Part shown: positions 1 to 64,000 of the stretch, in pieces
Layout: every line of letters begins with the position of its first letter
How positions within the stretch are numbered: position 1 is the stretch's first letter
Assembly (NCBI GenBank): GCA_049652745.1
Contig: JBASEY010000029.1
Span: 66,440-130,439 of the forward strand
Direction of reading: 5' to 3'
Source of the DNA: a bacterium
GTDB taxonomy: Bacteria > CSSED10-310
Length of the DNA stretch: 64,000 nt
The notes under the pieces: model-generated
Told to the model about the DNA's origin: nothing
What the model saw: the letters and a program-made list of their open reading frames with translations, nothing else
The model's database searches: none
Made by a program: the position numbers and the translations under genes

Positions 1-2
1 TA

Positions 3-332
3 AAAACGCTTTCAGGCCGAAAAGTCACAAAACCTCAGTCACCAGCGCAGAAACCACCGCCCACCGAGCCCTCCCCGAAAACACCGTCGTCCAAACCTGA
101 AAAGCCGGAAATGGATGATACGGATAAAGAACTTCGGGAGGAATTGGATAATATTTTGAAGGTGATACCAACAGGCGATCGTTCTGAAACCGGGCCAGGC
201 GATCGACCAGGCTATGATAAAAAACGACGTCAAGTCCCTCCAATAAAACCTCCAAGAGTTTCTGAGAAAAAGAATTCTGAAGGTTTGAGTAATGAAGATA
301 GAAAAAAGCTCGAGGACTTGTTTGAAGAATGA
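3..332 (+). CDS. 3'-terminal fragment of a gene that starts upstream of the window; Pro/Lys/Glu-rich low-complexity tail, hypothetical
   Basis: Frame 3 is open from nt 3 to the stop at 330-332; the ORF track shows only the internal ATG at 111. The translated tail (KPPPTEPSPKTPSSKPEKPE...KKRRQVPPIKPPRVSEKK) is low-complexity, and I recognise no domain. Confidence 0.3.
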   Translation, partial: KTLSGRKVTKPQSPAQKPPPTEPSPKTPSSKPEKPEMDDTDKELREELDNILKVIPTGDRSETGPGDRPGYDKKRRQVPPIKPPRVSEKKNSEGLSNEDRKKLEDLFEE

Positions 333-508
333 TGCTTTGAATTACGCTTGAGAATCTCCCGATAAAATTTCTTTTAACCATTACAAGGTACAAATTCGAT
401 ACTTGACTTTGCCCTATAAATCTGATGTAAAAGCAGTTTGGAGACAAGGGTCTTCCAAGTACTGTTTTTTATTAATTTAACCCCTATGGATATTATAAGG
501 AGAGTATT

Positions 509-1798
509 ATGGCAGCCGATAAATCTTTTAATGCATTTGAGATGGCTCAAGCACAGTTTGACAAAGTTGCGGATTATCTAAAATTGGATAAAGCAACACG
601 TTCTTTGTTGAGGGAACCTTTACGCGAGTATCATTTTAGTATTCCTGTAAAAATGGACGATGGCTCTGTACAGGTATTTCGAGGATTCCGAGTTCATCAT
701 AACGATGCTCTAGGACCTTGCAAGGGCGGAATTCGCTTTCACCCGCACGAGACGATCGATACGGTTCGTGCATTGTCAATGTGGATGACCTGGAAAACCG
801 CTGTTGTGAACATTCCTCTTGGCGGTGGCAAGGGTGGAATTATTTGTGATCCCCCCAACCTCAGTGACAACGAGCAGGAACGAATGTGCCGAGGTTATGT
901 GCGTCAAATTGCCAAAAACGTTGGACCATTGATCGATGTGCCGGCCCCTGATGTTATGTCGTCCGCCAAGCATATGCTATGGATGCTGGATGAATATGAA
1001 ACGATTCATGGCGCCAAATACCCGGGTTTCATCACCGGTAAACCCGTTGGAATGGGTGGCTCGTTGGGAAGAACTGAAGCCACGGGTTACGGCTTGATCT
1101 ATACTGTCCGTGAAGCCTTGAAAAAATTGAATATCCGTTTCGAAGACACAACGGCTTCAGTTCAGGGCTTCGGAAAAGTCGCTCAGCATGCAATTCATCT
1201 TTATACGCAATTGGGCGGCAAAGTAACGTGTGTTTCGAGCTGGGATCAAGCGGATAAGACATCCTATGCATTTAGAAAGAAAGACGGTATTGATATCAAC
1301 AAGCTGTTGGAAATCACCAATCAGTTTGGAAGCATCGATAAGGACAAGGCCGCAAAAATGGGCTATGAAGTTCTGCCTGGTGATGTTTGGATTGAACAGG
1401 ATGTCGATATCTTGATGCCTAGCGCGCTCGAAAATCAAATTAACGGTAAAAATGCCGGGAAAATCTCGAAAAAGGTCAAAATGATCGCCGAAGGCGCAAA
1501 TGGGCCTACAACTCCTGAAGCCGATGCCATCATCAAGGAAAAAGGGATTTATGTCATTCCCGATTTTCTTGCCAATGCCGGCGGAGTGACCTGCAGCTAT
1601 TTCGAACAGGTTCAGTGCAACATGAATTATTTCTGGGAAAAAGAGGAAGTGCTCAGCAAACTCGATGTCATTATGACAAATGCTTTCCTTGCAGTGCATG
1701 AACTGGCTCAGAAAGAAAAACTCTATATGCGCGACGCTGCATACGTCATTTCCATCAAGCGCGTTGCCAAAGCGTGCAAAGATCGCGGTTGGGTTTAA
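509..1798 (+). CDS. gdhA: Glutamate dehydrogenase (Glu/Leu/Phe/Val dehydrogenase family)
   Basis: 429 aa. Motifs KGGIRFHP and GGGKGG are diagnostic of the amino-acid dehydrogenase family. An AGGAG Shine-Dalgarno sits 6 nt upstream, and a terminator hairpin follows the gene. Confidence 0.93.
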   Translation: MAADKSFNAFEMAQAQFDKVADYLKLDKATRSLLREPLREYHFSIPVKMDDGSVQVFRGFRVHHNDALGPCKGGIRFHPHETIDTVRALSMWMTWKTAVVNIPLGGGKGGIICDPPNLSDNEQERMCRGYVRQIAKNVGPLIDVPAPDVMSSAKHMLWMLDEYETIHGAKYPGFITGKPVGMGGSLGRTEATGYGLIYTVREALKKLNIRFEDTTASVQGFGKVAQHAIHLYTQLGGKVTCVSSWDQADKTSYAFRKKDGIDINKLLEITNQFGSIDKDKAAKMGYEVLPGDVWIEQDVDILMPSALENQINGKNAGKISKKVKMIAEGANGPTTPEADAIIKEKGIYVIPDFLANAGGVTCSYFEQVQCNMNYFWEKEEVLSKLDVIMTNAFLAVHELAQKEKLYMRDAAYVISIKRVAKACKDRGWV

Positions 1799-1891
1799 TA
1801 ACGAGTACCGGTAGAAAACGCCGTCTCGATCCAGCATCTTGATTTCCGAAAAAGATTCGGAGTTGCCTTGACGGCTTATGAAGTATGAAGA

Positions 1892-1919
1892 ACAGGTCAG
1901 CATTGCTGGCCTGTTTTTT
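1892..1919 (+). terminator. Rho-independent terminator after gdhA
   Basis: Inverted repeat ACAGGTCAGCA..TGCTGGCCTGT is followed by TTTTTTG. Confidence 0.5.
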
Positions 1920-1977
1920 GCTTGAAGTGGCTGCCGCGTGGTATTAAAGTGCCAACGGGTGATATGAAAGGGGTGAC

Positions 1978-4014
1978 ATGATGAAAAAATATATTTGGGT
2001 AATGCTTGCTTGTTTCCTTTCAGGCATAACTATTGGCCATGCTCAGTCCGATTCCAACTGGATACAAAAATTGACGGACAATGAGTTTTTGGAACTTCAG
2101 ACTTATCGCATGCTCGATGAACAGGAATTCATCGAGCCGCGAGTTACGGCTGGTAGAACCTTTCCTGATGTTTTCGACTGGCGCGAGATGATGGGTGTCA
2201 CACCCATTAAAAACCAAGCACAATGTGGAAGTTGTTGGGCATTTACCGCCCATGCGGTTTTGGAATCACAGCTTTTGATAAAAACGGGTATCGAATACGA
2301 TTTGTCGGAACAACAGCTCGTGGATTGCACGCCTTTTTGTTATGGATGTTCAGGAGGAAACACGGAATATGCATGGAGCTACCTGGAGTGGGAGCCGGCT
2401 CGAATCGAAGCGGATTACCCCTATGAAGCCGTAGACAATGATTGCCGGGCCAAGCTTTATCCGGCATATGTACGCACAGTTGGATACGACGCGTTTTATG
2501 GCTCGGAAAAGGCGATAAAAGAGGCATTGATGGATTATGGCCCAGTTGCCACAGCGATGAATGCGACAAATGAAATGAAAAGTTATACCGGGGGCTGTTT
2601 TCAGGACGACTCCACCAAACAGGTCAACCATGGAGTCGTAATTGTCGGCTGGGATGACACGGTCTGCGACGGCGGATCATGGATTGTCAAAAATTCTTGG
2701 GGAAAAGGCTGGGGCGACGAGGGGTATTTTTATATTCGTCGCGGTGATCTCAAATTGGGGGATTATTTCAGCATGGTACATTTCGAGATCCTCCCTGCTG
2801 TCGATTTCACACTCACGGATTTCGCGTTTCAAAACAGTCAAACCCAATATCCTGAAGCCGGACAAAAGGTTACAACCAGGTTTTTTATCGAGAACATTGG
2901 ACGTGAAACAGCAACGGGTGTTACGGCCAGGGTAACCAGTGATTCCTCTTTGGTAACGTTCCAGAACGACACGATCAATCTCCCGAATCTTCAACCGGGT
3001 GAAGGGATCGATGTCGACGATGCTTTTCAGATGGTTGTGTCCAACGACGCCCAGCCCGGTGATCTTGTAATTTTAGATATTCTCATACAGGCGGATAATG
3101 GTGAGAAACACCAAACGGTCAATCTTTTGGTCGGGCCGATGTTTCCTTATTATTTCAATGATTTTGAAGGTGAATCCAACGAGGGATGGACAACGGTTTA
3201 TTCTCGTAAAGACCACTGGAAACGGGGTATGCACGATGAAAATTCCTCACCCCGATTTGATCCGTTGACGCCTTATTCTGGAACCCACATGTGGGGACAG
3301 CGATTGGAAAAAACAGGAACCTATCCGGCAAACCATTCAACTCAACTCCTCTCACCTGTTTTTGATGTTAGTGACCACCAGCAGCTTTTCCTGCGTTTCA
3401 AACGATGGTTGACGGTTGAAAAGGGCATTTATGACAAAGCCAAAATCCTGGCCAATCAGCAGATGGTCTGGGAAAACCCTCCTCATGAAGACTTGATCGA
3501 TACGCGTTGGCAGGATGTTCTGCTGGATATAACGCCATACATCAGTGACAACAAAATACAAATAGCGTTTTCTCTAGACAGTGATCCCGGCCTTGAATTC
3601 GGTGGCTGGAATATCGATGACGTAGAAATTTTATCGGCAAGGAATGCGAAATTTGAACAAAAGTTTTTCGGCGCTCTGAAAACCAAACTTGGTATGCCGA
3701 TTCAGATGGTTCACGCCGGTGATACCTTCCTGTTGTACTATGAATTGAGAAATTATGGCTCTGATCAACATATCGATGAATACATTGCGCTGGAAGTTCT
3801 GGGAGAGTTCTGGCTCTGGCCGAACTGGGAACAAACGATATCTTCGAGAAGCCGTATCATTCCAACAAATTCTTTTCATGTTGAAACAATCCTCACATTT
3901 GAGTGGCCTTCGGTTCCAGATCCATTTAATGGGGTCCGTTTTTGGAGCGCCGTCCTGGAACACAATACGGGCTATGTGTTCGATTTTACGAATATCGAAT
4001 GGGGATGGTCGTAG
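1978..4014 (+). CDS. Secreted papain-like cysteine protease (peptidase C1) with a long C-terminal beta-domain extension
   Basis: 678 aa with an N-terminal signal peptide (MMKKYIWVMLACFLSGITIGHAQ). The active-site Cys motif QAQCGSCWAFTA is present, plus a His (VNHGVVIVGWD) and NSWG. About 400 aa follow the catalytic domain, including a module shared with the M14 peptidase (see findings). Confidence 0.9.
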   Translation: MMKKYIWVMLACFLSGITIGHAQSDSNWIQKLTDNEFLELQTYRMLDEQEFIEPRVTAGRTFPDVFDWREMMGVTPIKNQAQCGSCWAFTAHAVLESQLLIKTGIEYDLSEQQLVDCTPFCYGCSGGNTEYAWSYLEWEPARIEADYPYEAVDNDCRAKLYPAYVRTVGYDAFYGSEKAIKEALMDYGPVATAMNATNEMKSYTGGCFQDDSTKQVNHGVVIVGWDDTVCDGGSWIVKNSWGKGWGDEGYFYIRRGDLKLGDYFSMVHFEILPAVDFTLTDFAFQNSQTQYPEAGQKVTTRFFIENIGRETATGVTARVTSDSSLVTFQNDTINLPNLQPGEGIDVDDAFQMVVSNDAQPGDLVILDILIQADNGEKHQTVNLLVGPMFPYYFNDFEGESNEGWTTVYSRKDHWKRGMHDENSSPRFDPLTPYSGTHMWGQRLEKTGTYPANHSTQLLSPVFDVSDHQQLFLRFKRWLTVEKGIYDKAKILANQQMVWENPPHEDLIDTRWQDVLLDITPYISDNKIQIAFSLDSDPGLEFGGWNIDDVEILSARNAKFEQKFFGALKTKLGMPIQMVHAGDTFLLYYELRNYGSDQHIDEYIALEVLGEFWLWPNWEQTISSRSRIIPTNSFHVETILTFEWPSVPDPFNGVRFWSAVLEHNTGYVFDFTNIEWGWS

Positions 4015-4042
4015 GCGGATCATCGATTCGGATGGTAAGCTC

Positions 4043-4912
4043 ATGAGCGATGCAATAGGACGACAGCGCCTGCCGGCTTGGTTCAAAGTTACTCTTGGTA
4101 GTGGTGAATCCTACCGATCCGTCAGAAAAATCCTGGTGGCTCATAAGCTTCATACTGTGTGCGGCAGCGCCAGGTGTCCGAATGCCGGGGAATGTTGGAG
4201 CTCGGGTACAGCGACGTTCATGATTTTGGGGGATATTTGCACGAGAGATTGTCGTTTTTGTGCAGTGAAGCATGGGGTACCGACGAGTATTGACCTTTCT
4301 GAGCCCGAGCGTCTTCGAAAAGCGGCGGAAGCGATGAATCTATCTTATGTTGTTGTTACAAGCGTCACCCGTGATGATCTCGATGACGGCGGCGCATCGG
4401 CCTTTGCGGATACTATCCGTGAATTGAAAACCCATATTTCCAATGTGTCGGTTGAAATACTCGTTCCTGATTTTCGTGGAAACCAAGCATCGATAGAATG
4501 TGTTTTAAAGGCGGAACCGGATATTTTGAACCACAATATTGAAACAGTGCCGTCTTTGTATCCTGTTGCCAGACCTCAGGCGAACTATGGCCGCTCTCTC
4601 GACTTGCTCCAAAAAGCCGCAGCGTGTCTTGGAACGGAGCGAACAAAAAGTGGTCTGATGGTTGGTTTGGGAGAGACTCGTGAAGAACTGAAAGAACTGT
4701 TTCATGATTTGTCTTCCGTCGGAGTCGGGAGACTGACAATAGGTCAATATCTTCAACCCACTCGGTCTCACTTGCCGGTCAAGCGCTATCTTTCACCACA
4801 GGAATTCGACGATATTCGAAGCGAGGCGCTTGAATATGGGTTTGTTTATGTTGCATCAGGGCCCTTGGTGCGATCATCCTACCATGCTGCAGAACAGGTA
4901 GGGCATGCGTAA
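4043..4912 (+). CDS. lipA: Lipoyl synthase (radical SAM)
   Basis: Contains CGSARCPNAGECW and the CTRDCRFC radical-SAM motif (CX3CX2C), and SGLMVGLGET. The N-terminus aligns with LipA from MSDAIGRQ at the ATG at 4043. The ORF-track start at 3755 is an in-frame extension that overlaps the protease gene. Confidence 0.9.
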   Translation: MSDAIGRQRLPAWFKVTLGSGESYRSVRKILVAHKLHTVCGSARCPNAGECWSSGTATFMILGDICTRDCRFCAVKHGVPTSIDLSEPERLRKAAEAMNLSYVVVTSVTRDDLDDGGASAFADTIRELKTHISNVSVEILVPDFRGNQASIECVLKAEPDILNHNIETVPSLYPVARPQANYGRSLDLLQKAAACLGTERTKSGLMVGLGETREELKELFHDLSSVGVGRLTIGQYLQPTRSHLPVKRYLSPQEFDDIRSEALEYGFVYVASGPLVRSSYHAAEQVGHA

Positions 4913-4985
4913 GTGGACAAATTACGGGCTTTTCGATGAATGGCTCATGCAAATAATTTTTCTCTAGGCAGAGTGGCAAACAGGG

Positions 4986-6050
4986 TTATAGTTTCAATTT
5001 GTAAACAAATCCCTGATAGTTCAGACCGGCATACAATGATGGGTTATCCTGCCCTACCGCCATCAGTCTATGAGCGATGATGAGGGTATTTTTCAATGGT
5101 AAGCCGTTATTGATTGGATACCACGTTTCGCCCAAATTATCGGTTTGATACACGCCGTCCATGACGGTACCGGCAAACATGGTTTCAGGTTTTGAAGGAT
5201 GAAACGCGATGCACCGAGGTTGTGTATCTGAATAAAAGCCTTCTTGGATCGGTTTCCACGTTTTGGCGCCATCGGTTGTGATCGTGACGAAAGCTTCTCC
5301 TTGACTGCGATAAATGCAGACGAAGCAGTCATCTTTCAGCGGGTGTGCACTCACATCGACAACTAAAAAGTCTACGGCGGGAATACGTGATGATATCGAG
5401 GCCCAATTTTCTCCGCCGTCGAAAGTTTCCCAAAGACCACTGGCAAGGGTTCCAGCCAGAATATGGCCAGGTCGGATTTTGTTTCCGGCAAAACACTGGA
5501 TATTTGTGTCGGATATCGGTGTCTGTGGCTGCCGCCAGGTTTCCCCTCTGTCATCACTGATATAAATACCTGCGTTGACTGTTCCAAGAAGAATGTGGCT
5601 GCTCTCTTCTCCTCCAACCAAAAAACATCGCGGGTCTGAATCTTCCGGCAAGGGAATTTCTTCTGAAAAAACCATTCCATTATCATGGCTGACACGCAAA
5701 GCTCCAGGACTATCGGATGTCTTGAAAAAAGATGCCCATATGCCATCGTTTTGTTTGCTCATCCAAGAGACTTGGCAATTCAATGGCGCCTCCGCCGGAG
5801 GGGTTGCCCAATCCTCGCGTGACAAATCATATCTGGATATCCCGGACATATCTTCTTTTGGAATGCCCCCAGCTAAAATGGATTGGGTTTCCGGAACATA
5901 AAGCAGATGTCTGACTTCAATTAAACCGCTGTTGTCGAGAGATCGCCATTCTGCTGACATCTTGGGGTGTTCGGGGCGGGTTTCGCAACCTTCAAAACAG
6001 ATTACCAAGATAGATAAAGCAATCAATGTGTACAATGCGTGCTTTTTCAT
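4986..6050 (-). CDS. BNR/Asp-box repeat lipoprotein (sialidase/Ycf48-like beta-propeller)
   Basis: The start is at MKKHALY (ATG at 6050, with a GAGGGGA Shine-Dalgarno). The lipobox is ICFEGC. Repeated S/TxDxGxTW Asp-box motifs are present: SDDRGETW, FDGGENW, TDGAKTW and DNLGETW. Confidence 0.7.
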   Translation of the reverse strand: MKKHALYTLIALSILVICFEGCETRPEHPKMSAEWRSLDNSGLIEVRHLLYVPETQSILAGGIPKEDMSGISRYDLSREDWATPPAEAPLNCQVSWMSKQNDGIWASFFKTSDSPGALRVSHDNGMVFSEEIPLPEDSDPRCFLVGGEESSHILLGTVNAGIYISDDRGETWRQPQTPISDTNIQCFAGNKIRPGHILAGTLASGLWETFDGGENWASISSRIPAVDFLVVDVSAHPLKDDCFVCIYRSQGEAFVTITTDGAKTWKPIQEGFYSDTQPRCIAFHPSKPETMFAGTVMDGVYQTDNLGETWYPINNGLPLKNTLIIAHRLMAVGQDNPSLYAGLNYQGFVYKLKL

Positions 6051-6285
6051 CGCGATCCCCTCTAATTTGTTTACAAAATTAAACACCTGTCGAGGTGTAT
6101 AAACTGCTAGAAGAATAAGGTTAATACTATAAAACGTCAAGAAAAAGAAAGAAGCATCTTTTAATTCAGATATATCGGTATTATATTTGCAAGCACCTGA
6201 GATGGAAGATTTCGGGCGACGATCGGTTTAAAGGGTTTGAGTTGAGCAAGAGATAAAAGTTAGAGGCATATGGAGGAAACATGAG

Positions 6286-8832
6286 ATGAAAAGATCATTG
6301 GTTATTATTTTTCTAGTCGTATCGTGTTTGCTGTCCATTGGCGTTTCAGGATCCGAATTGGATGATCATTATTGGATCCGATTGAAATTCAAAGATAAAA
6401 CAGAGTTTCAAGAAGCGCTCAAGGATTTGCAAACAGACCGGCTGGATATCGCGGGTGTCGACTTGCAAAAATTTTATGTGGATCTGGTGGTATCCGAGCA
6501 AGATTTCGGGCAACTCGATGCCGGTTATGAAGTCGAGATTTTACGAGAGCCCGGAAAAGCCTTGCTGGTTGATCCACAATATCTGGAACCGCATGAAACG
6601 GCGGAAATCATGCTGATGTATTCAAACATCTATCCCAGTCTAACGAAATTGGTGGCTTTAGGGAATACAGAGCAGGGCCGTACGATTTACGCGATGAAAA
6701 TCACTGAAAACGCAAGTCTGGATCAGGACAAGTTGACGATTATGTTCAACGGTCAGCATCACGCACGGGAAGTGATGACGGCGGAAATCATGGTGGACAT
6801 GATCGATTATCTGCTGACAAAATACGGCACGGATCCTCAGGTGACGCATTGGGTCGACTCATACAATATTTGGATCATTCCTCAGGTTAACTTGGACGGC
6901 ATCAACTATGTTTTCAATAATTACGATATGTGGCGTAAAGACCGGCATTCACCGCCGCCGGGTTATTCGGATTACGGCATCGACCCCAACAGAAATTATC
7001 CCGCATTTTGGGGCGCCTGCGGCGGCAGCTCAGGGTCTCCAGGCAGCGATTTATACCGGGGACAGTTTCCAGGGGAATCCTATTGTGTCAGTCGTATAAT
7101 GACGTTAGCTTCGGCTATTAAGCCTGTGTTCAATATATCCTATCATTCCTATTCCGAACTGGTCATTTACCCTTATGGATGTGACAATGCTTATACCCCG
7201 GATAAAGCCGCCATGGCTTCCGTCGGTCAAGGATTGGCGTCGGTATTGATGCGGGATAACGGCACGATGGGCTACACCCCAGGCACCTGCTGGGAAGTCC
7301 TGTATGCCACTGACGGCGGCGATATTGACTGGCTTTATGCCGAGCTGGGAACATTTCCCTATGTCATCGAGGTCAATTCGTCCAGTCAAGGGTTTTTGCC
7401 CGGTTACAACCAATGGCGTGACATCACCGTTCAGCGTCAGCGTGCAGGATGGCAGTATTTGTTGAATCGGCTCGAAGGCCCCATGATTACAGGTCACATC
7501 GTAGATGCGTGTACTGGTCAACCTTTGGAGGGTGTAGAGTTCGGACTGCTGGAAAAACCGTTGACATCGGATGAAACCTCTAGGGTCACAGATGGTTTCG
7601 GGCGGTTTTGGCGACCCGTGGTACCTGGTGAGTACCATTTGACGGCGTCAGCTCCCGGTTATGGAACCTCCGTGACACCGATAACCGTTGGTTCCAGTCG
7701 GGTTGAGCGCACGATTCTACTGGTTCCGAACGGCAGTTTTGGCGTTTTCCCAATGGGTATGACGGTTTATGATTCCCAGGGCGAGCCCAAGGATGTGCTG
7801 GGTATCGGGGAAACGGCTAACTTGAAAGTCAGCGCCGGATCTACGGGAGCGACCACCAATGTCACGGCGACCCTTACAACCACGGATCCGTATGTTGTAG
7901 TGTTGAACGGGCAGGCTGTGATCGGCAATATCCCGGATGGCGGAACGGGATCGACCCAGGCGCCGCATTTCAGAATTCAATCCTCGCCCTTGACACCGGA
8001 AGGGCATGTGGCTGAATTCACTGTCACTTTCAGTGCGGATCAGCAGTTGTGCTCACCTGGCTCGACCCTATTTTTGAAAATTAGTAATTTTGTCTATCGA
8101 TGCCCGGTTTTCGAAGAAAATCTCAATGCCAATCCGGGTTATACGATCAACAATTCCGGCACCAACGGCTGGGCGTTCGGCGCTCCCACCACCGGCATGT
8201 CAGGCCCGCATTCCGGCCAATATTGTTACGGCACCAATCTGAGCGGCAACTATTCCAACAATGCCGATTATCGACTCACATCCACGCCGTTTGACTGTTC
8301 CGATTTGGTCAACACCGAACTGCATTTTTATCGTTTTCTGAAAAATGAGCAGGGTTATGATACTGCCTACGTAAAAGTGTCGAACGACAATGTCAATTGG
8401 ACGGTTGTCTGGTCGGGCTATGGGCAGGATACGGCCTGGAATGAACAGGTTATCGATATATCTCAGATTGCCGATGGTCAGCCAGAAGTCTATATTCGTT
8501 GGAGATTGACGTCGGATGTCTGGGTGACGGATTTGGGTTTTTACATCGACGATATAGCCATTTGCGGGCTGACGATGCCTGAAATTCCGCCGACACCGGC
8601 GCCTACATGGACGCCGAACGACTGTATCAACAACGGCGATGTCAACCAGGACATACAGATTACGGCGAGCGATGCGCAACTGGCGTTTCAAATTTCTTTG
8701 GGCTCTTACACGCCGACTTATCAGGAGGAGTGCAGCGCGGATTGTGACGGCAACGGGATGATATCGGCGGCGGATGCGCAGAAAATCTTTTTGGCCGCTT
8801 TGGGTGGCGCCTCATGTGTTGATCCGCTTTAA
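6286..8832 (+). CDS. Secreted zinc carboxypeptidase (peptidase M14) with a carboxypeptidase-regulatory-like domain, beta-sandwich/MAM-like module and C-terminal dockerin
   Basis: 848 aa with a signal peptide. The Zn-binding motif QHHAREVMTAE and NPNRNY are present. GHIVDACTGQPLEGVEFGLLE resembles a CarbopepD_reg-like domain. The C-terminus carries two Ca-binding dockerin-like segments (NNGDVNQDIQITASDAQLAF and DCDGNGMISAADAQKIF). The Shine-Dalgarno is GGAGGA. Confidence 0.85.
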   Translation: MKRSLVIIFLVVSCLLSIGVSGSELDDHYWIRLKFKDKTEFQEALKDLQTDRLDIAGVDLQKFYVDLVVSEQDFGQLDAGYEVEILREPGKALLVDPQYLEPHETAEIMLMYSNIYPSLTKLVALGNTEQGRTIYAMKITENASLDQDKLTIMFNGQHHAREVMTAEIMVDMIDYLLTKYGTDPQVTHWVDSYNIWIIPQVNLDGINYVFNNYDMWRKDRHSPPPGYSDYGIDPNRNYPAFWGACGGSSGSPGSDLYRGQFPGESYCVSRIMTLASAIKPVFNISYHSYSELVIYPYGCDNAYTPDKAAMASVGQGLASVLMRDNGTMGYTPGTCWEVLYATDGGDIDWLYAELGTFPYVIEVNSSSQGFLPGYNQWRDITVQRQRAGWQYLLNRLEGPMITGHIVDACTGQPLEGVEFGLLEKPLTSDETSRVTDGFGRFWRPVVPGEYHLTASAPGYGTSVTPITVGSSRVERTILLVPNGSFGVFPMGMTVYDSQGEPKDVLGIGETANLKVSAGSTGATTNVTATLTTTDPYVVVLNGQAVIGNIPDGGTGSTQAPHFRIQSSPLTPEGHVAEFTVTFSADQQLCSPGSTLFLKISNFVYRCPVFEENLNANPGYTINNSGTNGWAFGAPTTGMSGPHSGQYCYGTNLSGNYSNNADYRLTSTPFDCSDLVNTELHFYRFLKNEQGYDTAYVKVSNDNVNWTVVWSGYGQDTAWNEQVIDISQIADGQPEVYIRWRLTSDVWVTDLGFYIDDIAICGLTMPEIPPTPAPTWTPNDCINNGDVNQDIQITASDAQLAFQISLGSYTPTYQEECSADCDGNGMISAADAQKIFLAALGGASCVDPL

Positions 8833-9000
8833 CGAAAAGTGAGTATAAACCGCCTGAAGCCAAGTGTTTTAGGCGGTTTAATTTTAGTCTCGAAAAAAAT
8901 CACGTGTCGCGGAACAATTCAGGAACTCACCGGTTTATATTGTCGAATGAGGGAGAGGCCCTCGGAACTTTTTAGGTTTTTTATTAAAAGGAGTTTCAAA

Positions 9001-9432
9001 ATGAAAAAAGCACTATTAGCACTTTCAATGATCGCGGTATTTGGCCTGGTTGCCAATGTCGCTCTGACAGAAACAGTTTATTTCCCCTGCTGGCAGCACG
9101 GATGGGGTCTGCAGACATTCTTCTCAGTCAGTAATGCCAGTCCAGATCCAGCGGAAAATGCCGTAGTCACCATCAATCTCTGCGACGAAGCCGGATCAAT
9201 TCTTGCGACCACAACCGGTACTGTTGCTCCCGGAACCTGCTGGCTGCCTGATACGGAACAGACCTGGTATACAGCCGGCGACGGTATCGGATTCGGCCAC
9301 TTTATCGTTAATCCGATGTCTGAAGACTGTGTCTATCTTTGGGGTTGTATCTACACCAATTTGACAGCCGCGAAAGCCGGAATGCCCGGTTTCACCCTTG
9401 TTCTGCCCCAGAACCCCTACGGTGGTCATTAA
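9001..9432 (+). CDS. Small secreted Cys-containing hypothetical protein
   Basis: The start is at MKKALLALSMIAVFGLVANVA (ATG at 9001, AAAGGAG Shine-Dalgarno). It has a signal peptide and several Cys residues, and no recognisable domain. A strong terminator follows. Confidence 0.5.
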   Translation: MKKALLALSMIAVFGLVANVALTETVYFPCWQHGWGLQTFFSVSNASPDPAENAVVTINLCDEAGSILATTTGTVAPGTCWLPDTEQTWYTAGDGIGFGHFIVNPMSEDCVYLWGCIYTNLTAAKAGMPGFTLVLPQNPYGGH

Positions 9433-9457
9433 TACCATTTAGTAAACTGAAATTTAA

Positions 9458-9487
9458 AACCCCGGTTCAAACCGGGGTTTTTTTGTG
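9458..9487 (+). terminator. Rho-independent terminator
   Basis: AACCCCGGTT-caa-AACCGGGGTT hairpin followed by a T-run (TTTTTTTGTG). Confidence 0.65.
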
Positions 9488-9539
9488 CCTTCGTTCTGTA
9501 GATTCAGTTGAGCAGCGCTTATGAGTGGTATTTGCCATT

Positions 9540-11051
9540 CTAATTCAACGGTGAGTCGAATGAATTCAAGCTCAATTCTTTTCTATAATTTTCAAAAGCG
9601 TGCTTTCCACATGCGGGCAACAAGCATCCAGGCAGCTTTTCTCGAGCCAGATGGACCATCGTAGAGATGCATTCGCGAATATCCCATTGAGCGTGTTCAT
9701 CTTCCCGTAAACGGGAAAGATGAATCAGTTCACGGGCATTTGTTTTCAATAAAACTCGCCGACGATGGCAGGACAAAACGGCGTATGGTATGGACTCCGA
9801 CGATATGAGTGAAATTTTCTGAATAAGCTCTCGGCTTTCTTCACTCGCATTTTTCAAAATACTTTCTCCTCGAGTTTCCCTCAAAACAGGAGGGATGGCG
9901 ATAGGAAGATCGAAATCATAGTCACCGGCGGTAATGGTTGCCATGCGGTGTCGCTTCAACTGGGCAAATGCGGCGGCGCTCAGATTTATCTCAAACAGAA
10001 AATCAGCGTATTCGAACTCCCGTGGCGCCGAGTCCCAAGGTTTCATATGTCGAAAAATTTCTAGAAAAATTTGGCGAAGAAGATCAGGAGGATAGTCGTG
10101 CTGCGATGAATCCAGCTCTTGTGGCAAGGCGATTCCAAGCCGCGACAACAATGCTCCAGCCACCAGTCGATCGCCATCAGGTGTCCAGAAAAGCAGTCGG
10201 ACAGATTCGGCCGGTTTTGGCTGAGCGAGTCTTGCAGAGATAAAATGTTTTAAAACAAGAGATTTTACGGCATTTTCCATATCGATTTTTCGCGAGGAAG
10301 CCTGAGTATACTTGATAATAGAAGGGGCCACGCCATCGATGATGGAAAAAAGCCGGTTTCCAAACTCATTGAACTCTGCATTCGTCGATGATGCAGCCTG
10401 TTGCAACAGCATCTCCAAATTTCTGGCATTCAAGGTCATTCCCATCTGAGTTGTCGTACAAAGAGGCAGCACGTAGCGGGCGTCTTCAGCCGCTGATTCA
10501 GGATAGTGATTCAGATCTTTTTCAATCAATTCCGTCAGTATTCGATAATCGTTGAATCTATCTTTGACGAACTGATTGAATTCCTTATTGATGATTGATT
10601 GTCGAATTGGTTCAGGCACGTAATAATCTTGATCCAGACGTATATAGCGCTGTGATTTTTCCGTGAACGAGCACAAGCGGTGAGACTGAAGGATCTCGGA
10701 CAATAGGCGTGATACCCCTAATATATCCAGGTTGAAAACGGCATGTTCGGCGACGGAGGAATGCCCGAGTCCAAAAATGATATTTCTGTTCGATCGTCTG
10801 GCTTTGCCGACCTGAATGCGGGCATCTTCACGCAGTTGATTGACTGGGCGCGGGTCTCGACTGATTCTAGCATAGGCAGCCGACAGGGTTTCAGGTGTAA
10901 GATTATTTCTATCCAATAGTTCTTGTATTGTCGTCGTAATATCGGATGATTTTTCGGAATCCTCAAGGTTTTCGAGTGTTTTACGGAGTACCGCAATGTG
11001 CTCGTCCAATAATGTCTTGTCGATGTTCATTCCAGCTAAAATTATTTCCAT
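9540..11051 (-). CDS. Tandem-domain ThyX-like protein (flavin-dependent thymidylate synthase family)
   Basis: The first half carries the ThyX signatures GHSSVAEHAVF...LGVSRLLSEILQSHRLCSFTEKSQRY (the RHR-like/SxRY motif). The second half is a degenerate repeat (FAQLKRHRMATITAGDYDFD). The start is set at MEIILAG (ATG at 11051) because an AGGAGA Shine-Dalgarno lies inside the longer ORF-track start. Confidence 0.6.
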   Translation of the reverse strand: MEIILAGMNIDKTLLDEHIAVLRKTLENLEDSEKSSDITTTIQELLDRNNLTPETLSAAYARISRDPRPVNQLREDARIQVGKARRSNRNIIFGLGHSSVAEHAVFNLDILGVSRLLSEILQSHRLCSFTEKSQRYIRLDQDYYVPEPIRQSIINKEFNQFVKDRFNDYRILTELIEKDLNHYPESAAEDARYVLPLCTTTQMGMTLNARNLEMLLQQAASSTNAEFNEFGNRLFSIIDGVAPSIIKYTQASSRKIDMENAVKSLVLKHFISARLAQPKPAESVRLLFWTPDGDRLVAGALLSRLGIALPQELDSSQHDYPPDLLRQIFLEIFRHMKPWDSAPREFEYADFLFEINLSAAAFAQLKRHRMATITAGDYDFDLPIAIPPVLRETRGESILKNASEESRELIQKISLISSESIPYAVLSCHRRRVLLKTNARELIHLSRLREDEHAQWDIRECISTMVHLAREKLPGCLLPACGKHAFENYRKELSLNSFDSPLN

Positions 11052-11215
11052 TGGCTTCTCCTGAAACAAAGCCTTCCGGACTGACCGGATCGCGTGCTCG
11101 TTTATCTTTGAACGTCCTCTTTAAAGAATTTTCATGTTTTAACCTGCAGCACAAGTGCTCGATTATCGATTGGCAGTATCATATTAGTCTTAAAGAGATG
11201 AAAAAATCAAAATCA

Positions 11216-11245
11216 TTGAAGCCGGGACTTCGCTTCCCCTATAAT
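11216..11245 (+). promoter_or_regulatory. Candidate sigma70-type promoter for the small-protein/desulfurase operon
   Basis: TTGAAG, an 18-nt spacer, then TATAAT, about 35 nt upstream of the ATG at 11279. Confidence 0.35.
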
Positions 11246-11278
11246 GGCGTCGATTTTGAATGCGTTTGAGGATTCAAT

Positions 11279-11479
11279 ATGCCCAAAGATCAGAAAACAC
11301 ATCAGAAAAAGTCATTTCGTAGAGCGGAATGGATAGGCGTACTGCTCATATTCATAATTGCCGTCATAACGGGTTATTTTTTCATGATCAACCGCTTGGA
11401 GAAAGCCGAAACGAGGTCTCCGGAACAAGCGCAGCTCATCCTGAACTCGATTGATAAAGGGCTGGATGACAGCGAATGA
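11279..11479 (+). CDS. Small single-pass membrane protein, hypothetical
   Basis: 66 aa with one hydrophobic helix (WIGVLLIFIIAVITGYFFMI). Its TGA stop overlaps the ATG of the next gene as ATGA. Confidence 0.4.
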   Translation: MPKDQKTHQKKSFRRAEWIGVLLIFIIAVITGYFFMINRLEKAETRSPEQAQLILNSIDKGLDDSE

Positions 11480-12612
11480 ACCTCTACTTTGACAATGCGG
11501 CGACATCTTGGCCGAAAGCTCCCGGCGTTTCCGAGGCGATGGCGGATAACATTCAAACGCTGATGGGCAGCCCCGGCAGGTCGTTTAATCCGTTTCAACA
11601 TAAATTGTTATTCGATCTACGGGAATCGATGGCCAAACTGATCAAAGCGGAAGACAGCTCACGGATTGTATTCGGTTTGAATGCCACTCAGATGATCAAC
11701 GTCGGATTACAAGGAATTTTAGAATCTGGTGACCATGTTCTGACGACGTCGATGGAGCATAATGCCGTTGCAAGGCCGCTTCGCTATTTGGAGAAGAGTC
11801 GAGGAGTCGTCATTGATATTATTAGAAGCTCGTCCGACGGGTTTGCAGATATCGACGGCATAAGCCAAGCATTTACGTCTAAAACAAAGCTGGTCGTGAT
11901 CAACCATTCATCCAATGTCACTGGTGCGATCAACGATCTTTCGCCGATAGGCCAACTGGCTAAAGAACACGATGCTTTGTTCATGGTTGACTGTGCTCAG
12001 ACCGTGGGCTTGATTGAAATCGATGTCGACCGGGATCGGATCGATATGCTGGCGGGATCGGGCCATAAAGGTCTTCTGGGCCCGGCCGGCATAGGTTTTT
12101 TGTATATTTCTTCCGGATGTATGCCTAATCCGTTGATTTTTGGCGGGACTGGAACGCATTCGGACGATGATGAGCAGCCGGAAACCGTGCCGGATAGATT
12201 TGAATCGGGAACGCAAAACCTACCCGGCATGGCGGGATTGCAGGCAGCATTAAAATATATTGACCAAAGAGGTCTCCCCAGCATTCAAACTCATAAAAAC
12301 CATCTCAATAAAAGGATGTTGGATGGATTGAAAACACTACCAGGTATTCATCTATATGGCCCTCAAGCCGCCGAATCGCGAACAATGACTTTTAGTGTGA
12401 CTTGTCAGGGAAAAGATATAGCAGCATTAGCCAACGACCTGGCGTATGAACATCGAATAGTCACTCGCGCCGGCCTTCATTGTGCGCCATGGGCGCATAA
12501 AACGATCGGCTCTTTTCCAGAAGGTACATTGCGAATTTCTCCTGGAATCTTTCATGAAGATTCTGATATCGATGCCATGTTGACGGCTTTGGATCAGACG
12601 GTGCGAAAATAA
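11476..12612 (+). CDS. Class V aminotransferase-fold PLP enzyme, cysteine desulfurase/selenocysteine lyase-like
   Basis: 378 aa. The PLP-Lys motif SGHKGLLGPAGIGFLYI is present, and the C-terminal loop LHCAPWAH has a conserved Cys. Confidence 0.8.
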   Translation: MNLYFDNAATSWPKAPGVSEAMADNIQTLMGSPGRSFNPFQHKLLFDLRESMAKLIKAEDSSRIVFGLNATQMINVGLQGILESGDHVLTTSMEHNAVARPLRYLEKSRGVVIDIIRSSSDGFADIDGISQAFTSKTKLVVINHSSNVTGAINDLSPIGQLAKEHDALFMVDCAQTVGLIEIDVDRDRIDMLAGSGHKGLLGPAGIGFLYISSGCMPNPLIFGGTGTHSDDDEQPETVPDRFESGTQNLPGMAGLQAALKYIDQRGLPSIQTHKNHLNKRMLDGLKTLPGIHLYGPQAAESRTMTFSVTCQGKDIAALANDLAYEHRIVTRAGLHCAPWAHKTIGSFPEGTLRISPGIFHEDSDIDAMLTALDQTVRK

Positions 12613-12884
12613 TGACGACATCAGAAAAAACGGCGTCAAAAGAAATGATCGTTCTGATGAACAGTGTTCATGAACATTTGGTGATGGAAAAAAGCCTGGA
12701 GAAAGAAGGGATTTCGTATCGAACCCTTGCCAAACCCAGGCAGTTGGGAACGGATTGTGGAGTGGCGCTGGGAGTTAGTTTTGAAGATATTGCTCGGATT
12801 AAACAGATAGCTGTTTCACGTAAAACTAAAATTTACGGAATTTTTGTCAAGGAAGACGACGTCTGGAAGACCATGGAATCATAA
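12612..12884 (+). CDS. DUF3343-like small protein (putative Se/S carrier family)
   Basis: 90 aa. The start overlaps the desulfurase stop (TAATG). The pattern SVHEHLVMEKSLEKEGISYRTLAKPRQLGTDCGVALGVSFEDIARIKQI matches the DUF3343 consensus: F-S-x-A-x-E-x-L, then a basic (K/R)-P, then CG-hydrophobic-AL. Confidence 0.55.
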   Translation: MTTSEKTASKEMIVLMNSVHEHLVMEKSLEKEGISYRTLAKPRQLGTDCGVALGVSFEDIARIKQIAVSRKTKIYGIFVKEDDVWKTMES

Positions 12885-12914
12885 CCTAAACCTATTTTTG
12901 AATTGGAGGATTTA

Positions 12915-14108
12915 ATGAAATTATCAAATAACGTTCAACAGTTGTCACCATCATTGACCCTTAAAATTTCGGCAAAGGCCAAAGCGATGAAAAAGGACGG
13001 AATCCCTGTTATCGATTTCAGCGTAGGTGAACCGGATTTTTTTACGCCTGACAATGTCAAAGTGGCGGGTATACAAGCGATTACGGAAAATTTCACCCGA
13101 TATACACAAAGTGATGGAATACCGGAACTGAAACAGGCGATTATCAACCGACTGAAAATTGACGACAACCTGGATTACACCGCAAAGGAAATCATCGTCA
13201 GCACAGGAGCCAAAACGTCGATTTATCTGGCTTTGGCGGCAACTGTCGATCCTGGGGACGAAGTCATTGTACCTGCGCCGTATTGGGTTTCCTATCCTGA
13301 ACAGGTGAAGCTTCTGGGAGCTGCTCCGATATTTGTGGCTATGAAGGAATCGGATAATTTTCTTTTAACGGCAGACTCACTGAAGAAGGCTATTACATCG
13401 CGAACCAAAGCGATACTTCTCAATAATCCTTCAAACCCAACAGGTTCCGCGTACACAGAGGCACAGTTGAAACCTGTTTTGGAGGTCGCTCATCGACACG
13501 GATTGTTTGTAATAGCGGATGAAATTTATTCCAAAATTACCTATCCGGGTTATCAATTCAAGCGAGTCGTCACCGTTTTGCCTGAAATCCGGAATAATAC
13601 CGTGATAATCGATGGAGCGTCCAAAGCTTATTCGATGACCGGATGGCGTATCGGTTATACTGCCGGCCCTGAAGAGATTATCGCGGCTATGAAGCGCATT
13701 CAGGATCATTTGACATCCAATCCGGTTTCAATTTCACAGAAAGCGGCTCTCGAAGCGTTTCAAGGCGATCAATCTTTTCTTGAAAACCGAAATCGAGAAT
13801 TTCAAACGCGTCGGGATTATCTTCTCCAGGAATTTCGATCGATACCCGGATTTAAAACCAATGTTCCCCAAGGCGCTTTCTACTTGTTTCCCAATGTGTC
13901 GGCTCTCTACAAAAAAAGTTTTAAGGGTAAACCAATAACCAGCTCTTTGGAATTATGTGATTACTTGCTGGAACAAGCACATGTGGCTTTGGTTCCCGGT
14001 GAGGGATTTGGTTCACCTGACAACATTCGAATTTCTTTTGCGACTTCGATGGATAACATTCGAGAAGGGGTCAAGAGAATTGCGAAAGCGGTAGCGGCAT
14101 TGGATTAA
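12915..14108 (+). CDS. aspC: Aspartate aminotransferase (class I PLP aminotransferase)
   Basis: Signature SKAYSMTGWRIGY. The N-terminus MKLSNNVQQLSPSLTLKISAKAKAMKKDGIPVIDFSVGEPDF is typical. The start is ATG at 12915, after a GGAGGA Shine-Dalgarno embedded in the longer ORF. Confidence 0.9.
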   Translation: MKLSNNVQQLSPSLTLKISAKAKAMKKDGIPVIDFSVGEPDFFTPDNVKVAGIQAITENFTRYTQSDGIPELKQAIINRLKIDDNLDYTAKEIIVSTGAKTSIYLALAATVDPGDEVIVPAPYWVSYPEQVKLLGAAPIFVAMKESDNFLLTADSLKKAITSRTKAILLNNPSNPTGSAYTEAQLKPVLEVAHRHGLFVIADEIYSKITYPGYQFKRVVTVLPEIRNNTVIIDGASKAYSMTGWRIGYTAGPEEIIAAMKRIQDHLTSNPVSISQKAALEAFQGDQSFLENRNREFQTRRDYLLQEFRSIPGFKTNVPQGAFYLFPNVSALYKKSFKGKPITSSLELCDYLLEQAHVALVPGEGFGSPDNIRISFATSMDNIREGVKRIAKAVAALD

Positions 14109-15226
14109 ATATTATTGGGTTTGATTGTATGAATCCCGCCATCATCGAGATATATCGTGATGGTGGGGTTTTTCATAATGCAATCCAGGTGGGCGACAGC
14201 AGGCGCTTTGCCGTAGCAGTCGTCACCAATGGCTATGTGGCACGTATTCAACACTTTTTCATCTTCGGTCATGTTTCCGATCAGTTTTGCCGACCCGTTC
14301 AAACCGATGCCGAATTCCGCCAGGTTGGTGCAGTTGCGACGATAACCATCAGCCTGCAGAGAGGATATGACGCCGCTTTTGATCTGTTCTTCGGTCGCTT
14401 TTTTCATTTCGTCGATCGTGTCTTGAAACAAGCGAGCCTCAACGCCGCCTTCGATGACGACTGCCTGTCCTTGTTCGATACGAATTTTAAAAGGGTTTAA
14501 CGGAACCAGAACTCCATTTAACAAGCTTGTGGAGCCGTCTATAACCGCTATTCCGTGACTGTTGATTTCCGGAACACAGAAGACTTCGCCTGCCGGTAAA
14601 TTTCCGCCGCTTCCTGGAAGACGATAGTCTCCGTCATCCAGCATTCCTCGAACATTGGTCATGTCGATTGTCAAGTCCGTGCCTGCCGGTGTCGTGACAT
14701 GTATTTTTTTGGCTTTGTCAAAAAGAAAATTCAGCAGCTTGGCTTGCTCCCACAAGGCAGGATAATCTATAGGTACAGCTCGGCAAAACGTGTCGAGATT
14801 CGCGGCCGGACACCACGCTCCTCGTGCTCTCTGACTTGCGATGAGATAGTAAAAAATGTGATTGAACGTCAATTTTCCTTTTCGATAGGGGTCGGCCAAA
14901 CCTTGTGGGTCGTTTCCCAGGCTTTCCTTGGTAATGGTAAACAAAACTTCCGGCTCGGTTGAAATAGCGGCCAAAGTCGTCTCTTCGGCAAAGTCAACAC
15001 GTGATCGAGCCGGTTGAAACAGGAGCGTCGGGCTGGCTCCCAGCTCAATAGCCGCGTTATAGACACTTTGAGCAATAATCGGAAGATCTCCATCCGGGTT
15101 TGCCAGAATCAAGATTCGTTCGTCCGGTTTCAAGTCCAAAGCGACACGTAAAGCCGATAATGCAGCATTTTGAACCTCATTGCGCCGATCGTGATGAATC
15201 GTAAACGGGATAGTGGTGATGGCCAT
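14105..15226 (-). CDS. Aminopeptidase, M29 (AmpS/PepS) family
   Basis: 373 aa with the AAGGAGG Shine-Dalgarno. Motifs include GTDLTIDMT, NLPAGEVFCVPE and HIAIGD, which are typical of thermophilic aminopeptidase T/S. Its 3' end is convergent with aspC, overlapping by 4 nt. Confidence 0.7.
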   Translation of the reverse strand: MAITTIPFTIHHDRRNEVQNAALSALRVALDLKPDERILILANPDGDLPIIAQSVYNAAIELGASPTLLFQPARSRVDFAEETTLAAISTEPEVLFTITKESLGNDPQGLADPYRKGKLTFNHIFYYLIASQRARGAWCPAANLDTFCRAVPIDYPALWEQAKLLNFLFDKAKKIHVTTPAGTDLTIDMTNVRGMLDDGDYRLPGSGGNLPAGEVFCVPEINSHGIAVIDGSTSLLNGVLVPLNPFKIRIEQGQAVVIEGGVEARLFQDTIDEMKKATEEQIKSGVISSLQADGYRRNCTNLAEFGIGLNGSAKLIGNMTEDEKVLNTCHIAIGDDCYGKAPAVAHLDCIMKNPTITIYLDDGGIHTIKPNNI

Positions 15227-15332
15227 TTAAAACCTCCTTATTGAACTCATCCGTCGATTATATTAAAGATTAATCGCCATGAAGGCAAAACCAAGTTGGC
15301 AAAATTTAACAAAGGATTGTAGGTTGATTTAA

Positions 15333-16268
15333 ATGAAAAATGAGGAATTCACGAAAAGATTGCCGTATGAAGCCGATTTACATAATCACACAACTTTTTC
15401 CGATGGCTCATTGACGCCTGCTCAATTAGTTTATGAAGCTCATCAATTAGGGTTAAAAGCTCTTGGTGTAACAGATCACGATACAATCGACGGTTTGTAT
15501 GAAGCTCTGTCGGCAGCCGAAGATTACCCAGTAAAAATTATTCCTGGAGTCGAAATCACCGTTCGATTTATGGAGACTTTTTTCATCGGCTCGTTACACC
15601 TGCTGGCTTATTTTAAAGAAGCGCTTTTAGAAGATGAGGCTTTTCTAAAGGAGACATCCGAGGTGTTGGCATTGGGCCGCGGCAGCGCTTTGACGCGAAG
15701 CCGGATTGAAAGAATCAATGAAGTTTTTTCTCCGGACGGCTCGGAACCGTTATTGCCGAGACTTTTGACTGAAGACGATGTCTATGCTCATGGAGATCGA
15801 ATATCGCGCCGCCATTTTTCCCTGGCTCTGAAATCCATGGGAATCCATGACCCGGCAATAATCAATCGGATTATTGGAAATGCTTCTCCTGCTTATGTTC
15901 CTTCGGGCTCGAGTTTGAGTGTGTTGAAAACCTATCTTCAAAAATGGCCGTTGACGCTGGTGTTGGCTCACCCGGCAGCCGGGTCTTTTCCTGGTGAAAA
16001 TGTCTATCGAGAAGTTTTACCGCCCTTCGAAATAGTGGATCGTCTGATGCCTAATTTTCTGGATGTGGGGCTTGCAGGACTGGAAATTGAATACCCGGGA
16101 CATACGCCTGAATGGAAAGGACGGTTACGACAATATTTGGAAGAAAAGAAACTGTTTATTGTCACAGGAGGTTCTGATTGTCATGATAAAACTGACAGGC
16201 CTTTGGGTCTGTCAGGGGTAGGGATGGCGGAAGTTGAAGCCCTGCAGAAAACGTTTAAAGCTCATTGA
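15333..16268 (+). CDS. PHP-domain metal-dependent phosphoesterase (TrpH/YciV-like)
   Basis: DLHNHTTFSDGSLTPAQLV and GVTDHDT are PHP-domain His/Asp motifs. 311 aa. Confidence 0.8.
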   Translation: MKNEEFTKRLPYEADLHNHTTFSDGSLTPAQLVYEAHQLGLKALGVTDHDTIDGLYEALSAAEDYPVKIIPGVEITVRFMETFFIGSLHLLAYFKEALLEDEAFLKETSEVLALGRGSALTRSRIERINEVFSPDGSEPLLPRLLTEDDVYAHGDRISRRHFSLALKSMGIHDPAIINRIIGNASPAYVPSGSSLSVLKTYLQKWPLTLVLAHPAAGSFPGENVYREVLPPFEIVDRLMPNFLDVGLAGLEIEYPGHTPEWKGRLRQYLEEKKLFIVTGGSDCHDKTDRPLGLSGVGMAEVEALQKTFKAH

Positions 16269-16442
16269 GTTATAGTCGAAAGGCTTGTTGATGCTTTAAG
16301 CGATTCAAATAAGGCTTATAATATCAAGAAAAGAAATGCTTTTTTTAAAGAAACCTATCTTGGGCTTGTATGCAGATGTGGACAGCTTGATTTTAATTCG
16401 TTAAAGTAAGTTCTTGAGTCAGCGGTCGATGTGGTAGATAAA

Positions 16443-16847
16443 ATGAAAAGCAGATCGATAATAGTATTTCAAGTAATTCTGATTTCAATAATTGTTCTTT
16501 TAGGTTGCGACTTGTTTGAAAACGACGGCGACTGGGACAATCTGGTGACGATCGAAGTCGTGAATGAATCCACTTGTTTGGTGAGTCTGTTTTTGGATGG
16601 TCGCAGCCAGACCAGTATGGAACCGGGCGCAGAGTTTACAAAAACCGATGTCGGCAAAGGAAAACATCTGCTGGAAGCTTATCCGTGGAATGACGCACAG
16701 TTTGCGTGTGACCACATTGTTACTGACGATTTAAAAGCCGGCCAATCGTTTCTGTGGAGAATACCGAACGATGGGGATTGCGGAGATTGTCCGCCGACGC
16801 CTGTTCCGACGGAAACGCCAACCCCAACCGAAACGCCGGAGCCCTGA
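16443..16847 (+). CDS. Lipoprotein with Pro/Thr-rich C-terminal tail, hypothetical
   Basis: Lipobox LLGC. The tail is CPPTPVPTETPTPTETPEP. There is an alternative GTG start at 16431. Confidence 0.45.
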   Translation: MKSRSIIVFQVILISIIVLLGCDLFENDGDWDNLVTIEVVNESTCLVSLFLDGRSQTSMEPGAEFTKTDVGKGKHLLEAYPWNDAQFACDHIVTDDLKAGQSFLWRIPNDGDCGDCPPTPVPTETPTPTETPEP

Positions 16848-16940
16848 CTCGAATAGCAGAATTACTCATCATCAATACAATGATGATTCATCTCTGTTCA
16901 TTTGTCGGATAGTCAAATAGATATATGTTAATGACTGATT

Positions 16941-18113
16941 TTATAATGGCGACACAGATCGCAATTTTTTAACGGTTTGGACGATGATATCAGCCGCCGT
17001 AATAATATCGTCTTCAGTATTTCCATAGCCCAGTGAGATTCGAATGGAGGAGCGTGCCTGTTCCGGGGCAAGGCCCATTGCCGTCAACACATAAGAAGGG
17101 GCGTCGGAATCACTTGAGCAGGCGGAACCGGAAGATACGGCGATTCCCTGCATGGCCAGCATTTCGACGATCGCCGCGCCGTCGATTTTATCGAATCTCA
17201 AATTTAACGTCCCGGGTAAACGTTTGTCCGGATGGCCGTTCAGGTGAACCCCGTCGAGAGAATTCATAATTCGCTGATGCAGTCGATCACGAAGGTTTTG
17301 TATTTCATTGGATTCTTGAGTGCTGTTTTTTATGGCACTATCCAATGATGCTCCGAGCGCAAAAATTCCAAGGGTGTTTTCGGTTCCCGCTCGCATGTTG
17401 AGCTCTTGATGGCCACCGTGGATAAGCGGGCACAAGCCGATTGCCTGCCTGGCGTAAAGAGCGCCGATACCTTTAGGAGCATTGAGTTTGTGGCCGCTCA
17501 ATGTCAGAAGGTCGATATTCATTTCTTCGACATTGACGGGTATTTTTCCTAAAGCCTGAACTGCATCGACATGAAACAAGATGCCGCGTTCTCGGGCGAT
17601 TGCCCCAAGTTTTTCGATGGGCATTATCGTGCCGGTTTCGTTGTTGGCCATCATAATGGATATCAATACGGTATTCGGCTGAATCGCTTTCCTCAAGCTT
17701 TCCGGTTCGACCATTCCATAAGAGTCAACAGGAAGATAAGTCACAGTGGCTCCCATGTTTTTCAAACAATCAGCAGTAAAATAAACACTTGGATGCTCGA
17801 CAGCCGATGTAATTAAGTGGAATGTACTATCTTTGGCTATAGCATGGCGACAGGGATTTCCCGTACAAATAATCCCTTTCAATGCCAAGTTGTTCGCTTC
17901 CGATCCGCTGCTTGTAAAAATGACATGTCCTTCCTTCGCACCTATCATCTGAATAATGCGCTTTCTGACATCCTCGACACGCTTCCGGGCTTCATAGCCA
18001 AATGTGTGATGGCTTGAAGCATTACCGAATACGTCCAAATTATCTATTATGGTCTTTTTGACTTCGGGTTTTAATGGTGTTGTGGCATTGTGATCAAGAT
18101 ATATCAATCTCAT
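16941..18113 (-). CDS. nifS: Cysteine desulfurase NifS/IscS family
   Basis: The start is at MRLIYLDHNATTP (ATG at 18113, GGAGAG Shine-Dalgarno). The PLP-Lys motif TLSGHKLNAPKGIGALY is present, and the active-site loop is SSGSACSS. Confidence 0.9.
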   Translation of the reverse strand: MRLIYLDHNATTPLKPEVKKTIIDNLDVFGNASSHHTFGYEARKRVEDVRKRIIQMIGAKEGHVIFTSSGSEANNLALKGIICTGNPCRHAIAKDSTFHLITSAVEHPSVYFTADCLKNMGATVTYLPVDSYGMVEPESLRKAIQPNTVLISIMMANNETGTIMPIEKLGAIARERGILFHVDAVQALGKIPVNVEEMNIDLLTLSGHKLNAPKGIGALYARQAIGLCPLIHGGHQELNMRAGTENTLGIFALGASLDSAIKNSTQESNEIQNLRDRLHQRIMNSLDGVHLNGHPDKRLPGTLNLRFDKIDGAAIVEMLAMQGIAVSSGSACSSDSDAPSYVLTAMGLAPEQARSSIRISLGYGNTEDDIITAADIIVQTVKKLRSVSPL

Positions 18114-18402
18114 GGTACTCTCCATTTTCAGAATCGTATGTAGAATCCACGTCGTCTCGACATGAATCCGGTTTATGCACGTCATATATGGGTGTCTCAT
18201 CTTCTGAGGCCGGCTGAACAAAAAACATGAATGCCATCGATGGACGTCGCGAGGATTCACGCACAACGAAATGAATCTGGTCAAAAATCCAGCCTTCAGG
18301 AGTCCATTTGTTCAGCACATCCTGAATGGTATCGTCTGTAACAGTTGACAATTCAACAACTTTATAATGAACGTTTTTATAAATAGTGGGTTTGGCAGTC
18401 AT
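18094..18402 (-). CDS. DUF4177-like small protein
   Basis: IYKNVHYKVVEL...VLNKWTPEGWIFDQIHFVV resembles the DUF4177 consensus (EYKVV...LNELG.EGWELV). It overlaps the nifS start by 20 nt and has a GGGAGAAAG Shine-Dalgarno. Confidence 0.45.
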   Translation of the reverse strand: MTAKPTIYKNVHYKVVELSTVTDDTIQDVLNKWTPEGWIFDQIHFVVRESSRRPSMAFMFFVQPASEDETPIYDVHKPDSCRDDVDSTYDSENGEYHEIDIS

Positions 18403-18419
18403 AAAACTTTCTCCCATGG

Positions 18420-20189
18420 CTACATCTTCATTATACGCTTAAACAGGTGTCGATGATCACTGTTTTTTTTCGACAACGAAGCGTGGTCATGCTTCGGCAT
18501 GTCTGTTACAGGCGCTCGGAAAAATACTTTTACAGGCAAGTGTTTTGTTGTGATGTCATTATCGGTGCTCGAAGACGGCGCAACTAGGAATCTAAGATGA
18601 TAAATCCATCGAGTCCTGCCGTAAATATCCGTTTTTTTATGACCTGTGCCGAGATCGACACGTACACTGTGGGTTTTCTCCGGATCAACGTAAAAGTCTG
18701 TAAACGCTTTTTGTGAGCGGACGGAAGCGTGGGCTGAATAATTATCAGTCGATGTGGAAAAATCCATAAAATCCTGTTTTTCATCCAATTCCAGCATGAT
18801 TTGAGCCGAATGTCCGGATTGAACATAAAAACCATTATCTCTTTTACCGCTAGACTGGCGATCCATAAAATACCAGTGACCTTGTAAACCTGGAAGGGTA
18901 ACATGATATAGGTCTGGATGAAAAATTGGATAGGCGCCGACCAGTGTCCATTCGATGGGGAGCCGGGAATAGAAGCCGGAACGCGTGAACTCACCCGGTT
19001 GATATGAGCTCAACCAAGGATGCACAAGGAATGGCCCACTGAAAAAAGCGGTGATTGCAACAAGGATGACAACGGTTTTTTTACTTGGTAATCGAGGAGC
19101 CGAAAGCAGAAGCAAAGGGTACAAACTCACAAAATAGCGATTTCCCAAAGCGCCGCCGCCACCATGGTAGTTGGAGGGGATTTGGATAATCAGGAAAAGG
19201 GCAAATAACGAGATAGTCGATATCAACCATTTCCCTTTTGAGTTTGACGGAGATAAAATGGCCAGCAAAGCCAATGCGATTCCAGGGAAAAAATACCATA
19301 AAATTCCTGAAAAGCGGCCAATGAAAAAATAAAGACAATTCCAAAGGAATGTTGTGGTGTCAAAATAAAACTTTGCATCGCTCATTGACCAACTGTCAGC
19401 CCGATCGAAAAGATTTTCTTGGGCATCGAGTGGAAACCGGTCTGTGAAAATTCGGCGATTGCCTTCATAAGGATTTAGATGGCCTAAGCAGCCGTGTGTC
19501 AACGCTGCAATGATGACAACTGTCAGCAGCAGAACGAAAAAAGGCTTGAAAACCCGCTTTTTGATTAATTCCACTGCTGCAGGTATTGCCAGAAGAAGCA
19601 GTGGAGGCTTGATTGTCAAGGCAAGACCCAAGCACACGACACAGAAATACGAAAAAAGTGATGTGGGTTGATAATCTTTCCTCAACCAATTCCAAAAAAA
19701 CACTGTAAGGAGAAACGACAGTAAGGTTTCCGGATGGCACCATAGAACATAGGGGAAGAAAGCTGAAAAAATCATGAATGCCAACCCGGCTAAGGCTGCT
19801 CCCGGTGTTGAATTCCAGTGTTTTGCAACAAGGTATATGATGATCCACATTAAAATCAGATTGAAAAGTACTATGCCTTTTACTCCGAAAAGAATGTAAA
19901 AAGTTACTACAGCAATAGGATAGGTGAGTAATTTAGCAAAGACGATTTTCTCGGAGGGTAATTGCTTTAGAATAACACCCACCGGACCGGCGGGGTATAT
20001 TTCACAGACTCGTTGCAAATCCTGGCGTGTCCAAGCAAGATCCCGATCATGTGCAAGGCTCTGTATCATGCAAAAGTATACAGCTTCGTCCGCAAAAAAT
20101 CCCGGAACCATCATTTCTTTTGGTGTTGAAAGAAGCAGGGCAAACGGAGCCAAAAAAGACAGTAAAAGAATTGAACGAAAGGTGGTCAT
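18420..20189 (-). CDS. Polytopic membrane protein, GT-C fold glycosyltransferase (PMT/ArnT-like) with a C-terminal soluble domain
   Basis: At least 10 predicted TM helices. The first periplasmic loop carries FADEAVYF, consistent with the GT-C DE/DD motif. The ATG at 20189 overlaps the alr stop as ATGA. Confidence 0.55.
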   Translation of the reverse strand: MTTFRSILLLSFLAPFALLLSTPKEMMVPGFFADEAVYFCMIQSLAHDRDLAWTRQDLQRVCEIYPAGPVGVILKQLPSEKIVFAKLLTYPIAVVTFYILFGVKGIVLFNLILMWIIIYLVAKHWNSTPGAALAGLAFMIFSAFFPYVLWCHPETLLSFLLTVFFWNWLRKDYQPTSLFSYFCVVCLGLALTIKPPLLLLAIPAAVELIKKRVFKPFFVLLLTVVIIAALTHGCLGHLNPYEGNRRIFTDRFPLDAQENLFDRADSWSMSDAKFYFDTTTFLWNCLYFFIGRFSGILWYFFPGIALALLAILSPSNSKGKWLISTISLFALFLIIQIPSNYHGGGGALGNRYFVSLYPLLLLSAPRLPSKKTVVILVAITAFFSGPFLVHPWLSSYQPGEFTRSGFYSRLPIEWTLVGAYPIFHPDLYHVTLPGLQGHWYFMDRQSSGKRDNGFYVQSGHSAQIMLELDEKQDFMDFSTSTDNYSAHASVRSQKAFTDFYVDPEKTHSVRVDLGTGHKKTDIYGRTRWIYHLRFLVAPSSSTDNDITTKHLPVKVFFRAPVTDMPKHDHASLSKKNSDHRHLFKRIMKM

Positions 20190-21310
20190 TTGTCGTCGAA
20201 AACATCGATGTAGATTCTGGGAACACGTCTTGCGAGCCAAGTTGTAATTTCATACGGGATAGTACCGGCCCTATCGGCTATTTCTTCAACCGAAATAGTG
20301 GCATTTCCCTGTCGGCCGTACAAAACCACCTCATCTCCGGTTTTAATACTTTCATCGCCATTTATATCGACCATTATCTGATCCATACAGATATTGCCGA
20401 TAACAGGAAAACGTTTTCCATGAATCAGTACTTCTACATTGTTCGATAACCGTCGGGTGTATCCATCGCCATAGCCGACAGGAATGGTGGCGACACGAGT
20501 TGTCCTATCGGTCACAAATGTTCCACCGTAACTGACCGGCTCACCGGCAGGAATAGTTTTCAAAAACACCACCCTGGACTTAAAACTCAAAACAGGTTTC
20601 AAATTCATGGTCCTAGGGCTGTTAAGACTGGGGTACAATCCGTACATGGCAAGGCCGGCACGGACCATATTACAGTATGTTTGATTATGGTAATAGATTG
20701 CTCCTGAACAGGCGATATGACGGTATTGAGGTCTGATTTTCCATTTTTCCGCGGCTTCCAAAACGCGGCAAAAGCGGTTGAATTGAATGTCGGTGTATGG
20801 GGTGTCGGGTTCGTCAGAATTCGCGAAATGAGAGTAAATACCGACGATTTGTAAGTTGTTCAAAGGAATAAGTCGTTTAAAAATTTCGTTCGCTTTGTCA
20901 TAGTGCATCCCGATTCGATTGAAACCGGTATCGAACTTCAAGTGAACACGAGCGGTTTTATTCAACATCTGAGCTTCTCGATTCACCGCATAAGCCAGGC
21001 CGAGTGAGGAAATGGTGATATCGAGATTATTGTGAATAAACTCATGCACCTGATGAAAGAAAACGCCTCCCAAAACCAAGATGGGAATTTTGAAACCTCT
21101 GCGGCGCAACAGTAAACCTTCTTCAAGAAAACCGACACCAAGATAGGCGACATTGGAATCGACAGCCGCTTTAGCTGTGCGAATAATCCCATGTCCGTAG
21201 GCATTGGCTTTCACGATGGCTATCATTTTCGCCTCGCCTATTTTGTTTTGTATCTCGTTTAAATTGTGATGAATAGCAGTCAGATTGATTTCAGCCCACG
21301 TCAGACGCAT
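20186..21310 (-). CDS. alr: Alanine racemase
   Basis: PLP motif MIAIVKANAYGHG. 374 aa. The Shine-Dalgarno is GGGAGG. Confidence 0.93.
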   Translation of the reverse strand: MRLTWAEINLTAIHHNLNEIQNKIGEAKMIAIVKANAYGHGIIRTAKAAVDSNVAYLGVGFLEEGLLLRRRGFKIPILVLGGVFFHQVHEFIHNNLDITISSLGLAYAVNREAQMLNKTARVHLKFDTGFNRIGMHYDKANEIFKRLIPLNNLQIVGIYSHFANSDEPDTPYTDIQFNRFCRVLEAAEKWKIRPQYRHIACSGAIYYHNQTYCNMVRAGLAMYGLYPSLNSPRTMNLKPVLSFKSRVVFLKTIPAGEPVSYGGTFVTDRTTRVATIPVGYGDGYTRRLSNNVEVLIHGKRFPVIGNICMDQIMVDINGDESIKTGDEVVLYGRQGNATISVEEIADRAGTIPYEITTWLARRVPRIYIDVFDDK

Positions 21311-21555
21311 ATTGCCTCCCTGAAGACATTTTCAGAATAACAGGCTGAGGACAAGATGAAAAGGGAGACTTTTTTTAAGAAGACCATGGGAGCACGTTTC
21401 ATTTTGGTGAACGTTGTTAATTAATGAACGCCCTGGGTGGTTTTAAAAAAAGAAACACAATGATACAAATCTTGCAGAATATTCTTCACAAATGGAAAAA
21501 ATAGTGTATAATGGCGGTATTAGAGGTTAAGATCCTCTTAGTTTGTGGTTATTCT

Positions 21556-21620
21556 GACGAAAGCCAGCGGGTTTGTCCCTCCTTCACCACCCCTGCCTGC
21601 TGGTTTTCGTCATGTTTTTA
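21556..21620 (+). other. Conserved-looking 13-bp stem with a 30-nt C-rich loop, followed by a T-run; orphan hairpin
   Basis: Stem GACGAAAGCCAGC (21556-21568) pairs with GCTGGTTTTCGTC (21599-21611). The loop is gggtttgtccctccttcaccacccctgcct. ATGTTTTTA follows. It lies immediately 3' of the lipoprotein stop (minus strand) and 300 nt upstream of alr. Confidence 0.35.
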
Positions 21621-22556
21621 CTGGGTAATCATAAGAGGAATATCGCTTGCCGGTTTTCCTTTGTATCCTTCTGGTACTTGTTGGCCCATGTGGGTTATTC
21701 CATTTTCATCGACCCAAATCATGCTTTGCCGACTTTCCAGTGATTCATCCGGCAATTTCTCTGAAGGCTCGTCTACAGGTTTATCCGATATGGGCTCTTT
21801 AGGGACTGTTTTTGTCAGAATTTCGACACCTTCCGGTGGATTGTAGCCCATGTGAATATTGCCATTTGCATCCCGCCATGTCTGCAATGGCGGCGATGTC
21901 GGTGTTGGAGTAGGCAGTGGCGCTTCCTGCTCTTCGATGTCTTCTATTTCTTCAGGCGGCTTCGGCATTTCTTGAATTATTCGAGCAAACCATCGGTAGT
22001 CCATGTTTTCCATGGTTATCATGGAGTCAAAGTCATCAGTAGATTGGGGATATTCAATCAAGATATTTTTGATAATCGAATTTAATTGATCAGTAAGACT
22101 TCTCTTTTTAGCCGCAAATTGGTCGGCGGATTCCGGTATGGTTGAAATGAGTTCGATATAAGACCCTAAAAGCTGATTCGCCACTTTCAAGTTGTCGAAA
22201 ATGCGGGTGTCTTTATCAGAAATACTTTCCAATCTGTTTTCTTCGAGTTCCATATTGTTTACAAGTTCTTTCAACCGGTCTATCAATCCATTGGGGGTAT
22301 TGAAATGATTGATTGCGGATTCCACAGCAAGGGATGACACTTCGGATTTAGCCTCGTTGTAAATTTCTGAGACAGAATCAGACACTTGTGAGCAGATTTT
22401 TTCAATAAACCTGATATTCAAAAACCACTTTTCCATGTCTAAACGCGTCTGAAGGCGCATCTGTGTGTCAATGGTTGATTCTTCCGGCGCTTCATCTGAT
22501 GAACACCCGAAAAGTAATAAGAAGCCTATTAACAAAATCCATATGTTTCTATTCAT
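21618..22556 (-). CDS. Lipoprotein with two C-terminal DUF4124-like repeats
   Basis: Lipobox LLLFGCSS. The Shine-Dalgarno is AGGAGG. The repeats WRDANGNIHMGYNPPEGVE and WVDENGITHMGQQVPEGYKG match the DUF4124 pattern. Confidence 0.55.
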   Translation of the reverse strand: MNRNIWILLIGFLLLFGCSSDEAPEESTIDTQMRLQTRLDMEKWFLNIRFIEKICSQVSDSVSEIYNEAKSEVSSLAVESAINHFNTPNGLIDRLKELVNNMELEENRLESISDKDTRIFDNLKVANQLLGSYIELISTIPESADQFAAKKRSLTDQLNSIIKNILIEYPQSTDDFDSMITMENMDYRWFARIIQEMPKPPEEIEDIEEQEAPLPTPTPTSPPLQTWRDANGNIHMGYNPPEGVEILTKTVPKEPISDKPVDEPSEKLPDESLESRQSMIWVDENGITHMGQQVPEGYKGKPASDIPLMITQ

Positions 22557-22712
22557 AACATGACCTCCTGCTATTCAACACTGTAAAACGGCTTTCAACT
22601 CCCAGCCAAATCCATTATACCATATGATAGTGAAAGATTAAGTATAACGGTCTTTCAAACAAAGGTGATTTGAACAATATCATAAATCGGGGAACGATAA
22701 ATAGGTGAAAGT

Positions 22713-23495
22713 ATGTATATTGGAATTATGAATAACCCGCAGAAGCCTCTTGAGGACGAAATTCAATACCTGATCGATCACGAGTTTGATTTTCTTGATT
22801 ATTCCATGGAGCCTCCACAAGGTTTGATCAGCTCCTCAAAAGCTGCGCAGTTGCGTCGGCGTCTTAGCGACTATGGTAAATTTTCGATAGGGCATACTGC
22901 TTACTATCTTCCAATAGATACCCCTTTTCAACCTCTACGCAACGCGGTGACGAATCTTTTATGCGATCAGTTTGATATATTTTCTGAGTTTGGCTCAACA
23001 AAAGTCGCCATTCATTTGGGTTTTTCTTATCCTCACCGATTCTTTACCTATGCCGAAAAATATGGCCTTTGGGCTGAAGTTCTGGCGTTGCTTGTCCCCG
23101 AAGCGGAAAAAAGAGGCTTGACGCTGATATTGGAAAACGTGCTGAATAGCAAAGAAAGCTTGAAACTTCTAAAGGATTTGACGAAAAACTTCGACAAGCT
23201 CGGTCTTCTTCTGGATGTCGGCCATGCCAATTTGAATATGCCGGTAAACACAGTCCACAACCATATAAAATTACTAGGGCACCGGTTGCAACATGTTCAT
23301 CTTTCAGATAACTTCGCGAAAAGCGACGACTTACATCTCCCGCTTGGGGCAGGAGGAATACCCTGGGGGCATGTGCTGAAATTGATAAAACAATCTGGCT
23401 ATAACGCCACATTTACGTTGGAAATATTTTCAAAAGAACGGGATTATCTCTTAAAAAGTCGGGAATTTTTGCGAGCTCAATGGGCTATGATTTGA
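22713..23495 (+). CDS. Sugar phosphate isomerase/epimerase (xylose isomerase-like TIM barrel)
   Basis: 260 aa with TIM-barrel metal-ligand motifs (ILENV, LLDVGHANL, VHLSDN). Confidence 0.7.
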   Translation: MYIGIMNNPQKPLEDEIQYLIDHEFDFLDYSMEPPQGLISSSKAAQLRRRLSDYGKFSIGHTAYYLPIDTPFQPLRNAVTNLLCDQFDIFSEFGSTKVAIHLGFSYPHRFFTYAEKYGLWAEVLALLVPEAEKRGLTLILENVLNSKESLKLLKDLTKNFDKLGLLLDVGHANLNMPVNTVHNHIKLLGHRLQHVHLSDNFAKSDDLHLPLGAGGIPWGHVLKLIKQSGYNATFTLEIFSKERDYLLKSREFLRAQWAMI

Positions 23496-23511
23496 TTGGC
23501 AGGAGATTGAA

Positions 23512-23955
23512 ATGATGGCGAATAAACAGGAAATCGGTAAGGATTCAACAAGACAGCGTTATAAAAAGACGACATCATGTGTTATGGCTGGGTTATTGAT
23601 AGGTTTTTTAGCGGCAGCGGTTGTATATTCAAATCTTCCGGGTTGGGTTCCCGGTTTTTTATCACAGAAGCCTGGCGTGTTTTTCAGCCTTTTTATGGTA
23701 ATTTGTGCAGCGCTTGGATACTTTTGGGCGATCACGCCGGATCAAGCGGAAACTAAAAAGCGTCCACCGTTATTCAATGTTATGCTTTCGGGAGCCTTTA
23801 TCGGATTCCTGGCGACAGCAGTTTTCTACTCCAAATACCAACCCACTTGGCTGCCTTTCTTTTTCTCAGCGTATCCAGTGTTTGTATTTATCGGAACCAC
23901 TCTGATCGGAGCATTCATCGGTTTTTTATGGCACCGAACGACGGCTTCGAATTAA
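23512..23955 (+). CDS. Small polytopic membrane protein with internal duplication, hypothetical
   Basis: 147 aa. A repeated unit (LIGFLAAAVVYSNLPGWVPGF and FIGFLATAVFYSKYQPTWLPFF) is visible. The Shine-Dalgarno is AGGAGA. Confidence 0.5.
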   Translation: MMANKQEIGKDSTRQRYKKTTSCVMAGLLIGFLAAAVVYSNLPGWVPGFLSQKPGVFFSLFMVICAALGYFWAITPDQAETKKRPPLFNVMLSGAFIGFLATAVFYSKYQPTWLPFFFSAYPVFVFIGTTLIGAFIGFLWHRTTASN

Positions 23956-24603
23956 TTACTTGGCCGGAATTTTTTTTGCGTCGGCCAGAAAGATTTCCAT
24001 CCCTTTGTCTGTTAACGGGTGCTTGATCATTTTTTCAAAGACAGATGCCGGAACCGTTGCGATATGCGCGCCTAGGCGAGCCGCTTCCAAAATGTGCAAT
24101 GGATGCCGTACAGAAGCCACGATTACCTGTGTGTCCATATTGTAGTTGTCATAAATAGTTAAAATATCTTCTACCAGATCCATTCCGTCGTGTGAAACAT
24201 CATCGAGGCGACCAACGAAGGGACTGACATAATCGACACCCAGTTTACCACAAACCAAGGCCTGCAATGGCGAAAAAACCAAAGTCATATTGACTGAAAC
24301 ACCCATTTTTACCAGGTGGTTGGCAGCGATGACACCGTCAGAGGTCATGGGTATTTTAATAACGATATTCGGATGAATTTTTGCCAATTTTTGAGCTTCA
24401 GCGATCATCTTGTCAGCTTCAGAAGAAATGACCTCTGCCGAAATCGGACCATCGATAATTCCACAAATTTCTTCAAGCACATCCTGGTATTTACGGCCGG
24501 TTTTAGCCACAAGGCTGGGATTCGTCGTTATTCCATCAACCAAACCGGTTTTTGCAGCATTTCGGATTTCTTCTGTATGCGCTGTATCTAGAAAAAATTT
24601 CAT
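23956..24603 (-). CDS. fsa: Fructose-6-phosphate aldolase / transaldolase (FSA/TalC subfamily)
   Basis: The N-terminus [31 protein letters not shown] is the canonical start of the approximately 215-aa transaldolase-like family. The start is ATG at 24603, after GGAGAC. Confidence 0.9.
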
Positions 24604-24772
24604 CAGACTGTCTCCTTTCAAGAAAATCTATCGGTTCCAAGGCTCCAGATTTTCCAATGAAGTATAGGAAAGTAGAAGAGATAAGTCTAAACATTTTCTT
24701 TGTTTCATATTCAAGGTCAGTGTGACACACTATAAAAGACTTTTTGAATGAGCAAGGTTCGGGAGAAAAACA

Positions 24773-26098
24773 ATGCAGGGAAATAAGATTGTGAGGGATG
24801 CCGTTCACGGTGATATTCCCTTGACCAATTTGGAAATCAAGCTTTTAGACACAACAGCGATGCAACGATTGCGTGGTATACGGCAAACAGGAACATCTTA
24901 CTTGGTCTATCCAACCGCTCAACATACCCGCTTTGAACATGCCATCGGAACCTGCTTTATGGCTAAAACTATTCTAGAGCATTTGAAGCTCAATAATGGC
25001 ATCGCCGTATCCAAAGAAGATCAAACGGTAATACCGATTGCAGCGCTGTTGCACGATATCACTCATGTTCCTTTTGGGCATACTTTGGAAGACGAAAGAA
25101 GGATTTTTCCTCGACATGATTCTGATCCCAAACGGCTACAGCATTTTCTAGTGGCAGGCGAGATTGGGGAAATTCTGTCAAAAGAGAAAATATTGGATCA
25201 GGTTTTAGACCTTCTTAAAGAGAAATCCTCAGGTAAACAAGGCTTGATCTGGCAATCTCAGGTTATATCACATGCTATTTGCGCTGATCTTCTGGATTAT
25301 TTACGCAGAGACAGTATGTTTTGTGGTCTGAATATCGACTATGACAACCGAATTTTTCGATATTTCATACTGGAAAATGAAAAGCTGGTATTGAACCTAC
25401 AGAAAAAAGGACTGTTTAGACACGATGCCTTTTCTGAGGTCATCCACCTTTTGCGTATTCGTTATTTTTTAACCGAACGAGTTTACTATCACCATGCCAA
25501 AATTGCAGCCGGGGCCATGGTGTCTCGAGCAGTGGAAAGAGCGGTGGAATTGGGTTTCGATCCCATTGAATTGTTTTCGCTGGCAGATGATGCATTGCTG
25601 TATGTTCTGAATGATCGATTCGGAAAAGACAAAATCGTTCATGCATTGATTTCCAATTACAACAAACGGTCATTGTATAAGCGATGCTATGTGCTGACGG
25701 AGCATCACATCACGGCGGCAAAACGACAAAGCCTGTCGAAAGCGTATCATCTCAACGCGTACAACCAGCGAAGCAAAATGGAAAAATTAATTGCTCGCGA
25801 AGCGGGCATACCGGCGGAAGCCGTCATCTTGTATGCGCCTCCACCCAAAATGAACTTGAAAGAGGCGGATGTGCTGGTCAAAGTAGATGAAAAACGTGCG
25901 CGTCCTTTGGGAGATTGGCATAATCAAGAAGTATCCTCGCTGCAAGAAAAATATGGAAAACTCTGGAAGTTTTATGTCTTTGTAAACCCGGATTATATAC
26001 AGCGTTTTACTGTCGTTTCAGATGTTTGTACCAAGATGTTTGACCAGGAAAACGAACTGCCGATGATTCAAAAAGGGCAACTGTCTCTATTTGCCTAA
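24773..26098 (+). CDS. HD-domain phosphohydrolase, dGTPase/SAMHD1-like dNTP triphosphohydrolase family
   Basis: 441 aa. The HD motif has HTRFEHAIGT followed by LLHDITHVPFGH. The overall size and arrangement match Dgt-like enzymes. Confidence 0.7.
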   Translation: MQGNKIVRDAVHGDIPLTNLEIKLLDTTAMQRLRGIRQTGTSYLVYPTAQHTRFEHAIGTCFMAKTILEHLKLNNGIAVSKEDQTVIPIAALLHDITHVPFGHTLEDERRIFPRHDSDPKRLQHFLVAGEIGEILSKEKILDQVLDLLKEKSSGKQGLIWQSQVISHAICADLLDYLRRDSMFCGLNIDYDNRIFRYFILENEKLVLNLQKKGLFRHDAFSEVIHLLRIRYFLTERVYYHHAKIAAGAMVSRAVERAVELGFDPIELFSLADDALLYVLNDRFGKDKIVHALISNYNKRSLYKRCYVLTEHHITAAKRQSLSKAYHLNAYNQRSKMEKLIAREAGIPAEAVILYAPPPKMNLKEADVLVKVDEKRARPLGDWHNQEVSSLQEKYGKLWKFYVFVNPDYIQRFTVVSDVCTKMFDQENELPMIQKGQLSLFA

Positions 26099-27613
26099 AA
26101 CGACCTGATCATCGTTGCGAACACGGTTGAATATCGACGCCATTTGTCGGATTTCGCCGATCTTGTTCTGGAGAGCATCAAAGTCTTTTAATTTCCATTT
26201 CCAGTTTCCTTCGGACGTTCCGGGAGTGTTCATTCGAGTGGACGCGTTCAATCCCAGGAGATCTTGAACCGGAATAATTGCCGCATGGCACACAGAGCTC
26301 ATCACCATGCGTAACATTTCTACAACGATATCCCCGATCGGATGCCCCAAAATAGTTTCCATCTGCTTCGCAATGACGGAACGCAGATCGGGTTCAAGAG
26401 AGTCCCACCAGCCTCGAGTGGTATTGTTATCATGAGACCCTGTAAATACGACATCTTGCGGCCGATGGTTGAACAATAAATAAGGATTGGCCGGATTGCC
26501 GTCAAAAGCGAACTGAAGGATTCTCATCCCCGGAAAACCTAAATAATCACGTAGTTCTTCGACTTCAGGAGTTATAATTCCCAAATCTTCGGCAATAAAC
26601 GGCAAGCTTCCAAGAAAATGTTTGATTTCAGTGAAAAATTCAGCTCCTGGGCCGGGTTTCCATTCTCCGATTTCTGCGGTAACCGCATCAGCAGGGATAC
26701 ACCAATATTTTTCAAAACCTCTGAAATGATCGATTCTGATCATATCGACGAGCTTTAACAAAACGCGAAATCTTTCTTTCCACCAGCTATAATCGGTTCG
26801 TTTGTTTTCAGACCAATTATATAATGGATTACCCCATTTTTGGCCTGTCGAGCTGAAATAATCCGGTGGAACTCCTGCCTGAGAGACTGGATGTCTGTCT
26901 TCTTTCAAATCAAATAAAGAGCTGTTTGACCAAACATCCGCCGAGTCCAGAGCTGGAAAAATCGGCATATCTCCGATAATGGCGATATCCAGACCGACAG
27001 CAAAGCTTTTTAGTTCCTGCCATTGAGAAAAGAATATAAATTGAAGAAAAATCTGATATAGAATTTCCTGCTCATTAGATTTTTTGAAAGCAGAGATTTG
27101 TTCTGGGTCTTGCATTTTCAAATGAATTGGCCATTCCAGCCAGGACCGACCATCGAATGAATTCTTGATTGCTTTATAAATGGCGTAATTTTCCAACCAA
27201 TAGTGGTTGTCATGCCGAAAGATTTGGAAAGAATCCGACAGAAAACCTTTTTTATCGATGTAGGTGTTAAAAGATTTTCGAAACAGATGGTTTTTCAGTT
27301 TTTCACAACGTTTGAAATCCACCTGGTCTGATGAGGGGATATCGTTGAGAATATCCTGTTTTGTCAACCAGCCATTCTGATATAGCAGCTCAGGGCTGAT
27401 CAGGAGAGGGTTGGCGGCGAACACTGAATCGGCTGAATACGGGGATTGGCCGTATCCTGGGTTGTTGACAGGCAAAATCTGCCATAGTGAAGCGCCCATT
27501 TCATGCAATATCGTGACAAATTCCAAAGCTGTAGGGCCAATATCCCCTATACCGAATTCACTGGGGAGAGATGTCGGGTGCAGCAGCAAACCAAATTGCC
27601 TGTTAAAAGCCAT
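26087..27613 (-). CDS. malQ: 4-alpha-glucanotransferase (amylomaltase, GH77)
   Basis: FGLLLHPTSLPSEFGIGDIGPTALEFV is the typical GH77 N-terminus. The ATG at 27613 lies inside the last codons of the upstream gene. Confidence 0.88.
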   Translation of the reverse strand: MAFNRQFGLLLHPTSLPSEFGIGDIGPTALEFVTILHEMGASLWQILPVNNPGYGQSPYSADSVFAANPLLISPELLYQNGWLTKQDILNDIPSSDQVDFKRCEKLKNHLFRKSFNTYIDKKGFLSDSFQIFRHDNHYWLENYAIYKAIKNSFDGRSWLEWPIHLKMQDPEQISAFKKSNEQEILYQIFLQFIFFSQWQELKSFAVGLDIAIIGDMPIFPALDSADVWSNSSLFDLKEDRHPVSQAGVPPDYFSSTGQKWGNPLYNWSENKRTDYSWWKERFRVLLKLVDMIRIDHFRGFEKYWCIPADAVTAEIGEWKPGPGAEFFTEIKHFLGSLPFIAEDLGIITPEVEELRDYLGFPGMRILQFAFDGNPANPYLLFNHRPQDVVFTGSHDNNTTRGWWDSLEPDLRSVIAKQMETILGHPIGDIVVEMLRMVMSSVCHAAIIPVQDLLGLNASTRMNTPGTSEGNWKWKLKDFDALQNKIGEIRQMASIFNRVRNDDQVVLGK

Positions 27614-29927
27614 CAACTGTTCTCTGTTTTTCCAGATAGCCAAGAAGGCCAAGTCCAACAATCGTATTTTTAAACTTTTTAATATCGAGATCGGTTTCTG
27701 CAAAAACCGCCTTTAGGGCTGCGTTTTTCCGAAAACGGTTCAATATATTGATATCGACACCTTCCAAATGAGCATCGTGGGCTTTGGTTATCGCGTCCGG
27801 CGCCAAAGTAAAAGTAACACTCAGCGATGGCACTATCTTTTCAAAAACGTCCAGCTCTTCCAGATTTCGTATACCCCGCATAAACGCACGTTCGGTAATG
27901 ATGTCAAAAGCCACGTATTCTGAATCAGGCAATTCATTGGAATTAAATTTATAATCTCCAGCCGGCATATTACAAACATCCTGAATAATTAAATGTATTT
28001 GTTCTCTTACAGCATCTGTCAATGCATTTATGCTAACAATTTTTTGCTGGAATAAGCCGGTTCCTGACCGCATACCGGCTGAAGTATCCCATAAGTCAGA
28101 AGCTTTTATTCTCTGTTCTTCATTGATTAAACCTAGATCGAACAATATCTTGTCAATGCGAAACTCGGGTTTGTTTGTTTTAGCATACAAAAGATTTCCA
28201 TTTCGCCAGAAAAGCTTGGTCTGGCTGGCCGCATCAGTAAAAATCAAAGTGCCGGTTTTTTTAAATTTGATAGCCAAGACAATGACCAACACCGGGTGGG
28301 TCTCCCATGTATGACCTTCCGTTAAATCCTGTTCCATTAAGCCAAATTCATCAAACAAAGAAACGTTTCTTTTCTGAGATTCTTTTTCTAGAAGAGGATC
28401 GGTAACCGTTGGTCTTCTGTGTTTGGGAGTGATTGGCTGTTCGTTGAATTTTTGTAATTCACGATCCAATAACGTGGAGTTCTTTACCGAAGAAACCGGT
28501 TTGGCTTCTTTTGAAGAGGCAACAGGCTTTGTGGGAGGGCCGGCCTGTTTTATCACAGGGTGTAAGCCGGTATCTGTTTTGTCATTGCTTGTGAAATCAT
28601 TAATATGTTTTGGGGTCGTAATTGGATGAAGTCTGTCTGTTTGCTCCGGGATCTGGTCATCATCGACGACACTCAATTGAGAGCCATCTTGTTTTATCGA
28701 TTGATCATCGATTGGCTCCGGTAATTTGACAACAAAAATTTCCCCGAGGCTTAGTTCTTCCTGCTCAGTTGTTTTAAAAGCTTTAAAAGAAAGAAGTGTA
28801 TACATGAGTGAGGGTGCATAGGGTAAAATTGAGCCGGCTTGCCGCAACCAGTTGTTTAAGGTTATTCCATTTGCTGTCAGGGAAAGGAGCCCTGCTTCCA
28901 CAGGTATCAGATTGTAGACTTGTGACAACACTCCTTCGGAAGCATTTGGGACAAGCCGAAGCTCTTTTCCAATCAGGAGATGGCTGAAATCCGGTGCTGG
29001 AGTTAAATGCCGAAGCGAATTTAAAAGAAGATGGGCAGGGTGAATTCCACGGAAAGAAACCTGAAAAATTTCTTCCGGTTTTTCTTCTGGGGCCCAATCA
29101 AACTCACCTTTCGAATTTTGCAGCGCCGCTGATGAAATGGACTGAATATATTGAATGGCCAGACTGTTCAAGATTTCTTGTTGCAATCCTGATAATGTCT
29201 TGACTGCTTCGACGACTTTTATATCGGAAATGGTCTCTGGTAAAGCTTTGAAGTCACGTTTGGCTTCTCCGGAAAATGTCATGGTTTTCAAAATAAATCG
29301 ATAATAAGACTCTTCTTTCCTCGTCGAATGTGCTCCTCTGACAAAGCCATTTTCTATATAAAACGAGCGGATATGTTTGCCTTCGATCAAACGAAAAACC
29401 CCGCTTGCTTGTCTTAAATAAATCCAAGCAAAACAATAAGGTATAGGGTAGGATTCGATCAGACCATGAAACGGCAGACGTTCATCTCCATCAGCTTCAG
29501 ATAACGAAGGTGTCTTTTCGGGCACCAACCCTGGAGGAGGCTGTAACTCACGATAGAGATTGGTTTTTTTTAGGCGAATGTGAAGCTGCATCAACAACTC
29601 CGGCAAGACGAACGGCATCGATACAACATCGTCCGCTCCAGATTTCCAGGCATCCAATTTTTCTTTTGAATTCATTTTTCCGTAAATGACGATGATTGGA
29701 AAGCCGATAAATTTCGGTGTTTTTCTAATTTCCGACACATGTTCTACAGCAGTAGAATCCTCAAACTTGTCTCGAAACAAAACCATATCGAAATGTGTTT
29801 CGTTTAATTTGGACAAAGCATCAGATGCCTCATTTATCGCAACGACTTCAAACTTGACGTTCTTCAATGCCGCAGTAAGCTGGTTTTGAATTTTCTCGCT
29901 GGACTCAACCAATAATACTTTTATCAC
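27603..29927 (-). CDS. Response regulator receiver protein with a low-complexity linker and two DUF4388-like domains
   Basis: A REC domain (IKVLLVESSEK...FDMVLFRDKF...SGADDVVSMPF) comes first, followed by a P/S/T/K-rich linker. Two domains then match the DUF4388 pattern: FAWIYLRQASGVFRLIEGKHIRSFYIENGFVRGA and LVIVLAIKFKKTGTLIFTDAASQTKLFWRNGNLLYA. I prefer the GTG start at 29927 (GGAGGT Shine-Dalgarno 9 nt upstream), which gives MIKVLLVE. The ORF-track TTG at 30005 and the ATG at 29981 lack a Shine-Dalgarno. Confidence 0.65.
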   Translation of the reverse strand: MIKVLLVESSEKIQNQLTAALKNVKFEVVAINEASDALSKLNETHFDMVLFRDKFEDSTAVEHVSEIRKTPKFIGFPIIVIYGKMNSKEKLDAWKSGADDVVSMPFVLPELLMQLHIRLKKTNLYRELQPPPGLVPEKTPSLSEADGDERLPFHGLIESYPIPYCFAWIYLRQASGVFRLIEGKHIRSFYIENGFVRGAHSTRKEESYYRFILKTMTFSGEAKRDFKALPETISDIKVVEAVKTLSGLQQEILNSLAIQYIQSISSAALQNSKGEFDWAPEEKPEEIFQVSFRGIHPAHLLLNSLRHLTPAPDFSHLLIGKELRLVPNASEGVLSQVYNLIPVEAGLLSLTANGITLNNWLRQAGSILPYAPSLMYTLLSFKAFKTTEQEELSLGEIFVVKLPEPIDDQSIKQDGSQLSVVDDDQIPEQTDRLHPITTPKHINDFTSNDKTDTGLHPVIKQAGPPTKPVASSKEAKPVSSVKNSTLLDRELQKFNEQPITPKHRRPTVTDPLLEKESQKRNVSLFDEFGLMEQDLTEGHTWETHPVLVIVLAIKFKKTGTLIFTDAASQTKLFWRNGNLLYAKTNKPEFRIDKILFDLGLINEEQRIKASDLWDTSAGMRSGTGLFQQKIVSINALTDAVREQIHLIIQDVCNMPAGDYKFNSNELPDSEYVAFDIITERAFMRGIRNLEELDVFEKIVPSLSVTFTLAPDAITKAHDAHLEGVDINILNRFRKNAALKAVFAETDLDIKKFKNTIVGLGLLGYLEKQRTVDGF

Positions 29928-30016
29928 CGCACTTATAACCTCCAAAGATGGTTCAAAATTCCTTGCTGCTAAGCGCAACATAGACAAGTCTGACCAATTC
30001 TGCAACCAGTTTTCAA

Positions 30017-30955
30017 ATGAGGTTGTATAACTGGGAAGTTGCCGGGCGTCTTGAGTATGTTATACTTGATTGGCGTGCCCATTGGGGAGAGTTGATAGTG
30101 GATGGTGAAAAATCAAATCTTCTAAAATTATTTGAAAGCCATTTTGGTTTAAAAGAAGATGCTGAACTTGGTTTGGCCCATCTGGAAAAATCTGTTTCTT
30201 GCTTTGCACGGATACCATACGAGAATTTGACGAAGATCATTCGAGCGTTTGAGCAAGAGGATATACAGAAAAAATTGCGACGGCCGGAGGATGTTTTAAA
30301 AGATTTTATCCGATGGGGTACTGGAGGAACATGTTTTTCTTTGACCTTCTGTTTAAAAAGCATCTTGTCGGAATATGGATATGATTGCAGGTACCGAATG
30401 GCCGACCTTGGGCAAAGACAATCGAATCATTGTGCCCTTACGGTATATTTGCATCAGAGATTGTGGCTTATAGATCCTGGATACCTGATTGTCAAACCGT
30501 TGCCGATGCCTGAAACCGGCAGTGTTGTGCATGAGACCTCACTTCACCCGGTTTTACTTGAAAAAGACGTTATTTCCGGTGGCTCGCATCTTTCCACTAT
30601 GGATCCAAACGGCGTTAAATACCGGTATTATTTACATGGCGAAGACTGTGCGGAGGACAATTTTTTTACACATTGGAAAGATTCATTTTCATGGAATATG
30701 ATGAATTCCTTGTTGATAACGCGAATCATTCCAAAAGGAAGGATTTATCTTCATGATCGTCATTTTCGTCGGTTCGATCGCACCAGTCATCGGTGTGAAA
30801 AGTTGAAGGACGGTTTCGATGATTCAGTCGCTGCGTATACGGGTATAAACAAGGAGATAGTTGTTCGTGCGAGAGAGATTCTTGCAGAAAATAAACGCTC
30901 ATTGAGGGAGAATCGGAGACAAGATGGGAAAAGCGGTTCAACCCGAGCCTGTTAA
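30017..30955 (+). CDS. Arylamine N-acetyltransferase-like (NAT / transglutaminase-like Cys-His-Asp fold) protein
   Basis: IPYENL (NAT FENL motif), RWGTGGTCFSLTFCL (RGGxC active-site Cys), HCALTVY (His) and LIDPGY (Asp) are present. There is no Shine-Dalgarno. Confidence 0.5.
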   Translation: MRLYNWEVAGRLEYVILDWRAHWGELIVDGEKSNLLKLFESHFGLKEDAELGLAHLEKSVSCFARIPYENLTKIIRAFEQEDIQKKLRRPEDVLKDFIRWGTGGTCFSLTFCLKSILSEYGYDCRYRMADLGQRQSNHCALTVYLHQRLWLIDPGYLIVKPLPMPETGSVVHETSLHPVLLEKDVISGGSHLSTMDPNGVKYRYYLHGEDCAEDNFFTHWKDSFSWNMMNSLLITRIIPKGRIYLHDRHFRRFDRTSHRCEKLKDGFDDSVAAYTGINKEIVVRAREILAENKRSLRENRRQDGKSGSTRAC

Positions 30956-31484
30956 GCTTGTTACGGGAATTCTGGCTTCAGACTCACAGATACTTCAAGA
31001 GGTTTGTACAGCGATGGAAAACCGGCTGGGGCCGGTCGATTACATGAGTGAGGCGTTTGTTTTTGACTTGACTGATTATTATGAAAAGGAAATGGGTAAA
31101 AAGTTACAAAGATGGTTTTGGAGTTTTGAAAATTTGATTGATCCAGGTTTGCTGCCCGAAATCAAGATTTTTACCAATCATCTTGAAAATACTTTTTGTT
31201 GTGAACAGGCCAAGAGAAGGGTGAACTTGGATCCAGGTTATATGGATTTTTATAAATTTGTATTGGCATCGGTTAAAGCACGAGCGCAAAAAATTTATCT
31301 ATCGCAGGGAATTTATGCTGATCCCACTTTATATTATCTGAAAGGCAAATGGCTGGCATTTGATTGGTCATTACCGGATTTTAAGCAGGATACCTATTAC
31401 CGGGTTTTTCAAGATATTCGTGATCGATATCGACAAAAAATGCGCAACATCAAACCTGGTGATATTGTTTTTAATGGGTTCTAG
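30924..31484 (+). CDS. Conserved hypothetical protein, DUF4416-like
   Basis: 186 aa. The start is inside the 3' end of the NAT-like gene (32-nt overlap, GGAGA Shine-Dalgarno). The motifs PVKLVTGIL...GPVDYMSEAFVFDLTDYYEKEMG...NLDPGYMDFYKFVLASVKA recall DUF4416. That assignment is tentative. Confidence 0.45.
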   Translation: MGKAVQPEPVKLVTGILASDSQILQEVCTAMENRLGPVDYMSEAFVFDLTDYYEKEMGKKLQRWFWSFENLIDPGLLPEIKIFTNHLENTFCCEQAKRRVNLDPGYMDFYKFVLASVKARAQKIYLSQGIYADPTLYYLKGKWLAFDWSLPDFKQDTYYRVFQDIRDRYRQKMRNIKPGDIVFNGF

Positions 31485-31527
31485 ATAGGAATGAGAATTA
31501 TTCAATCAGGAAACGGAGGAGACAATC

Positions 31528-31854
31528 ATGTCGGAATATGTCAAAGACGTAGACACAAAACAATTCGATGAAAAAGTTGTCAAAGGAAAAGGGTTGATTT
31601 TAATCGATTTTTGGGCTCCATGGTGTGGCCCGTGCCGTCTCGCTTCGCCTATTTTGGACGAAATTGCCCAAGAAATGTCGCAATCTGTAACCGTTTATAA
31701 GGTCAATGTTGACAGTAACGGAGAACTCGCCATGAAGTATGGCATTTCGGGCATACCGACATTTATCTTGTTTAAAAACGGCAAGATAGTGAAACAAATT
31801 GTCGGATTGATGTCTAAGGCCGACATTGTGAACCTGATTAGATCGAATAGTTGA
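31528..31854 (+). CDS. trxA: Thioredoxin
   Basis: WAPWCGPCR active site. 108 aa. The Shine-Dalgarno is GGAGGAG. Confidence 0.95.
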   Translation: MSEYVKDVDTKQFDEKVVKGKGLILIDFWAPWCGPCRLASPILDEIAQEMSQSVTVYKVNVDSNGELAMKYGISGIPTFILFKNGKIVKQIVGLMSKADIVNLIRSNS

Positions 31855-31931
31855 TCATACGCTTTTTGATTGATGACAAAAACCATCTGGTGGCGTATGA
31901 TTCATATGCGTGGGTGTATCAGGAGGTTAAA

Positions 31932-32717
31932 ATGGCAGTATGTAAAAACTGTTCAAAAGAAATAGACGATATTCAATTTAAATTGGATTTCAGAGTGTGT
32001 CCGCATTGCGATCATCATCACCGACTGCCTGCAACGGAGTGGGCGGATTTGCTTTATGATGAAGGTAAATGGGAGGAGGTCGACAGCCCGCTCTATGCAA
32101 CTGATCCGTTAAATTTCGTCGATTCCAAAGCATATAAAGACCGTTTGAAGGAAGCCTGGGAAAAAAGCGGTATGGATGATGCCTGCAGGAACATTGTTGG
32201 AGATATCAATGGCCGAAGAGTTTCATCGTCGATTCTTGACTTTTTCTTCATGGGTGGAAGTATGGGGGCGGTTGTTGGGGAAAAAATCACTCGAGGTGCA
32301 GAACGAGCTCTTCAGGAACGAATTCCTTTTATAACAGTATCTTGTTCAGGAGGAGCCAGAATGCAGGAAGGATTTTTTTCTTTGATGCAACTGGTCAAAA
32401 CCTCTTATGCCTGTGGAAAATTAAGGCAGAATGGAATTCCGTTCATTTCAATTTTAACAGATCCCTCAACTGCCGGCGCGATGGCGAGCTTTGCCTCTTT
32501 GGGTGACCTGATCGTGGCGGAAAAAGGAGCTCTGATAGGTTTCGCCGGTCCCCGAGTCATCGCTCAGACAATAGGAGGCGAGCTTCCGCCCGGTTTCCAA
32601 CGCCCTGAGTTTTGCCAGGAGCACGGGCTTGTCGATATGGTTGTTCACCGAAATCAAATGAAAGAGACAATAGGTCGAATAATAGGTATTCTGTCAGATG
32701 CCCCTACAATGTCCTGA
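31932..32717 (+). CDS. accD: Acetyl-CoA carboxylase carboxyltransferase beta subunit
   Basis: N-terminal Zn-ribbon CKNCSKE...CPHCDHHH. The carboxyltransferase motif is FFFMGGSMGAVVGEKI. The ATG at 31932 follows an AGGAGG Shine-Dalgarno. Confidence 0.9.
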   Translation: MAVCKNCSKEIDDIQFKLDFRVCPHCDHHHRLPATEWADLLYDEGKWEEVDSPLYATDPLNFVDSKAYKDRLKEAWEKSGMDDACRNIVGDINGRRVSSSILDFFFMGGSMGAVVGEKITRGAERALQERIPFITVSCSGGARMQEGFFSLMQLVKTSYACGKLRQNGIPFISILTDPSTAGAMASFASLGDLIVAEKGALIGFAGPRVIAQTIGGELPPGFQRPEFCQEHGLVDMVVHRNQMKETIGRIIGILSDAPTMS

Positions 32718-32755
32718 GAGTACCTGTCCCGAATGCATTATCGGGAGTCCTTGAA

Positions 32756-35329
32756 TTGGATACATTTCGCTGGTTGTTTATCGTCTTTATTGCATTATCC
32801 ATGGCGTGTTTGAGCATAGATGCGCAAACGCTGCTGCAAACAACAGCAGATGATGCTGATTTGTTCAGCAAATTTCAGGACGCCCAGTTCAAAGAAAAAA
32901 CTGATCGAGAACTTATGCAGGAAGCGTTTAAAAGGAAAAGAGCAGCCTATGAATCATTGATGTCAAGGGAAACGCCGATCCTGTTCAAAGCGGATTTTCA
33001 AGAAATCGATGATGAGACCAGAACGTTTATTCTATCCGGCGATGTAGAAATCCAGAAGGATATGTTCAAATTGAATGCCGACTGGGTTCGCATCTATCAG
33101 TGGTCTGGTGAAATTGAAGCCCGAGGTCATGTCGTGATGGAATTTGATACAGACATCATCACCGGTGACGAAATCGTTTTTAATTTTAATACCGGCACGG
33201 GCTGGATCAGCAATGCCAGGGCTGCAGTTGAACCGCATTTGTACCTGGAATCAGATGTCTTGGAAAAAATATCGGATTATGAAAAAAACGGTCAAGGTCA
33301 ATACGTCATTTACAACGGCTCGATCACCGCTTGTTCCGGCTATAAACCGGCATGGAAATTTAAAACAAAGTATGCCGTTCTAAGGCTCGAAAACTATGTT
33401 CATATGAATAATGTCTCCGCATGGATCCGTAAAGTGCCTGTCTTTTGGAGTCCCTACTTCTTCTATCCAACGAAAACTGAAAGAACGACAGGACTGTTGA
33501 CCCCGAATGTCAACTGGAGCACAACTCGCGGTTTGATGTACTCACAGGACTTTTTCTTGTGTATAAACGACTATATGGATGCTACTGCCGGAATTACATA
33601 TTACACAAATATCGGGCTTCAAAAAGAGTTACAGTTTCGTAATGCGTTCAGTCATTTATCGAAAGGTGAGATGAATTTTGAACATATTCGAGAAAGAAAC
33701 TCTCCCAGTGCCAATCGGGAACCTCTTGATCGATGGAAGGGAACATATGAGCAAAATGCGATGTTGCCATATGACATTCGTGGAACTGCCAATCTTATCT
33801 ATCAAAGCGATGAAGCCTTTACCAGTGATTACGGTGATTGGAATCAGGGAATAACCCAATATCTGGACAGCCGAATGAGTTTGACGCGTTATTGGGGAAC
33901 AGCCGGGATAATGATGGATGGAACGTATCAGAAAAACATGCGCGAATTTTATGATGACCACCTTCAATACATGCCCAGAGTTGAATATTTCACCGGATGG
34001 AAATATTTTTTTGACGATTTCCGATGGCAAATGAAGCTCAAAGGTGAAAACATCCAAAAGGCGACCAGTGAAATGGCTTCAATAGATACCGGTCACGGGC
34101 AGGTGACGGAACGGCGGATACTGAAACGCGAGTCTCTCCGCTATTCATTCTTTGCCTCTATGGGTTATGAATACAACCAAATACCTTGGATGAGTGTTTA
34201 TCCCTGGGTCTCCATCGATGAGCGTTTTTGGAGTGCATTTAAAACACATGATCCCAGATTTGTCGGTGATACGTGGGCGACATATAAAGTTATACCCAAA
34301 GAGCCGGAAGCTTCGTGGGAAGGCGGATTAGGCCAAGTTGGAAATGGTTATTATCGACATTCGTTTCGGACGGGAATCGATTTGACCGGCCCGAAAATAT
34401 ACCGAATTTTTGATTTTTTAGGATATAAAACCCTATCTCGAATGAAACATATCATAGAACCGAAAATTTCACTGGATTACACCCCGGAATTGGTCGGTCA
34501 GGAAAGATTGTTATATTTTGACCCCGAAGACTTGTTGGAACCCGGTACCAAGTTGACATATTCTGTATCGACACGACTGTTGATGAAAATGAAATCCAAG
34601 AAAGACCAAAAACAGAAAGCCATCGATTTGGGTAAAGACGGCAAATATGTCTCAGGTGAGACGGATTCTGATGAAAAAGGTTCACCTGACGGGGACACTT
34701 TTCAATTGCAGAGTGGATCGATCAGAGAGTTTGGATTTTTGACAATCAGCCAGACATACGATTTTCTTAAAAAACGACGTTGGGAGGAACGTGAGGTTTT
34801 ACCGGGACAGGATGAACGGATTTACTATCCATTCAGCAATGTTGCCGTGAACCTGACGATCAACCCTCTCGCCAATATATACCTATCTGGAAAAATAGAA
34901 TATGACCCTTGGCATGATTCTTTTTCCAATGGATATATCTATGGATTTTTAAAGCAAAAAGATTGGGAATTTGGGCTGCGCTGGGACTATACGAAATATT
35001 TTCTAAACGATTTCTATAATGTCCACGCGTTAGCTTTGGAAGGCGGAATATCGTTGAACGATTCCTGGAGCATTGCGTCATGGATAAAATACGATTTTTC
35101 CAAGGAGTATTCGCCGTACTTGTTTTTGGACATAACCTACCAAGCTCAATGTTGGGGAATAACATTACATTCTTATTATAAAAACAATCGTGAGTACGAT
35201 TTACTGAAGGGAACATATCAGAACGACCCTGAAATAAAATTCGGATTATCATTTCATTTTAAAAATATCGATACGATAGATACAGATACTTTCGGCAAGT
35301 TCTGGTGGGGGAATTCAAATCAAAAATGA
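32756..35329 (+). CDS. lptD: LPS-assembly outer-membrane protein LptD (OstA)
   Basis: Signal peptide FRWLFIVFIALSMACLSIDAQ. An OstA-like N-domain (GDVEIQKDMFKLNADWVRIYQWSGEIEARGHV) precedes a large beta-barrel. The proposed TTG start at 32756 has a GGGAG Shine-Dalgarno. The ORF track extends the frame back to 32612. Confidence 0.75.
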   Translation: MDTFRWLFIVFIALSMACLSIDAQTLLQTTADDADLFSKFQDAQFKEKTDRELMQEAFKRKRAAYESLMSRETPILFKADFQEIDDETRTFILSGDVEIQKDMFKLNADWVRIYQWSGEIEARGHVVMEFDTDIITGDEIVFNFNTGTGWISNARAAVEPHLYLESDVLEKISDYEKNGQGQYVIYNGSITACSGYKPAWKFKTKYAVLRLENYVHMNNVSAWIRKVPVFWSPYFFYPTKTERTTGLLTPNVNWSTTRGLMYSQDFFLCINDYMDATAGITYYTNIGLQKELQFRNAFSHLSKGEMNFEHIRERNSPSANREPLDRWKGTYEQNAMLPYDIRGTANLIYQSDEAFTSDYGDWNQGITQYLDSRMSLTRYWGTAGIMMDGTYQKNMREFYDDHLQYMPRVEYFTGWKYFFDDFRWQMKLKGENIQKATSEMASIDTGHGQVTERRILKRESLRYSFFASMGYEYNQIPWMSVYPWVSIDERFWSAFKTHDPRFVGDTWATYKVIPKEPEASWEGGLGQVGNGYYRHSFRTGIDLTGPKIYRIFDFLGYKTLSRMKHIIEPKISLDYTPELVGQERLLYFDPEDLLEPGTKLTYSVSTRLLMKMKSKKDQKQKAIDLGKDGKYVSGETDSDEKGSPDGDTFQLQSGSIREFGFLTISQTYDFLKKRRWEEREVLPGQDERIYYPFSNVAVNLTINPLANIYLSGKIEYDPWHDSFSNGYIYGFLKQKDWEFGLRWDYTKYFLNDFYNVHALALEGGISLNDSWSIASWIKYDFSKEYSPYLFLDITYQAQCWGITLHSYYKNNREYDLLKGTYQNDPEIKFGLSFHFKNIDTIDTDTFGKFWWGNSNQK

Positions 35330-36102
35330 AGTACCGTATTCTTACCCATGAATCATTGAATTCAAAATATTTTCATCTGCGTCTTTTAGCTCCTGAGATT
35401 GCACAAACCGCCGCCCCGGGTCAGTTCGTGATGATCAAAGTGACTACTTGTCATCAAGACCCTCTTCTCCGCAGACCTATTTCCGTTATGGACGCCGACC
35501 CATCGACCGGTATCCTGGAATTACTCTACAGCGTTGTCGGCAAAGGAACACGGTTACTGTCAACTTGGAAAGCCGGTGATTGCTTGGATATCGTGGGGCC
35601 CCTAGGAAACGGCTTCAATCCAAAGCCCGGACACCACACGTCACTGTTGGTCTGCGGCGGCATCGGAACGCCTCCTATGGTCTATTTGGCTCGAATTCTG
35701 GCATCACGGCAATGTGGGGCGACATTTGCGTTTCTCGGAGCTCGCACAGCGGACGATATTGTGTGCGAAAATAAATTCGAGCAATACGGAGCGACTGTTT
35801 ATATTGCGACAGAAAATGGCGAAAAAGGCAGCAAAGGCCTGGTTACAGAACCTTTGATCTCGTTTTTAAATCTGTCGCCTTCAAACCCGGTTCTGTATGC
35901 TTGCGGTCCAAAGCCCATGTTGAAGGCTGTAATGAAAATAGGGCTTGAACGAAAAATACCGACGTTCTTATCCTTGGAAGAGCATATGGGGTGCGGTATT
36001 GGCGCATGTTTGGGTTGTGTTGTTCAAACAGATGAAGGGCCTGTCAGAGTATGTACTGAAGGCCCCGTTTTTGATGCGCGACGCCTGGGTGATAAGTGGT
36101 GA
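35326..36102 (+). CDS. PyrK-like FAD/NAD-binding 2Fe-2S electron-transfer subunit (dihydroorotate dehydrogenase B electron-transfer family)
   Basis: The RRPISVMD FAD motif is present. The C-terminal 2Fe-2S motif is CGIGACLGC followed by CTEGP. The ATG overlaps the lptD stop as ATGA. No pyrD is adjacent. Confidence 0.7.
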   Translation: MKYRILTHESLNSKYFHLRLLAPEIAQTAAPGQFVMIKVTTCHQDPLLRRPISVMDADPSTGILELLYSVVGKGTRLLSTWKAGDCLDIVGPLGNGFNPKPGHHTSLLVCGGIGTPPMVYLARILASRQCGATFAFLGARTADDIVCENKFEQYGATVYIATENGEKGSKGLVTEPLISFLNLSPSNPVLYACGPKPMLKAVMKIGLERKIPTFLSLEEHMGCGIGACLGCVVQTDEGPVRVCTEGPVFDARRLGDKW

Positions 36103-36500
36103 ATCCAAAGCGTTTTATAACCTCACATTGGATAGGTTTTCTGATCTTGATGATCGTGGCGATTCAGACTACCGGGTGCGTTACCGCTCGAAAACATTCA
36201 TCTCGAAAAGAAACATACATTGGAATGGCATCTTGGTATGGAAAAAAGTATCATAGGAAAACTACTGCGAGTGGTGAAAAATACAACATGCGGAAATTGA
36301 CGGCAGCTCATCCTTTTTTACCTTTTGGGACAAAAGTGAAGGTCACCCACCTGGAAAATGGAAAATCGGTTATTGTCACAATCAATGATCGAGGCCCGTT
36401 TAAAAAAGATCGAATCATCGACTTGTCTTATAAAGCAGCACAAAAAATCGGCATGGTAAAGGAAGGAGTCGCACGCGTAAAACTGGAAATTATTAAGTGA
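36096..36500 (+). CDS. rlpA: RlpA-family septal-ring lytic transglycosylase lipoprotein (DPBB domain)
   Basis: Lipobox TTGC. The DPBB motifs are GMASWYGKKYHRKTTASGEKYN...VTINDRGPF. The GTG start overlaps the pyrK-like stop. Confidence 0.85.
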   Translation: MVNPKRFITSHWIGFLILMIVAIQTTGCVTARKHSSRKETYIGMASWYGKKYHRKTTASGEKYNMRKLTAAHPFLPFGTKVKVTHLENGKSVIVTINDRGPFKKDRIIDLSYKAAQKIGMVKEGVARVKLEIIK

Positions 36501-36604
36501 ATCCTCTTGATCAGAGTCATCATCTTGTGCTATAAAAGGTTGTAACTACAAGCCGTTGATGTGATAACGCCGCGTTTGTAAAAATTCATGTTTGAAAGGA
36601 ATTC

Positions 36605-38908
36605 ATGATGGATCAGTCTCGAAAGCACGGGGCATCTGGAAATACTTCAGTCTCATCCTCTTTGAGAAATAGGATGCCGGACGATTTTACGCTTGATTTA
36701 TCTGAGAATGCTCGGGTGGTTCTTGAGCGCCGATATTTGCGAAAAGATGATGATGGACAAGTAGTTGAAACGCCGGTACAGATGTTCAGGCGTGTCGCAG
36801 CGAATATTGCGCTAGCTGAGAGGCGGTTTGTCGGCGAAGAAACTGCGAAAGAGATGGAAGAAAAGTTTTTTCGGGTGATGACATCGATGGAGTTTTTGCC
36901 GAATTCGCCGACATTGATGAATGCGGGGAGGGATCTTCAGCAGTTATCCGCTTGTTTTGTATTACCTGTTCAAGATTCAATCGAGAGCATTTTTAATACT
37001 GTTCGAGACACGGCTTTGATTCACAAATCCGGTGGTGGAACAGGTTTTGGGTTTTCTCGTGTTCGTCCGAAAGATGATCGGGTTCAAAGTACAAGCGGTG
37101 TGGCAAGCGGCCCGGTTACGTTCATGCAGGTATTCGATGCCGCAACGGAAGCGATCAAACAGGGTGGAACCCGACGAGGCGCGAACATGGCTATTTTGCG
37201 AGTTGATCATCCGGATATTGTCGAGTTCATAGGTTGTAAAAACGAGCAGGCGAAGCTGAATAATTTTAATATATCGGTCGCATTGACGGACACCTTTATG
37301 GAAGCTGTAAAAAATGGAAGCGAATACCCTCTGATCAATCCGCGAACCGGGCAGGTCCAAAAGCACGAGGACGCTCAGAAAATTTTCGATCTCATTGTTC
37401 AACAGGCGTGGAAAAACGGGGAACCAGGAATTGTTTTCATTGACAGAGTGAACGCTGATAATCCAACTCCACATATTGGAGAAATTGAGTCAACCAACCC
37501 ATGTGGAGAGCAGCCGCTGTTACCGTTTGAGTCGTGTAATCTCGGCTCCATCAACCTCGCGAAAATGTTTGTGCAAACCGACAATACCGTTTCAATTGAT
37601 TATAAAAGGCTGGACGAAACGATAAAAACCGCGATTCGCTTTTTAGATGACGTAATTGAGATGAATCGTTATCCCCTGGTTGCTATCCAGGAAAAAACCT
37701 TGGCCAATCGAAAAATCGGTTTGGGTGTGATGGGTTTTGCGGATTTATTGATCAAGATGGGTATTCCTTACAATTCGGATGCTGCCGTTCGGACGGGCGA
37801 GAAGCTCATGGAATATATCAACCTGCGTGCGATAGAATTTTCACGGGACTTGGCTGAAGAACGAGGCGCTTTTCCCAATTATCCGGGATCGATTTGGGAC
37901 AAATCTGATGAGCGTCCTATGCGTAATGCAACTGTGACGACGATTGCGCCTACGGGCACAATATCAATTATCGCCGGATGCTCAAGTGGAATTGAACCTT
38001 TGTTTGCTGTGGCATTTAAACGTAGAATTTTGGATGGCGATGAGCTCACGGAAGTCCATCCTATCTTGCTTCAAATGGCTAAAGACGGGGGATTTTATTC
38101 TCAGGAACTGATGAAGAAAATAGCGACTCAAGGATCTGTTCAGAATATTTCGGAAGTTCCTGCGGAATTAAGAAGGGTTTTCGTGACAGCTCACGATGTC
38201 ACACCGGATTGGCATGTTAAAATGCAGGCGGCATTTCAAAAACATACCCATAACGCCGTGTCGAAAACGATCAATTTTCCTTTTCACGCGTTAGCCGAAG
38301 ATGTGCGACAAGCTTTTGAGCTGGCTTATAAACTTGGATGCAAAGGTATTACGGTTTACCGTGATGGAAGCCGAGAAGCACAAGTGTTATCCACTGGGAA
38401 AACTGAGAGCCTGGCAGACAATCTGACTATGAGTTCAGGGGTCGGGGTTAAACCGCGTCCAAGACCCCTATGTGTCACCGGACGGACAATAGAAATGGAA
38501 ACGGGCTGTGGTAGCTTGTATGTGACAATTAATGAAGATGAAAAGGGTAACCCTTTCGAGGTTTTCGCACAAATAGGCAAGGCCGGCGGCTGTGTCGCCT
38601 CTCAAACACAATCTACAGCCCGCCTCTGTTCGTTGGCGCTCCGCTCCGGAATTGAACCCAAAAGCATTATTAAACAATTGATAGGAATCAGTTGCCACAA
38701 ACCCAGCGGGTACGGCTCAAAAAAAATCCTGTCCTGCTCCGATGCCATTGCAAAAGCTCTGAATTGGTATTTAGCGCTGGAGAAGAATCAAAAGACCGAG
38801 TTTCACATCGATCGAGAACGTGGTGCATGTCCTGATTGTGGAGGTGTTATCGAGCACATCAACGGATGTGAAACGTGTCGGAGTTGCGGTTATTCAGAAT
38901 GCGGGTGA
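36605..38908 (+). CDS. nrdJ: Class II (adenosylcobalamin-dependent) ribonucleotide reductase
   Basis: 767 aa. NPCGEQPL (thiyl-radical Cys loop), FESCNLGSINL and the C-terminal Zn-ribbon CPDCGG...CETCRSCG are present. Confidence 0.9.
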   Translation: MMDQSRKHGASGNTSVSSSLRNRMPDDFTLDLSENARVVLERRYLRKDDDGQVVETPVQMFRRVAANIALAERRFVGEETAKEMEEKFFRVMTSMEFLPNSPTLMNAGRDLQQLSACFVLPVQDSIESIFNTVRDTALIHKSGGGTGFGFSRVRPKDDRVQSTSGVASGPVTFMQVFDAATEAIKQGGTRRGANMAILRVDHPDIVEFIGCKNEQAKLNNFNISVALTDTFMEAVKNGSEYPLINPRTGQVQKHEDAQKIFDLIVQQAWKNGEPGIVFIDRVNADNPTPHIGEIESTNPCGEQPLLPFESCNLGSINLAKMFVQTDNTVSIDYKRLDETIKTAIRFLDDVIEMNRYPLVAIQEKTLANRKIGLGVMGFADLLIKMGIPYNSDAAVRTGEKLMEYINLRAIEFSRDLAEERGAFPNYPGSIWDKSDERPMRNATVTTIAPTGTISIIAGCSSGIEPLFAVAFKRRILDGDELTEVHPILLQMAKDGGFYSQELMKKIATQGSVQNISEVPAELRRVFVTAHDVTPDWHVKMQAAFQKHTHNAVSKTINFPFHALAEDVRQAFELAYKLGCKGITVYRDGSREAQVLSTGKTESLADNLTMSSGVGVKPRPRPLCVTGRTIEMETGCGSLYVTINEDEKGNPFEVFAQIGKAGGCVASQTQSTARLCSLALRSGIEPKSIIKQLIGISCHKPSGYGSKKILSCSDAIAKALNWYLALEKNQKTEFHIDRERGACPDCGGVIEHINGCETCRSCGYSECG

Positions 38909-40154
38909 TGGCAGGATCGAAAAAATCCTTTGGGATGCGCTGAACGTCGAATAGTGTCGCAATAAGCTGATTTTCCTCGCCCCAACGATGGACATTGATA
39001 TATTCCCAAACGCTGTCAAGATCAGAGTTCGTTTCAATTACTCTCCCTCTGTTGCTTTCGACAATCAGGGTATTGCCATTGGACAATCGGTAGCAGGCTC
39101 CAGAGGTAGATGAAAACAAAGGTGTTTTAACACTATCGCTATATGTCCATATTGTTTTCTGAGTTGTTGGATTAAATTCAATAACTTTTGATCGGCCGTC
39201 ATGCCCGGTATTATCGAAAAGAAGAATATGGCCGTTTGGCAGAATGGATGGTTCGTGCTGGAACGACCACAGGCCGGTCAAAGCCCATTTAACTCGTTTT
39301 GCATTAGGATCCACGATCGCTATTGCATCCATGTTGCGAATGGATATCAGCAAAGTTCCGGGCAGGTATATCGGTAAAAGTTGAGCCGTTTTATCATCGA
39401 TGTAGCTAATAGTATTTGCGTGGAAAATATCGCCTGAGGAAGGAATTTTTTTCAGATATGGGGTATAACGGGAAAAAGTGAACGCTTCGATTAAAGACAG
39501 ACGCGAAATGATTTTTCCGGTTTGGGCGTCCAGTTTAACGATCTCTTCATCGTAGATATAATCGTTCGGGTTAAACGATTCATACTTTCTTCTTTTTTGG
39601 ACAAATGTATAAAGGTAGCCTTCAGGACAAATGGTCAGATCATGATGACATTTGGCAGGCTGTGTCCAGATAATTTCCGAATTCCAGTTCAACCGCACCA
39701 TACCGGTTCCGTTGTAAATTCCGATCAGATCCCCATTGGGCAAAACTTTGGCTCGTCGAAAACTGCGGGCTTTTTCAGATGAAATCGACTTGTCGTCATT
39801 TGAAAGGAAGGCTTCATTTCTTGGACAGCGCCATGTATGAAGAATGGTTCCATCCATGTCCATCAAATCAACCTCGGGGCCATGCCCGGATACAATCAGG
39901 TTGTATCCGCTTTGGGCATTGGCCGGCTGATATTTTAGCACACCACCTGTTTGAGTCGCTATTTCATGACCGCCTAAATAGCCGAGTGCTTCAAGTTGCT
40001 GAATGAGGTCGTCATCCATTGAATAAGTTTCTTCGAGTTGCTGCAATATCTCATTTTGATGAACGGGTTGTTGAACATTATCCGGAGAAGCAATGGAATC
40101 GGCTGGGTGCGTTCCGATAATCAGCAACAGGTTAAGCAATAAAAAAGTCTTCAT
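38859..40154 (-). CDS. Secreted arylsulfotransferase (ASST)-like beta-propeller protein
   Basis: Signal peptide MKTFLLLNLLLIIGTHPA. ASST-like features include HHDLTICPEG, NGHILLFDNTG and NGNTLIVES. Its 3' end overlaps the nrdJ 3' end by 50 nt, convergently. Confidence 0.5.
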   Translation of the reverse strand: MKTFLLLNLLLIIGTHPADSIASPDNVQQPVHQNEILQQLEETYSMDDDLIQQLEALGYLGGHEIATQTGGVLKYQPANAQSGYNLIVSGHGPEVDLMDMDGTILHTWRCPRNEAFLSNDDKSISSEKARSFRRAKVLPNGDLIGIYNGTGMVRLNWNSEIIWTQPAKCHHDLTICPEGYLYTFVQKRRKYESFNPNDYIYDEEIVKLDAQTGKIISRLSLIEAFTFSRYTPYLKKIPSSGDIFHANTISYIDDKTAQLLPIYLPGTLLISIRNMDAIAIVDPNAKRVKWALTGLWSFQHEPSILPNGHILLFDNTGHDGRSKVIEFNPTTQKTIWTYSDSVKTPLFSSTSGACYRLSNGNTLIVESNRGRVIETNSDLDSVWEYINVHRWGEENQLIATLFDVQRIPKDFFDPAITRILNNRNSDTFHIR

Positions 40155-40162
40155 ATTAGTCC

Positions 40163-41158
40163 TTAAGTAAAAGCTGGGTTGAATTGGTGGATATGTTGAA
40201 TCAATTGAGTGACGATATTCATGTATTCTCCATGGATTTTGCAGCCTGAAGCTTTACGGTGACCACCTCCACCGAATTTTTCCGCTACGGATGCAACATC
40301 CCAGTTATCGATTGCGCGAAGGCTGATTTTGAAATTCATAGGTTCCAATTCCCGCATGAAAATTGAAATTTGAACTCCGTCGATTGAAAGCGCGAGGTTA
40401 CTGAAACCTTCGAGCTCCCTGTCGATTCCAAGCTGGTTGGCGAAAAAGGCATAGGGCAGATGTGAAACAGCGATTTTTCCACCATCGAGGAGCTCGATGC
40501 TTTGAAGCACCTGAGCCAATGTTCTGACACGAAGAATATTGGTTTTATGGAAAAGCTGGTGGCTTGTATATTCTGGATTCGCACCGGAATCTATCAATCC
40601 GGCGGCAATTCTCAATGTGTTACCGGAAGTATTTGAAAATCGAAAGTTACCGGTGTCGAAAAGGATACCGGCATAAAGCGTATTAGCTAAATCCGGCGCT
40701 AATTCAATTGGCATAAAAGCAGAGAGTTGGGCGAGGATTTCGCATGTTGAAGAGGCGTGAACGTCGATGAGGTTCAACAAGGCGAAATTTTCATTTTTGG
40801 GATGGTGATCGATACAGATGATAGTTGGACACATTTGAACCCATTTGCCGGCATCGCCAAGGCGTTCAAGTGAAGGTGAATCCAATACAATGGCAACCTG
40901 TATCGAATCTGGGGGGAGATCCACGTGAGTTGACAAGATTTGTCCGAATCCCGGGAGAAAATCATACCGCGGATCAGGAAAAGGGTCAGCGATAACCGGC
41001 CAGACACGTTTACCCAGCTTGCGAAGCGTTTCCGACACATAACAGACAGCAGCTATCGCATCACCATCCGCTCGGATATGAGCCGTCACAATGAAGGTCT
41101 CATGGTACCTAAACGCATCGGCGATCTGTTTGAAAAGTTTTTTTTCTATTTTTGACAA
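40163..41158 (-). CDS. nrnA: DHH/DHHA1 phosphoesterase, NrnA-like nanoRNase / pAp phosphatase
   Basis: HIRADGDAIAAV and ICIDHH (DHH motif) are present, as is GGGHRKASG (DHHA1 GGGH). The start is TTG. Confidence 0.85.
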   Translation of the reverse strand: MSKIEKKLFKQIADAFRYHETFIVTAHIRADGDAIAAVCYVSETLRKLGKRVWPVIADPFPDPRYDFLPGFGQILSTHVDLPPDSIQVAIVLDSPSLERLGDAGKWVQMCPTIICIDHHPKNENFALLNLIDVHASSTCEILAQLSAFMPIELAPDLANTLYAGILFDTGNFRFSNTSGNTLRIAAGLIDSGANPEYTSHQLFHKTNILRVRTLAQVLQSIELLDGGKIAVSHLPYAFFANQLGIDRELEGFSNLALSIDGVQISIFMRELEPMNFKISLRAIDNWDVASVAEKFGGGGHRKASGCKIHGEYMNIVTQLIQHIHQFNPAFT

Positions 41159-41285
41159 AAGCCTTAATTATCCCTTCGTCTTTTCGGGCATAGTTCTGCT
41201 AGAACCCCTGTAAAAACCATACGACATAAAACCACGTTTGTAAAACAGGATGTTTTTTTTGAAACCGCAAGCTGTTCATAAGTAT

Positions 41286-41313
41286 TTGAATTGTTAAAAG
41301 AAAGTGGTAAAAT
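41286..41313 (+). promoter_or_regulatory. Candidate sigma70 promoter for the GGDEF-STAND gene
   Basis: TTGAAT, a 16-nt spacer, then TAAAAT, about 40 nt upstream of the TTG start. Confidence 0.35.
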
Positions 41314-41356
41314 AGCAAAAGTTGGGGAGCTGAAAAACCGAACGGAGACATTTTAG

Positions 41357-44300
41357 TTGAAAATATCGTTGAGAGACGCGCTGACCGGGCTGGCAAACCG
41401 GTTTTTGCTTGATGAAATCAAAAGTGATTTTACCAAACGTGAAACCGGCCAAACCTGGGTTTGCATCATGATAGATGTTGATCATTTTAAATTAGTAAAT
41501 GATCTGTACGGCCATCTTAATGGTGACCGGATTTTAGTTGAGATATCTGGGGCTCTTCAGAAAGTTTTTGAAAAAAAAGGATATACGCTTCGTTTTGGCG
41601 GTGATGAATTTTTAGTGATTCTAAAAGACAAACCGGTTCAAGAAGCCTTGAAGATGGTCGAGAGTCTAATGGATGATGTCCGAAAGCTGGATTTTTTTGC
41701 CAACCTAAGTCTTTCTCTGTCAGTTGGTTTGGCTGAATCACACTTCACTGATAACGATATTATGGTTGTCATAGACAGGGCTGATAAAGCGCTTTACGAT
41801 GCCAAAACAATGGGTAGGGGACGGAAGGTATTATTTTCGGAAAAACAGAATCTCGTGAAAACAGAAGCCATTCGTCTTGGTTACTTCGTCGGGCGCCAAA
41901 CGGAACTGCGCATGCTTCATCAGCTTCTAGAAGAAAGTGTTTCAACCGGACCACGTTTGGCATTGATTGAAGGTGACCCGGGTATTGGAAAAAGTCGGCT
42001 TGCATCGGAAGTGATCCAGTACGCTCATTTTCGCAATTGTGCGATAATGCATTCCGGATGTTTCCAATTTGGTGATATTGAGCCTTATACTTTCTTTTTG
42101 AAACCGATTAGAGAGTTTTTCAAGAGTCTTGTTCCAGGGGACATCCAGAGGATTAAACGCATGGTGGAACCTGTTCATCCGGCGACTGCCGAGCTCTTTT
42201 CCGAGTTGGAATTAAAAGCATCTCCCGATATGCAGCTTTTTGGTGAAGATAGAATAAAATTCCGAATGCTTGAAGACTTTATAAAAATCTTGTCCGCCAT
42301 TTCAAAATGGACTCCGGTTTTGTTCATTGTAGATGATATACACTGGATGACGGCTCCGGACATGGAATTATTCAAGTTTCTGGTACGCTCATCCGGAAAT
42401 AATCATATCATGTTCATGGTGACCATGCGGGACATGGAGGAATCATCTGGAGAAATTCGTAATCACCTTCATTCGCTGAATCGGACAATTCCGTTGTTAA
42501 AACTCAAGTTGGGCAATCTTGAGCGACAGGAGACATATAACTTGATCATGTTTGCCCTTAAAGACCCCAATATGCCATCGAAGTTTTTGGAAACTATCTA
42601 TCGACAAAGCGGAGGTAATCCATTTTTCCTTGAAGAACTGATCAATTCGATGATCCAAACCGGTGCAATATCGCGTAAGGCATCAGGTGATTGGACATAT
42701 TTTTTATCCAGAAATATCAAACTCCCAGAAAGCTTGGCCCAATTGATGGCTGATCGCCTTTATCCTCTAACTTCCAAGAGTCGAGATTACCTGCGGATTG
42801 CGGCATTGTCTTCCGGGAGTTTTTCCGTCGATATGATTGCTGCTGTAACAGGTGATTCTTTAGTCGACGTCATGGAAGGGCTTGAAGAACCGGTTCGTTT
42901 AAACTTGGTTCAATGCATCGTTGGAAAAAACAGGACTATTTACAGATTCGTTCATGACACGATTTGCTCATTTCTGCACCGGGAATTATCCGATGGGATG
43001 AAAAAAATCTATCACAAACGAATTGCCGAGTATCTTGAGGTTAGATACCGTTCTGAGGCTAACGAAGAGATAGTGATCGATATGGCTCATCATTATCAGG
43101 CTGGTGACGGCAAAGAAAAAGCTGCTTGGTCGGCGCTTCTGGCATCGCAGATTTTTGAAAAGCGGCAGGCTTATCGTGAAACGGCGCGATGGCTCGAAAC
43201 CTATTGCCAGAACAGCAAAATATCCGAACACAACAAAGATGAACATTTCAAAGCATCTTTGAAATTAGGCGTTCTGTACACTATGTTCGGCGATTTTGAA
43301 AATGCCGCTCACAATTTGGATTCGGCAGAAAAATTGGCTGTAAAAAGCGACGATATATCAACGGTAAAATGGAGACGAGGCCAGTTGTATCAGACGATGT
43401 GTATGTACAACGAAGCTCGGAAGTGTTACGATCAAGCTTTTGCTTTCGCTGTGTCCGCATTAAAGAAAATCGATGCTCTGAATTCACTGGCATTTCTTAA
43501 TTATGTGCTGGGGAATTTGAAAAATGCTCAGGCTATGATATGCCAAGCAGAAAGTCTTTTAGATAAACTCGAAACCGACCAAGGAACTCGAGAGTACTAC
43601 ATGGCGTCTCTTGCTATGTCCAGAGGAATAGTAGCCACGGCGATCATGCCTGGACCTGAAGCTATTGCTGAATACGAAAAAGCGCTGAACGTTTATATCA
43701 AATATGAAGATTTTTTGAAGCAAGCCATAATTTACAACAACCTGTCAGAAGTCTTTTCAAGAGCGGGTCAATACGAAAAAGCGTTGGAATCGCTGAAAAA
43801 AGCTGCAAAGATCAATAATCGATTAGGTGACGTCGTAAATGAAGCGATAGCATTGTTCAATACAGCGGTTTTGTATGTTGAGATTAACCAACTGGTTTTG
43901 GCGAAGGAATATTTTCAGCGATATAGTGATTATGATCTAGACATCAATGGCGAAATAGGCCAGGCATTCAATTACCAGGGCTTAGGAATGCTGTATGAAG
44001 AGGAAGGCGATTTCGAAAGGGCTGAGATTTCCTTTGGCAAAGCCGTAGACATGTTCGAAAAATTAGGCGTTGAAAAAGAGGCCTTATCTTGCCGCCTCGA
44101 GTTGGCTCATCTTATGATTCGAAACAATAAAATTGAGAAAGCAGAGGAAATTTTTTTGGCAGGATTGAAAAAAACAGACGACATTCCAGAAAAAGGCCTT
44201 GGAAACCAAATACTTTTTATTAAAGGATTGTTGAAATTTAAAAAGAGCGCTCCAAGTGACAGAGATGCTTTGAATGAAGCGGAGGTGTTGATTGAAAAGT

Positions 44301-44518
44301 CCCTGGAGGGACGATACACATATATATCTGTGATTATGCGAAGTTTTTATTACTTGATACAGATCAAACGCCTAAAGGAGGAATATGACCAGGCAGACGA
44401 GCTTCTTCAGAATGCCAGACAAGAATTGGAGAAAAGCCTGAGTTACATTGAAAAAGCTCATATTCAAGAGAGTATTCGAAACAAAGGCTATATCAAAAAG
44501 ATATTCGAAGGCATATGA
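41357..44518 (+). CDS. GGDEF diguanylate cyclase fused to a STAND-type P-loop NTPase and a TPR array
   Basis: The N-terminal GGDEF domain has DALTGLANR, DVDHFKLVND, RFGGDEFLV and RADK (I-site-like RxxD). A P-loop GDPGIGKSRL and a Walker B-like LFIVDDIH follow. The C-terminal 500 aa are repeated TPR-like helices. The start is TTG with a GGAGA Shine-Dalgarno. Confidence 0.8.
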   Translation: MKISLRDALTGLANRFLLDEIKSDFTKRETGQTWVCIMIDVDHFKLVNDLYGHLNGDRILVEISGALQKVFEKKGYTLRFGGDEFLVILKDKPVQEALKMVESLMDDVRKLDFFANLSLSLSVGLAESHFTDNDIMVVIDRADKALYDAKTMGRGRKVLFSEKQNLVKTEAIRLGYFVGRQTELRMLHQLLEESVSTGPRLALIEGDPGIGKSRLASEVIQYAHFRNCAIMHSGCFQFGDIEPYTFFLKPIREFFKSLVPGDIQRIKRMVEPVHPATAELFSELELKASPDMQLFGEDRIKFRMLEDFIKILSAISKWTPVLFIVDDIHWMTAPDMELFKFLVRSSGNNHIMFMVTMRDMEESSGEIRNHLHSLNRTIPLLKLKLGNLERQETYNLIMFALKDPNMPSKFLETIYRQSGGNPFFLEELINSMIQTGAISRKASGDWTYFLSRNIKLPESLAQLMADRLYPLTSKSRDYLRIAALSSGSFSVDMIAAVTGDSLVDVMEGLEEPVRLNLVQCIVGKNRTIYRFVHDTICSFLHRELSDGMKKIYHKRIAEYLEVRYRSEANEEIVIDMAHHYQAGDGKEKAAWSALLASQIFEKRQAYRETARWLETYCQNSKISEHNKDEHFKASLKLGVLYTMFGDFENAAHNLDSAEKLAVKSDDISTVKWRRGQLYQTMCMYNEARKCYDQAFAFAVSALKKIDALNSLAFLNYVLGNLKNAQAMICQAESLLDKLETDQGTREYYMASLAMSRGIVATAIMPGPEAIAEYEKALNVYIKYEDFLKQAIIYNNLSEVFSRAGQYEKALESLKKAAKINNRLGDVVNEAIALFNTAVLYVEINQLVLAKEYFQRYSDYDLDINGEIGQAFNYQGLGMLYEEEGDFERAEISFGKAVDMFEKLGVEKEALSCRLELAHLMIRNNKIEKAEEIFLAGLKKTDDIPEKGLGNQILFIKGLLKFKKSAPSDRDALNEAEVLIEKSLEGRYTYISVIMRSFYYLIQIKRLKEEYDQADELLQNARQELEKSLSYIEKAHIQESIRNKGYIKKIFEGI

Positions 44519-44715
44519 TTTATTCGATATAAGCAGCCCTTTTCAGTTCGCGGTACAGTCCATTGAAATAACCACGCAGACGATCAGTCGGGTCTTGAAC
44601 GCTGCTATACACGTGCCAATTTAATCTTTACATTTGAAGAGTTTTTTTATATTCTCCTTCCCGGATGTTTTTTCTTCCTGATGTATTCGTTGAGCAATTC
44701 TGCGAGGACTCAATA

Positions 44716-45090
44716 ATGATTAATCTTGTCAATTCCATGAGCGTCAAACCTGTGAAAATGCTTGAAGGCGTGACCATGCGACTGGTGATCGGCCCGGATC
44801 AAGGGGCGCCCCATTTCAACCTTCGAATTTTTGAGGTTCAGCCTGAAGCTTCGACCCCATTCCACTCGCATTGGTGGGAGCATGAGGTGTTCATTCTAGC
44901 CGGTAACGGTGTGGTCAGGAACCAGACCGAAGAAAAATCGATCAAGCCTGGAGATGCCATATTGGTTCCCGGCGGAGAAATTCATCAATTTATAAATACC
45001 GGGACAGAAATACTCCGATTTATCTGTTTGGTGCCGCAGGAGTGGCTTAAATCCGTTTCCGATCAAAAAAAACTTGAATCAGATGGTTGA
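44716..45090 (+). CDS. Cupin-2 domain protein
   Basis: The HSHWWEHEVFIL...PGGEIHQF two-His cupin motifs are present. ATG at 44716 follows a GAGGA Shine-Dalgarno. Confidence 0.7.
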   Translation: MINLVNSMSVKPVKMLEGVTMRLVIGPDQGAPHFNLRIFEVQPEASTPFHSHWWEHEVFILAGNGVVRNQTEEKSIKPGDAILVPGGEIHQFINTGTEILRFICLVPQEWLKSVSDQKKLESDG

Positions 45091-45148
45091 ACGGTCTGAA
45101 TGGCGGGCCGTATAAAATATAACTTGAACAAATAAAGGAGATATTGCC

Positions 45149-47482
45149 ATGTCACAAGTGGACACGTTGTTGAACAAATCCAGGGTTAATTTCAAACACT
45201 GGGAGAAAATCAAGGATGTTATTGATCAATTGATCGACTTGATGTTGAACTATCGCCAGAGTGGTCATCCGGGCGGCTCGCGATCGAAAGTGCATGCTTT
45301 GGTCGCTACCGGGTTGTCGGGCGCAATGCGTTGGGATATTCGCCATCCGGAAAAACGTTTCTCAGACCGCTTTATCTTGAGTGCAGGCCACACGGTTCCA
45401 ATGATCTATAGTTTTTTGTGCGTACTTGGGGACGCCATGCGTACGCGTTATGAGAAAACAGGTGACGAACGCTTTAAAATCAATCCTGAAAAAATTGTTT
45501 TATGGGAAGATATCATTACATTCCGACGACGTGATGGACTGCCAGGGCATGCAGAAATGTCCGGTAAAACTTTGTTTTTAAAAGCAAACACCGGCCCATC
45601 CGGCCATGGTATTCCGTTTGCCGTAGGCGAAGCTTTCGCTCTGAAGTATGCCGGTGCTGAAGAGGTCAAAGTATTTGCGTTCGAAGGCGAGGGTGGATTG
45701 ACTCCAGGAGCCTCCCATGAATCGAAAAATACTGCATACGGCCTGGGTCTGAGCAACTTGGTGTTCTATATTGACTGGAATAACTTCGGAATCGACCATC
45801 AGCCTATCGATACTGTCATGTATGGAACGCCTGATGACTGGTTTAAATCTCATGGCTGGAAAGTTTCCGGCAGTCTTGAGGGAGAAAACTGGGAAGAAGT
45901 CGCTCGGGTGATCCTTGAAGCCTCAAGGGGCGACAATCCCGATAAACGGCCCTGCATTGCTTGGACCAAAAACAAGAAAGGCAGAGGTTATCATAAATTT
46001 GACAACGTTTCTCATGGAGCGCCGCATAAAACCAACTCGGAGCTTTTCTGGCAATGCAGAAAGGACTTTGCCGATAAATACGGCGTGAAATGGGATAGTT
46101 TCGGAGCTCCGGAAGGCGCGAAGGATGAGTTGGGACGGCAACTTAACGCAAACCTCAACATAGCGCTCGATGTTATTCGAAAAGACGAAGAGTGTTTGAA
46201 TTATATTACAGATCGATTGGTGGAATTGGGTGACAGCGTACCGGAGACCATCAAAACGTTCAAGCTGGGCGGCCCCAATCCGTTTAAAGACCCGGAAATG
46301 ACGGATTATACGAAATATCCCGAAAGCTTATGGGTCAAGCCTGGAGCCAATGTCCCGAACCGTTCCGCCCTGGGAGCTTGGGGTTCTTGGGTCAATTCAT
46401 GGTCAAGAAAAAAATATGGTCGCCCGGTTTTTATCGCTTGTAGCGCCGATTTGGCTGGATCTACCAATATTGAAGGCTTTGGATTGGGCTTTGACGGAAC
46501 ACCTGGTTGGGGATGGTATGACCGTAACAAAAACTTGGGCGGGACCCTTTTACCTCAAGAGATTACTGAATTTGCCAATTCGGGGCTTTTATGCGGTGCC
46601 GCCGGAGTGAACTTCTCCGATAAACCTTTTGAAGAATGGGATGGATACATGGGAGCCTGCAGCACTTATGGTTCTTTTATGTATCTTAAATACGGCCTGA
46701 TCCGCCTTTTCAGCCAAATGGCTCAGGATCCTGACATAAAGGTGGGAAAGGTGATGTGGGTTGCCGGGCACAGTGGACCCGAAACCGCTGACGACAGCCG
46801 AACACACTTTGGGATATTCGCACCGGGAATCACTCAGCTTTTCCCGGAAGGCCATGTAATCGATCTACACCCTTGGGAATACAACGAAGTCCCCGTTGTC
46901 ATCGCCGCCGCTTTGCGTGCCGATGCTCCATTGATTGCACTGCATCTGACGCGGCCTCCAATCGTGGTCCCGGATCGAAAAAAATTGAATATTCCTTGCC
47001 ATTTCGAAGCTGCTAAAGGCGCTTATGTGATGCGGGAATATCGTTCAGATCAACCACAAATGGGATGTATTTTTGTGCAAGGAACCTCTGTCACTGCAAA
47101 TACCATCGAGCTATTCGAAACGCTCGACCGCGAAAAATTGAATATCAAAATTGTGGCGGCAATCAGCCCTCAGCTTTTCGCACTTCAGCCCATGGCTTAT
47201 CGGGAACAGGTAATAACTCCTGCTGATAAAATGGATTCTACGATCATTTGTAATCGCGCCAAACGTGTGACTTCGGATTGGATGTTCAACCCTCTCGCGG
47301 CAGAATATGCCATGACTTCGGACTGGGATGACAGATGGAGAACCGGTGGCACTTTGGATGATGTCATCGATGAAGCGCATTTGACTCCAGAATGGTTGTT
47401 GAAAGGCATAGAACGGTTTGTGAAAGACCGACCGACAAGGTTGAAAAAAATCAAATCGATGTTGGATTCCTGTCGACAGTAA
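45149..47482 (+). CDS. Divergent transketolase-family ThDP enzyme
   Basis: 777 aa. TK signatures include SGHPGGS, LSAGHTVPMIYS, TGPSGHGI, FEGEGGLTPGASHE followed by a long spacer and FYIDWNNFGID, and HGAPH. In the last two the usual GDG and DDN appear as GEG and DWNN. The Shine-Dalgarno is AAGGAG. Confidence 0.65.
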   Translation: MSQVDTLLNKSRVNFKHWEKIKDVIDQLIDLMLNYRQSGHPGGSRSKVHALVATGLSGAMRWDIRHPEKRFSDRFILSAGHTVPMIYSFLCVLGDAMRTRYEKTGDERFKINPEKIVLWEDIITFRRRDGLPGHAEMSGKTLFLKANTGPSGHGIPFAVGEAFALKYAGAEEVKVFAFEGEGGLTPGASHESKNTAYGLGLSNLVFYIDWNNFGIDHQPIDTVMYGTPDDWFKSHGWKVSGSLEGENWEEVARVILEASRGDNPDKRPCIAWTKNKKGRGYHKFDNVSHGAPHKTNSELFWQCRKDFADKYGVKWDSFGAPEGAKDELGRQLNANLNIALDVIRKDEECLNYITDRLVELGDSVPETIKTFKLGGPNPFKDPEMTDYTKYPESLWVKPGANVPNRSALGAWGSWVNSWSRKKYGRPVFIACSADLAGSTNIEGFGLGFDGTPGWGWYDRNKNLGGTLLPQEITEFANSGLLCGAAGVNFSDKPFEEWDGYMGACSTYGSFMYLKYGLIRLFSQMAQDPDIKVGKVMWVAGHSGPETADDSRTHFGIFAPGITQLFPEGHVIDLHPWEYNEVPVVIAAALRADAPLIALHLTRPPIVVPDRKKLNIPCHFEAAKGAYVMREYRSDQPQMGCIFVQGTSVTANTIELFETLDREKLNIKIVAAISPQLFALQPMAYREQVITPADKMDSTIICNRAKRVTSDWMFNPLAAEYAMTSDWDDRWRTGGTLDDVIDEAHLTPEWLLKGIERFVKDRPTRLKKIKSMLDSCRQ

Positions 47483-47488
47483 CGAGAT

Positions 47489-48847
47489 TTGATCACTGAA
47501 CAATCTCCTGTTGTTTGGCTGATCCGGCCTTGGATAGAGGACTTCTCGGCATTTGATCATTTTGATCAGCCGGTGGGTCTTCTATCCCTTGCTGCTTGGC
47601 TGAGACAAAACGGCTGTAGAGTCTATTATATTGATGCGCTATCAGGGAATAAACCACCGGAAAACAGCCCTGGCGAAACAGCGGCTGAGAAAGTTTCGCT
47701 GAAACTAAGGAAATATCCTTGCCATCAAATCGAAAAACCAATTGTCTTCAGATGTATACCTAGGTATTACAAACATTTTGGCACGTCATTGGAGACTCTT
47801 AAAAAGGAGTTGGAAAGCCTTCCTGTCCCCCAGGTCATTCTGATTACAACCGGTATGACCTATTGGTACCAAGCTGTTCAGAGTTTTGTGCAGGTTTTAC
47901 AAGCTCTCTATCCAGCTTCTCCGATAGCGATCGGCGGAATTTATGCCGGAATCGTTCCCGAACATGCTCGAGCATGTCTACAGCGAACCACGGTTTTTCC
48001 TGGGCAGGCAGGACAACAGTTTTTTTCCTGGATGAGCAAAATATTGGGATTCAATATTCATCCACCGACAGACCAAGCTACAATCTTGCCGGCATGGGAC
48101 CTTGTTTCCAATCGATCATATATCATCTATACGACTAGCCGGGGGTGTCTCAGGCGCTGCTCTTATTGTGCGGCGTCGCTTTTAAGGCCTGTGTGGAAAG
48201 CGCGGCCGCCGAATGTTATCCGCAATGAAATCGAAGCTCTTATTACACAATATCAAGTTTCCGATATCGCTCTTTATGACGATGATTTAGGATGCTCGAC
48301 ACTTGAGGGGCAGCAGCATTTAACCGGCTTGCTTCAGATGTTGGTCTCGCACGAATTTCCAATAAATTGGCACCTTCCCAATGCTCTAGGCGTCGACGCC
48401 GTCACACCCGAAGTGGCTAGGCTTATGTACCAAGCAGGATTTGAACAGCCGCGATTAAGCCTGCACCATTTAGATAAACATCTCGATGAAAAAGGCCTGG
48501 ACACCAGAGCACGCAAGGCTTTTGAAACCGCCGCAAAGCGTCTTGTTGAAGCCGGTTACGAGCAAAGTCGTCTTTCCACCTATCTTATAGCCGGACTGCC
48601 CGGGCAAAAACTGTCCTGGTTGAAAAAAGCCGCTGACCAGTTGCTCGATGTTGGTGTCAAGCCCTATTTGGCACAATTCAGCCCGATACCGGGAACTCCC
48701 GCAGGTGAAAAAAGGTTGCAGCAGTTGACGGAAAAATTTAAGACCGATGATTTGTTGTTGACGAACAAGATTTTTTCAGTTTATGCGCATGATGGATGGT
48801 CTGAGGAAGATTACCAGATGCTTGTTCTTGAACTGAAAAATAGATAG
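47489..48847 (+). CDS. B12-binding-domain radical SAM protein (class B)
   Basis: The N-terminus has a Rossmann-like B12-binding domain (VVWLIRP...LSLAAWLRQNGCRVYYID). The radical-SAM motif is SRGCLRRCSYCAAS. The TTG start is 6 nt after the TK-like stop. Confidence 0.75.
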   Translation: MITEQSPVVWLIRPWIEDFSAFDHFDQPVGLLSLAAWLRQNGCRVYYIDALSGNKPPENSPGETAAEKVSLKLRKYPCHQIEKPIVFRCIPRYYKHFGTSLETLKKELESLPVPQVILITTGMTYWYQAVQSFVQVLQALYPASPIAIGGIYAGIVPEHARACLQRTTVFPGQAGQQFFSWMSKILGFNIHPPTDQATILPAWDLVSNRSYIIYTTSRGCLRRCSYCAASLLRPVWKARPPNVIRNEIEALITQYQVSDIALYDDDLGCSTLEGQQHLTGLLQMLVSHEFPINWHLPNALGVDAVTPEVARLMYQAGFEQPRLSLHHLDKHLDEKGLDTRARKAFETAAKRLVEAGYEQSRLSTYLIAGLPGQKLSWLKKAADQLLDVGVKPYLAQFSPIPGTPAGEKRLQQLTEKFKTDDLLLTNKIFSVYAHDGWSEEDYQMLVLELKNR

Positions 48848-48916
48848 TTCCACCGTTTTTGTGGTTCGTCACGGTTCGACGAAATGTGGTAAGATGTCTT
48901 TGATGGAGGTGTAAGA

Positions 48917-49792
48917 ATGGGAAAATCTTGTTTTTATACAATATTATTGAGATGCTCTTTCCTGCTGATAGGGTTGTCGGTCATGTTTTCGGTTGCTTCG
49001 GCTGACGATGAGGCGCCGGGCCGGGTCTGGCACGTTTGTATGGAGTGCGCCGAACGGGATTTCCCATCGATCGGTGATGCGCTTCGCCAGGCTAAACCCA
49101 AGGACACGATTCTTGTATACTGGGAACCTGCTTTTCCGTACTATATGGAGCATTTGGTTATCGATAAACCTGTCAGGATCATTTCAAATGCGGCTGCAGC
49201 AGACATTACATCCTATGATTATTATCCGGTTATTGCGTCCGTATCGAATGAAATTGTGCATATCACGGTTCCTGGAGTCGAACTGATAGGGTTTAATCTA
49301 ATCTATCTTCAAAAACCGGCCGATTGTGAAGATGAGGCTTTATGCTATGCAGAGTCCATTGGATTGCGTCTGGATGCCCCGGCTCTGATTCGTCAGGTTG
49401 CCATCACCAACTGCTCGACAGGTATACTAACGGCATATACGAAACCATATTTAGGTCAGGCAAGTACGATACAGCTTTGTCGGATTGGTCTACCACCAGA
49501 TCATGGATTGACCCAAACAGGTTTTATGCAAACAAAAAACCACTATGGGATCGTATTGCTGGGATGTCGCCAAGAAGGACAATATCTTGGAGTTGGACGG
49601 GATAAAATCTCTGATTGCCAAATAATGCGAAACGCCCAGTACGGGTTGGTTTACACGACTGCCAATGAGCCTGAAATGCTTGGAAATCTGATAGAACTCA
49701 ATGGGAAAGGGCCTTTTAGAATAGTCAATCCCAAACTAGGCGAAAATCAGAAACTGATCTGGTTCGACAAGTTGAAAGGATCTGAAAAATAA
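48917..49792 (+). CDS. Secreted hypothetical protein, possible parallel beta-helix
   Basis: Signal peptide MGKSCFYTILLRCSFLLIGLSVMFSVASA. Repetitive short beta-strand segments with NCSTG-type turns are visible. No catalytic motif is recognised. Confidence 0.4.
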   Translation: MGKSCFYTILLRCSFLLIGLSVMFSVASADDEAPGRVWHVCMECAERDFPSIGDALRQAKPKDTILVYWEPAFPYYMEHLVIDKPVRIISNAAAADITSYDYYPVIASVSNEIVHITVPGVELIGFNLIYLQKPADCEDEALCYAESIGLRLDAPALIRQVAITNCSTGILTAYTKPYLGQASTIQLCRIGLPPDHGLTQTGFMQTKNHYGIVLLGCRQEGQYLGVGRDKISDCQIMRNAQYGLVYTTANEPEMLGNLIELNGKGPFRIVNPKLGENQKLIWFDKLKGSEK

Positions 49793-49909
49793 TTTTTCTG
49801 TAGGTGCTGTAATACATTCATTTCTGTAAACCACGGAATCGACAGAGATCGATAGACGTGTTAGTGTTGTTTGGCGAGACGATTCAAGTCAGCTTGGGAG
49901 GATTGGCTA

Positions 49910-51223
49910 ATGGTTCAAAAGGGTGATAAGCGGGTTGGGATAATCGGCGGTGGGATCAGTGGAATGAGTGCAGCCTGGGAATTATCCAGGAAAGGAATCC
50001 AAGTCGATCTATTCGAACGAGATGTGCATTTGGGCGGTTTAGCCGGCTGGTTTGATGTAAACGGTTCGACATTGGAAAAATTTTACCATCATTTATATAA
50101 TCTGGATCAGGATTTAATTCGATTGATTCAGGAAGTTGGTCTTGGAAGTAATCTGGTATTCCGCCGAACGAATACTGGCGCCTTTTATGTAAATAAAATA
50201 TATCGGCTTAGCAGTCCATTGGATTTGATAAAATATAAGCCCTTACCTTTTCTGGATAGATTAAAAATGGGCATGCTGGTGCTTAAAGCAAGAAAGGTCA
50301 AGGATTGGAAAGAGCTTGATAATATGACGGCCAGGGATTGGATTGTCCAAAATTCAAGTCAGGCGGTCTTTGATATTGTCTGGTCACCATTGTTCCGGTC
50401 AAAATTTGGTAAGTATGCTGACGATATCTCGGCAGCGTGGTTATGGAGCAAGCTGGTTCAGAGAGGGGGCTCCAGGAGCAAAGGAGGAGCAGAAGAACTC
50501 GGTTATTTGAAAGGTGGATATGGACTGTTGTTCAATACGATGGAGAAGCAACTGACAGAACGAAATGTACGCATCCATAAACAATCTCCGGTTGAAACCA
50601 TTGTCTGTGAAAATGGGAAGGTTACAGGGCTCAGAGTTTGTGGAGATATGATTCCATTCACTCACGTAATTGCCTGTGTTCAATTGCCGGATTACCTGGA
50701 AATTGTTGGCGAGGCGCCGGAACAATATCGGAATGAACTGGGTAAAATCGGCTATTTAGGGAATGTCACCCTGGTTTTAAAATTGAACCGCAGTTTATCA
50801 GATACATATTGGATTAATGTCACAGATCCGGAATGTCCATTTGTTGGAGTTATTGAACAGACAAACCTGTTGGACGAAACGCATTATGGTGGACACCATT
50901 TTGCGTATATAAGTAGATATATGGATGTAGATGACCCTCTATATCTGATGACTCCCCAGGACTTGTTTGCTGTTTATCGTCCTTGGTTGCAAAGGGTTTT
51001 TCCGGAATTTTCCGAAAGTTGGCTGGACGATCTGATGCTGTGGCGTGACCCTCATTCTCAAGCCGTTGTCACAACAGGATATCGTACTAGAGTACCGGAT
51101 ATCCAAACGCCGTTGAAAGGATTATATTTGTCGACGATGGCGCAGATTTTTCCAGAGGATCGCCAAATGAGCAATGGAGTTAAATTTGCCAAAAAAGCGG
51201 CTGCTATGGTACTTACCGAATAA
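49910..51223 (+). CDS. FAD-dependent oxidoreductase, amine-oxidase / phytoene-desaturase-like
   Basis: Dinucleotide-binding motif RVGIIGGGISGMSAAWEL...LFERDVHLGG. 437 aa. ATG at 49910 follows a GGGAGGA Shine-Dalgarno. Confidence 0.75.
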   Translation: MVQKGDKRVGIIGGGISGMSAAWELSRKGIQVDLFERDVHLGGLAGWFDVNGSTLEKFYHHLYNLDQDLIRLIQEVGLGSNLVFRRTNTGAFYVNKIYRLSSPLDLIKYKPLPFLDRLKMGMLVLKARKVKDWKELDNMTARDWIVQNSSQAVFDIVWSPLFRSKFGKYADDISAAWLWSKLVQRGGSRSKGGAEELGYLKGGYGLLFNTMEKQLTERNVRIHKQSPVETIVCENGKVTGLRVCGDMIPFTHVIACVQLPDYLEIVGEAPEQYRNELGKIGYLGNVTLVLKLNRSLSDTYWINVTDPECPFVGVIEQTNLLDETHYGGHHFAYISRYMDVDDPLYLMTPQDLFAVYRPWLQRVFPEFSESWLDDLMLWRDPHSQAVVTTGYRTRVPDIQTPLKGLYLSTMAQIFPEDRQMSNGVKFAKKAAAMVLTE

Positions 51224-51547
51224 TCCTGGCGCTAAAATTTGAAGGGATAAAATTCGACAGCCTCTACTTGCTGCTCGCCTGTCAGCAACGGTTTGGCAAA
51301 AGCGTTCCAACCCCCCTCTTTCTGGAACCTTGTCTAATTAAAAAGAAAAAAAATTGTTTTGGCAAGTGCTTTTTAAAAAAATTTTATCTCCTTATTTTTC
51401 CTCAGTTAAGAAATTATATGTAATTGATTGAAATAAAAGAATATAAATTTTACATAACAGTGTGAGGCCGATAACGAATCAAACTCTAATAGTGAGGATA
51501 TTATGGTCAAAAAGATAATTTGGACCCCCAATAGGTAAGCTGTCGTG

Positions 51548-53446
51548 TCAGTTTAGGGCGGGCACTGTGTAGACAGAGTATAAAAGCTCTTGACGACCTA
51601 CCGGATTGCGAAATTCCTGTAAAACACCTCCAGGTATCTCTTCCAGCAGTCTTTTTTTCAGCCATTCTTGTTTCGCCAGATCGAAAAAAATCAATGAAGT
51701 TGTGCGCTTACGGTTGACAAGATGGCTCAAAACAGGCGATTTTTCCGATACATGTACAAAATTATATGCATCGCCGCCCAATCCCTTGTTTCGATTATAT
51801 AATGTGATCGTAATTATATCGTCATGTACCCAGGGATTGATAAAAACGACATATTGTTGATCCATGATTTTATCAGCAAAATGAATTGCTTCCAGACGTT
51901 TTGCCGGGCCGAAATATGAGTGATCCTTGACAATTGACCAGGTTGATATCCAAAGGTTGAATCCATGTAGGGTTATGCCAATCAAGCATCCTATAACAAG
52001 AGTAGGAATGACTCGACGAAAGAGAGGTTTTTGAAAAAGCGCTGAACCGGTGACGCTTATCTCACGAAAGACAACAACTGCAACCAGATAGATGAGCGGC
52101 CATATGATAAGAGTTCTACGATGCAGTGGAAAAATCAAAAGCGGAGGAAGTGTTCCACAAAAGTAATAAATGGCCAGAATGGGATTCCAGCGTAGAATCA
52201 GGCAAAGCAGCGCTACAATAAAGCTCAATGCAAATGCCCCTGAATAAAAGCGATGAATTGTTTGTTCAGCAAAGGTTGAACGAAACCATTCAACGCTGTT
52301 TCGAAGTATATTTTTCAAGATCACGTTGGCTGGTTGGAGATCTGATAGCACCTGATCATCGACTGTTTTTTTCCAAACAGGGGTGTCTGTGGCGAGGGAG
52401 CCGAATTGAGATTGGAACATTTTTATGGGGCCATGAAGAATATTGAGCTGTAAGGTTAGGAGAACGGCAAAGACGATTAAAGCGCAAACCGGGCCTGGCC
52501 ACCAATTTTTCCATATTTTTCGTTTTAAAGCGGGTACGATAAAGATTATGAACCCGACAAACAAGTAAAGCACTTTAAGCGGTGCATAGGACCATCCTAT
52601 ACAACCGGCAAAGAAGCCGAAACCGATCCATTTGACAATTCCTATTCTTGATTCGTTATTCCTCCAAATTGAATCTGTCGTCCAGAGGAGGCCGAGGGAG
52701 ACGGCGACGCTTGTGCTGAAAAAAGTGCCCATTCGAGATTGGGCCAGGTGCCATGGGGAAAGACCGAAGACTGCAAGAGCTATGATAGACCATCGATCCG
52801 GAATAGTTTTTCTAACCCAAAACCAGAATATCAATAAGAGTAAAGTGGATCCGATGACTTCGGAAAATCGGACGGACCAAACAGAAACACCGAACAGTTT
52901 CATAACAGACCATAAAACAGGAAGCATCAGAGGAGACTCACCACCACCCCGTAAATCAAATCCCCTTCCCTGAAAGGGATGGATCGGCCATCTGCCTTCT
53001 ACCGCAGCCATCCCCCAGACACCTGTGTTGGCAGCATATTCATTGAGAAATGGAGGCCAACTTTCAAGCTCGATCAATTTAATCAAGGTGATGACCAGTA
53101 TGGCAAGTAACCCGGAAATCATGGAGGCGTGTGAAGGCGATGTCGTCCACTCATCTTTCAGGTGTTTTCTGAAAACTATTCCATAGACTAGCAGTGTGAT
53201 GCAGGCTGCGAGAATCAGGGGTATATTCGCCCAATGTTTTTCCGGAAGCAGTTGATTGTGAATAAGCAGAGCGTTGACGACCAGGAGAATCATGGATAAG
53301 CGTCCTTTTATTCGATTTGTCGCCGGCAGATACCAATCCAGGAAAACAATGGCGATACTGATGCCGACTAAATACGGAACAAATCCCGAAACCCATGGTT
53401 TCAGCCAATTTAAATAAGGATATGAGAACCAAAGCAGATGATTCAT
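51548..53446 (-). CDS. Polytopic membrane protein, probable GT-C (PMT/ArnT-like) glycosyltransferase
   Basis: 632 aa with more than 12 predicted TM helices and long periplasmic loops. The topology is ArnT-like. The Shine-Dalgarno is weak. Confidence 0.45.
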   Translation of the reverse strand: MNHLLWFSYPYLNWLKPWVSGFVPYLVGISIAIVFLDWYLPATNRIKGRLSMILLVVNALLIHNQLLPEKHWANIPLILAACITLLVYGIVFRKHLKDEWTTSPSHASMISGLLAILVITLIKLIELESWPPFLNEYAANTGVWGMAAVEGRWPIHPFQGRGFDLRGGGESPLMLPVLWSVMKLFGVSVWSVRFSEVIGSTLLLLIFWFWVRKTIPDRWSIIALAVFGLSPWHLAQSRMGTFFSTSVAVSLGLLWTTDSIWRNNESRIGIVKWIGFGFFAGCIGWSYAPLKVLYLFVGFIIFIVPALKRKIWKNWWPGPVCALIVFAVLLTLQLNILHGPIKMFQSQFGSLATDTPVWKKTVDDQVLSDLQPANVILKNILRNSVEWFRSTFAEQTIHRFYSGAFALSFIVALLCLILRWNPILAIYYFCGTLPPLLIFPLHRRTLIIWPLIYLVAVVVFREISVTGSALFQKPLFRRVIPTLVIGCLIGITLHGFNLWISTWSIVKDHSYFGPAKRLEAIHFADKIMDQQYVVFINPWVHDDIITITLYNRNKGLGGDAYNFVHVSEKSPVLSHLVNRKRTTSLIFFDLAKQEWLKKRLLEEIPGGVLQEFRNPVGRQELLYSVYTVPALN

Positions 53447-53955
53447 AGGTCAGAAATACCTTTAAATTCTTCATTGTATGCGTTCAATGATTGAACCATG
53501 ACAATAGTATTCTGGCTGAAAAACAGATGATGATCAAGCTTTTGATGGTGTGGCATCAAGGTTGGAATCGTTGTTTTGAGAAATCCGATGCATCGGTATC
53601 CAACTCCTTCTTAAACTAGTTTAACATTTTGAAATATAATATATTTTTCTCAAAATAGAACTTTTCTTAAGCGTCAATACGTGTTACGATCTCGTTTTGT
53701 CTCATGAAAGCGGATTTGTATTTTTAAAAGAAGGTATTACAGACACCGGTCAGATAGAGCGGGATATCATAAAGGAAAGAAGAGATGGATTATCTAAGAC
53801 AGGCTGATGAAAAACGAATCTTGTCTTTATTGTGGGCTGTGATACAAATCGTGATTCGGAAAAACCGTTCAAAATGGAGTAACCGGGGTGAATAATACAG
53901 CAATTGTTTTTGAACGCAGCCAATATTTTATAGAATGCCTGGTTGAGGTGAAATC

Positions 53956-55710
53956 ATGAATCCTTTGGGCCCAAGGGAATTACAGCGTGATCGATTGTTG
54001 TTTCTGTTGAAAACGTTGGAAGACATGGGACGGACACTGACGGGAGGTGAATCGTTTGACAAAGCTGCCCGTTTTCTTCTGCGAACACTTTTAGAATCGA
54101 TCGGGATTTCTGAAGGCGCGATTTTTACATTTGTATCGAGGCGAAGTGTTTTGAAGCTGAAGGAAAAAACTCAGAATCTGGATTGTGATTTGTCTGAGAT
54201 GAAAATTTCCGGTGAACAGATCAGGTATCTGGCTGAAAATCCGGTTCCTCATAAGACAGACCAGCTTCCAGAAGAGCTTGCTAAAAAATTTATGGAAATG
54301 ATCGAGTTCTGGAAAACAAAGGATATTCAGGTAATGATTCCTTTGGCGGTAAAAGGGGATCTTTTGGGGATGGTGTGTTTAGGCCATCGACAGGCAGATC
54401 AGCCATACAGCAAAATCGATCTGGAAATACTTGCTCTTTTGACCCAGCATATCAGTTTATATTTTCATGGCCAAAAAAGCCTGGAACAGCTTCAACAAGC
54501 AAACTATGAACTCAAACGAAAAATTCTGGAAATGGAGCAATTGTATGAAGTTGCTCTCGCAGTCACCAGGTTACGAAATCCGGAAGAGTTGCTGGGTGAA
54601 ATCCTGTCAAGAGCCACTAAAATCCTGGATGCACGATATGGCGCAGTATGGCTGATGACTAATCAGTCTTATTATTTAGCAGGGGCATTTGGTTTTAGTG
54701 ATGTCGATTCGATTCCGGAAATTATGGTGGATTTAAGTAAGCTGAGTCCTAAAACGTTTCGATTTGATCCCGATTCTGCCGGGAGCCTGTTAGCGAGCAT
54801 GAGTATTCGAAACACAACTATCGGGGTATTGAGCGTCGCTGGTAAAGAAAGCCCTTTGGGTGGTTTTATGGATTTTTCAGAATCCGATTATCAACTTCTG
54901 AATACTTTTGCAAATCAGGCAGCCGTAGCCTTGGAAAATGCACGGCTGTATGTGGAAGCTGTAGCCAAAGAGAGAATGGATCAAGAAATTAGGGTAGCTG
55001 CTGAAATTCAGGAATCTATTCTGCCGGACGCTTTTCCAGAGACTCCGGATTTGGATATCTCAGCGATGACATTGCCTTGTCAGATTGTCGGGGGCGATTT
55101 TTTTGATTTTTTCGAAATGGCGGATGGAAAACCAGCTATGATAATTGCCGATGTTTCCGGTAAAGGTGTTCCTGCTGCAATGATGGTATCGACCGTTCAT
55201 GGCGCCTTACATGCTTTTACTGAGTTTGTCGACAATCTTGACGAACTGGCATCGAGAATAAATTCTCTTCTTGTGAAAACGACACCTGATAATAAATTTG
55301 TTACAGCGACCTTTCTGACTTGGAATTCAATGTCAAAAGAAATTACCACACTGTCAGCCGGCCATGAACCTATCGTCCTGATCAAAGCCGATGGAACGAT
55401 GACACATCTGTCTCATGGGGGTATGGTTCTGGGATTGTTCGCCGGTATTGAATTTGAGACTCATACACTGGTATTGAATAAAGGTGACTGTCTCTGCCTA
55501 CATACTGACGGCATTATCGATCAACGCAATAGTCTTGGCGAGCGATTTGGGATTGCTCGTTTTGAAGAATTATTGCGTGAGTCTGTGACGGCAAATAGAA
55601 AACAATCGGCTGCGATGATAGTGCAGAATGTTTTTCGCAGCCTAGCCAAATTTGCCAAAGATGAACCCGCAACAGATGATCAAACATTGATAATTGTCAT
55701 TCGTCGGTAA
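53956..55710 (+). CDS. GAF-domain sensor fused to a PP2C-type Ser/Thr phosphatase (RsbU/SpoIIE family)
   Basis: Tandem GAF-like regions come first. The C-terminal PPM domain has QIVGGDFFDF and IADVSGKGVPAAMM, followed downstream by GHEP and LHTDG. Confidence 0.85.
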   Translation: MNPLGPRELQRDRLLFLLKTLEDMGRTLTGGESFDKAARFLLRTLLESIGISEGAIFTFVSRRSVLKLKEKTQNLDCDLSEMKISGEQIRYLAENPVPHKTDQLPEELAKKFMEMIEFWKTKDIQVMIPLAVKGDLLGMVCLGHRQADQPYSKIDLEILALLTQHISLYFHGQKSLEQLQQANYELKRKILEMEQLYEVALAVTRLRNPEELLGEILSRATKILDARYGAVWLMTNQSYYLAGAFGFSDVDSIPEIMVDLSKLSPKTFRFDPDSAGSLLASMSIRNTTIGVLSVAGKESPLGGFMDFSESDYQLLNTFANQAAVALENARLYVEAVAKERMDQEIRVAAEIQESILPDAFPETPDLDISAMTLPCQIVGGDFFDFFEMADGKPAMIIADVSGKGVPAAMMVSTVHGALHAFTEFVDNLDELASRINSLLVKTTPDNKFVTATFLTWNSMSKEITTLSAGHEPIVLIKADGTMTHLSHGGMVLGLFAGIEFETHTLVLNKGDCLCLHTDGIIDQRNSLGERFGIARFEELLRESVTANRKQSAAMIVQNVFRSLAKFAKDEPATDDQTLIIVIRR

Positions 55711-55733
55711 AAATCAATGTCATATAAAAATGC

Positions 55734-56342
55734 TCATTCAACTTTTCGCTGTTCTTCCGGATGAAATCGGCTGGAAGGGTCGGATGAAGAGGTATCTTGC
55801 CGGCGGCTTGTGCGAAACAAGAAAAACAGCAACAACAGTGAAACAAGTGTAATTCCGAAGGGAAGTCTGGTTGGGTAAGGTAATGAAAAAAATCCTCTGC
55901 TGGTAAAAAAACCGATAAAAGATAGAAGCAGAGCCCAAAGAGTACAATTTATAAATTGAGCCCAAGCAAACCAGAACCAATTAGTTTTAAAAAACCCGAA
56001 AGCGGTCGCCGAAACAAGACGAATTCCATACCCATATTGCGTGATAAAAGTCGATTCCCAAGGATGGTGGATGATAACGTTTTCCAAAGTACCGATCAGT
56101 GTTTTTATGCGTGAACGAGATAATAGATGATGCTGCTTACTGAGCCAATATCCCAGAAGGTAAAAAAAACAGTGACCGACCCAAGAACTCACCGCAGCCA
56201 CAACAATAACTACCGAAATATTCAGAATGCCGTCGGCGGCAAGAATCCCTGCAAGGATTACAAAAACAAAGCTCTGGAAAAAAGAACCCAAAGCGATTGC
56301 CCACAACCCATATTGATCGAGTAATGAATAAAACGTATCCAT
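55734..56342 (-). CDS. DedA/SNARE-associated family membrane protein
   Basis: 202 aa. The N-terminal pattern YGLWAIALGSFFQSFVFVILAGILAADGILN...WVGHCFFYLLGY is typical of DedA. The Shine-Dalgarno is GGAGA. Confidence 0.65.
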   Translation of the reverse strand: MDTFYSLLDQYGLWAIALGSFFQSFVFVILAGILAADGILNISVVIVVAAVSSWVGHCFFYLLGYWLSKQHHLLSRSRIKTLIGTLENVIIHHPWESTFITQYGYGIRLVSATAFGFFKTNWFWFAWAQFINCTLWALLLSFIGFFTSRGFFSLPYPTRLPFGITLVSLLLLFFLFRTSRRQDTSSSDPSSRFHPEEQRKVE

Positions 56343-56530
56343 TCAATCTCCGGATCTCAAGAATAGCCTTTTAAAACAGAGAATTGCAAGTTCTTAATCT
56401 TTTTAATGAATAAGGCACGAAGATAATTATGGTAATCGTAAAGCGAATATTTTATTTGGCCTCTTGCTCGCAAAAAAAAGCACAAAACGGTAATATGGCT
56501 GTCGCTAGATCGAGAAGGAGGTAACCGGCC

Positions 56531-58534
56531 ATGAATTGTCAGTTATTACGTATATTGATGGTTATGGTGGTATTGGCTTGCCTGTTTTTTTCGGCTTGTA
56601 ATGATGTGCCGGCTATTAAAAACCAACCTCAAGAAATCGTTCAGGAGAATGTAAGCCCGATCAATCAATCAGAGTTAATACAGAAGAATATGCCCGAGGC
56701 GCCTTTTTCGCATGGGCTTTTGTCACCGCCTGAGCTTTCGCCGGCTCTTGCGGAAATCTCTGACCGCCGGATTGCGAATTACCCGGTCATAACAAATAGA
56801 ATTTTGAAAGGTGGCCGCTATGCTTTTCCGCTGGTTCTTGAGAATAACAGATTTGCTGTAGCATCTTTACGTGGAGTGGATTTTTTTGAATATGACGGCT
56901 CAGAACAGCGTGAGCTTCTTCCAAGTTTACAAATTGATACGCTCGGTGACGCGTGGTGCCTGGAAAAAGTCGGATCGTCTCTTTGGGTTGCAGATGGCTA
57001 TGCAGGGGTGTCCGCCTGGGATATGAGTACTGGGAAGGCTTTGGCTCAATGGCCGGATTTGGAGCAGGCGAGGGCGTTTCATGCATTGCATGACGGCAGA
57101 CTCGTTGTTTGTCGACATAGACAAGGTCTCGATATTCTTTCGGTAAATTCAAACGGAACAAAAATCACGCAGCGAATCCATGTTGATGCCGGTGAGCGGG
57201 TGAATTTTGTAACATCCGATGTTGATAGATTGTTCATCGGAACTGTAGGCGCCGGATATATAGCATATGATATCGATCCAGACTCCGCTGATTATAAATG
57301 GACATATACCGATTGTGACAGAATAGTATGGTGTGCTTATCGAGAGGGCTTTCATTACATCATAGATCAAGATAAGGGTCTTATAATTTTAGAAGACCAG
57401 GCAGATCAAATTCCCCGTTTTCTCAGCAATTTACTTCTACATGGCCAAACACGCCATGCCTGTTTTGTCGACGATGACAAGATTGTACTGGCTAATGAAA
57501 AAAGTATATATCTTGTCGATATCGCGCGACCGGGTAAGCCGCGGATTGTCCAGCAAGTTCCGGCAAAATTGGATATTCGAGGGGTGGCGCAGTTTGGAGA
57601 GGATCATCTGATTGTTACCGAGAGCGAATATGGTGTCCGCCTGATGAAGCTCAGCTCAGACCAAATCAAGGATGTCGTCATATTTGAACATAACGGGCTG
57701 GTAACAGATGTGGTTCCAATGGATTCAACTCATTTTCTCGTGACCAATACCGGTCAAGGACTCTCATTGCTCCATGCGGAAATTGATCACGAACTCACCG
57801 TCGTCTCGCGCTGGCGGGATACGGTTTATCCTGTTGCTGCAGACGCTCAAGAATCGGTTGCAGCGATTGCAGACTATGAGGGAGTATTGTTTCTTGATCT
57901 GAGCGATGAAAGAGTTATTAAAAAAATTTCCAAGATCAGGACACCGGGTCGAGCTGTAAATGTCTGTATGAAAGGGAAATATGCGTTTGTCGCAGACTGG
58001 TTTGAGGGAGTGCAAATTGTTGATATTCAAAACATATCGGAACCGGTTATTCGGTCAAATGTTTCGACAAAGGGCTGGGCGATAGATGTCGCAGTGACAT
58101 CTAATTATGCCTATGTTTGCAGTGTAACGGAAGGCTTGTTGACAGTGGATATCAGTGACCCGTCAAATCCACGCACAATCGGCATAGATCCTTCATCACA
58201 AGCCCCCGAAGCCGTCGCTCTAACAGAGCAGGCGCTTTATGTCGCGGATTTTAATTTTGGATTGATTGTTTTTGATCTGAAAGATCCCGCTAAGCCTAAA
58301 CCATCGGGTTGCTATAGGTTGGATGTGTGTAAAAATCTCGAGATACAGCGTAATCTTTTAATTGTTTCCAATTATATACACGGTGTGAAATGGTTTGATA
58401 TCTCCCAGCCGCTCAGACCGGTTTTGACGGGAGAACTAGACACGCCTGGAAAGTCATATGGCGTGGCATTTCTCCCCTATGAGAATCAGATTTTGGTTGC
58501 TGATTGGCACGAATTACTTCGAGTTGAGTGGTAA
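56531..58534 (+). CDS. LVIVD-repeat beta-propeller lipoprotein
   Basis: Lipobox LACLFFSAC. Repeated blocks match the LVIVD repeat (PF08309): YAFVADWFEGVQIVDIQNISEPV, YAYVCSVTEGLLTVDISDPSNP and LYVADFNFGLIVFDLKDPAKP. The Shine-Dalgarno is AAGGAGG. Confidence 0.65.
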   Translation: MNCQLLRILMVMVVLACLFFSACNDVPAIKNQPQEIVQENVSPINQSELIQKNMPEAPFSHGLLSPPELSPALAEISDRRIANYPVITNRILKGGRYAFPLVLENNRFAVASLRGVDFFEYDGSEQRELLPSLQIDTLGDAWCLEKVGSSLWVADGYAGVSAWDMSTGKALAQWPDLEQARAFHALHDGRLVVCRHRQGLDILSVNSNGTKITQRIHVDAGERVNFVTSDVDRLFIGTVGAGYIAYDIDPDSADYKWTYTDCDRIVWCAYREGFHYIIDQDKGLIILEDQADQIPRFLSNLLLHGQTRHACFVDDDKIVLANEKSIYLVDIARPGKPRIVQQVPAKLDIRGVAQFGEDHLIVTESEYGVRLMKLSSDQIKDVVIFEHNGLVTDVVPMDSTHFLVTNTGQGLSLLHAEIDHELTVVSRWRDTVYPVAADAQESVAAIADYEGVLFLDLSDERVIKKISKIRTPGRAVNVCMKGKYAFVADWFEGVQIVDIQNISEPVIRSNVSTKGWAIDVAVTSNYAYVCSVTEGLLTVDISDPSNPRTIGIDPSSQAPEAVALTEQALYVADFNFGLIVFDLKDPAKPKPSGCYRLDVCKNLEIQRNLLIVSNYIHGVKWFDISQPLRPVLTGELDTPGKSYGVAFLPYENQILVADWHELLRVEW

Positions 58535-59865
58535 TGGAACGATTCACATGTGACTGGATTTTTTCTACATTGGTGGTTTTGTGTGATGGGAAAGTGGTAT
58601 GTGGTTGCGCGGATCCATATGGTTTACGTCCTTTGGGGGATGTCAATCGACAAACGCTTTACGAGATATGGCATTCTGAAACCGCGTGCAAAATAAGGGA
58701 AGGGTTAAATCACGGATATGCGGCTTTTTGTGAACCGTGTGGATTGAAATGCAGATTGAAAGATGGCGAAAATCCTCCTAGTAAATCCGTTCATCCCGAA
58801 ACGATCTCCAGACTGTTTATTGAACCAACCGTATTGTGTAATCTTGATTGCTATAAATCTGTTTGCAACAAAGCTTCGGGTATTGTGAATACGCGAAAAA
58901 CTCCGATGATGGATTTTGAATTGTACAAAACAATTGTGGATGAAGTTGGATCGAACCTCAGTCGGCTGGATTTTTTTAATTACGGGGAATCGTTTGTTCA
59001 TCCGCAGGCTGTCGATATGCTGGAGTATTTTAAATCTAAATACCCTCAACCATATGTATACATCAGTACCAACGGCTTGATGCTGAATGAACAAAAAATT
59101 TCCCGCCTTGTACAAGCCGGTATCGATGAAATAACGTTTTCAGTTGATGGCGCTGATCAGGAAACCTATCAAAAATATCGCATTGGCGGCGACTTTGAAC
59201 GGGTCAAAGACTTGATGACCCTGATGGTACGATTGCGCAATGAAAGAGGAAGAGAAGTCCCTTTTATTAACTGGCGATATATTTTATTTTCATGGAATGA
59301 TTCCGATTCACAGATGCAGAAAGCTCGAGATTTAGCTCATTCGATAGGTGTGGACAGGTTGACATGGGAGATAACGGATCATCCGGAAGATGCCGTTTCA
59401 GATCGGTATCAACCCGGGACGAAAGATTGGCGGACCGTATACCATGAAATCTGGGATACAAGTCATTTGAGCAATGCGATTGAGTCAAATTTGTATCGCG
59501 CGGATATTCAACTTCTACGAAGTCTGCCGATCGTAATGCGGCGAAATAAAGAATCGAATATCCGGGTATCGGTTAAAAATATTGCACGTGTTTCTTGGAA
59601 GGATAGGACTTTTTCCGGAAGACGACTGGTTCGTTTAGGAGCGCAACTGCACGACAGAAAAAAGCGATTGTTAAACCGGGATTATGCCAGAGCCTTCTTG
59701 CCCAAGTCGCTTCATCAAAACGAGGAAGTCGATATTACCCTCCAGCTTCCTCCATTGGAAACCTCCGGTCTATATTGGCTTAAACTGGATATGGTATCGG
59801 AAGGAATTGATTGGTTTGAAAGAGGTGGCTCAAATGTCACATGGGTTCGTTTAATAGTGTTTTGA
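58534..59865 (+). CDS. Atypical radical SAM protein with an N-terminal SPASM/twitch-like Cys cluster and a CX3CX4C core motif
   Basis: The core has ISTNGLMLNE and ITFSVDGADQETYQKYRIGG. The cluster motif is CNLDCYKSVC. An N-terminal Cys-rich region (CDGKVVCGC, LGDVNRQTLYEIWHS, FCEPCGLKC) precedes the core. The ATG overlaps the upstream stop as TAATG. Confidence 0.55.
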   Translation: MERFTCDWIFSTLVVLCDGKVVCGCADPYGLRPLGDVNRQTLYEIWHSETACKIREGLNHGYAAFCEPCGLKCRLKDGENPPSKSVHPETISRLFIEPTVLCNLDCYKSVCNKASGIVNTRKTPMMDFELYKTIVDEVGSNLSRLDFFNYGESFVHPQAVDMLEYFKSKYPQPYVYISTNGLMLNEQKISRLVQAGIDEITFSVDGADQETYQKYRIGGDFERVKDLMTLMVRLRNERGREVPFINWRYILFSWNDSDSQMQKARDLAHSIGVDRLTWEITDHPEDAVSDRYQPGTKDWRTVYHEIWDTSHLSNAIESNLYRADIQLLRSLPIVMRRNKESNIRVSVKNIARVSWKDRTFSGRRLVRLGAQLHDRKKRLLNRDYARAFLPKSLHQNEEVDITLQLPPLETSGLYWLKLDMVSEGIDWFERGGSNVTWVRLIVF

Positions 59866-60186
59866 CAGGAACGAATTCATTTCTATCTTGCTCGTTATCT
59901 CCCGCTCAATAGAGGTTGATCACATCAAAGCCGGAAATCGAGGTGATGATACACAAAATCAAACATCTGCTTGAGATCAGGCATGTTTTTGTCGACGGCA
60001 TGTAAAAATGATCCAATTATGGGCACGAAAAATGTACCAGGTATGGCATTGAGGCGCTTGGTTGGAGAACATCTATTTGATCTTTGTCTGATAATCGCTG
60101 AGCTTCAACCTTGAAAGCGGAATTATGAACAGGCTTTTAAAAGAATTGATCGCGATTCCGCTGTTGCTGTAAATAATTATTTGAGC

Positions 60187-60909
60187 TTAAAAGTCGCTCC
60201 TGACAGTTGTTTGAGACGATAGAATTTTTAGCAAGGTTTGCTGGTAATTTTCAATGATATGATCAAATGGATAGGAATCGATCTGACTGATCAATTGACA
60301 GCATTTTTGGAAAAGCTCGATATTATGGCTCATTAGCAGGCCGGCAAATCGTTCATGAAATTTTTGCAGGCTTCGAGGATGCGCAGTCGAGCATTCTGAA
60401 AGCCAGTGATCGATAACAAAAACGTGTTCGATAAATGTCTTTCGAGAATCGGCATCTTCAATTGATACCTCATCGATAACCGGCAACATGTAAAATCGTC
60501 TTATGAAGGTTTCAGCGAAAAGTCCTCTTCCTTCAAATAATGGATCTCCAGTTTGATTGAATATTTCCACTCCGAAGAGGCCGCAGCTAGGCGATTTACT
60601 TTTAAAAATGAAGCCTCTCAATTTTGATTCCACCAATTGATCACAGCGGGTCTTCGACCAGGTCAGCATATGCTGAGTGAGATCTATTCTGGTTGTTTGG
60701 GTGATTAAAATCGGGTTATCGATATCGCCTTCCAGAACCATCGGTTCACGTGGAATACTCAAGCCGGATTCGACTTCCGGGCAGACTGGGAGCAGATCAA
60801 AATACCGGCCGAAAAAGGTCGTAATATATTCGTTCAATTTGTGTCGACCATCGTATCTGACGAGATTTCCCAATAAGCAGGAGCTGATACCCAGGGTGAT
60901 TTTGTTCAT
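60187..60909 (-). CDS. DUF523/DUF1722 fusion protein (YbgA/TudS-like)
   Basis: The N-terminus ITLGISSCLLGNLVRYDG matches DUF523, the 2-thiouracil desulfurase family. The C-terminal helical half resembles DUF1722. Confidence 0.65.
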   Translation of the reverse strand: MNKITLGISSCLLGNLVRYDGRHKLNEYITTFFGRYFDLLPVCPEVESGLSIPREPMVLEGDIDNPILITQTTRIDLTQHMLTWSKTRCDQLVESKLRGFIFKSKSPSCGLFGVEIFNQTGDPLFEGRGLFAETFIRRFYMLPVIDEVSIEDADSRKTFIEHVFVIDHWLSECSTAHPRSLQKFHERFAGLLMSHNIELFQKCCQLISQIDSYPFDHIIENYQQTLLKILSSQTTVRSDF

Positions 60910-60930
60910 AATAACAGATTGACAGATTAC

Positions 60931-61674
60931 TTATTCAAATAAAGCGTAAGAATGCTTTGATGATTCATCCAGATCGGAGAGAATTGTTGAGATGCGAACA
61001 CTTTGGTCCTGAATGATTTTGAGATATTTAAAGAATTCGTTATTGTTATCCTGGTTACTTTGCTCCATTATCAACTGAACTCTTGCCAATATGGTTGTGA
61101 GAGGGTTGATTATTTCGTGTTTTAAATTGGCGATCGTTTCGTTGACAGCTTGTTTTTGAGCTATTTCAATTAATTGTGTTTGCGCGGTTTTCAGTTGTGC
61201 CAGGGCAAGTTCCAGAGCGTTGTTTTTTTCTTTTAAATTGGTTATTAAACGTTTGTTTTCAAGATGCAAGCGTCTTTTTTCAAGTCCTCTTTCGATTATT
61301 ATCATCAAATCAGGAATCAAGAATGGTTTAAGCAGGTATTCATAGGCGCCTTTGCGAATGGATTCAACAGCGGATTCCAAGGTGGCATAACCGGTCATCA
61401 GTATCACAATGGTATTTGGATCCAGAGAGTGAGCTTTTTCCAAAACCTGTAATCCATTTATTTGAGGCATGACCAAATCTGATATGACTAGATCAAATTT
61501 ATCATGGTTATCAACGGTAGCGTCCAGCTTTCGTATACCTTCTGCGCCTGAATCGGCTATATCAACGCAGTATCCTTCAAGGGTGAGCAGTTCTTGCAGG
61601 CTTTCCAGCACACAATGCTCAGTATCGACTAAAAGTATTCGCTCGTTTTTTCCAGATTTTACTTTATTGGGCAT
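60931..61674 (-). CDS. Response-regulator receiver fused to a HisKA dimerisation/phosphoacceptor domain, with no HATPase
   Basis: REC motifs are ILLVDTE, DLVISDLVMP, TGYAT and K in LLKPF. A coiled coil follows, then the H-box LKHEIINPLTTI. There is no ATPase domain. The start at MPNKV (ATG at 61674) follows a GGAGGGGG Shine-Dalgarno. Confidence 0.6.
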   Translation of the reverse strand: MPNKVKSGKNERILLVDTEHCVLESLQELLTLEGYCVDIADSGAEGIRKLDATVDNHDKFDLVISDLVMPQINGLQVLEKAHSLDPNTIVILMTGYATLESAVESIRKGAYEYLLKPFLIPDLMIIIERGLEKRRLHLENKRLITNLKEKNNALELALAQLKTAQTQLIEIAQKQAVNETIANLKHEIINPLTTILARVQLIMEQSNQDNNNEFFKYLKIIQDQSVRISTILSDLDESSKHSYALFE

Positions 61675-62004
61675 TGATGAATCGTCACCCCCTCCTCGAA
61701 CAGATTGACTGCAAAATTTGTACCCTGAATTATTTTCGTTGAAAGGGTCAAAATCGGTGGAAATCCTCTTTTGAAGCGTGAAAAATGTGCAATTTTGATC
61801 GGGATGTGCATTTTTTTCTGGCAAGATATAAATAGGATGTCGATTGTTCAATAAGGACATAAATTTCCATCCTCCGGAGGATCATGCAGAAGAGGTAGCA
61901 TTGGTAAAGTAAAATAAATACTTGATTATTTTGCTTAAGAAGATAGAATATAACTGCTTTTCAGAGAGGTTCCATTAGCCTTTGGAGAAAAGCGGGAGGT
62001 TCGT

Positions 62005-62496
62005 ATGTTCAAGGTTGGGGATCTACTGATCTATCCAACTCAAGGATTGGCCGAGGTGCAGGGAATCGAGAAAAAATCGATTAATGGCACACAGGTGGAC
62101 TTTTATATTTTAGAAATTGTTTCAAAAGGTTTGGCCATAATGGTTCCAACAGCCAATGAGGCCAAAATAGGCCTTAGAAAAGTCGTTGACAAAGAGCAGA
62201 TACAGAAGGTCAAAGAAATATTGAGTCATCCTTCTGAAAATCGTTATTCACAATGGCACCATAGATATACGGATAACTCCGAAAAACTTAAATCAGGCTC
62301 GATCTTCATGACAGCCGAAGTATTACGGGATTTGTATCTTATTAAACAAAAGAAAAACCTCGCCATTAAAGAATCGCGAATGATGGATAATGCCATGCAG
62401 TTGTTGGTCTCGGAAATAGCTGCAGCTAAAGGGATTTCGGAAAAAGAAGCTACGCATTCCATTCGTGAATCTTTGGCAAAGCTCGAAAATACGTGA
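62005..62496 (+). CDS. cdnL: CarD/CdnL-family RNA-polymerase-binding transcription regulator
   Basis: The N-terminus MFKVGDLLIYPTQGLAEVQGIE (CarD_TRCF RNAP-interacting domain) is present. 163 aa. The Shine-Dalgarno is GGGAGG. Confidence 0.85.
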   Translation: MFKVGDLLIYPTQGLAEVQGIEKKSINGTQVDFYILEIVSKGLAIMVPTANEAKIGLRKVVDKEQIQKVKEILSHPSENRYSQWHHRYTDNSEKLKSGSIFMTAEVLRDLYLIKQKKNLAIKESRMMDNAMQLLVSEIAAAKGISEKEATHSIRESLAKLENT

Positions 62497-62661
62497 TCTT
62501 TTAATACATCTTCACCATGTTGTGACCGTTTTTTTCGGAACCTGGATGGAGTCGGGTTCGTTTTATTTCCATGCTGGTAATCTGTCGGCATAGTTGATAA
62601 TACAAAACACTCGACAGAGTTTCAGCTTGTTGAAAAATTATGGAAGAAAGGAGTCAGGGTT

Positions 62662-63939
62662 GTGAGAAGGCTTATCATAGTGGGTGTTTGGAGTGTTGTT
62701 TTATGCTGGCACTTTACCGGGGTTGTTCAAGCCGATAACGAAGATCCGGTTATCGCAGAGATCGGTGACATTCAAATCCGTCAATCTGAATTGGATAAAA
62801 AAATTCAAGAGGTGCCGGTGATTGCCCGAGCGAAATTTGAAACCAAAGAAGGACAATTGTCTTTGCTTGAGCGAATCGTTCGAACCAAAGCCATGATGAA
62901 GGCTGCTGAAGAAGCAGGATATTTGGATCGAGAGGATGTGCAGTACCAGCTCGAGAACCAGCGTGAGAGAATTCTTGCGTCTGAGTATTTCAATGATCAT
63001 ATTTCTCCCGGCCCTATACCGTCGGATGCGGAATTGCTTAAGTTTTATGAACTAAATAAAGATGAGATGTTCAAAGTTGAGGCTATGGCTGAGGCCCGAC
63101 AGATAGTATTGGATACTAAAGAAGCAGCAGAAAATGTAAAAAGGATGATCGACGAAGGGCATCTTACATTTGAAAAAGCAGTGGAAATTTACTCAATCGA
63201 TGAAACCCGGGAAAACAAGGGAAATCTTGGTGTTCTGACCAGCAATAGTTTCATTCGCGGCATAGGACGATCAAAGCCGTTCATTGACATGGTTTTTAGC
63301 TTGAAATCGAATGAAGTTTCTGAGCCTTTTGAAACACGAAAAGGTTGGCATTTAGTCAATTTGATTCGTCTGCAAAATGAGGGTTATCAGCCTTTTGAAC
63401 TGGTTAAACAGGATATCGCCAAACGCATGTTGGTGACAGATGAGGAAATTCGAAAGGAATATGAAGAAAACCCAGACGCGTATTCTGCTCGCGAACGCTG
63501 CAAGATCAGTCACATTTTATTGAAAACACGAGAAGACGCTGAGAATGTTCTTTCAGAATTAAAAAAAGGAAAAGACTTTTCATCCTTGGTTCAGCAGTAT
63601 TCGATTGATCTCCATACAGTGAAGCAGGACGGAAATCTTGGATATTTGTATAGAGGTGGCTACATTCGAGGGGTTGGGCAGGATATCGAGTTTGAAAAAG
63701 CGGTGTTTGCTTTGAAGGAAGGGGATATATCCCGGCCAATTGAATCCAAAAAAGGTTGGCATATTGTGAGGGTTGATGAAAAAGAGGAATCTGCCGTCAA
63801 ACCGTTTGTAGAAGTGGAAGAGAAAATCCGACAAGAACTCACAGAAAAAAAACTTGAACAGTATCAGGAAGATAAGTTTGACGAATTGAGTAAACGATTT
63901 AAAATTAAAATTTTTGATGATCGGATTCAAGATAAATAG
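62662..63939 (+). CDS. surA: Periplasmic parvulin-type peptidyl-prolyl isomerase chaperone (SurA/PpiD-like)
   Basis: A signal peptide and a SurA-like N-domain are followed by two PpiC/parvulin domains (ARQIVLDTKEAA...GNLGVL and ISHILLKTREDA...GNLGYL). The start is GTG with an AGGAG Shine-Dalgarno. Confidence 0.8.
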   Translation: MRRLIIVGVWSVVLCWHFTGVVQADNEDPVIAEIGDIQIRQSELDKKIQEVPVIARAKFETKEGQLSLLERIVRTKAMMKAAEEAGYLDREDVQYQLENQRERILASEYFNDHISPGPIPSDAELLKFYELNKDEMFKVEAMAEARQIVLDTKEAAENVKRMIDEGHLTFEKAVEIYSIDETRENKGNLGVLTSNSFIRGIGRSKPFIDMVFSLKSNEVSEPFETRKGWHLVNLIRLQNEGYQPFELVKQDIAKRMLVTDEEIRKEYEENPDAYSARERCKISHILLKTREDAENVLSELKKGKDFSSLVQQYSIDLHTVKQDGNLGYLYRGGYIRGVGQDIEFEKAVFALKEGDISRPIESKKGWHIVRVDEKEESAVKPFVEVEEKIRQELTEKKLEQYQEDKFDELSKRFKIKIFDDRIQDK

Positions 63940-63966
63940 TTCATGTCTCAAGGGGGGTAGTCTTTC

Positions 63967-64000
63967 ATGTATGCTGATGTGCAACAAATGAATGAACGCG
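63967..64000 (+). CDS. 5' fragment of a gene continuing beyond the window end
   Basis: ATG at 63967 follows AAGGGGGG. Only 11 codons are visible. Confidence 0.2.
   Translation, partial: MYADVQQMNER

Follow-up and report, generated by a model that had tools for sequence, protein, structure and literature searches.

In the class III adenylyl/guanylyl cyclase-AAA_16-TPR proteins, such as those of the M. tuberculosis Rv0386/Rv1358/Rv2488c type as well as P0097, P0085 and P0096, full-length regulation is itself uncharacterised, to our knowledge. The Ser/Thr kinase-AAA_16-TPR proteins of the M. tuberculosis PknK type have phosphorylation as output, whereas MalT (E. coli), PH0952 (P. horikoshii) and AfsR carry DNA-binding effectors, their oligomerisation recruiting or positioning RNA polymerase. 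As for the diguanylate cyclases, c-di-GMP synthesis by GGDEF domains needs two GTP-loaded domains to meet, and in most of the characterised enzymes control is exerted by way of a helical stalk at the N-terminus; we know of no precedent among them for control from the C-terminal side.

The locus described here, within a 64-kb stretch of bacterial DNA (the window), encodes a conserved bacterial signalling protein that, judging from its sequence, combines an apparently active c-di-GMP synthase with a ligand-gated ATPase switch and a TPR sensor (Table 1).

Table 1. Features of the GGDEF-STAND-TPR locus, in window coordinates
Feature	Position	Strand	Basis or details
DHH/DHHA1 NrnA-like dinucleotide/nanoRNA phosphodiesterase gene	40163..41158	-	331 aa; DHH and DHHA1 match
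Promoter-like site, DHH gene	41216..41244	-	TTTACA-17-TATGGT; within the best-conserved spacer block
Promoter-like site, GGDEF gene	41286..41313	+	TTGAAT-16-TAAAAT, TG upstream; weak
GGDEF-STAND(NOD)-TPR gene	41357..44518	+	1053 aa, TTG start; full-length homologues
GGDEF domain, residues 1-160, extreme N-terminus	41357..41836	+	Pfam, PDB and Foldseek matches; catalytic residues
I-site-equivalent EKKG	41570-41581	+	
GGDEF motif, G81-GDEF85	41597-41611	+	
Flexible linker, residues 161-176	41837..41884	+	Low pLDDT
P-loop nucleotide-binding domain (NBD) of NOD, residues 177-385	41885..42511	+	AAA_16, invariant residues, modelled strand/helix pattern
Walker A, G206-DPGIGKS213	41972-41995	+	
Walker B, VLFIVDD ending D326-D327	42317-42337	+	
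Helical domain (HD, 386-437) and winged-helix domain (WHD, 438-545)	42512..42991	+	Model secondary structure, conservation, Foldseek
Arm and TPR sensor (residues 546-1053), built entirely of helical hairpins	42992..44515	+	TPR_12, TPR_MalT; model

Domain architecture of the GGDEF-STAND-TPR protein

The 1053-aa protein proposed in an earlier note on this DNA is real, as the reading frame and the motifs quoted there are present and, on annotation with Pfam and NCBIfam, the GGDEF, AAA_16 and TPR domains were all recovered. An in-frame TAG lies directly 5' of the start codon and GGAG is found at 41344-41347; both this GGAG and the position of the start codon (TTG/TTG/GTG) are kept in the relatives at 82% and 65% identity, and thus the protein really does open with the GGDEF domain, from about residue 5, and has no further N-terminal part.

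The Pfam GGDEF match (residues 5-155, E = 2.3e-33) is accompanied by a D7-ALTGLANR15 motif. PDB matches of the domain include SiaD, DosC and DgcZ, the first being the best in both PDB and NCBIfam, and Foldseek aligned it with solved GGDEF domains at rmsd values of 1.6-2.9 A. In 23 family sequences, down to 26% identity, D40, D42, K45, N48, H53, D57, R79, G81-G82-D83-E84, K150 and R154 are invariant, a set that we take to match PleD D327, N335, D344, R366, GGEEF, K442 and R446. Since all the catalytic residues of a diguanylate cyclase are kept, none being degenerate on alignment, the domain is probably an active diguanylate cyclase, in agreement with its earlier description as apparently catalytically intact. 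The RxxD-like I-site reported along with it was not found: in the alignment, E72-K-K-G75 occupies its canonical place, five residues ahead of GGDEF. More distant relatives show RxxD or KxxD there, and the inhibitory site is missing from the window protein as well as from the two relatives nearest to it.

After a linker with pLDDT below 50 at residues 163-169 (mean of 44 for block 161-170), the AAA_16 match (residues 177-352, E = 1.9e-19) covers an NBD in which G206, G209, G211, K212 and a sensor-1-like R358 are invariant and D326 nearly so. Walker B reads DN, not DD, in the Fermentibacteria clade, so ATP hydrolysis may not be universal in the cycle. The helical domain bears a GGNP motif at 418-422 (G419 and N421 invariant, P422 near-invariant), and the winged-helix domain an invariant F531 and a near-invariant H533, an F..H pair that the kinase and cyclase relatives also keep, invariantly or nearly so. 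The TPR region, of about 500 aa, matched TPR_12 (8.6e-23) and TPR_MalT (9.2e-17) in Pfam, as well as the AfsR model, with D785, N794, N795, N835 and N844 conserved. In the AlphaFold model (pLDDT 85.8), the NBD, HD, WHD and TPR parts are visible, with pLDDT mostly above 85 in the arm/TPR part, while, with a pTM of 0.60, the position of GGDEF relative to NOD is unreliable. The top Foldseek match in the PDB was the STAND-TPR structure of PH0952 (6MFV; E = 2e-16 over 737 columns), followed by Apaf-1 and MalT (8BOB). The protein is thus best explained as a STAND-class ATPase (MalT/AAA_16 type) for signal transduction in the cytoplasm, with an N-terminal, catalytically competent diguanylate cyclase as its predicted effector.

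Relatives of the protein and their effectors

Full-length homologues (E = 0, identity from 98 to 26%) were found in uncultured lineages, namely Fermentibacteria/Aegiribacteria, CSSED10-310, Hydrothermota and Gemmatimonadaceae. Their length is uniform, mostly 1045-1091 aa, and all the domains diverge together, which supports orthology over the whole length. Databases label the family "diguanylate cyclase", the name also given to the identical protein at NCBI, and our literature search found no paper on a GGDEF-STAND-TPR family.

Among the 150 best NOD matches from 1.84 billion representatives, 27 have an N-terminal GGDEF domain starting at residues 2-28. The effectors of the 43 closest non-GGDEF NOD relatives, counted among proteins of 900-1300 aa, were Pkinase (25/43), Guanylate_cyc (7/43), LuxR/GerE (4/43) and BTAD (1/43), and two distant loci have kinase-AAA_16-TPR paralogues no more than 5 kb away from the GGDEF-STAND gene. 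In addition, residues 177-965 aligned with a Guanylate_cyc-AAA_16-TPR protein at 25% identity over 844 columns, the match beginning just past its cyclase domain. With Ser/Thr kinases, class III cyclases and LuxR domains as the effectors of the closest NOD relatives, the analogy that the earlier note had drawn with the class-III-cyclase-AAA-TPR layout proved right. Of the functions suggested there, that of a STAND-type sensor with a nucleotide signal as its output is the best reading, given the domain layout and the effectors swapped among the NOD relatives.

The divergent DHH/DHHA1 gene and alternative readings of the locus

The GGDEF-STAND gene and the DHH gene diverge from a spacer of 198 bp. 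The DHH protein shares with TM1595, NrnA and Rv2837c (CnpB) the DHH + DHHA1 layout, the DHH (IDHHPKN) and GGGH (GGGGHRKASG) motifs and a similar length, and these are its best solved relatives (PDB E-values from 8e-40, for TM1595, to 1e-19). The NCBI record names it NrnA; in contrast to NrnA, however, it scores only 100 bits against the NCBIfam NrnA equivalog, whose cut-off is 350, so that from the claim of nrnA about 200 bp away on the opposite strand the DHH-DHHA1 gene and the distance stand, but not a certified NrnA. TM1595 hydrolyses various linear dinucleotides, pGpG included (PMC8861645), and the neighbour most likely serves the cell as its general dinucleotide/nanoRNA phosphodiesterase. 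The promoter boxes proposed for the GGDEF gene do coincide with a sigma-70-like site, of which relatives keep only the extended -10, in part; such sites number 13 per 4 kb in our scan against 7.5 +/- 2.4 in shuffles, which makes them weak evidence for a promoter.

The two genes were previously read as a local module for c-di-GMP production and clearance, sharing a divergent promoter region, in which NrnA would remove pGpG. The back-to-back promoter-like sites in the short spacer and the adjoining position of the pair in the 82% and 65% relatives are in line with it, as are the degradation of pGpG by NrnA-type DHH/DHHA1 enzymes (PMC6256023) and the existence in Vibrio of a dedicated pGpG-specific DHH/DHHA1 enzyme, PggH (PMC8861645). 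However, conservation of the adjacency, named beforehand as the test of this idea, was confined to syntenic blocks: a DHH gene within 6 kb was detected only in the relatives at 82, 65, 52 and 50% identity, where the entire 15-kb block is syntenic, all the flanking genes included (RNR, DPBB, cupin, transketolase-like, radical SAM). At 52% and 50% the pair is split by an intervening Cyt-b5/DUF2231 gene, which leaves no divergent promoter region for the two to share, and in the more distant distinct family loci no DHH gene was found within 6 kb by Pfam listing, tblastn or DHH HMM (0/15). Moreover, no EAL, HD-GYP or PilZ domain was detected in any of the window's ORFs that were scanned (nearly all of those of at least 150 aa); nothing encoded by them would make pGpG or read c-di-GMP. 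The absence of the I-site and the resemblance of the DHH protein to the broad-specificity TM1595/NrnA enzymes of general RNA turnover also speak against the module, which we consider quite unlikely. The adjacency is inherited gene order, that is, lineage synteny, and not a dedicated production-and-clearance module.

That the GGDEF domain is no diguanylate cyclase, acting instead as a GTP/c-di-GMP receptor that modulates the STAND module or making another dinucleotide (Hypr-type cGAMP), is very unlikely: degenerate receptor GGDEF domains are numerous and an N-terminal GGDEF domain without a dimerising stalk is unusual, but no residue of the full catalytic set varies within the family, the receptor-type RxxD is the one element missing in the window protein, and D57, the guanine-specifying Asp (PleD D344), is replaced by Ser in Hypr enzymes and invariant here. 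We regard as the least probable of these alternatives an Avs-like anti-phage or conflict sensor, whose TPR region would recognise an invader protein and whose c-di-GMP would be an alarm signal. Effector-swapped STAND NTPases are common in defence systems, and GGDEF domains do occur, rarely, as generators of nucleotide signals in conflict systems (PMC7159879). However, PADLOC gave no meaningful match to a defence-system model, its weak Cas10-palm match (E = 1.8e-5) reflecting only the shared palm fold, and no linked c-di-GMP-activated toxin was found. The other window genes are ordinary chromosomal or housekeeping ones, the neighbours being free of mobile-element or defence-island genes, and the synteny of the locus is stable among relatives down to 50% identity; uniform length and joint domain divergence fit vertical descent of one regulator rather than diversifying immune receptors. 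The GGDEF-STAND gene encodes a chromosomal regulator, passed on vertically within a housekeeping block. To an active cyclase on a STAND-TPR chassis, with an incidental nrnA adjacency, we assign a probability of about 0.8.

Proposed activation and comparison with known systems

By homology with MalT, PH0952 and Apaf-1, this cyclase on a STAND-TPR chassis could work by induced proximity, following the STAND activation scheme in PMC6468293. The resting protein would be an ADP-bound monomer in which the arm and the TPR sensor keep the NBD-HD-WHD core closed around the nucleotide. Binding of a ligand or partner protein to this sensor would release autoinhibition, ATP would replace ADP and the cores would multimerise, gathering the N-terminal GGDEF domains on their tethers of about 15 flexible residues and so switching synthesis on. 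Switch-off might follow from ATP hydrolysis (the Walker B DD being intact) or from loss of the signal, and would not be by product inhibition, as RxxD is absent from this protein and from the two relatives closest to it. We see the chances of this mechanism as even, and the whole account, identity and mechanism blended, as fairly probable.

Compared with the class III cyclase-AAA_16-TPR proteins, the order is the same, an N-terminal nucleotide-cyclising palm-fold effector preceding NOD (AAA_16) and TPR, and the NOD-TPR part is homologous; their effector, however, is a cNMP cyclase (PF00211, also dimeric) instead of a GGDEF di-nucleotide cyclase, and the LuxR domain that some of them carry at the C-terminus is absent from the window protein. 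The PknK type, the commonest among the relatives, likewise has its effector before NOD and TPR, but this is a protein kinase and its output is no second messenger. MalT, PH0952 and AfsR have the NBD-HD-WHD-arm-TPR core in common with the window protein, whose effector is, in contrast, an enzyme requiring dimerisation. In the Pkinase-AAA_16-GAF-GGDEF proteins (about 1700 aa; Massilia, Undibacterium, Actimicrobium; P0092, P0100, P0103), likewise annotated as diguanylate cyclases, an AAA_16 STAND core also meets a GGDEF domain, but the latter is C-terminal, after GAF, the kinase is N-terminal and the TPR sensor is missing, and their matches cover only 15-40% of the query. Finally, PleD, WspR, DgcZ, DosC and SiaD show the same GGDEF fold and complete active site and all need dimerisation of two GGDEF domains; these canonical cyclases have N-terminal sensor or dimerisation domains with a helical stalk and mostly an RxxD I-site, whereas in the window protein nothing precedes the GGDEF domain, the regulatory domains are all C-terminal and the I-site has been lost in its clade.

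Catalytic domain and STAND core of the large protein

Upstream of its TTG start, the GGDEF-STAND gene shows an in-frame TAG and, nine bases 5', a GGAG; this GGAG and the start position are kept in the relatives at 82% and 65% identity (start codons TTG and GTG), and thus the encoded protein carries no N-terminal extension. Pfam models matched GGDEF at residues 5-155 (E 2.3e-33, profile positions 2-160 of 161), AAA_16 at residues 177-352 (E 1.9e-19), and TPR_12/TPR_MalT along the C-terminal half, so that the three kinds of domain read from the sequence in the earlier note were all recovered, as were the motifs quoted in it.

The A-site (G81-GDEF85) is present and not degenerate. When 23 family members, down to 26% identity, were aligned, residues D40, D42, K45, N48, H53, D57, and R79, likewise G81-G82-D83-E84, K150, and R154, were invariant in all 23 sequences, which includes every residue required for diguanylate cyclase activity, and the proposal of a catalytically intact domain holds in this respect. 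We take the equivalents of this catalytic set in PleD to be D327, N335, D344, R366, GGEEF, K442, and R446. The guanine-specifying position holds Asp (D57), which speaks for c-di-GMP as the product rather than a mixed dinucleotide of the Hypr type. SiaD, DosC, and DgcZ were the best matches of the domain, its predicted fold superposed on solved GGDEF domains at 1.6-2.9 Å, and the NCBI record of the protein reads "diguanylate cyclase".

The RxxD allosteric I-site is typical of diguanylate cyclases, although not obligatory. An RxxD-like site had been proposed for this protein, but the canonical position, five residues before GGDEF, reads E72-K-K-G75. The aligned position is KNKG in the 82% relative and QKAG in the 65% one, and RxxD or KxxD in relatives of 52% identity or less, with the homologue P0046 (GDDD) as the single exception; this aside, the loss is confined to the window's own clade (EKKG, KNKG, QKAG).

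Beyond the GGDEF domain, the same alignment showed a Walker A motif (G206-DPGIGKS213; consensus GxxGxGK[ST]) with G206, G209, G211, and K212 invariant, and a Walker B motif (VLFIVDD; consensus hhhhD[DE]) ending in D326-D327, of which D326 is near-invariant. The sensor-1-like R358, the GGNP motif of the helical domain (418-422), and the pair F531/H533 of the winged-helix domain were invariant or nearly so; the latter pair is also kept in kinase and cyclase relatives, and we infer a contact of H533 with ADP. The AlphaFold model of the whole protein (mean pLDDT 85.8, pTM 0.60) resolved the parts listed in the table, and its top PDB match by Foldseek was 6MFV, the STAND-TPR protein PH0952 (E 2e-16, 737 columns), followed by Apaf-1 and MalT (8BOB). 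A P-loop NBD, an NBD-HD-WHD NOD, an arm with a repeat-type sensor, and a terminal effector, here the N-terminal GGDEF domain, are therefore all found, and the middle part of the protein is a bona fide STAND core, in agreement with the STAND-like NTPase and TPR repeats of the earlier note. In the window clade Walker B ends in DD, but for most members of the Fermentibacteria/Aegiribacteria clade it ends in DN; taken with the I-site variation, this may point to feedback and ATP hydrolysis that differ between clades.

Coordinates of genes, promoter-like sites, and protein domains (gene and site positions in the window; domain positions in residues of the GGDEF-STAND protein)
Feature	Position	Strand	Remarks
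REC + DUF4388 signalling protein	27603-30005	-	800 aa
DHH gene	40163-41158	-	331 aa; DHH + DHHA1; 198 bp from GGDEF-STAND gene
TTTACA-17-TATGGT promoter-like site	within 41213-41250	-	coincides with conserved block; TATGAT in 65% relative
Sigma-70-like site	41286-41313	+	proposed in the earlier note; match at exactly this position
GGDEF-STAND gene	41357-44518	+	1053 aa; TTG start; ORF
GAF-GAF-SpoIIE (PP2C) phosphatase	53956-55710	+	
REC-HisKA ORF	60931-61860	-	without ATPase domain inside the ORF
GGDEF domain	residues 1-160		AlphaFold model
Disordered tether	residues 161-176		AlphaFold model; pLDDT <50 at 163-169
NBD	residues 177-385		AlphaFold model
Helical domain	residues 386-437		AlphaFold model; helices at 390-435
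Winged-helix domain	residues 438-545		AlphaFold model; two beta-hairpins
Arm + TPR sensor	residues 546-1053		AlphaFold model; unbroken helical hairpins

A family of effector-swap relatives

The same full-length architecture was found in about 80 clusters (90% identity), mostly of 1045-1091 aa, with Candidatus Fermentibacteria/Aegiribacteria, candidate division CSSED10-310, Hydrothermota/Hydrothermia, and Gemmatimonadaceae MAGs as named hosts. Divergence runs in parallel in all domains of the family members, a sign of orthology along their full length. A scan of the genome collection with generic GGDEF motif patterns returned 80 loci, only about 10 of them family members, and the homologue loci were therefore fetched by exact look-up.

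A NOD-only query (residues 160-620) searched against 1.84 billion representatives gave 37,970 matches with E of at most 1e-10, which makes this chassis a very large one. Of the 150 best matches, 27 have a GGDEF domain that begins between residues 2 and 28, and such proteins dominated the top ranks. Among 43 non-GGDEF matches of 900-1300 aa, the effector was an N-terminal Ser/Thr kinase in 25, a class III cyclase in 7, LuxR/GerE in 4, and BTAD in one. Compared with a Guanylate_cyc-AAA_16-TPR protein, window residues 177-965 align at 25% identity, beginning directly after its cyclase domain, and the likeness to cyclase-AAA-TPR regulators drawn in the earlier note was thus correct. The GGDEF-STAND-TPR protein represents one effector-swapped version of the effector-NOD-TPR chassis, which is widespread. 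In two distant relatives, a Pkinase-AAA_16-TPR paralogue lies at most 5 kb from the GGDEF-STAND gene (locus L088, 10465-13488; locus L093, 14114-15093), and these genomes therefore hold several effector variants of one STAND chassis.

Gene order and the divergent DHH gene

The DHH protein matched the Pfam models DHH (5.7e-14) and DHHA1 (2.6e-7), contains the motifs ADGD, IDHHPKN, FDTGNF, and GGGGHRKASG, and has the stand-alone DHH + DHHA1 layout of the NrnA type (length about 310-340 aa; motifs DHH and GGGH). Its name as nrnA in the earlier note is thus borne out by domains and motifs but not by the NCBIfam NrnA equivalog NF053633, against which it scored 100.4 bits with a cut-off of 350; the NCBI record nevertheless names it NrnA. 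Its closest PDB relative is T. maritima TM1595 (8e-40), followed by Rv2837c and NrnA proteins. TM1595 cleaves various linear dinucleotides, pGpG included (PMC8861645), and pGpG is reported to be cleared by NrnA-type enzymes as well (PMC6256023), so the biochemical premise of a link between both genes is reasonable.

The linkage itself was analysed in three ways: with Pfam neighbour lists, with tblastn using the window DHH protein, and with a DHH HMM built from four DHH orthologues and run against six-frame ORFs. The DHH gene adjoins the GGDEF-STAND gene at 82% and 65% identity, in loci collinear over NAD-binding/DHODB, DPBB, class II ribonucleotide reductase (RNR), arylsulfotransferase-like, DHH, GGDEF-STAND, cupin, transketolase-like, and radical SAM genes, and in the 52% and 50% relatives a Cyt-b5/DUF2231 gene stands between the two. 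Among the relatives' loci, it was present only at L081-L084 and L091, at 50% identity or more, where the entire block is syntenic and two carry the intervening gene. It was not found at L001-L009, L085/086, L088/089, L092, or L093, and tblastn and the DHH HMM gave none in any of the 15 distinct distant loci. The neighbours at 43, 41, 38, 36, 34, and 32% identity differ, with SLT/LysM, PNP_UDP_1, YidC, a histidine kinase with a response regulator, and small unknowns. A linkage beyond lineage synteny was rejected, and by the criterion that the earlier note had set, the adjacency reflects a signalling gene beside a housekeeping gene.

In the spacer, the earlier note had placed a candidate promoter of the large gene. 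A sigma-70-like match does occur at exactly that position, but matches of this kind outnumber those in shuffled sequence by less than a factor of two in this region, so the site counts for little, and just its -10 half is partly conserved in relatives. The best-conserved block, at about 41213-41250 (CCATACGACATAAAAC....TTTGTAAAAC), is kept in the 82% and 65% relatives and is probably the promoter of the DHH gene, not a shared regulatory element.

Several other features of the loci were recorded. A gene of the nucleoside phosphorylase family (PNP_UDP_1) lies at most 2.2 kb from the GGDEF-STAND gene at L085 (43%), L086/L087 (36%), and L092 (41%), directly adjacent in two of them and with radical SAM genes nearby, which may be lineage synteny, for example of futalosine-pathway genes. 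Downstream, a four-gene row (44665-49792) encodes a 141-aa cupin, a transketolase-like protein of 777 aa that scored 104 bits where the TIGR00232 cut-off is 682, a 452-aa B12-binding radical SAM protein, and a protein of 291 aa that no Pfam model matched; this row is kept in that place in relatives down to 52% (L081, L083, L084). The class II ribonucleotide reductase gene (+) shares its last 50 bp (38859-38908) with the 3' end of the arylsulfotransferase-like gene (-), likewise at L081 and L083. A 509-aa ORF (9540-11069, -) contains two Thy1 (ThyX) stretches, as if a flavin-dependent thymidylate synthase had been duplicated or fused. Finally, a papain-family peptidase ORF (1978-4014, 678 aa) and a lipoyl-synthase-like radical SAM ORF (3755-4912) have about 260 bp in common, read in different frames, and the latter probably starts further downstream than the mechanical call placed it.

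Proposed mechanism and comparison with known systems

The cyclase active site and the STAND core are both intact, and the protein also has a TPR sensor and a flexible tether; we consider it an active cyclase on a STAND-TPR chassis, acting as a chromosomal regulator to which the nrnA adjacency is incidental (probability about 0.8). The coupling of production and clearance of c-di-GMP through the nrnA-like gene, as put forward in the earlier note, is very unlikely: its enzymology is plausible, but the adjacency, on which the note itself had staked the idea, is not conserved beyond synteny, Pfam matched no EAL, HD-GYP, or PilZ in nearly all ORFs of at least 150 aa of the 64-kb window, and an Rfam scan of the whole window at gathering thresholds gave no match and hence no annotated c-di-GMP riboswitch. 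That the GGDEF domain is non-catalytic, or makes something other than c-di-GMP, is contradicted by the invariant catalytic set and seems quite improbable. A defence-type STAND protein emitting c-di-GMP is, in our view, very improbable: no PADLOC model matched, the context is of housekeeping genes, and the locus is stably syntenic. A defence system was rejected, as PADLOC gave only an echo of the Cas10 palm fold and a generic TPR match.

For the active cyclase on a STAND-TPR chassis, the activation scheme of MalT, PH0952, and Apaf-1 (PMC6468293) suggests how it might work. By homology, the protein at rest would be a monomer with ADP bound and its NBD clamped by the arm and the TPR part. An inducer would bind the TPR part, where the conserved D785, N794, N795, N835, and N844 form a candidate ligand groove; the NOD would then open, take up ATP, and multimerise, concentrating the N-terminal GGDEF domains, so that two GTP-loaded domains could pair and produce c-di-GMP. 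By this analogy, we give such induced proximity an even chance. A more specific version, an apoptosome-like switch in which the TPR ligand leads to an ATP-dependent multimeric hub whose clustered GGDEF domains fire all-or-none, in the window clade without product feedback, is put forward tentatively, at somewhat under even odds.

Each domain and the overall layout are already known, in a known order, and routine annotation says diguanylate cyclase, so this is no new kind of system; the protein is uncharacterised, yet unsurprising to a specialist. Our literature search found no description of the GGDEF-STAND-TPR architecture, although the paper that first defined the STAND class (Leipe et al. 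2004) may list GGDEF fusions, and literature matches for AAA_16 were a catalogue number and unrelated proteins. What comes nearest is a mention of GGDEF domains as rare components of vWA-MoxR conflict systems (PMC7159879). If the mechanism is right, the idea of a NOD-TPR chassis with many effectors (kinase, cNMP cyclase, DNA-binding domain) would reach the c-di-GMP network and offer a first handle on signalling in the little-known, uncultured Fermentibacteria/Aegiribacteria, CSSED10-310, and Hydrothermota; the apoptosome-like switch, if true, would be a conserved core regulator in these uncultured groups and in Gemmatimonadaceae.

In contrast to characterised diguanylate cyclases, the window protein has nothing ahead of its GGDEF domain, which rules out the usual control by an N-terminal helical stalk; in the window clade the I-site is lost as well, and no product inhibition is expected there. 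If the mechanism holds, induced proximity by ATP-dependent multimerisation of the STAND core, acting on the GGDEF domain from its C-terminal side, would be an undescribed control of c-di-GMP synthesis. In the apoptosome-like version, this would be the first diguanylate cyclase in which NOD oligomerisation at the C-terminal side takes over the controlling role of an N-terminal stalk.

Follow-up and report, generated by a model that had tools for sequence, protein, structure and literature searches.

In three-component periplasmic glycosylation systems of the GtrA/GtrB/Gtr* and ArnC/ArnT kind, a GT2 synthase and a dedicated flippase accompany a membrane glycosyltransferase of the GT-C type; the pentofuranose system described in PMC11127046 served here as a further point of comparison, and the decaprenyl-phospho-arabinose (DPA) pathway is described in the same work. 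The mycobacterial DPA pathway comprises a UbiA-type synthase, DprE1/DprE2, a GtrA-family protein, and GT-C arabinosyltransferases, and its lipid-linked donor is modified before transfer. Other described counterparts of the genes considered here are canonical transketolase (TktA/Tkl1, EC 2.2.1.1; TIGR00232, PF00456/PF02779/PF22613), the class B radical SAM enzymes (PhpK, BchE, HpnJ, BzaD, and the ladderane model TIGR04072), and the flavoenzymes protoporphyrinogen oxidase (PPO), phytoene desaturase (PDS), and HpnE. Genes related to these lie next to one another in a 64,000-nucleotide stretch of DNA (the window) from the uncultured CSSED10-310 lineage, and the initial annotation had read them as one candidate small-molecule or glycoconjugate cluster. 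The comparisons reported here favor a different reading, to which we assign a probability of roughly 0.7: the region would be a lineage-specific juxtaposition of three independent units, and not one pathway. Unit A consists of a cupin gene and a transketolase-like (TK-like) gene, unit B of a B12-domain radical SAM (rSAM) gene, and unit C of a flavoenzyme (FAD) gene and a GT-C gene.

Five of the genes are encoded on the plus strand: the cupin gene at 44716-45090 (124 aa; the ORF is extendable to 44665), the TK-like gene at 45149-47482 (777 aa), the rSAM gene at 47489-48847 (452 aa, TTG start), a secreted-protein gene at 48917-49792 (291 aa), and the FAD gene at 49910-51223 (437 aa) or, from a TTG at 49871, with 450 aa. 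The GT-C gene is encoded on the minus strand at 51548-53446 (632 aa). All six genes and their domain types, as initially annotated, were confirmed by ORF positions and profile matches, and so were the short gaps between the plus-strand genes, which measure 58, 6, 69, and 78-117 nt in succession, the 6 nt lying between the TK-like and rSAM genes. Such spacing favors a single small-molecule or glycoconjugate cassette, in which the ThDP enzyme would build a skeleton, the B12-rSAM and the flavoenzyme would tailor it, and the GT-C would attach or export the product. In agreement with a cassette, no named housekeeping equivalog among NCBIfam-type curated models was matched above cut-off by any of the genes, and the closest relative, L095 (L numbers denote comparison loci fetched from relatives and other genomes), retains the entire order; there the TK-like protein is 94% and the rSAM 70% identical.

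Beyond this one relative, however, synteny fails. The full six-gene order was found in L095 only, and gene order is already disrupted at 70-76% TK identity (L093, L094, and L007/L010). L093 retains GGDEF-TK-rSAM only, with the cupin lost and the downstream genes replaced; in L094 the rSAM gene lies 8.6 kb upstream of the cupin-TK pair, with accD, lptD, and other genes intervening; and a TK homolog (P0009) and an rSAM homolog (P0141) share a 2.97-Mb contig at a separation of ~150 kb. Across 80 rSAM loci of other species, the long TK, cupin, beta-helix, flavoenzyme, and GT-C genes were all absent, and the rSAM, beta-helix, and GT-C genes were likewise absent from 83 long-TK loci. Cupin and FAD homologs among those 83 loci were confined to the phylum relative L007, where the FAD homolog is 9.5 kb from the TK gene, bar one weak cupin-fold match in L167 (27% identity, 8.8 kb from the long TK), and no neighbor of the long TK is conserved in more than 8 of the 83. 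Several TK and FAD homologs of the phylum appear to lie on the same contig, as judged solely from equal contig sizes; from this apparent sharing and from L007, a loose TK-FAD linkage is therefore taken to be common within the phylum, a point against full independence of the units. A biosynthetic gene cluster would be recognized by co-occurrence of its genes in relatives outside the genus or in further lineages, and this was not seen: the count is 0 of 163 loci from other lineages. The rSAM, moreover, has a different and more widespread position within the phylum, and the three large families are each abundant and stand-alone in varied contexts. Furthermore, a profile search gave no match at curated cut-off to the phosphonate, carbapenem, or hopanoid families. 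One cassette spanning the region is thus very unlikely, and the idea of a single cupin, ThDP, B12-rSAM, and FAD tailoring cassette had to be given up. The main value of this result is negative, in that a plausible cassette appears to have arisen by rearrangement within the genome of a single uncultured lineage and is for this reason not a target for natural-product mining.

The arrangement around the rSAM gene suggests how the juxtaposition may have arisen. Three deeper relatives bear on this: in L094, the gene order is GH77 (minus), response regulator (minus), rSAM (plus), and N-acetyltransferase (plus), and in L010 and L013 it is GH77 (minus), response regulator (minus), and rSAM (plus). The GH77, PatA_N response regulator, and N-acetyltransferase genes are present in the window, and nothing lies between the regulator (minus) and the N-acetyltransferase (plus) at 30006-30016. 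Because this empty slot is occupied by the rSAM in L094, the juxtaposition of TK and rSAM seems to be derived through relocation: the rSAM gene would have moved, in one sub-lineage, from behind the GH77/response-regulator block to behind the TK gene. Judging from the 6-nt gap in the window and a 4-nt overlap in L093, TK and rSAM are almost certainly co-transcribed in this sub-lineage, so a local functional link is possible. A narrower pathway has to be weighed here, in which the long TK and the B12-rSAM would cooperate wherever they are adjacent, for example by the rSAM methylating or rearranging the product or substrate of the TK. Its tight spacing (9 nt in L095) is found in three lineages that span TK identities down to 76% and rSAM identities down to 54%, and the adjacency survives changes in the flanks, as in L093. 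Nevertheless, each of the two families occurs much more widely than the pairing, the two genes also lie apart within the same phylum, and neither gene occurs at the loci of the other elsewhere (this rSAM in 0/83 other long-TK loci, the long TK in 0/80 other rSAM loci). The rSAM also evolves much faster than the TK, as the 70% and 94% identities in L095 illustrate, which is not suggestive of coupling. Cooperation of this kind is accordingly considered quite unlikely; under the three-unit reading, the rSAM in its new place would probably be transcribed with the TK without a shared pathway.

The TK-like protein was confirmed to be unusually long, exceeding canonical transketolase by ~110 residues. 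It scored 71.9 bits against Transketolase_N (Pfam) and fell below every curated transketolase cut-off, with 104.5 bits against TIGR00232 (cut-off 682.25; alignment over residues 34-692) and 76-103 bits against the other three models (cut-offs 488-788). Among 4730 scored relatives, the best 120 are 758-799 aa long and 58-94% identical, and come from several phyla. These data place it in a large uncharacterized clade, ~780 aa in length and ~60% identical across phyla, that appears to be sister to canonical transketolase. The initial annotation had staked its cluster on two observations, namely synteny in relatives and a TK-like protein lying outside ordinary transketolases; the second held and the first did not. 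No literature on the long-TK clade was found, and no characterized or structurally solved member turned up. The protein is a conserved stand-alone enzyme of the transketolase type, and not a tailoring enzyme tied to its neighbors.

The putative ThDP/Mg2+ binding motif, read from the translation, is encoded at 45683-45784 (plus strand) as EGEGG (residues 179-183) followed by DWNN (209-212), giving GEG-X29-N (E181...N211) with Glu for the Asp of the GDG-X(25-30)-N motif, so that a carboxylate and the Asn are retained. This variant had been singled out in the initial annotation, and it is indeed present, but it is not peculiar to this gene: GEG instead of GDG, and DWN[DN] instead of DDN, are found throughout the ~780-aa clade, and E179, G180, E181, D209, W210, and N211 are invariant in an alignment of 16 members. 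D209 and N211 are also common to canonical transketolase, as are H40, H81, H134, H289, S432, E474, H541, D549, H553, and R602, at positions that we take to be equivalent to those of the E. coli enzyme; R405 is probably the first phosphate-binding Arg, in a part of the alignment that is ambiguous. Thus, at 20-25% identity to canonical transketolase, the active-site histidines, the ThDP-activating Glu, an Asp, and the phosphate-binding Ser/His/Arg align, and the metal-binding Asn is kept. The same three domains (PP/Pyr/C) form one chain, and the additional residues lie in insertions in PP, the PP-Pyr linker, Pyr, and the C-terminal domain. An AlphaFold model (pLDDT 80.6) agreed with this assignment, the best 50 PDB folds all being transketolases (TM 0.72-0.77). 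Identity as a phosphoketolase or DXS was rejected, with no XFP match in Pfam, 18 bits to DXP_synthase_N, and neither enzyme in the top 50 folds. Residue conservation and the predicted fold together suggest that the protein is probably a real ketol-transferase. Since the long TK lies beside a split canonical TK in some genomes, as in L122 where the two adjoin in one operon, it is unlikely to be just the housekeeping enzyme; a GntR-regulated TIM-barrel isomerase gene accompanies the two in some genomes. The GEG clade may possibly have a donor or acceptor specificity distinct from that of pentose-phosphate transketolase, and this very large, strongly conserved clade with its invariant metal motif is possibly a useful by-product of the analysis.

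The cupin scored 57.5 bits against Cupin_2 (Pfam), and both metal motifs, HSHWWEHE...G and G..PGGEIH...N, are intact in the translation. It is predicted to be a small single-domain metal-binding protein that forms unit A with the TK gene, the pair being kept in L095, L007, and L094, absent in L093, and absent from the long-TK loci of other phyla. In this unit, the long TK would shuttle a two-carbon ketol group from one sugar phosphate to another, as its conserved ThDP-activating glutamate, active-site histidines, and sugar-phosphate-binding residues imply, and the cupin would act as a small metal-dependent partner of the isomerase type.

The rSAM of unit B matched Radical_SAM (PF04055) with 42 bits (cut-off 29.5), and its B12-binding match (PF02310) stayed below the cut-off of 32.1 at 23.5 bits, although precomputed PF02310 matches are present in most relatives. 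The CxxxCxxC motif reads CLRRCSYC, encoded at 48146-48169, and 22 sequences share C220, C224, and C227 without exception. The protein therefore resembles the class B enzymes in its radical SAM barrel and cysteine motif, which follow a putative N-terminal Rossmann-like B12 domain. Unlike the characterized subfamilies, for which the cut-offs are 360-600, it scored no more than 37 bits with any NCBIfam subfamily (best PhpK, 36.9 against 600), the hopanoid (HpnJ-type) model was absent among its profile matches, and it has no conserved pathway context, its neighbors differing in every phylum. A PDB sequence search gave zero matches. A scan of one genome per species yielded at least 589 candidate stretches encoding a relative, and the family stands alone in the genomes of hundreds of species, most of them uncultured and many of Desulfobacterales type. 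These data suggest a class-B-type enzyme of a stand-alone family, predicted to be cobalamin-dependent. A link to heme was considered, as AsnC/NirDL-like (siroheme-decarboxylase-type) and MtnA-like genes precede the rSAM in 24 of the 80 loci; it was rejected because all 24 loci belong to Desulfobacterales-type MAGs and reflect order-level synteny. Similarly, a canonical TK gene that faces the rSAM in convergent orientation at 4 Desulfobacteraceae-type loci was treated as coincidence among related genomes.

The 291-aa protein encoded between units B and C has a single hydrophobic, signal-like N-terminal segment at residues 9-27 in a hydropathy scan, and its Beta_helix match (16.6 bits) is below cut-off. 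Its relatives number 27 among 1.84 billion representatives, 6 of them at E<=1e-30, a PDB search gave zero matches, and among the fetched loci it occurs in L095 and near-identical contigs only. It appears to be a lineage-specific secreted orphan.

For the FAD protein, the initial assignment to the desaturase/amine-oxidase fold was upheld by profile and fold alike: it matched Amino_oxidase (Pfam) with 88.8 bits and carries a GGGISG dinucleotide motif, and its model (pLDDT 91) is closest to PPO, CgoX, and PDS (TM 0.76-0.81). It shares with PPO, PDS, and HpnE the GxGxxG motif for FAD at the N-terminus and the tendency of the family to act on lipophilic compounds; however, it is 15-18% identical to them, its context is related to glycans and not to tetrapyrroles or carotenoids, and it fell below the cut-offs for PPO (TIGR00562, 41.4 against 97.85), HpnE (84.2 against 283), crtI_fam (34.3 against 238), and zeta-carotene desaturase. 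It did match NF005560/PRK07233, with 472.4 bits (cut-off 252; residues 21-448 on profile positions 2-429 of 435), a widespread family labeled merely "hypothetical protein" in NCBIfam; a literature search for PRK07233 found nothing. A role like that of UDP-galactopyranose mutase was rejected, the best folds listed being PPO, CgoX, PDS, and monoamine, putrescine, and nicotine oxidases.

The 632-aa protein matched PMT_2 marginally (26.6 bits, cut-off 26.1; residues 172-328). Twelve hydrophobic peaks, some of them overlapping, predict ~10 membrane spans, and an acidic loop motif, NEYAAN...GGGESPLMLPVLW (NEY...ESPL), is read from residue 135. A PDB sequence search gave zero matches; the L095 ortholog is 76% identical and holds the same convergent position. 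The protein is thus predicted to be a polytopic PMT_2/ArnT-like GT-C membrane glycosyltransferase, in accordance with its first annotation.

Homologs of the flavoenzyme in distant bacteria are found among glycosylation genes. Both of two arbitrarily chosen distant homologs (2/2) are direct same-strand neighbors of a PMT_2 gene. In L176 (Endothiovibrio), the order is GT2 (PgfS/ArnC-like, 300 bits), flippase-like protein, FAD enzyme, and PMT_2, which places this flavoenzyme family with the ArnC/PgfS-like GT2, flippase-like protein, and GT-C known from GtrA/ArnC-type systems; in L177, PMT_2 is followed by the FAD enzyme, with DegT, epimerase, GT2, and PglD-like genes nearby. In a third homolog, from the actinomycete Embleya (L180), the order is DegT, GT2, and FAD enzyme, the GT2 and FAD genes overlap by 4 nt, and no polytopic ORF lies near the FAD gene. 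Homologs of 30% identity lie in operons of UbiA, FAD-binding oxidoreductase, SDR, SDR, FAD enzyme, and GtrA on proteobacterial plasmids, a layout that resembles the DPA pathway described in PMC11127046. The link between flavoenzyme and GT-C draws on only three outgroup contexts and three more distant ones, and the flavoenzyme and membrane glycosyltransferase pair appears to be the sole part of the region that recurs in distant bacteria. The glycoconjugate idea of the initial annotation survives to this extent, the FAD and GT-C neighbors recurring in unrelated phyla.

From these contexts, we infer that the flavoenzyme and the GT-C form a module of lipid-carrier-linked glycosylation. Orthology of the GT-C across contexts was tried and rejected: BLASTP found no similarity of the window GT-C to that of L176 or L177, and the latter two share a weak N-terminal match only. 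A fully coincidental placement, in which the two genes are unrelated and the flavoenzyme acts on a tetrapyrrole, a carotenoid, or an amine, would agree with this lack of similarity, with the fold relatives of the flavoenzyme, with the convergence of the two genes in the window, and with the GT2 donor synthase, of which none was found among the Pfam-scanned ORFs of at least 200 aa in the 64-kb window (the RNR and VTT ORFs were judged from precomputed Pfam marks). It is nonetheless unlikely, given the PMT_2 genes adjoining both arbitrarily chosen homologs, the GT2 overlap in the third, the UbiA...GtrA operons of the more distant ones, and the failed PPO, HpnE, and CrtI cut-offs. Compared with the GtrA/GtrB/Gtr* and ArnC/ArnT systems, the window has the GT-C without an adjacent GT2 gene or a dedicated flippase, with only a DedA/VTT protein encoded 2.3 kb away; both a GT2 synthase and a flippase-like protein are present beside the GT-C of L176.

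If the pair is a module, the flavoenzyme would oxidize or desaturate a polyprenyl-phosphate-linked intermediate, at either the sugar or the lipid, and the GT-C would pass the sugar on to an acceptor in the envelope, outside the cytoplasmic membrane. By analogy with DprE1/DprE2, in which a lipid-linked donor is modified before transfer, this phylum-spanning and unrecognized flavoenzyme may thus act on the polyprenyl-phosphate-linked sugar or the carrier lipid ahead of the GT-C. The folds differ: DprE1 has a vanillyl-alcohol-oxidase-type fold, whereas that of the window flavoenzyme is of the amine-oxidase/PPO/PDS type. A literature search found no flavoenzyme partner of GT-C systems, and no system described there has such a component. 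That the NF005560 flavoenzyme is an additional component of lipid-carrier glycosylation and, independently, that the GEG transketolase clade has a distinct specificity are tentative proposals, which we regard as somewhat more doubtful than probable. The occurrence of NF005560 beside GT-C and GT2 genes and in DPA-like operons nevertheless offers a testable lead to a step that is missing from lipid-linked glycan synthesis.

The FAD and GT-C genes of the window converge and are therefore on separate transcripts; the AT-rich spacer between them, also confirmed as annotated, spans 51224-51547 (324 nt, 35% GC). A scan of 40000-58000 against Rfam gave zero matches, the spacer included, and counts of promoter and terminator patterns across the region are near the shuffled expectation. 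The spacer holds a single weak terminator-like hairpin, on the minus strand at 51274-51257.

Six genes between positions 44716 and 53446 of the window had been read in the initial annotation as one candidate small-molecule or glycoconjugate cluster. The ORF list confirmed the six genes as described, and each family assignment was supported by Pfam and NCBIfam. A cupin (44716-45090; clear Cupin_2 match in Pfam), a transketolase-like protein of 777 aa (the long TK; 45149-47482; Pfam Transketolase_N, 71.9 bits), a 452-aa radical SAM protein (rSAM; 47489-48847), a 291-aa putatively secreted protein with weak beta-helix similarity (the beta-helix protein) and a single N-terminal hydrophobic segment (48917-49792) and an FAD protein (start 49871 or 49910, end 51223) are all encoded on the + strand, and a 632-aa polytopic membrane glycosyltransferase (GT-C; 51548-53446) is encoded on the - strand. 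The FAD protein has a clear Amino_oxidase match in Pfam and scores 472 bits against NF005560/PRK07233 of NCBIfam (cut-off 252); the PMT_2 match of the GT-C is marginal (26.6 bits vs a Pfam cut-off of 26.1). The short successive gaps (58, 6, 69 and ~100 nt, the 6 nt separating TK from rSAM) and the convergent FAD/GT-C spacer (324 nt, 35% GC) were confirmed by measurement. Identical copies of the locus are also present in public assemblies, and, of the named relatives, MAGs labelled 'candidate division CSSED10-310' are the nearest.

Synteny was compared at three depths: among phylum relatives, at an alternative position of rSAM, and in loci outside the phylum. One relative (L095; TK identity 94%) keeps the whole order, from the ribonucleotide reductase gene through the LVIVD gene. 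A second (L093; 76%) retains just the GGDEF/STAND gene, TK and rSAM, without the cupin, and carries sucrose-metabolism genes downstream. In a third (L094; 70%), rSAM lies 8.6 kb upstream of the cupin-TK pair, with an N-acetyltransferase, DUF4416, thioredoxin, accD, lptD and a PLP enzyme in the interval; on the 2.97-Mb contig ERZ21831077 contig_1 (71%), cupin-TK is followed by fumarase, rSAM is ~150 kb off, and an FAD homologue lies 9.5 kb downstream. Outside the phylum, 80 rSAM loci from a scan taking one genome per species (including Desulfobacterales and other Thermodesulfobacteriota, Calditrichia, Sumerlaeota, WOR-3, Omnitrophota, Neomarinimicrobiota, Anaerolineae and Binatia) held no homologues of the long TK, cupin, beta-helix, FAD or GT-C proteins, and none of 83 long-TK loci from metagenomes held homologues of rSAM, the beta-helix protein or the GT-C. 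With the order broken in L093, L094 and the 2.97-Mb contig, and no co-occurrence in either set of loci, these data argue against a single tailoring cassette; on synteny, the outcome goes against the cluster by the refuting test that the initial annotation itself had set. The region instead pairs a cupin with a long GEG-type TK and a PRK07233 flavoenzyme with a GT-C; between the two pairs lie a stand-alone B12-rSAM, apparently relocated, and a secreted orphan protein. Nothing here is categorically new. All of the parts come from known superfamilies, in which they form uncharacterised subfamilies; the value lies in two uncharacterised yet very widespread families and in a lead from the flavoenzyme to glycosylation.

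The commoner site of rSAM in the phylum is behind a block of GH77 and PatA_N response-regulator genes, as in the relatives L094 (2684-9236), L010 (6056-11338) and L013; in L094, it sits between the regulator and the N-acetyltransferase, directly preceding the latter. The equivalent block of the window (26087-30955) has nothing between regulator and N-acetyltransferase, and rSAM is instead found 17 kb away, behind TK. Because this slot is empty in the window, the adjacency of rSAM to TK appears to be a derived relocation, shared by the window, L095 and L093 as one sub-lineage. The move is a clean example of how relocating one gene can create a misleading 'operon'. A 1053-aa GGDEF/STAND-ATPase/TPR protein is encoded directly upstream of cupin-TK (41357-44518, + strand), and its gene keeps the same upstream position in L095 and L093.

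The rSAM family itself is coherent and widespread (at least 589 species-level genome matches), with a conserved N-terminal P-W-I-x-D-F-[SA]-A-[FY]-D motif, MTYW, and C220/C224/C227. The Radical_SAM match is 42 bits; the B12-binding match is sub-threshold in the window protein, and the domain is present in most relatives. No curated NCBIfam subfamily and no solved structure was matched. By analogy with class B enzymes, the default expectation would be methylation or another radical C-C transformation. The neighbours of rSAM vary by phylum (TilS, Mfd, GWxTD and others), and the sole recurrent ones are found in Desulfobacterales-type genomes. The order there, in L016, L018, L022 and ~20 other loci, is MtnA-like (IF-2B), AsnC/NirDL-like (siroheme-decarboxylase-type), B12-rSAM and M17 aminopeptidase, with the genes directly upstream of rSAM at about 8400-10000. 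This neighbourhood was dropped as a clue to function because it is confined to one order.

The initial annotation had also singled out the GEG...DWNN motif of the long TK as unusual. The EGEGG...DWNN motif was found in the translation where it had been reported; however, it is no oddity of one gene, as EGEGG and DWN[DN] are invariant across the long-TK clade and are thus a clade signature rather than a degenerate site. The clade is very large (4730 relatives scored, the best 120 of which are 758-799 aa long), and members from Anaerolineae, Eisenbacteria, Krumholzibacteriia and many metagenome contigs retain 57-62% identity. When aligned with a canonical TK from the Desulfobacterales-type locus L016, the long TK conserves H40, H81, H134, H289, S432, E474, H541, D549, H553 and R602, that is, histidines, the ThDP-activating Glu (E474), an Asp, and the phosphate-binding Ser, His and Arg; we take these to correspond to E. 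coli TK H26, H66, H100, H261, S385, E411, H461, D469, H473 and R520. Its extra length relative to canonical TK is made up of insertions in the PP domain, linker, Pyr domain and C-terminal domain. The AlphaFold model (pLDDT 80.6, with low confidence chiefly in active-site loops) has transketolases as all 50 of its 50 best PDB fold matches, and an identity as DXS or phosphoketolase was rejected, since neither is among them. Placement of the protein against these families, as the initial annotation had proposed, gave a transketolase-type fold and residues but a score below the curated TK cut-off: the alignment to TIGR00232 is full-length but weak (104.5 bits vs 682). This score places the long TK outside the curated TK equivalogs; from residues and model, we infer that it would act in a transketolase-like manner on phosphorylated sugars.

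No neighbour of the long TK is conserved among the 83 loci; a xylose-isomerase-like TIM-barrel gene lying just upstream is found most often (8/83). In locus L122, one operon (228-6972) encodes a GntR regulator, a xylose-isomerase-like TIM barrel, a long GEG TK, split TK subunits A and B, and an Asp/Glu-racemase-like protein. Since the two TK types adjoin there, the long form is probably not a mere replacement for ordinary TK, and this side-by-side arrangement suggests that it has its own specificity. A metal-binding cupin is encoded upstream of the long TK in four of five CSSED10-310 lineages, making it, by reasonable inference, a putative isomerase-type partner. The window also carries a xylose-isomerase-like TIM-barrel gene (22713-23495, + strand), of the same Pfam family as the commonest upstream neighbour in other phyla, and a transaldolase/FSA gene (23956-24621, - strand), which both precede the long TK by ~21 kb. 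The scanned window ORFs included no canonical TK.

With moderate confidence, the flavoenzyme and the GT-C are read as the one pair in the region that is linked in function, and they would belong to lipid-carrier-dependent glycosylation; this much of the glycoconjugate idea stands, while synteny speaks against the rest of the cassette. The flavoenzyme family is large, is ~45% identical across phyla and is named just 'hypothetical protein' in NCBIfam. Its context was drawn from two distant members (L176 and L177), selected solely by the length of their contigs, and from plasmid records. Endothiovibrio (L176) has, in order, GT2 (300 bits to PgfS, 168 bits to the ArnC model), a flippase-like protein (LPG_synthase_TM, TIGR00374), the FAD enzyme and PMT_2; L177 has PMT_2 immediately ahead of the FAD gene, with DegT, epimerase, GFO/IDH/MocA, GT2 and PglD-like genes nearby. 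Embleya has DegT, GT2 and an FAD enzyme of 40% identity, the latter two genes overlapping by 4 nt. Furthermore, plasmids of Burkholderia stagnalis (L178), Rhodobacteraceae (L179) and Rhizobium tumorigenes (L181) each carry, at ~2400-8700, an operon of UbiA prenyltransferase, FAD-binding oxidoreductase, SDR, SDR/epimerase, amine-oxidase-fold FAD enzyme (30% identity) and GtrA, a layout resembling the mycobacterial decaprenyl-phospho-arabinose pathway (summarised in PMC11127046) with an extra flavoenzyme. The operon in L179 is followed by a gene for a 578-aa polytopic protein. For the window flavoenzyme, the best fold matches of the model (pLDDT 91) are protoporphyrinogen oxidase, CgoX and phytoene desaturase (TM 0.76-0.81, 15-18% identity), which are enzymes of lipophilic substrates, and the protein scores below the curated cut-offs of those families. 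However, few contexts were sampled, the GT-C proteins of the window, L176 and L177 could not be aligned to each other, and the two genes are convergent in the window. No GT2 gene was matched among scanned window ORFs of at least 200 aa.

The window GT-C is predicted to cross the membrane ~10 times and carries an acidic loop motif, NEY...ESPL. In ArnT/PMT-type enzymes this motif normally comes after the first membrane helix; in the window protein, four hydrophobic segments (residues 1-134) lie ahead of it. Residues 1-134 are an N-terminal extension that is also found in the L095 orthologue. A DedA/VTT-family membrane protein is encoded 2.3 kb from the GT-C gene (55734-56342, - strand). Members of the DedA family have been linked to the recycling of polyprenyl-phosphate carriers, and the position of this one may bear on the glycosylation module or be coincidental.

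Among 1.84 billion representative proteins, the secreted 291-aa protein has only 27 relatives, of which about six resemble it in size; the remainder are weak matches to repeat modules in giant proteins. By these counts it is considered a lineage-specific orphan. Elsewhere in the window, a 606-aa ORF (18420-20240, - strand) has no Pfam match, and a 509-aa ThyX-family protein with two Thy1 stretches (9540-11069, - strand) may be a tandem fusion. A 667-aa LVIVD-repeat protein (56531-58534, + strand) is encoded with a 7-nt overlap ahead of a 445-aa SPASM-domain radical SAM protein (58528-59865, + strand), and the two are possibly a maturase-substrate pair. The same order is seen in L095, where the SPASM radical SAM gene begins at the end of the LVIVD gene.

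What the first reader, a model, noticed from the sequence alone, without database searches (positions are those of the whole stretch)
56531..59865. LVIVD-repeat lipoprotein translationally coupled to a radical SAM enzyme with N-terminal SPASM-like Cys cluster and non-canonical CX3CX4C motif
The TAA stop of the 667-aa LVIVD beta-propeller lipoprotein overlaps the ATG of a 443-aa protein (TAATG at 58532-58536). That protein carries a clear radical-SAM core (ISTNGLMLNE, ITFSVDGADQETYQKYRIGG). The only candidate cluster-binding triad, CNLDCYKSVC, is CX3CX4C rather than CX3CX2C. A SPASM/twitch-like Cys-rich region (CDGKVVCGC...LGDVNRQTLYEIWHS...FCEPCGLKC) sits N-terminal to the core. In PqqE- or anSME-type enzymes that region is C-terminal. 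The last 230 aa or so have no Cys and no recognisable motif. Coupling to a propeller lipoprotein suggests a protein- or peptide-modifying maturase or a cofactor system. I see no obvious precursor-peptide ORF nearby.
Basis: partly seen in the sequence, partly recalled or inferred. Interest (0 to 1): 0.7.

Follow-up and report, generated by a model that had tools for sequence, protein, structure and literature searches.

The report
Rearranged radical SAM enzyme beside lipoprotein
The two overlapping genes are real: the second encodes a member of a very large, unstudied family of radical SAM enzymes with its extra iron-sulfur domain at the front and an unusually spaced cluster-binding motif, but it is paired with the propeller lipoprotein only in one small bacterial lineage, so the lipoprotein is unlikely to be its general target.

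Summary
A 667-aa LVIVD lipoprotein gene (56531-58534) overlaps a 443-aa radical SAM gene (58534-59865) by TAATG.

The radical SAM protein has three parts:
- an N-terminal SPASM/twitch-type Cys domain that aligns to the C-terminal twitch of BtrN;
- a radical SAM core whose only cluster triad is CX3CX4C, present in 119 of the 120 closest homologues;

The enzyme belongs to a huge uncharacterised family (more than 3,400 sequence clusters) in Vicinamibacterales, Aminicenantes, CSSED10-310 and others. The LVIVD partner has only 14 orthologues. It sits next to the enzyme in 4 of about 76 distinct genomes (80 loci) sampled. Elsewhere the gene stands alone among housekeeping or envelope genes. I found no conserved precursor peptide and no RiPP recognition domain.

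More distant relatives share the N-terminal twitch order. Their second Cys spacing varies: X2 (canonical), X3, X4 or X5. Some are fused to, or adjacent to, glycosyltransferases.

Best reading: a permuted, BtrN-like radical SAM enzyme with an expanded cluster loop. Its substrate is unknown and probably not a peptide, possibly an envelope glycan. The lipoprotein link is lineage-specific. It is a new variant of a known kind and of moderate interest.

The parts
56531..58534 (+). Gene for a 667-aa LVIVD-repeat lipoprotein. It has a signal peptide with a lipobox (Cys23, nt 56597-56599), a disordered tether (about aa 21-67), and an all-beta region (aa about 86-667) modelled as a tandem double beta-propeller.
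   Evidence: ORF. Pfam LVIVD 94.4 bits. 13-sequence alignment with a conserved lipobox Cys and an invariant C-terminal Trp. AF2 pLDDT 87.5, about 56 strands, residues 21-67 below pLDDT 50. Foldseek matches are tandem-propeller proteins such as Utp21 and DDB1.
58532..58536 (+). TAATG stop/start overlap joining the two genes (translational coupling).
   Evidence: Read from the sequence. The same or an equivalent overlapping or abutting junction occurs in L006, L007, L008, L021 and L087.
58534..59865 (+). Gene for a 443-aa radical SAM enzyme. It belongs to a large uncharacterised family with the order twitch, core, FW-like domain.
   Evidence: ORF. Pfam. Homologues. AF2 pLDDT 93, pTM 0.88.
58543..58752 (+). 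N-terminal SPASM/twitch-type auxiliary Fe-S domain (aa 4-73). Invariant Cys: C6, C23, C25, C66, C69.
   Evidence: Pfam SPASM 6-69, E 5.8e-9. The family profile aligns residues 5-74 to the C-terminal twitch domain of BtrN (chain residues 165-237 of 4m7s). C6, C66 and C69 fall on BtrN Cys, and BtrN's fourth Cys falls between C23 and C25. Invariance.
58837..58866 (+). CX3CX4C loop (C102-N-L-D-C106-Y-K-S-V-C111), the presumed ligands of the SAM-binding [4Fe-4S] cluster.
   Evidence: Invariant in A1. Present in 119/120 homologues. HMMER aligns it to BlsE CNADCFM--C with a two-residue gap. Relatives have X2, X3, X4 or X5 at this place.
58810..59463 (+). Radical SAM (beta/alpha)6 core (aa about 93-310). 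It includes a GGE-like FNYGESF motif, STNG, and ITFSVDG.
59491..59862 (+). C-terminal NBR1/FW-like beta-sandwich (aa about 320-443). It has invariant surface motifs (R364, R367, G369, Q371; D419-M-x-x-E-G-x-D-W427).
59968..59993 (+). Terminator-like hairpin plus T-run about 100 nt after the radical SAM stop codon. It is a possible operon end.
   Evidence: Consensus scan. The number of such sites in the region is not above the shuffled expectation, so this is weak evidence.

Best explanation
This is a two-gene operon. The first gene encodes an exported, lipid-anchored tandem beta-propeller (LVIVD) protein. The second, translationally coupled gene encodes a cytoplasmic radical SAM enzyme from a very large, uncharacterised family.

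The enzyme has three modules:
- an N-terminal twitch-type domain, predicted to hold one auxiliary [4Fe-4S] cluster. This is a circularly permuted order compared with BtrN, anSME or PqqE;
- a (beta/alpha)6 core whose SAM-cluster loop is expanded by two residues to CX3CX4C;
- an NBR1/FW-like beta-sandwich, likely to be a recognition module.

Inferred mechanism. The CX3CX4C cluster binds SAM and cleaves it reductively to give a 5'-deoxyadenosyl radical. The radical abstracts a hydrogen from a substrate held between the core and the twitch domain. The auxiliary cluster accepts or relays the electron, as in BtrN.

The substrate is unknown. The enzyme's function does not depend on the lipoprotein, because the family is conserved in thousands of genomes that lack it. 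The weak evidence available points to a non-peptide substrate, possibly a sugar or envelope glycoconjugate. The LVIVD-enzyme operon is a lineage-specific arrangement of the CSSED10-310-like clade. It may link the enzyme's product to an envelope process in which the lipoprotein takes part.

Shown: the gene structure, domains, motif conservation, family size and neighbourhood statistics. Inferred: cluster binding, SAM cleavage, the role of the auxiliary cluster, and the substrate class.
For: Domains: Pfam. The family profile matches both halves of BtrN in swapped order: twitch 165-237 to query 5-74, core 7-115 to query 100-206.

Motif: eight invariant Cys, enough for three cluster ligands plus four or five more. 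CX3CX4C occurs in 119/120 homologues and aligns to BlsE's CX3CX2C with a 2-residue gap. The SAM-binding motifs are kept (GGE-like FNYGE, STNG, SVDG).

Structure: confident model with pLDDT 93. The core is closest to BlsE, NifB, GDGT-MAS and viperin. The C-terminal domain is closest to FW/NBR1.

Independence from LVIVD: the partner is present in 4 of about 76 distinct genomes (80 loci), has 14 orthologues in total, and neighbours elsewhere are heterogeneous. Family size: 958 representative clusters at E<=1e-30 and 3,408 clusters at E<=1e-60 from a Vicinamibacterales query.

Glycan lean:
- the best sequence matches among solved structures are the sugar-modifying BtrN and BlsE;
- relatives are fused to GT1, to Capsule_synth plus a methyltransferase, or to DUF4214;
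- orthologue L003 lies inside a GT4/Bac_transf cluster;
- a GT1 protein lies downstream in L058 and L080;
- relative P0157 lies 2 nt after a GT9 gene;
- LVIVD orthologue P0133 is coupled to a GT9-like gene.
Against: No biochemical data exist for any member, and no curated model reaches its cut-off.

I could not measure Cys-Cys geometry, because model coordinates are not exposed. That C111 is the third ligand therefore rests on alignment and invariance only.

The glycan association is weak for the orthologous group itself. Only 2 of 125 immediate neighbours are glycosyltransferases.

Within its clade the LVIVD link is tight. About 12 of 14 LVIVD orthologues share a contig with the enzyme, judged by matching contig lengths and confirmed directly for only five of them. 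The stop/start overlap is kept down to 35-40% LVIVD identity. A functional relation in that clade is therefore plausible and is not explained by this reading.

The extra invariant Cys (C23 or C25) has no assigned role.
Confidence: 0.55

Rival explanations
1. Protein maturase. The radical SAM enzyme modifies the LVIVD lipoprotein post-translationally before export, as anSME modifies sulfatases. Translational coupling would keep enzyme and substrate in step.
For: The stop/start overlap is conserved in every case where the pair exists. About 12 of 14 LVIVD orthologues share a contig with the enzyme, judged by matching contig lengths and confirmed directly for five. The LVIVD protein has invariant Cys and His residues (C194-R-H196, C268, C530) that could be targets. 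The core resembles anSME and other SPASM enzymes.
Against: The enzyme family is conserved at 46-60% identity in at least 70 sampled genomes without an LVIVD gene within 10 kb. It numbers thousands of clusters, against 14 LVIVD orthologues. One LVIVD orthologue (P0133) has no adjacent enzyme. All invariant enzyme residues are the same in paired and unpaired members. The two products are destined for different compartments, so any modification would have to precede Sec export.
Confidence: 0.12
2. RiPP or cofactor maturase that acts on a small precursor peptide which ORF finding missed.
For: Many SPASM/twitch enzymes are RiPP maturases. NCBIfam gives weak hits to several of them (ScmF, WgkB, StsB, mycofactocin).
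Against: No RRE/PqqD domain: Pfam finds only Radical_SAM and SPASM at E<1. No small ORF in the flanks is conserved among the five LVIVD-linked loci; all cross-locus matches fall in alternative frames of the large genes. No gene cluster is conserved across the 80 loci. All RiPP-family scores are far below their cut-offs.
Confidence: 0.03
3. Lipid-modifying enzyme. The family acts on membrane lipids of Acidobacteriota and allied phyla, for example in a Tes/Mss-like tail-to-tail coupling or another alkyl-chain modification.
Confidence: 0.06
4. Non-catalytic or non-radical protein. The altered spacing disables SAM cleavage, and the protein serves only as an Fe-S, redox or binding protein, like the 'pseudo-SAM' families.
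For: The motif departs from CX3CX2C. NCBIfam gives a weak hit to the pseudo-SAM family TIGR04347 (23 bits).
Against: All three Cys are invariant, and so are the SAM-binding motifs (FNYGE, STNG, SVDG). Relatives pass smoothly through X2, X3, X4 and X5 spacings while keeping the rest of the core. Conservation of 46-60% identity between phyla argues for a constrained catalytic function.
Confidence: 0.07

Closest known systems
BtrN (2-deoxy-scyllo-inosamine dehydrogenase; founding twitch-domain radical SAM enzyme; PDB 4m7s/4m7t)
   Same: It is the best sequence match among solved structures (E 1e-10). Both the radical SAM core and a single-cluster twitch domain align, and three of the four Cys of the BtrN domain fall on invariant Cys here. 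The predicted logic is the same: a SAM cluster plus one auxiliary cluster.
   Different: The domain order is swapped: the twitch is N-terminal here and C-terminal in BtrN. The motif is CX3CX4C instead of CX3CX2C. There is an added FW-like C-terminal domain and a fifth invariant Cys. The substrate is unknown. Overall similarity is low (about 20 bits per domain).
NCBIfam NF033640 'N_Twi_rSAM' (twitch domain-containing radical SAM protein)
   Same: It is the one curated model whose single best-scoring stretch spans both the Cys domain and the core in the order found here (query 5-234 to model 4-268 of 398).
   Different: The score is 28.6 bits against a cut-off of 170, so this is not a member. 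Ten relatives also score only 26-41 bits. To my knowledge that family is also uncharacterised (from memory, not checked).
TIGR04317 (tungsten cofactor oxidoreductase radical SAM maturase) and TIGR04311 (Geobacter putative metalloenzyme maturase)
   Same: These are the best-scoring curated models for the core: 98.9 and 77 bits over residues 91-276.
   Different: The scores are far below the cut-offs (380 and 400). Only the N-terminal half of each model aligns (model positions 3-179). From memory, those families carry the SPASM domain C-terminally.
BlsE (cytosylglucuronate decarboxylase, PDB 7vob)
   Different: BlsE has canonical CX3CX2C, no N-terminal twitch and no FW domain.
Known non-canonical radical SAM cluster motifs (ThiC CX2CX4C; HmdB/HcgA CX5CX2C; the CXnCX2C clusters listed by RadicalSAM.org)
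   Same: All depart from CX3CX2C while, where tested, retaining radical SAM chemistry.
   Different: The variants listed in RadicalSAM.org all change the first spacer and keep CX2C (n = 4-9 and 11) (PMC9477430). Here the second spacer is changed, within an otherwise canonical core. That paper excludes ThiC from the canonical set as not sharing the motif. No paper in the library pairs CX3CX4C or CxxxCxxxxC with radical SAM.
TIGR04133 'rSAM_w_lipo' radical SAM/SPASM proteins that sit next to a lipoprotein (Bacteroidota)
   Same: The pairing is conceptually similar: a radical SAM/SPASM gene next to a lipoprotein gene. The description is recalled from memory.
   Different: The score is 41 bits against a cut-off of 425, and the architecture is different. 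The lipoprotein partner was not compared.

Membership tests
Radical SAM superfamily (PF04055) | Partial (beta/alpha)6 TIM-barrel core detectable by the family model | tested here: met
Radical SAM superfamily (PF04055) | CX3CX2C motif binding the SAM [4Fe-4S] cluster | tested here: not met
   The only triad is CX3CX4C (C102, C106, C111). It is invariant, and 119/120 homologues have it with no CX3CX2C. It aligns to the canonical motif with a 2-residue insertion.
Radical SAM superfamily (PF04055) | SAM-binding motifs (GGE-like, ribose/TNG, SxDG) | tested here: met
   F148-N-Y-G-E/D-x-F154, T179-N-G181 and F202-S-x-D-G206 are invariant or nearly so. They align to the same positions of BtrN and BlsE.
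Radical SAM superfamily (PF04055) | Reductive cleavage of SAM to a 5'-deoxyadenosyl radical | not testable with these tools
   This needs anaerobic biochemistry.
SPASM/twitch subgroup | Cys-rich auxiliary cluster domain homologous to SPASM/twitch | tested here: met
   Pfam SPASM 36.5 bits against a cut-off of 21.5. Aligns to the BtrN twitch.
SPASM/twitch subgroup | Auxiliary domain located C-terminal to the barrel | tested here: not met
   The domain occupies residues 6-69, before the core at 93-310. RadicalSAM.org notes that some Megacluster-1-1 members have N-terminal Cys domains but that no structures exist.
SPASM (two auxiliary clusters) | Seven or eight conserved Cys for two auxiliary clusters | tested here: not met
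   Only five invariant Cys lie outside the SAM loop. This fits one cluster, i.e. the twitch type.
NF033640 N_Twi_rSAM | Score at or above the curated cut-off (170 bits) | tested here: not met
   28.6 bits.
TIGR04317 W_rSAM_matur / TIGR04311 rSAM_Geo_metal | Score at or above the curated cut-off (380 / 400 bits) | tested here: not met
   98.9 and 77 bits, covering the core only.
RiPP radical SAM maturases | RRE/PqqD-like recognition domain and an adjacent precursor peptide gene | tested here: not met
   No such Pfam hit at E<1. No conserved small ORF. No conserved cluster.
anSME-type protein maturase with a dedicated substrate | Co-occurrence of enzyme and substrate family across genomes | tested here: not met
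   LVIVD is found next to the enzyme in 4 of about 76 distinct genomes (80 loci). There are 14 LVIVD orthologues against thousands of enzyme clusters. Whole-genome absence of LVIVD elsewhere was not checked.
Tes / GDGT-MAS (NF045702) | Score at or above the curated cut-off (450 bits) | tested here: inconclusive
   NF045702 is not among the 25 of 39 hits listed for the window protein, so its score was not seen. A distant relative scores 26.8 bits. Structural similarity is generic.
LVIVD repeat proteins (PF08309) - first gene | LVIVD repeats above the gathering score | tested here: met
   94.4 bits against a cut-off of 20.2, with three repeats called in the C-terminal third. The whole mature region is modelled as a tandem beta-propeller.
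Choice-of-anchor B (TIGR04312) - first gene | Score at or above the curated cut-off (100 bits) | tested here: not met
   31.7 bits over 53 residues.
Bacterial lipoprotein - first gene | Signal peptide ending in a lipobox with an invariant Cys | tested here: met
   The N-terminus reads MNCQLLRILMVMVVLACLFFSAC. Cys23 is at least 90% conserved. Helix 4-20 is followed by a disordered tether. No dedicated predictor was run.

The most novel reading that the evidence does not exclude
The family, together with its X3, X4 and X5 relatives, would be the first clade of canonical-fold radical SAM enzymes in which the second spacer of the cluster motif is variable (CX3CXnC, n = 2-5). It combines this with a circularly permuted twitch domain. 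It would carry out a so far unassigned housekeeping modification of the cell envelope in Acidobacteriota and allied phyla. The boldest version is that it is the 'alternative pathway' enzyme for membrane-spanning (iso-diabolic acid) lipids, which the Mss/Tes studies could not find in Acidobacteria. The probability given is for this boldest version. For the motif claim alone (a functional SAM-cleaving CX3CX4C cluster) I would put the probability near 0.6.
Probability: 0.05. Interest if true: 0.85.

Novelty: new variant of a known kind. Interest (0 to 1): 0.5.

Why it matters
Radical SAM censuses and annotation rules treat CX3CX2C as defining. RadicalSAM.org says so explicitly and lists only first-spacer variants. 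Here a family with thousands of members, abundant in soil and sediment Acidobacteriota, keeps an otherwise canonical core but has CX3CX4C. Its relatives show X2, X3, X4 and X5 at the same place. If these clusters cleave SAM, the signature is more plastic than assumed.

The permuted order, with the twitch domain before the barrel, would also be a natural test of how auxiliary-cluster domains dock onto the core.

The family has no curated model, no solved structure and no known function, although it is conserved at about 50% identity between phyla. That makes it a good target for function discovery.

For the specific finding, the practical message is a caution: a conserved stop/start overlap in one lineage does not identify the enzyme's substrate.

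Tried and rejected
- Literature. 'N-terminal twitch' with radical SAM gave 0 papers. CX3CX4C gave 4 papers, none about radical SAM. CxxxCxxxxC with radical SAM gave 0. The ProfileView preprint mentions twitch domains only as an SFLD subgroup label.
- Precursor peptides. Small ORFs of 20-90 aa were compared across the window, L006, L007, L008 and L021. Every cross-locus match lies in another frame of the big genes.
- Rfam scan of 55500-60400 at E<=0.1 found nothing.
- Promoter and terminator scan: counts were not above shuffled expectation. No promoter-like site lies upstream of 56531, and one terminator-like site lies at 59968.
- A conserved functional partner was sought by clustering 1,079 neighbour ORFs from 85 loci. 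No cluster occurs in more than 16 loci. Pfam counts on 125 immediate neighbours agree.
- Large downstream proteins were tested as a possible common 'secreted propeller' partner. They are heterogeneous: BNR/sortilin, HerA-like, ABC-2, FAD, GT1, alpha-2-macroglobulin, or no hit.
- The AFDB Foldseek library was not available.
- Model coordinates are not exposed to the sandbox, so Cys-Cys distances and the docking of the twitch domain onto the barrel could not be measured.
- An NJ tree of 80 orthologues groups four LVIVD-linked enzymes together. L021 falls elsewhere, so one origin versus transfer or loss of the pair is unresolved.
- A search with a Vicinamibacterales orthologue, run to look for a cultured host, showed only metagenomic or MAG sources in the top 120.

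Full report
**1. What is in the sequence**

The window carries an ORF at 56531..58534 (+, 667 aa). A second ORF has its ATG at 58534, overlapping the TAA stop of the first (TGG TAATG), and runs to 59865 (443 aa).

The two genes are flanked by genes on the other strand. A VTT/DedA-like membrane protein lies at 55734-56342, and a 2-thiouracil-desulfurase-like gene lies at 60187-60909. The pair therefore forms an isolated bicistronic unit. A terminator-like hairpin lies about 100 nt after the second stop codon, but such sites are not more frequent here than in shuffled sequence.

The window matches a MAG contig, GCA_029973845.1 JARKRM010000165.1, which encodes a 99% identical LVIVD protein in the same gene order.

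**2. The first gene**

- Pfam gives LVIVD at 94.4 bits (cut-off 20.2). NCBIfam gives only a sub-threshold hit to choice-of-anchor B.
- The N-terminus is a signal peptide ending in the lipobox FFSAC. The Cys is conserved in at least 90% of 13 orthologues.
- An AlphaFold2 model (pLDDT 87.5) shows a signal helix, a disordered tether (residues 21-67) and about 56 beta-strands.
- Its best structural matches are tandem double-propeller proteins such as Utp21 and DDB1.
- Several motifs are invariant: WVADGYAG, C-R-H, TPGRA, ADWFEG, ADFNxGL, DTPGKxY, ADWH and a C-terminal Trp.
- Nothing identifies a catalytic function.

**3. The second gene**

Pfam finds Radical_SAM at residues 96-233 and SPASM at residues 6-69.

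A profile of 20 family members searched against PDB sequences finds BtrN first (E 1e-10), in two pieces in swapped order. The BtrN C-terminal twitch domain (chain residues 165-237 of 4m7s) aligns to residues 5-74. The BtrN core aligns to residues about 92-206. In that alignment C6, C66 and C69 fall on three Cys of the BtrN domain. The fourth BtrN Cys falls between C23 and C25.

The family has exactly eight invariant Cys: C6, C23, C25, C66, C69, C102, C106 and C111. That is enough for one SAM cluster and one auxiliary cluster. The domain is therefore of the twitch type, not a two-cluster SPASM.

The AF2 model is confident (pLDDT 93, pTM 0.88). It shows the alternating beta/alpha core up to about residue 310 and an all-beta domain from about residue 320 to 443.

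- Foldseek adds NBR1 itself.
- Proteins that match only the C-terminal part of the family profile carry repeated Pfam N_BRCA1_IG domains.

So the 'motif-less' tail is the end of the barrel plus an NBR1/FW-like beta-sandwich. That domain has strongly conserved surface residues. No solved structure matches the whole architecture.

**4. The cluster motif**

- CNLDCYKSVC is CX3CX4C. 119 of the 120 closest homologues have it; the exception is a fragment lacking the N-terminus. Only one has any CX3CX2C elsewhere.
- The family consensus is C-N-[LI]-x-C-[FY]-x-[AS]-V-C.
- HMMER aligns it to BlsE's CNADCFM--C with a two-residue gap. It is therefore the canonical loop with two residues inserted before the third Cys.
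- An exhaustive search of 1.84 billion representatives finds 958 clusters at E<=1e-30. Among the best 149, the same position shows CX3CX2C in 50, CX3CX3C (often CC) in 24, CX3CX4C in 41 and CX3CX5C in 2. One more shows X7, and the remaining 31, mostly fragments, have no such motif.
- Most of these relatives keep the N-terminal SPASM/twitch domain.
- The RadicalSAM.org overview lists only CXnCX2C variants (n = 4-9 and 11). It says that N-terminal Cys domains occur in the SPASM/twitch megacluster but have no structures (PMC9477430).
- The paper library holds nothing that links CX3CX4C to radical SAM enzymes.

**5. Family and curated models**

No NCBIfam model reaches its cut-off. The best are TIGR04317 at 98.9 bits (cut-off 380) and TIGR04311 at 77 bits (cut-off 400). 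NF033640 'N_Twi_rSAM', the one model whose match spans both the Cys domain and the core in this order, scores 28.6 bits against 170. Ten relatives fare no better.

Orthologues (46-84% identity, full length) come from CSSED10-310, Aminicenantes, Vicinamibacterales and other Acidobacteriota, and Chrysiogenales. Some MAGs have doubtful labels. A Vicinamibacterales orthologue alone retrieves 3,408 clusters at E<=1e-60. None of the listed sources is a named cultured strain.

**6. Is the lipoprotein pairing general?**

No.

- tblastn with the LVIVD protein against 85 loci (about 76 distinct genomes with 10-kb flanks) finds it in four genomes only: L006, L007, L008 and L021. In each it lies immediately upstream.
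- In the 5.8-billion-protein collection the LVIVD protein has just 14 orthologues. Ten share their longest-contig length with an enzyme hit. This is indirect evidence; adjacency was confirmed directly for five orthologues.
- P0134 (35% identity) is still adjacent to the enzyme.
- P0133 (38% identity) is not. It is coupled to a GT9-like gene next to carbamoyltransferase, nucleotidyltransferase and GT2 genes.
- Wherever the pair exists, the junction overlaps or abuts.

The LVIVD gene thus nearly always comes with the enzyme, but the enzyme mostly comes without it.

Elsewhere the immediate neighbours are as follows:
- a convergent aminotransferase (15 of 125 neighbours);
- a convergent LpxC (11);
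- a co-oriented small Ras/Arf-like GTPase preceded by a Roadblock gene, after dnaX-recR (9);
- LVIVD (4);
- signal peptidase (3);
- GT4 (2);
- OmpA (2);
- many singletons.

Two close non-orthologous relatives with the FW domain are also solitary. An NJ tree groups four LVIVD-linked enzymes together and places L021 apart.

**7. Hints about the substrate**

There is no PqqD/RRE domain and no conserved small ORF. That argues against a RiPP role.

Several observations lean towards carbohydrate or envelope chemistry:
- the best sequence matches among solved structures, BtrN and BlsE, act on sugars;
- distant relatives are fused to a GT1 domain, to Capsule_synth plus a methyltransferase, and often to DUF4214;
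- orthologue L003 lies between GT4 genes and a Bac_transf gene;
- L058 and L080 have a GT1 protein downstream;
- relative P0157 lies 2 nt after a GT9 gene.

These are scattered observations, not a statistical enrichment, and I treat them as a lean only.

A lipid role cannot be excluded. GDGT-MAS is among the top structural matches. The Mss study reports that Acidobacteria lack mss and mostly lack tes (PMC13159169). Nothing specific supports that role.

**8. Most likely mechanism**

Shown:
- a translationally coupled two-gene operon;
- an exported tandem-propeller lipoprotein;
- a cytoplasmic enzyme with a twitch domain, a radical SAM core and an FW-like domain;
- an invariant CX3CX4C and five further invariant Cys;
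- intact SAM-binding motifs.

Inferred:
- the CX3CX4C loop holds the SAM-cleaving [4Fe-4S] cluster;
- the N-terminal domain holds one auxiliary cluster and packs over the barrel opening, as the C-terminal twitch does in BtrN;
- the 5'-deoxyadenosyl radical abstracts a hydrogen from a non-peptide substrate, and the auxiliary cluster takes the electron;
- the FW-like domain recognises the substrate or a partner.

The lipoprotein is not the general substrate. In its clade it may act downstream on the same envelope component, or be a clade-specific extra substrate.

**9. Verdict**

The maturase interpretation is not supported at family level.

This is a new variant of a known kind: a permuted twitch radical SAM enzyme with an expanded cluster loop. 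It belongs to a large family that has no curated model, no structure and no known function.

Interest is moderate (0.5). The second-spacer plasticity and the size and conservation of the family would interest radical SAM specialists. No function is established, and the striking gene pairing is lineage-specific.

Noticed in passing
representative proteins P0137-P0285 (relatives of window 58534-59865): Across the wider N-terminal-twitch radical SAM superfamily, the spacer between the 2nd and 3rd cluster Cys varies: X2 in 50, X3 or CC in 24, X4 in 41, X5 in 2 of 149 representatives. One subgroup has CTAAC-N-I-S-C-x-Q-A-C-C, with extra Cys on both sides of the loop.
   Followed up: partly
L013 2892-3973 and equivalent positions in L017, L028, L032, L034-L036, L046, L047: In Aminicenantes/Chrysiogenales-type genomes the radical SAM orthologue starts 1 nt after a small Ras/Arf-like GTPase gene. 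That gene follows a Roadblock/LC7 gene (an MglA/MglB-like pair), downstream of dnaX and recR. This is a second, different case of tight coupling for the same enzyme.
   Followed up: partly
L086 6865-10007; L095 1754-3923: The one LVIVD orthologue that is not next to the radical SAM gene overlaps a GT9-like (heptosyltransferase-family) gene instead. A canonical-motif relative of the enzyme lies 2 nt after a GT9 gene. GT9 may be a common link between the two proteins.
   Followed up: no
L055, L057, L066, L069, L070, L073, L077 and other Vicinamibacterales loci, about 60-740 nt downstream of the enzyme gene: LpxC (lipid A biosynthesis) is the convergent downstream neighbour in 11 loci, often followed by uvrA. 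This is probably lineage synteny.
   Followed up: no
window 47489-51223 and 51548-53446: Upstream lie a B12-binding-domain radical SAM gene (452 aa), a 291-aa protein with a faint beta-helix hit, and an FAD amine-oxidase/phytoene-desaturase-like gene in one direction. They are followed by a 632-aa PMT_2 (GT-C type) membrane glycosyltransferase on the other strand. Together they may be a lipid or glycan modification set.
   Followed up: no
window 60187-60909 (-): The 2-thiouracil-desulfurase-like gene is 240 aa and keeps only about the first 50 residues of the DUF1722 domain. The syntenic gene in L001 is 314 aa with both domains. It may be truncated or a different start/stop.
   Followed up: no
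L007 11422-13089; L005 9435-12197: Large proteins (555 and 920 aa) with no Pfam match lie directly downstream of the enzyme gene on the same strand in two genomes. The window has no equivalent.
   Followed up: no
window 58529-58536 and junctions in L006, L007, L008, L021, L087: Every LVIVD orthologue ends in Trp. The TGG-TAATG junction is identical in four genomes whose LVIVD proteins are only 45-71% identical to one another. This suggests selection on the junction itself.
   Followed up: partly
window 53956-55710: A GAF-domain SpoIIE/PP2C-type phosphatase (584 aa) lies upstream, next to the VTT/DedA-like membrane protein at 55734-56342. The same gene order is seen in the source MAG contig (L089).
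   Followed up: no
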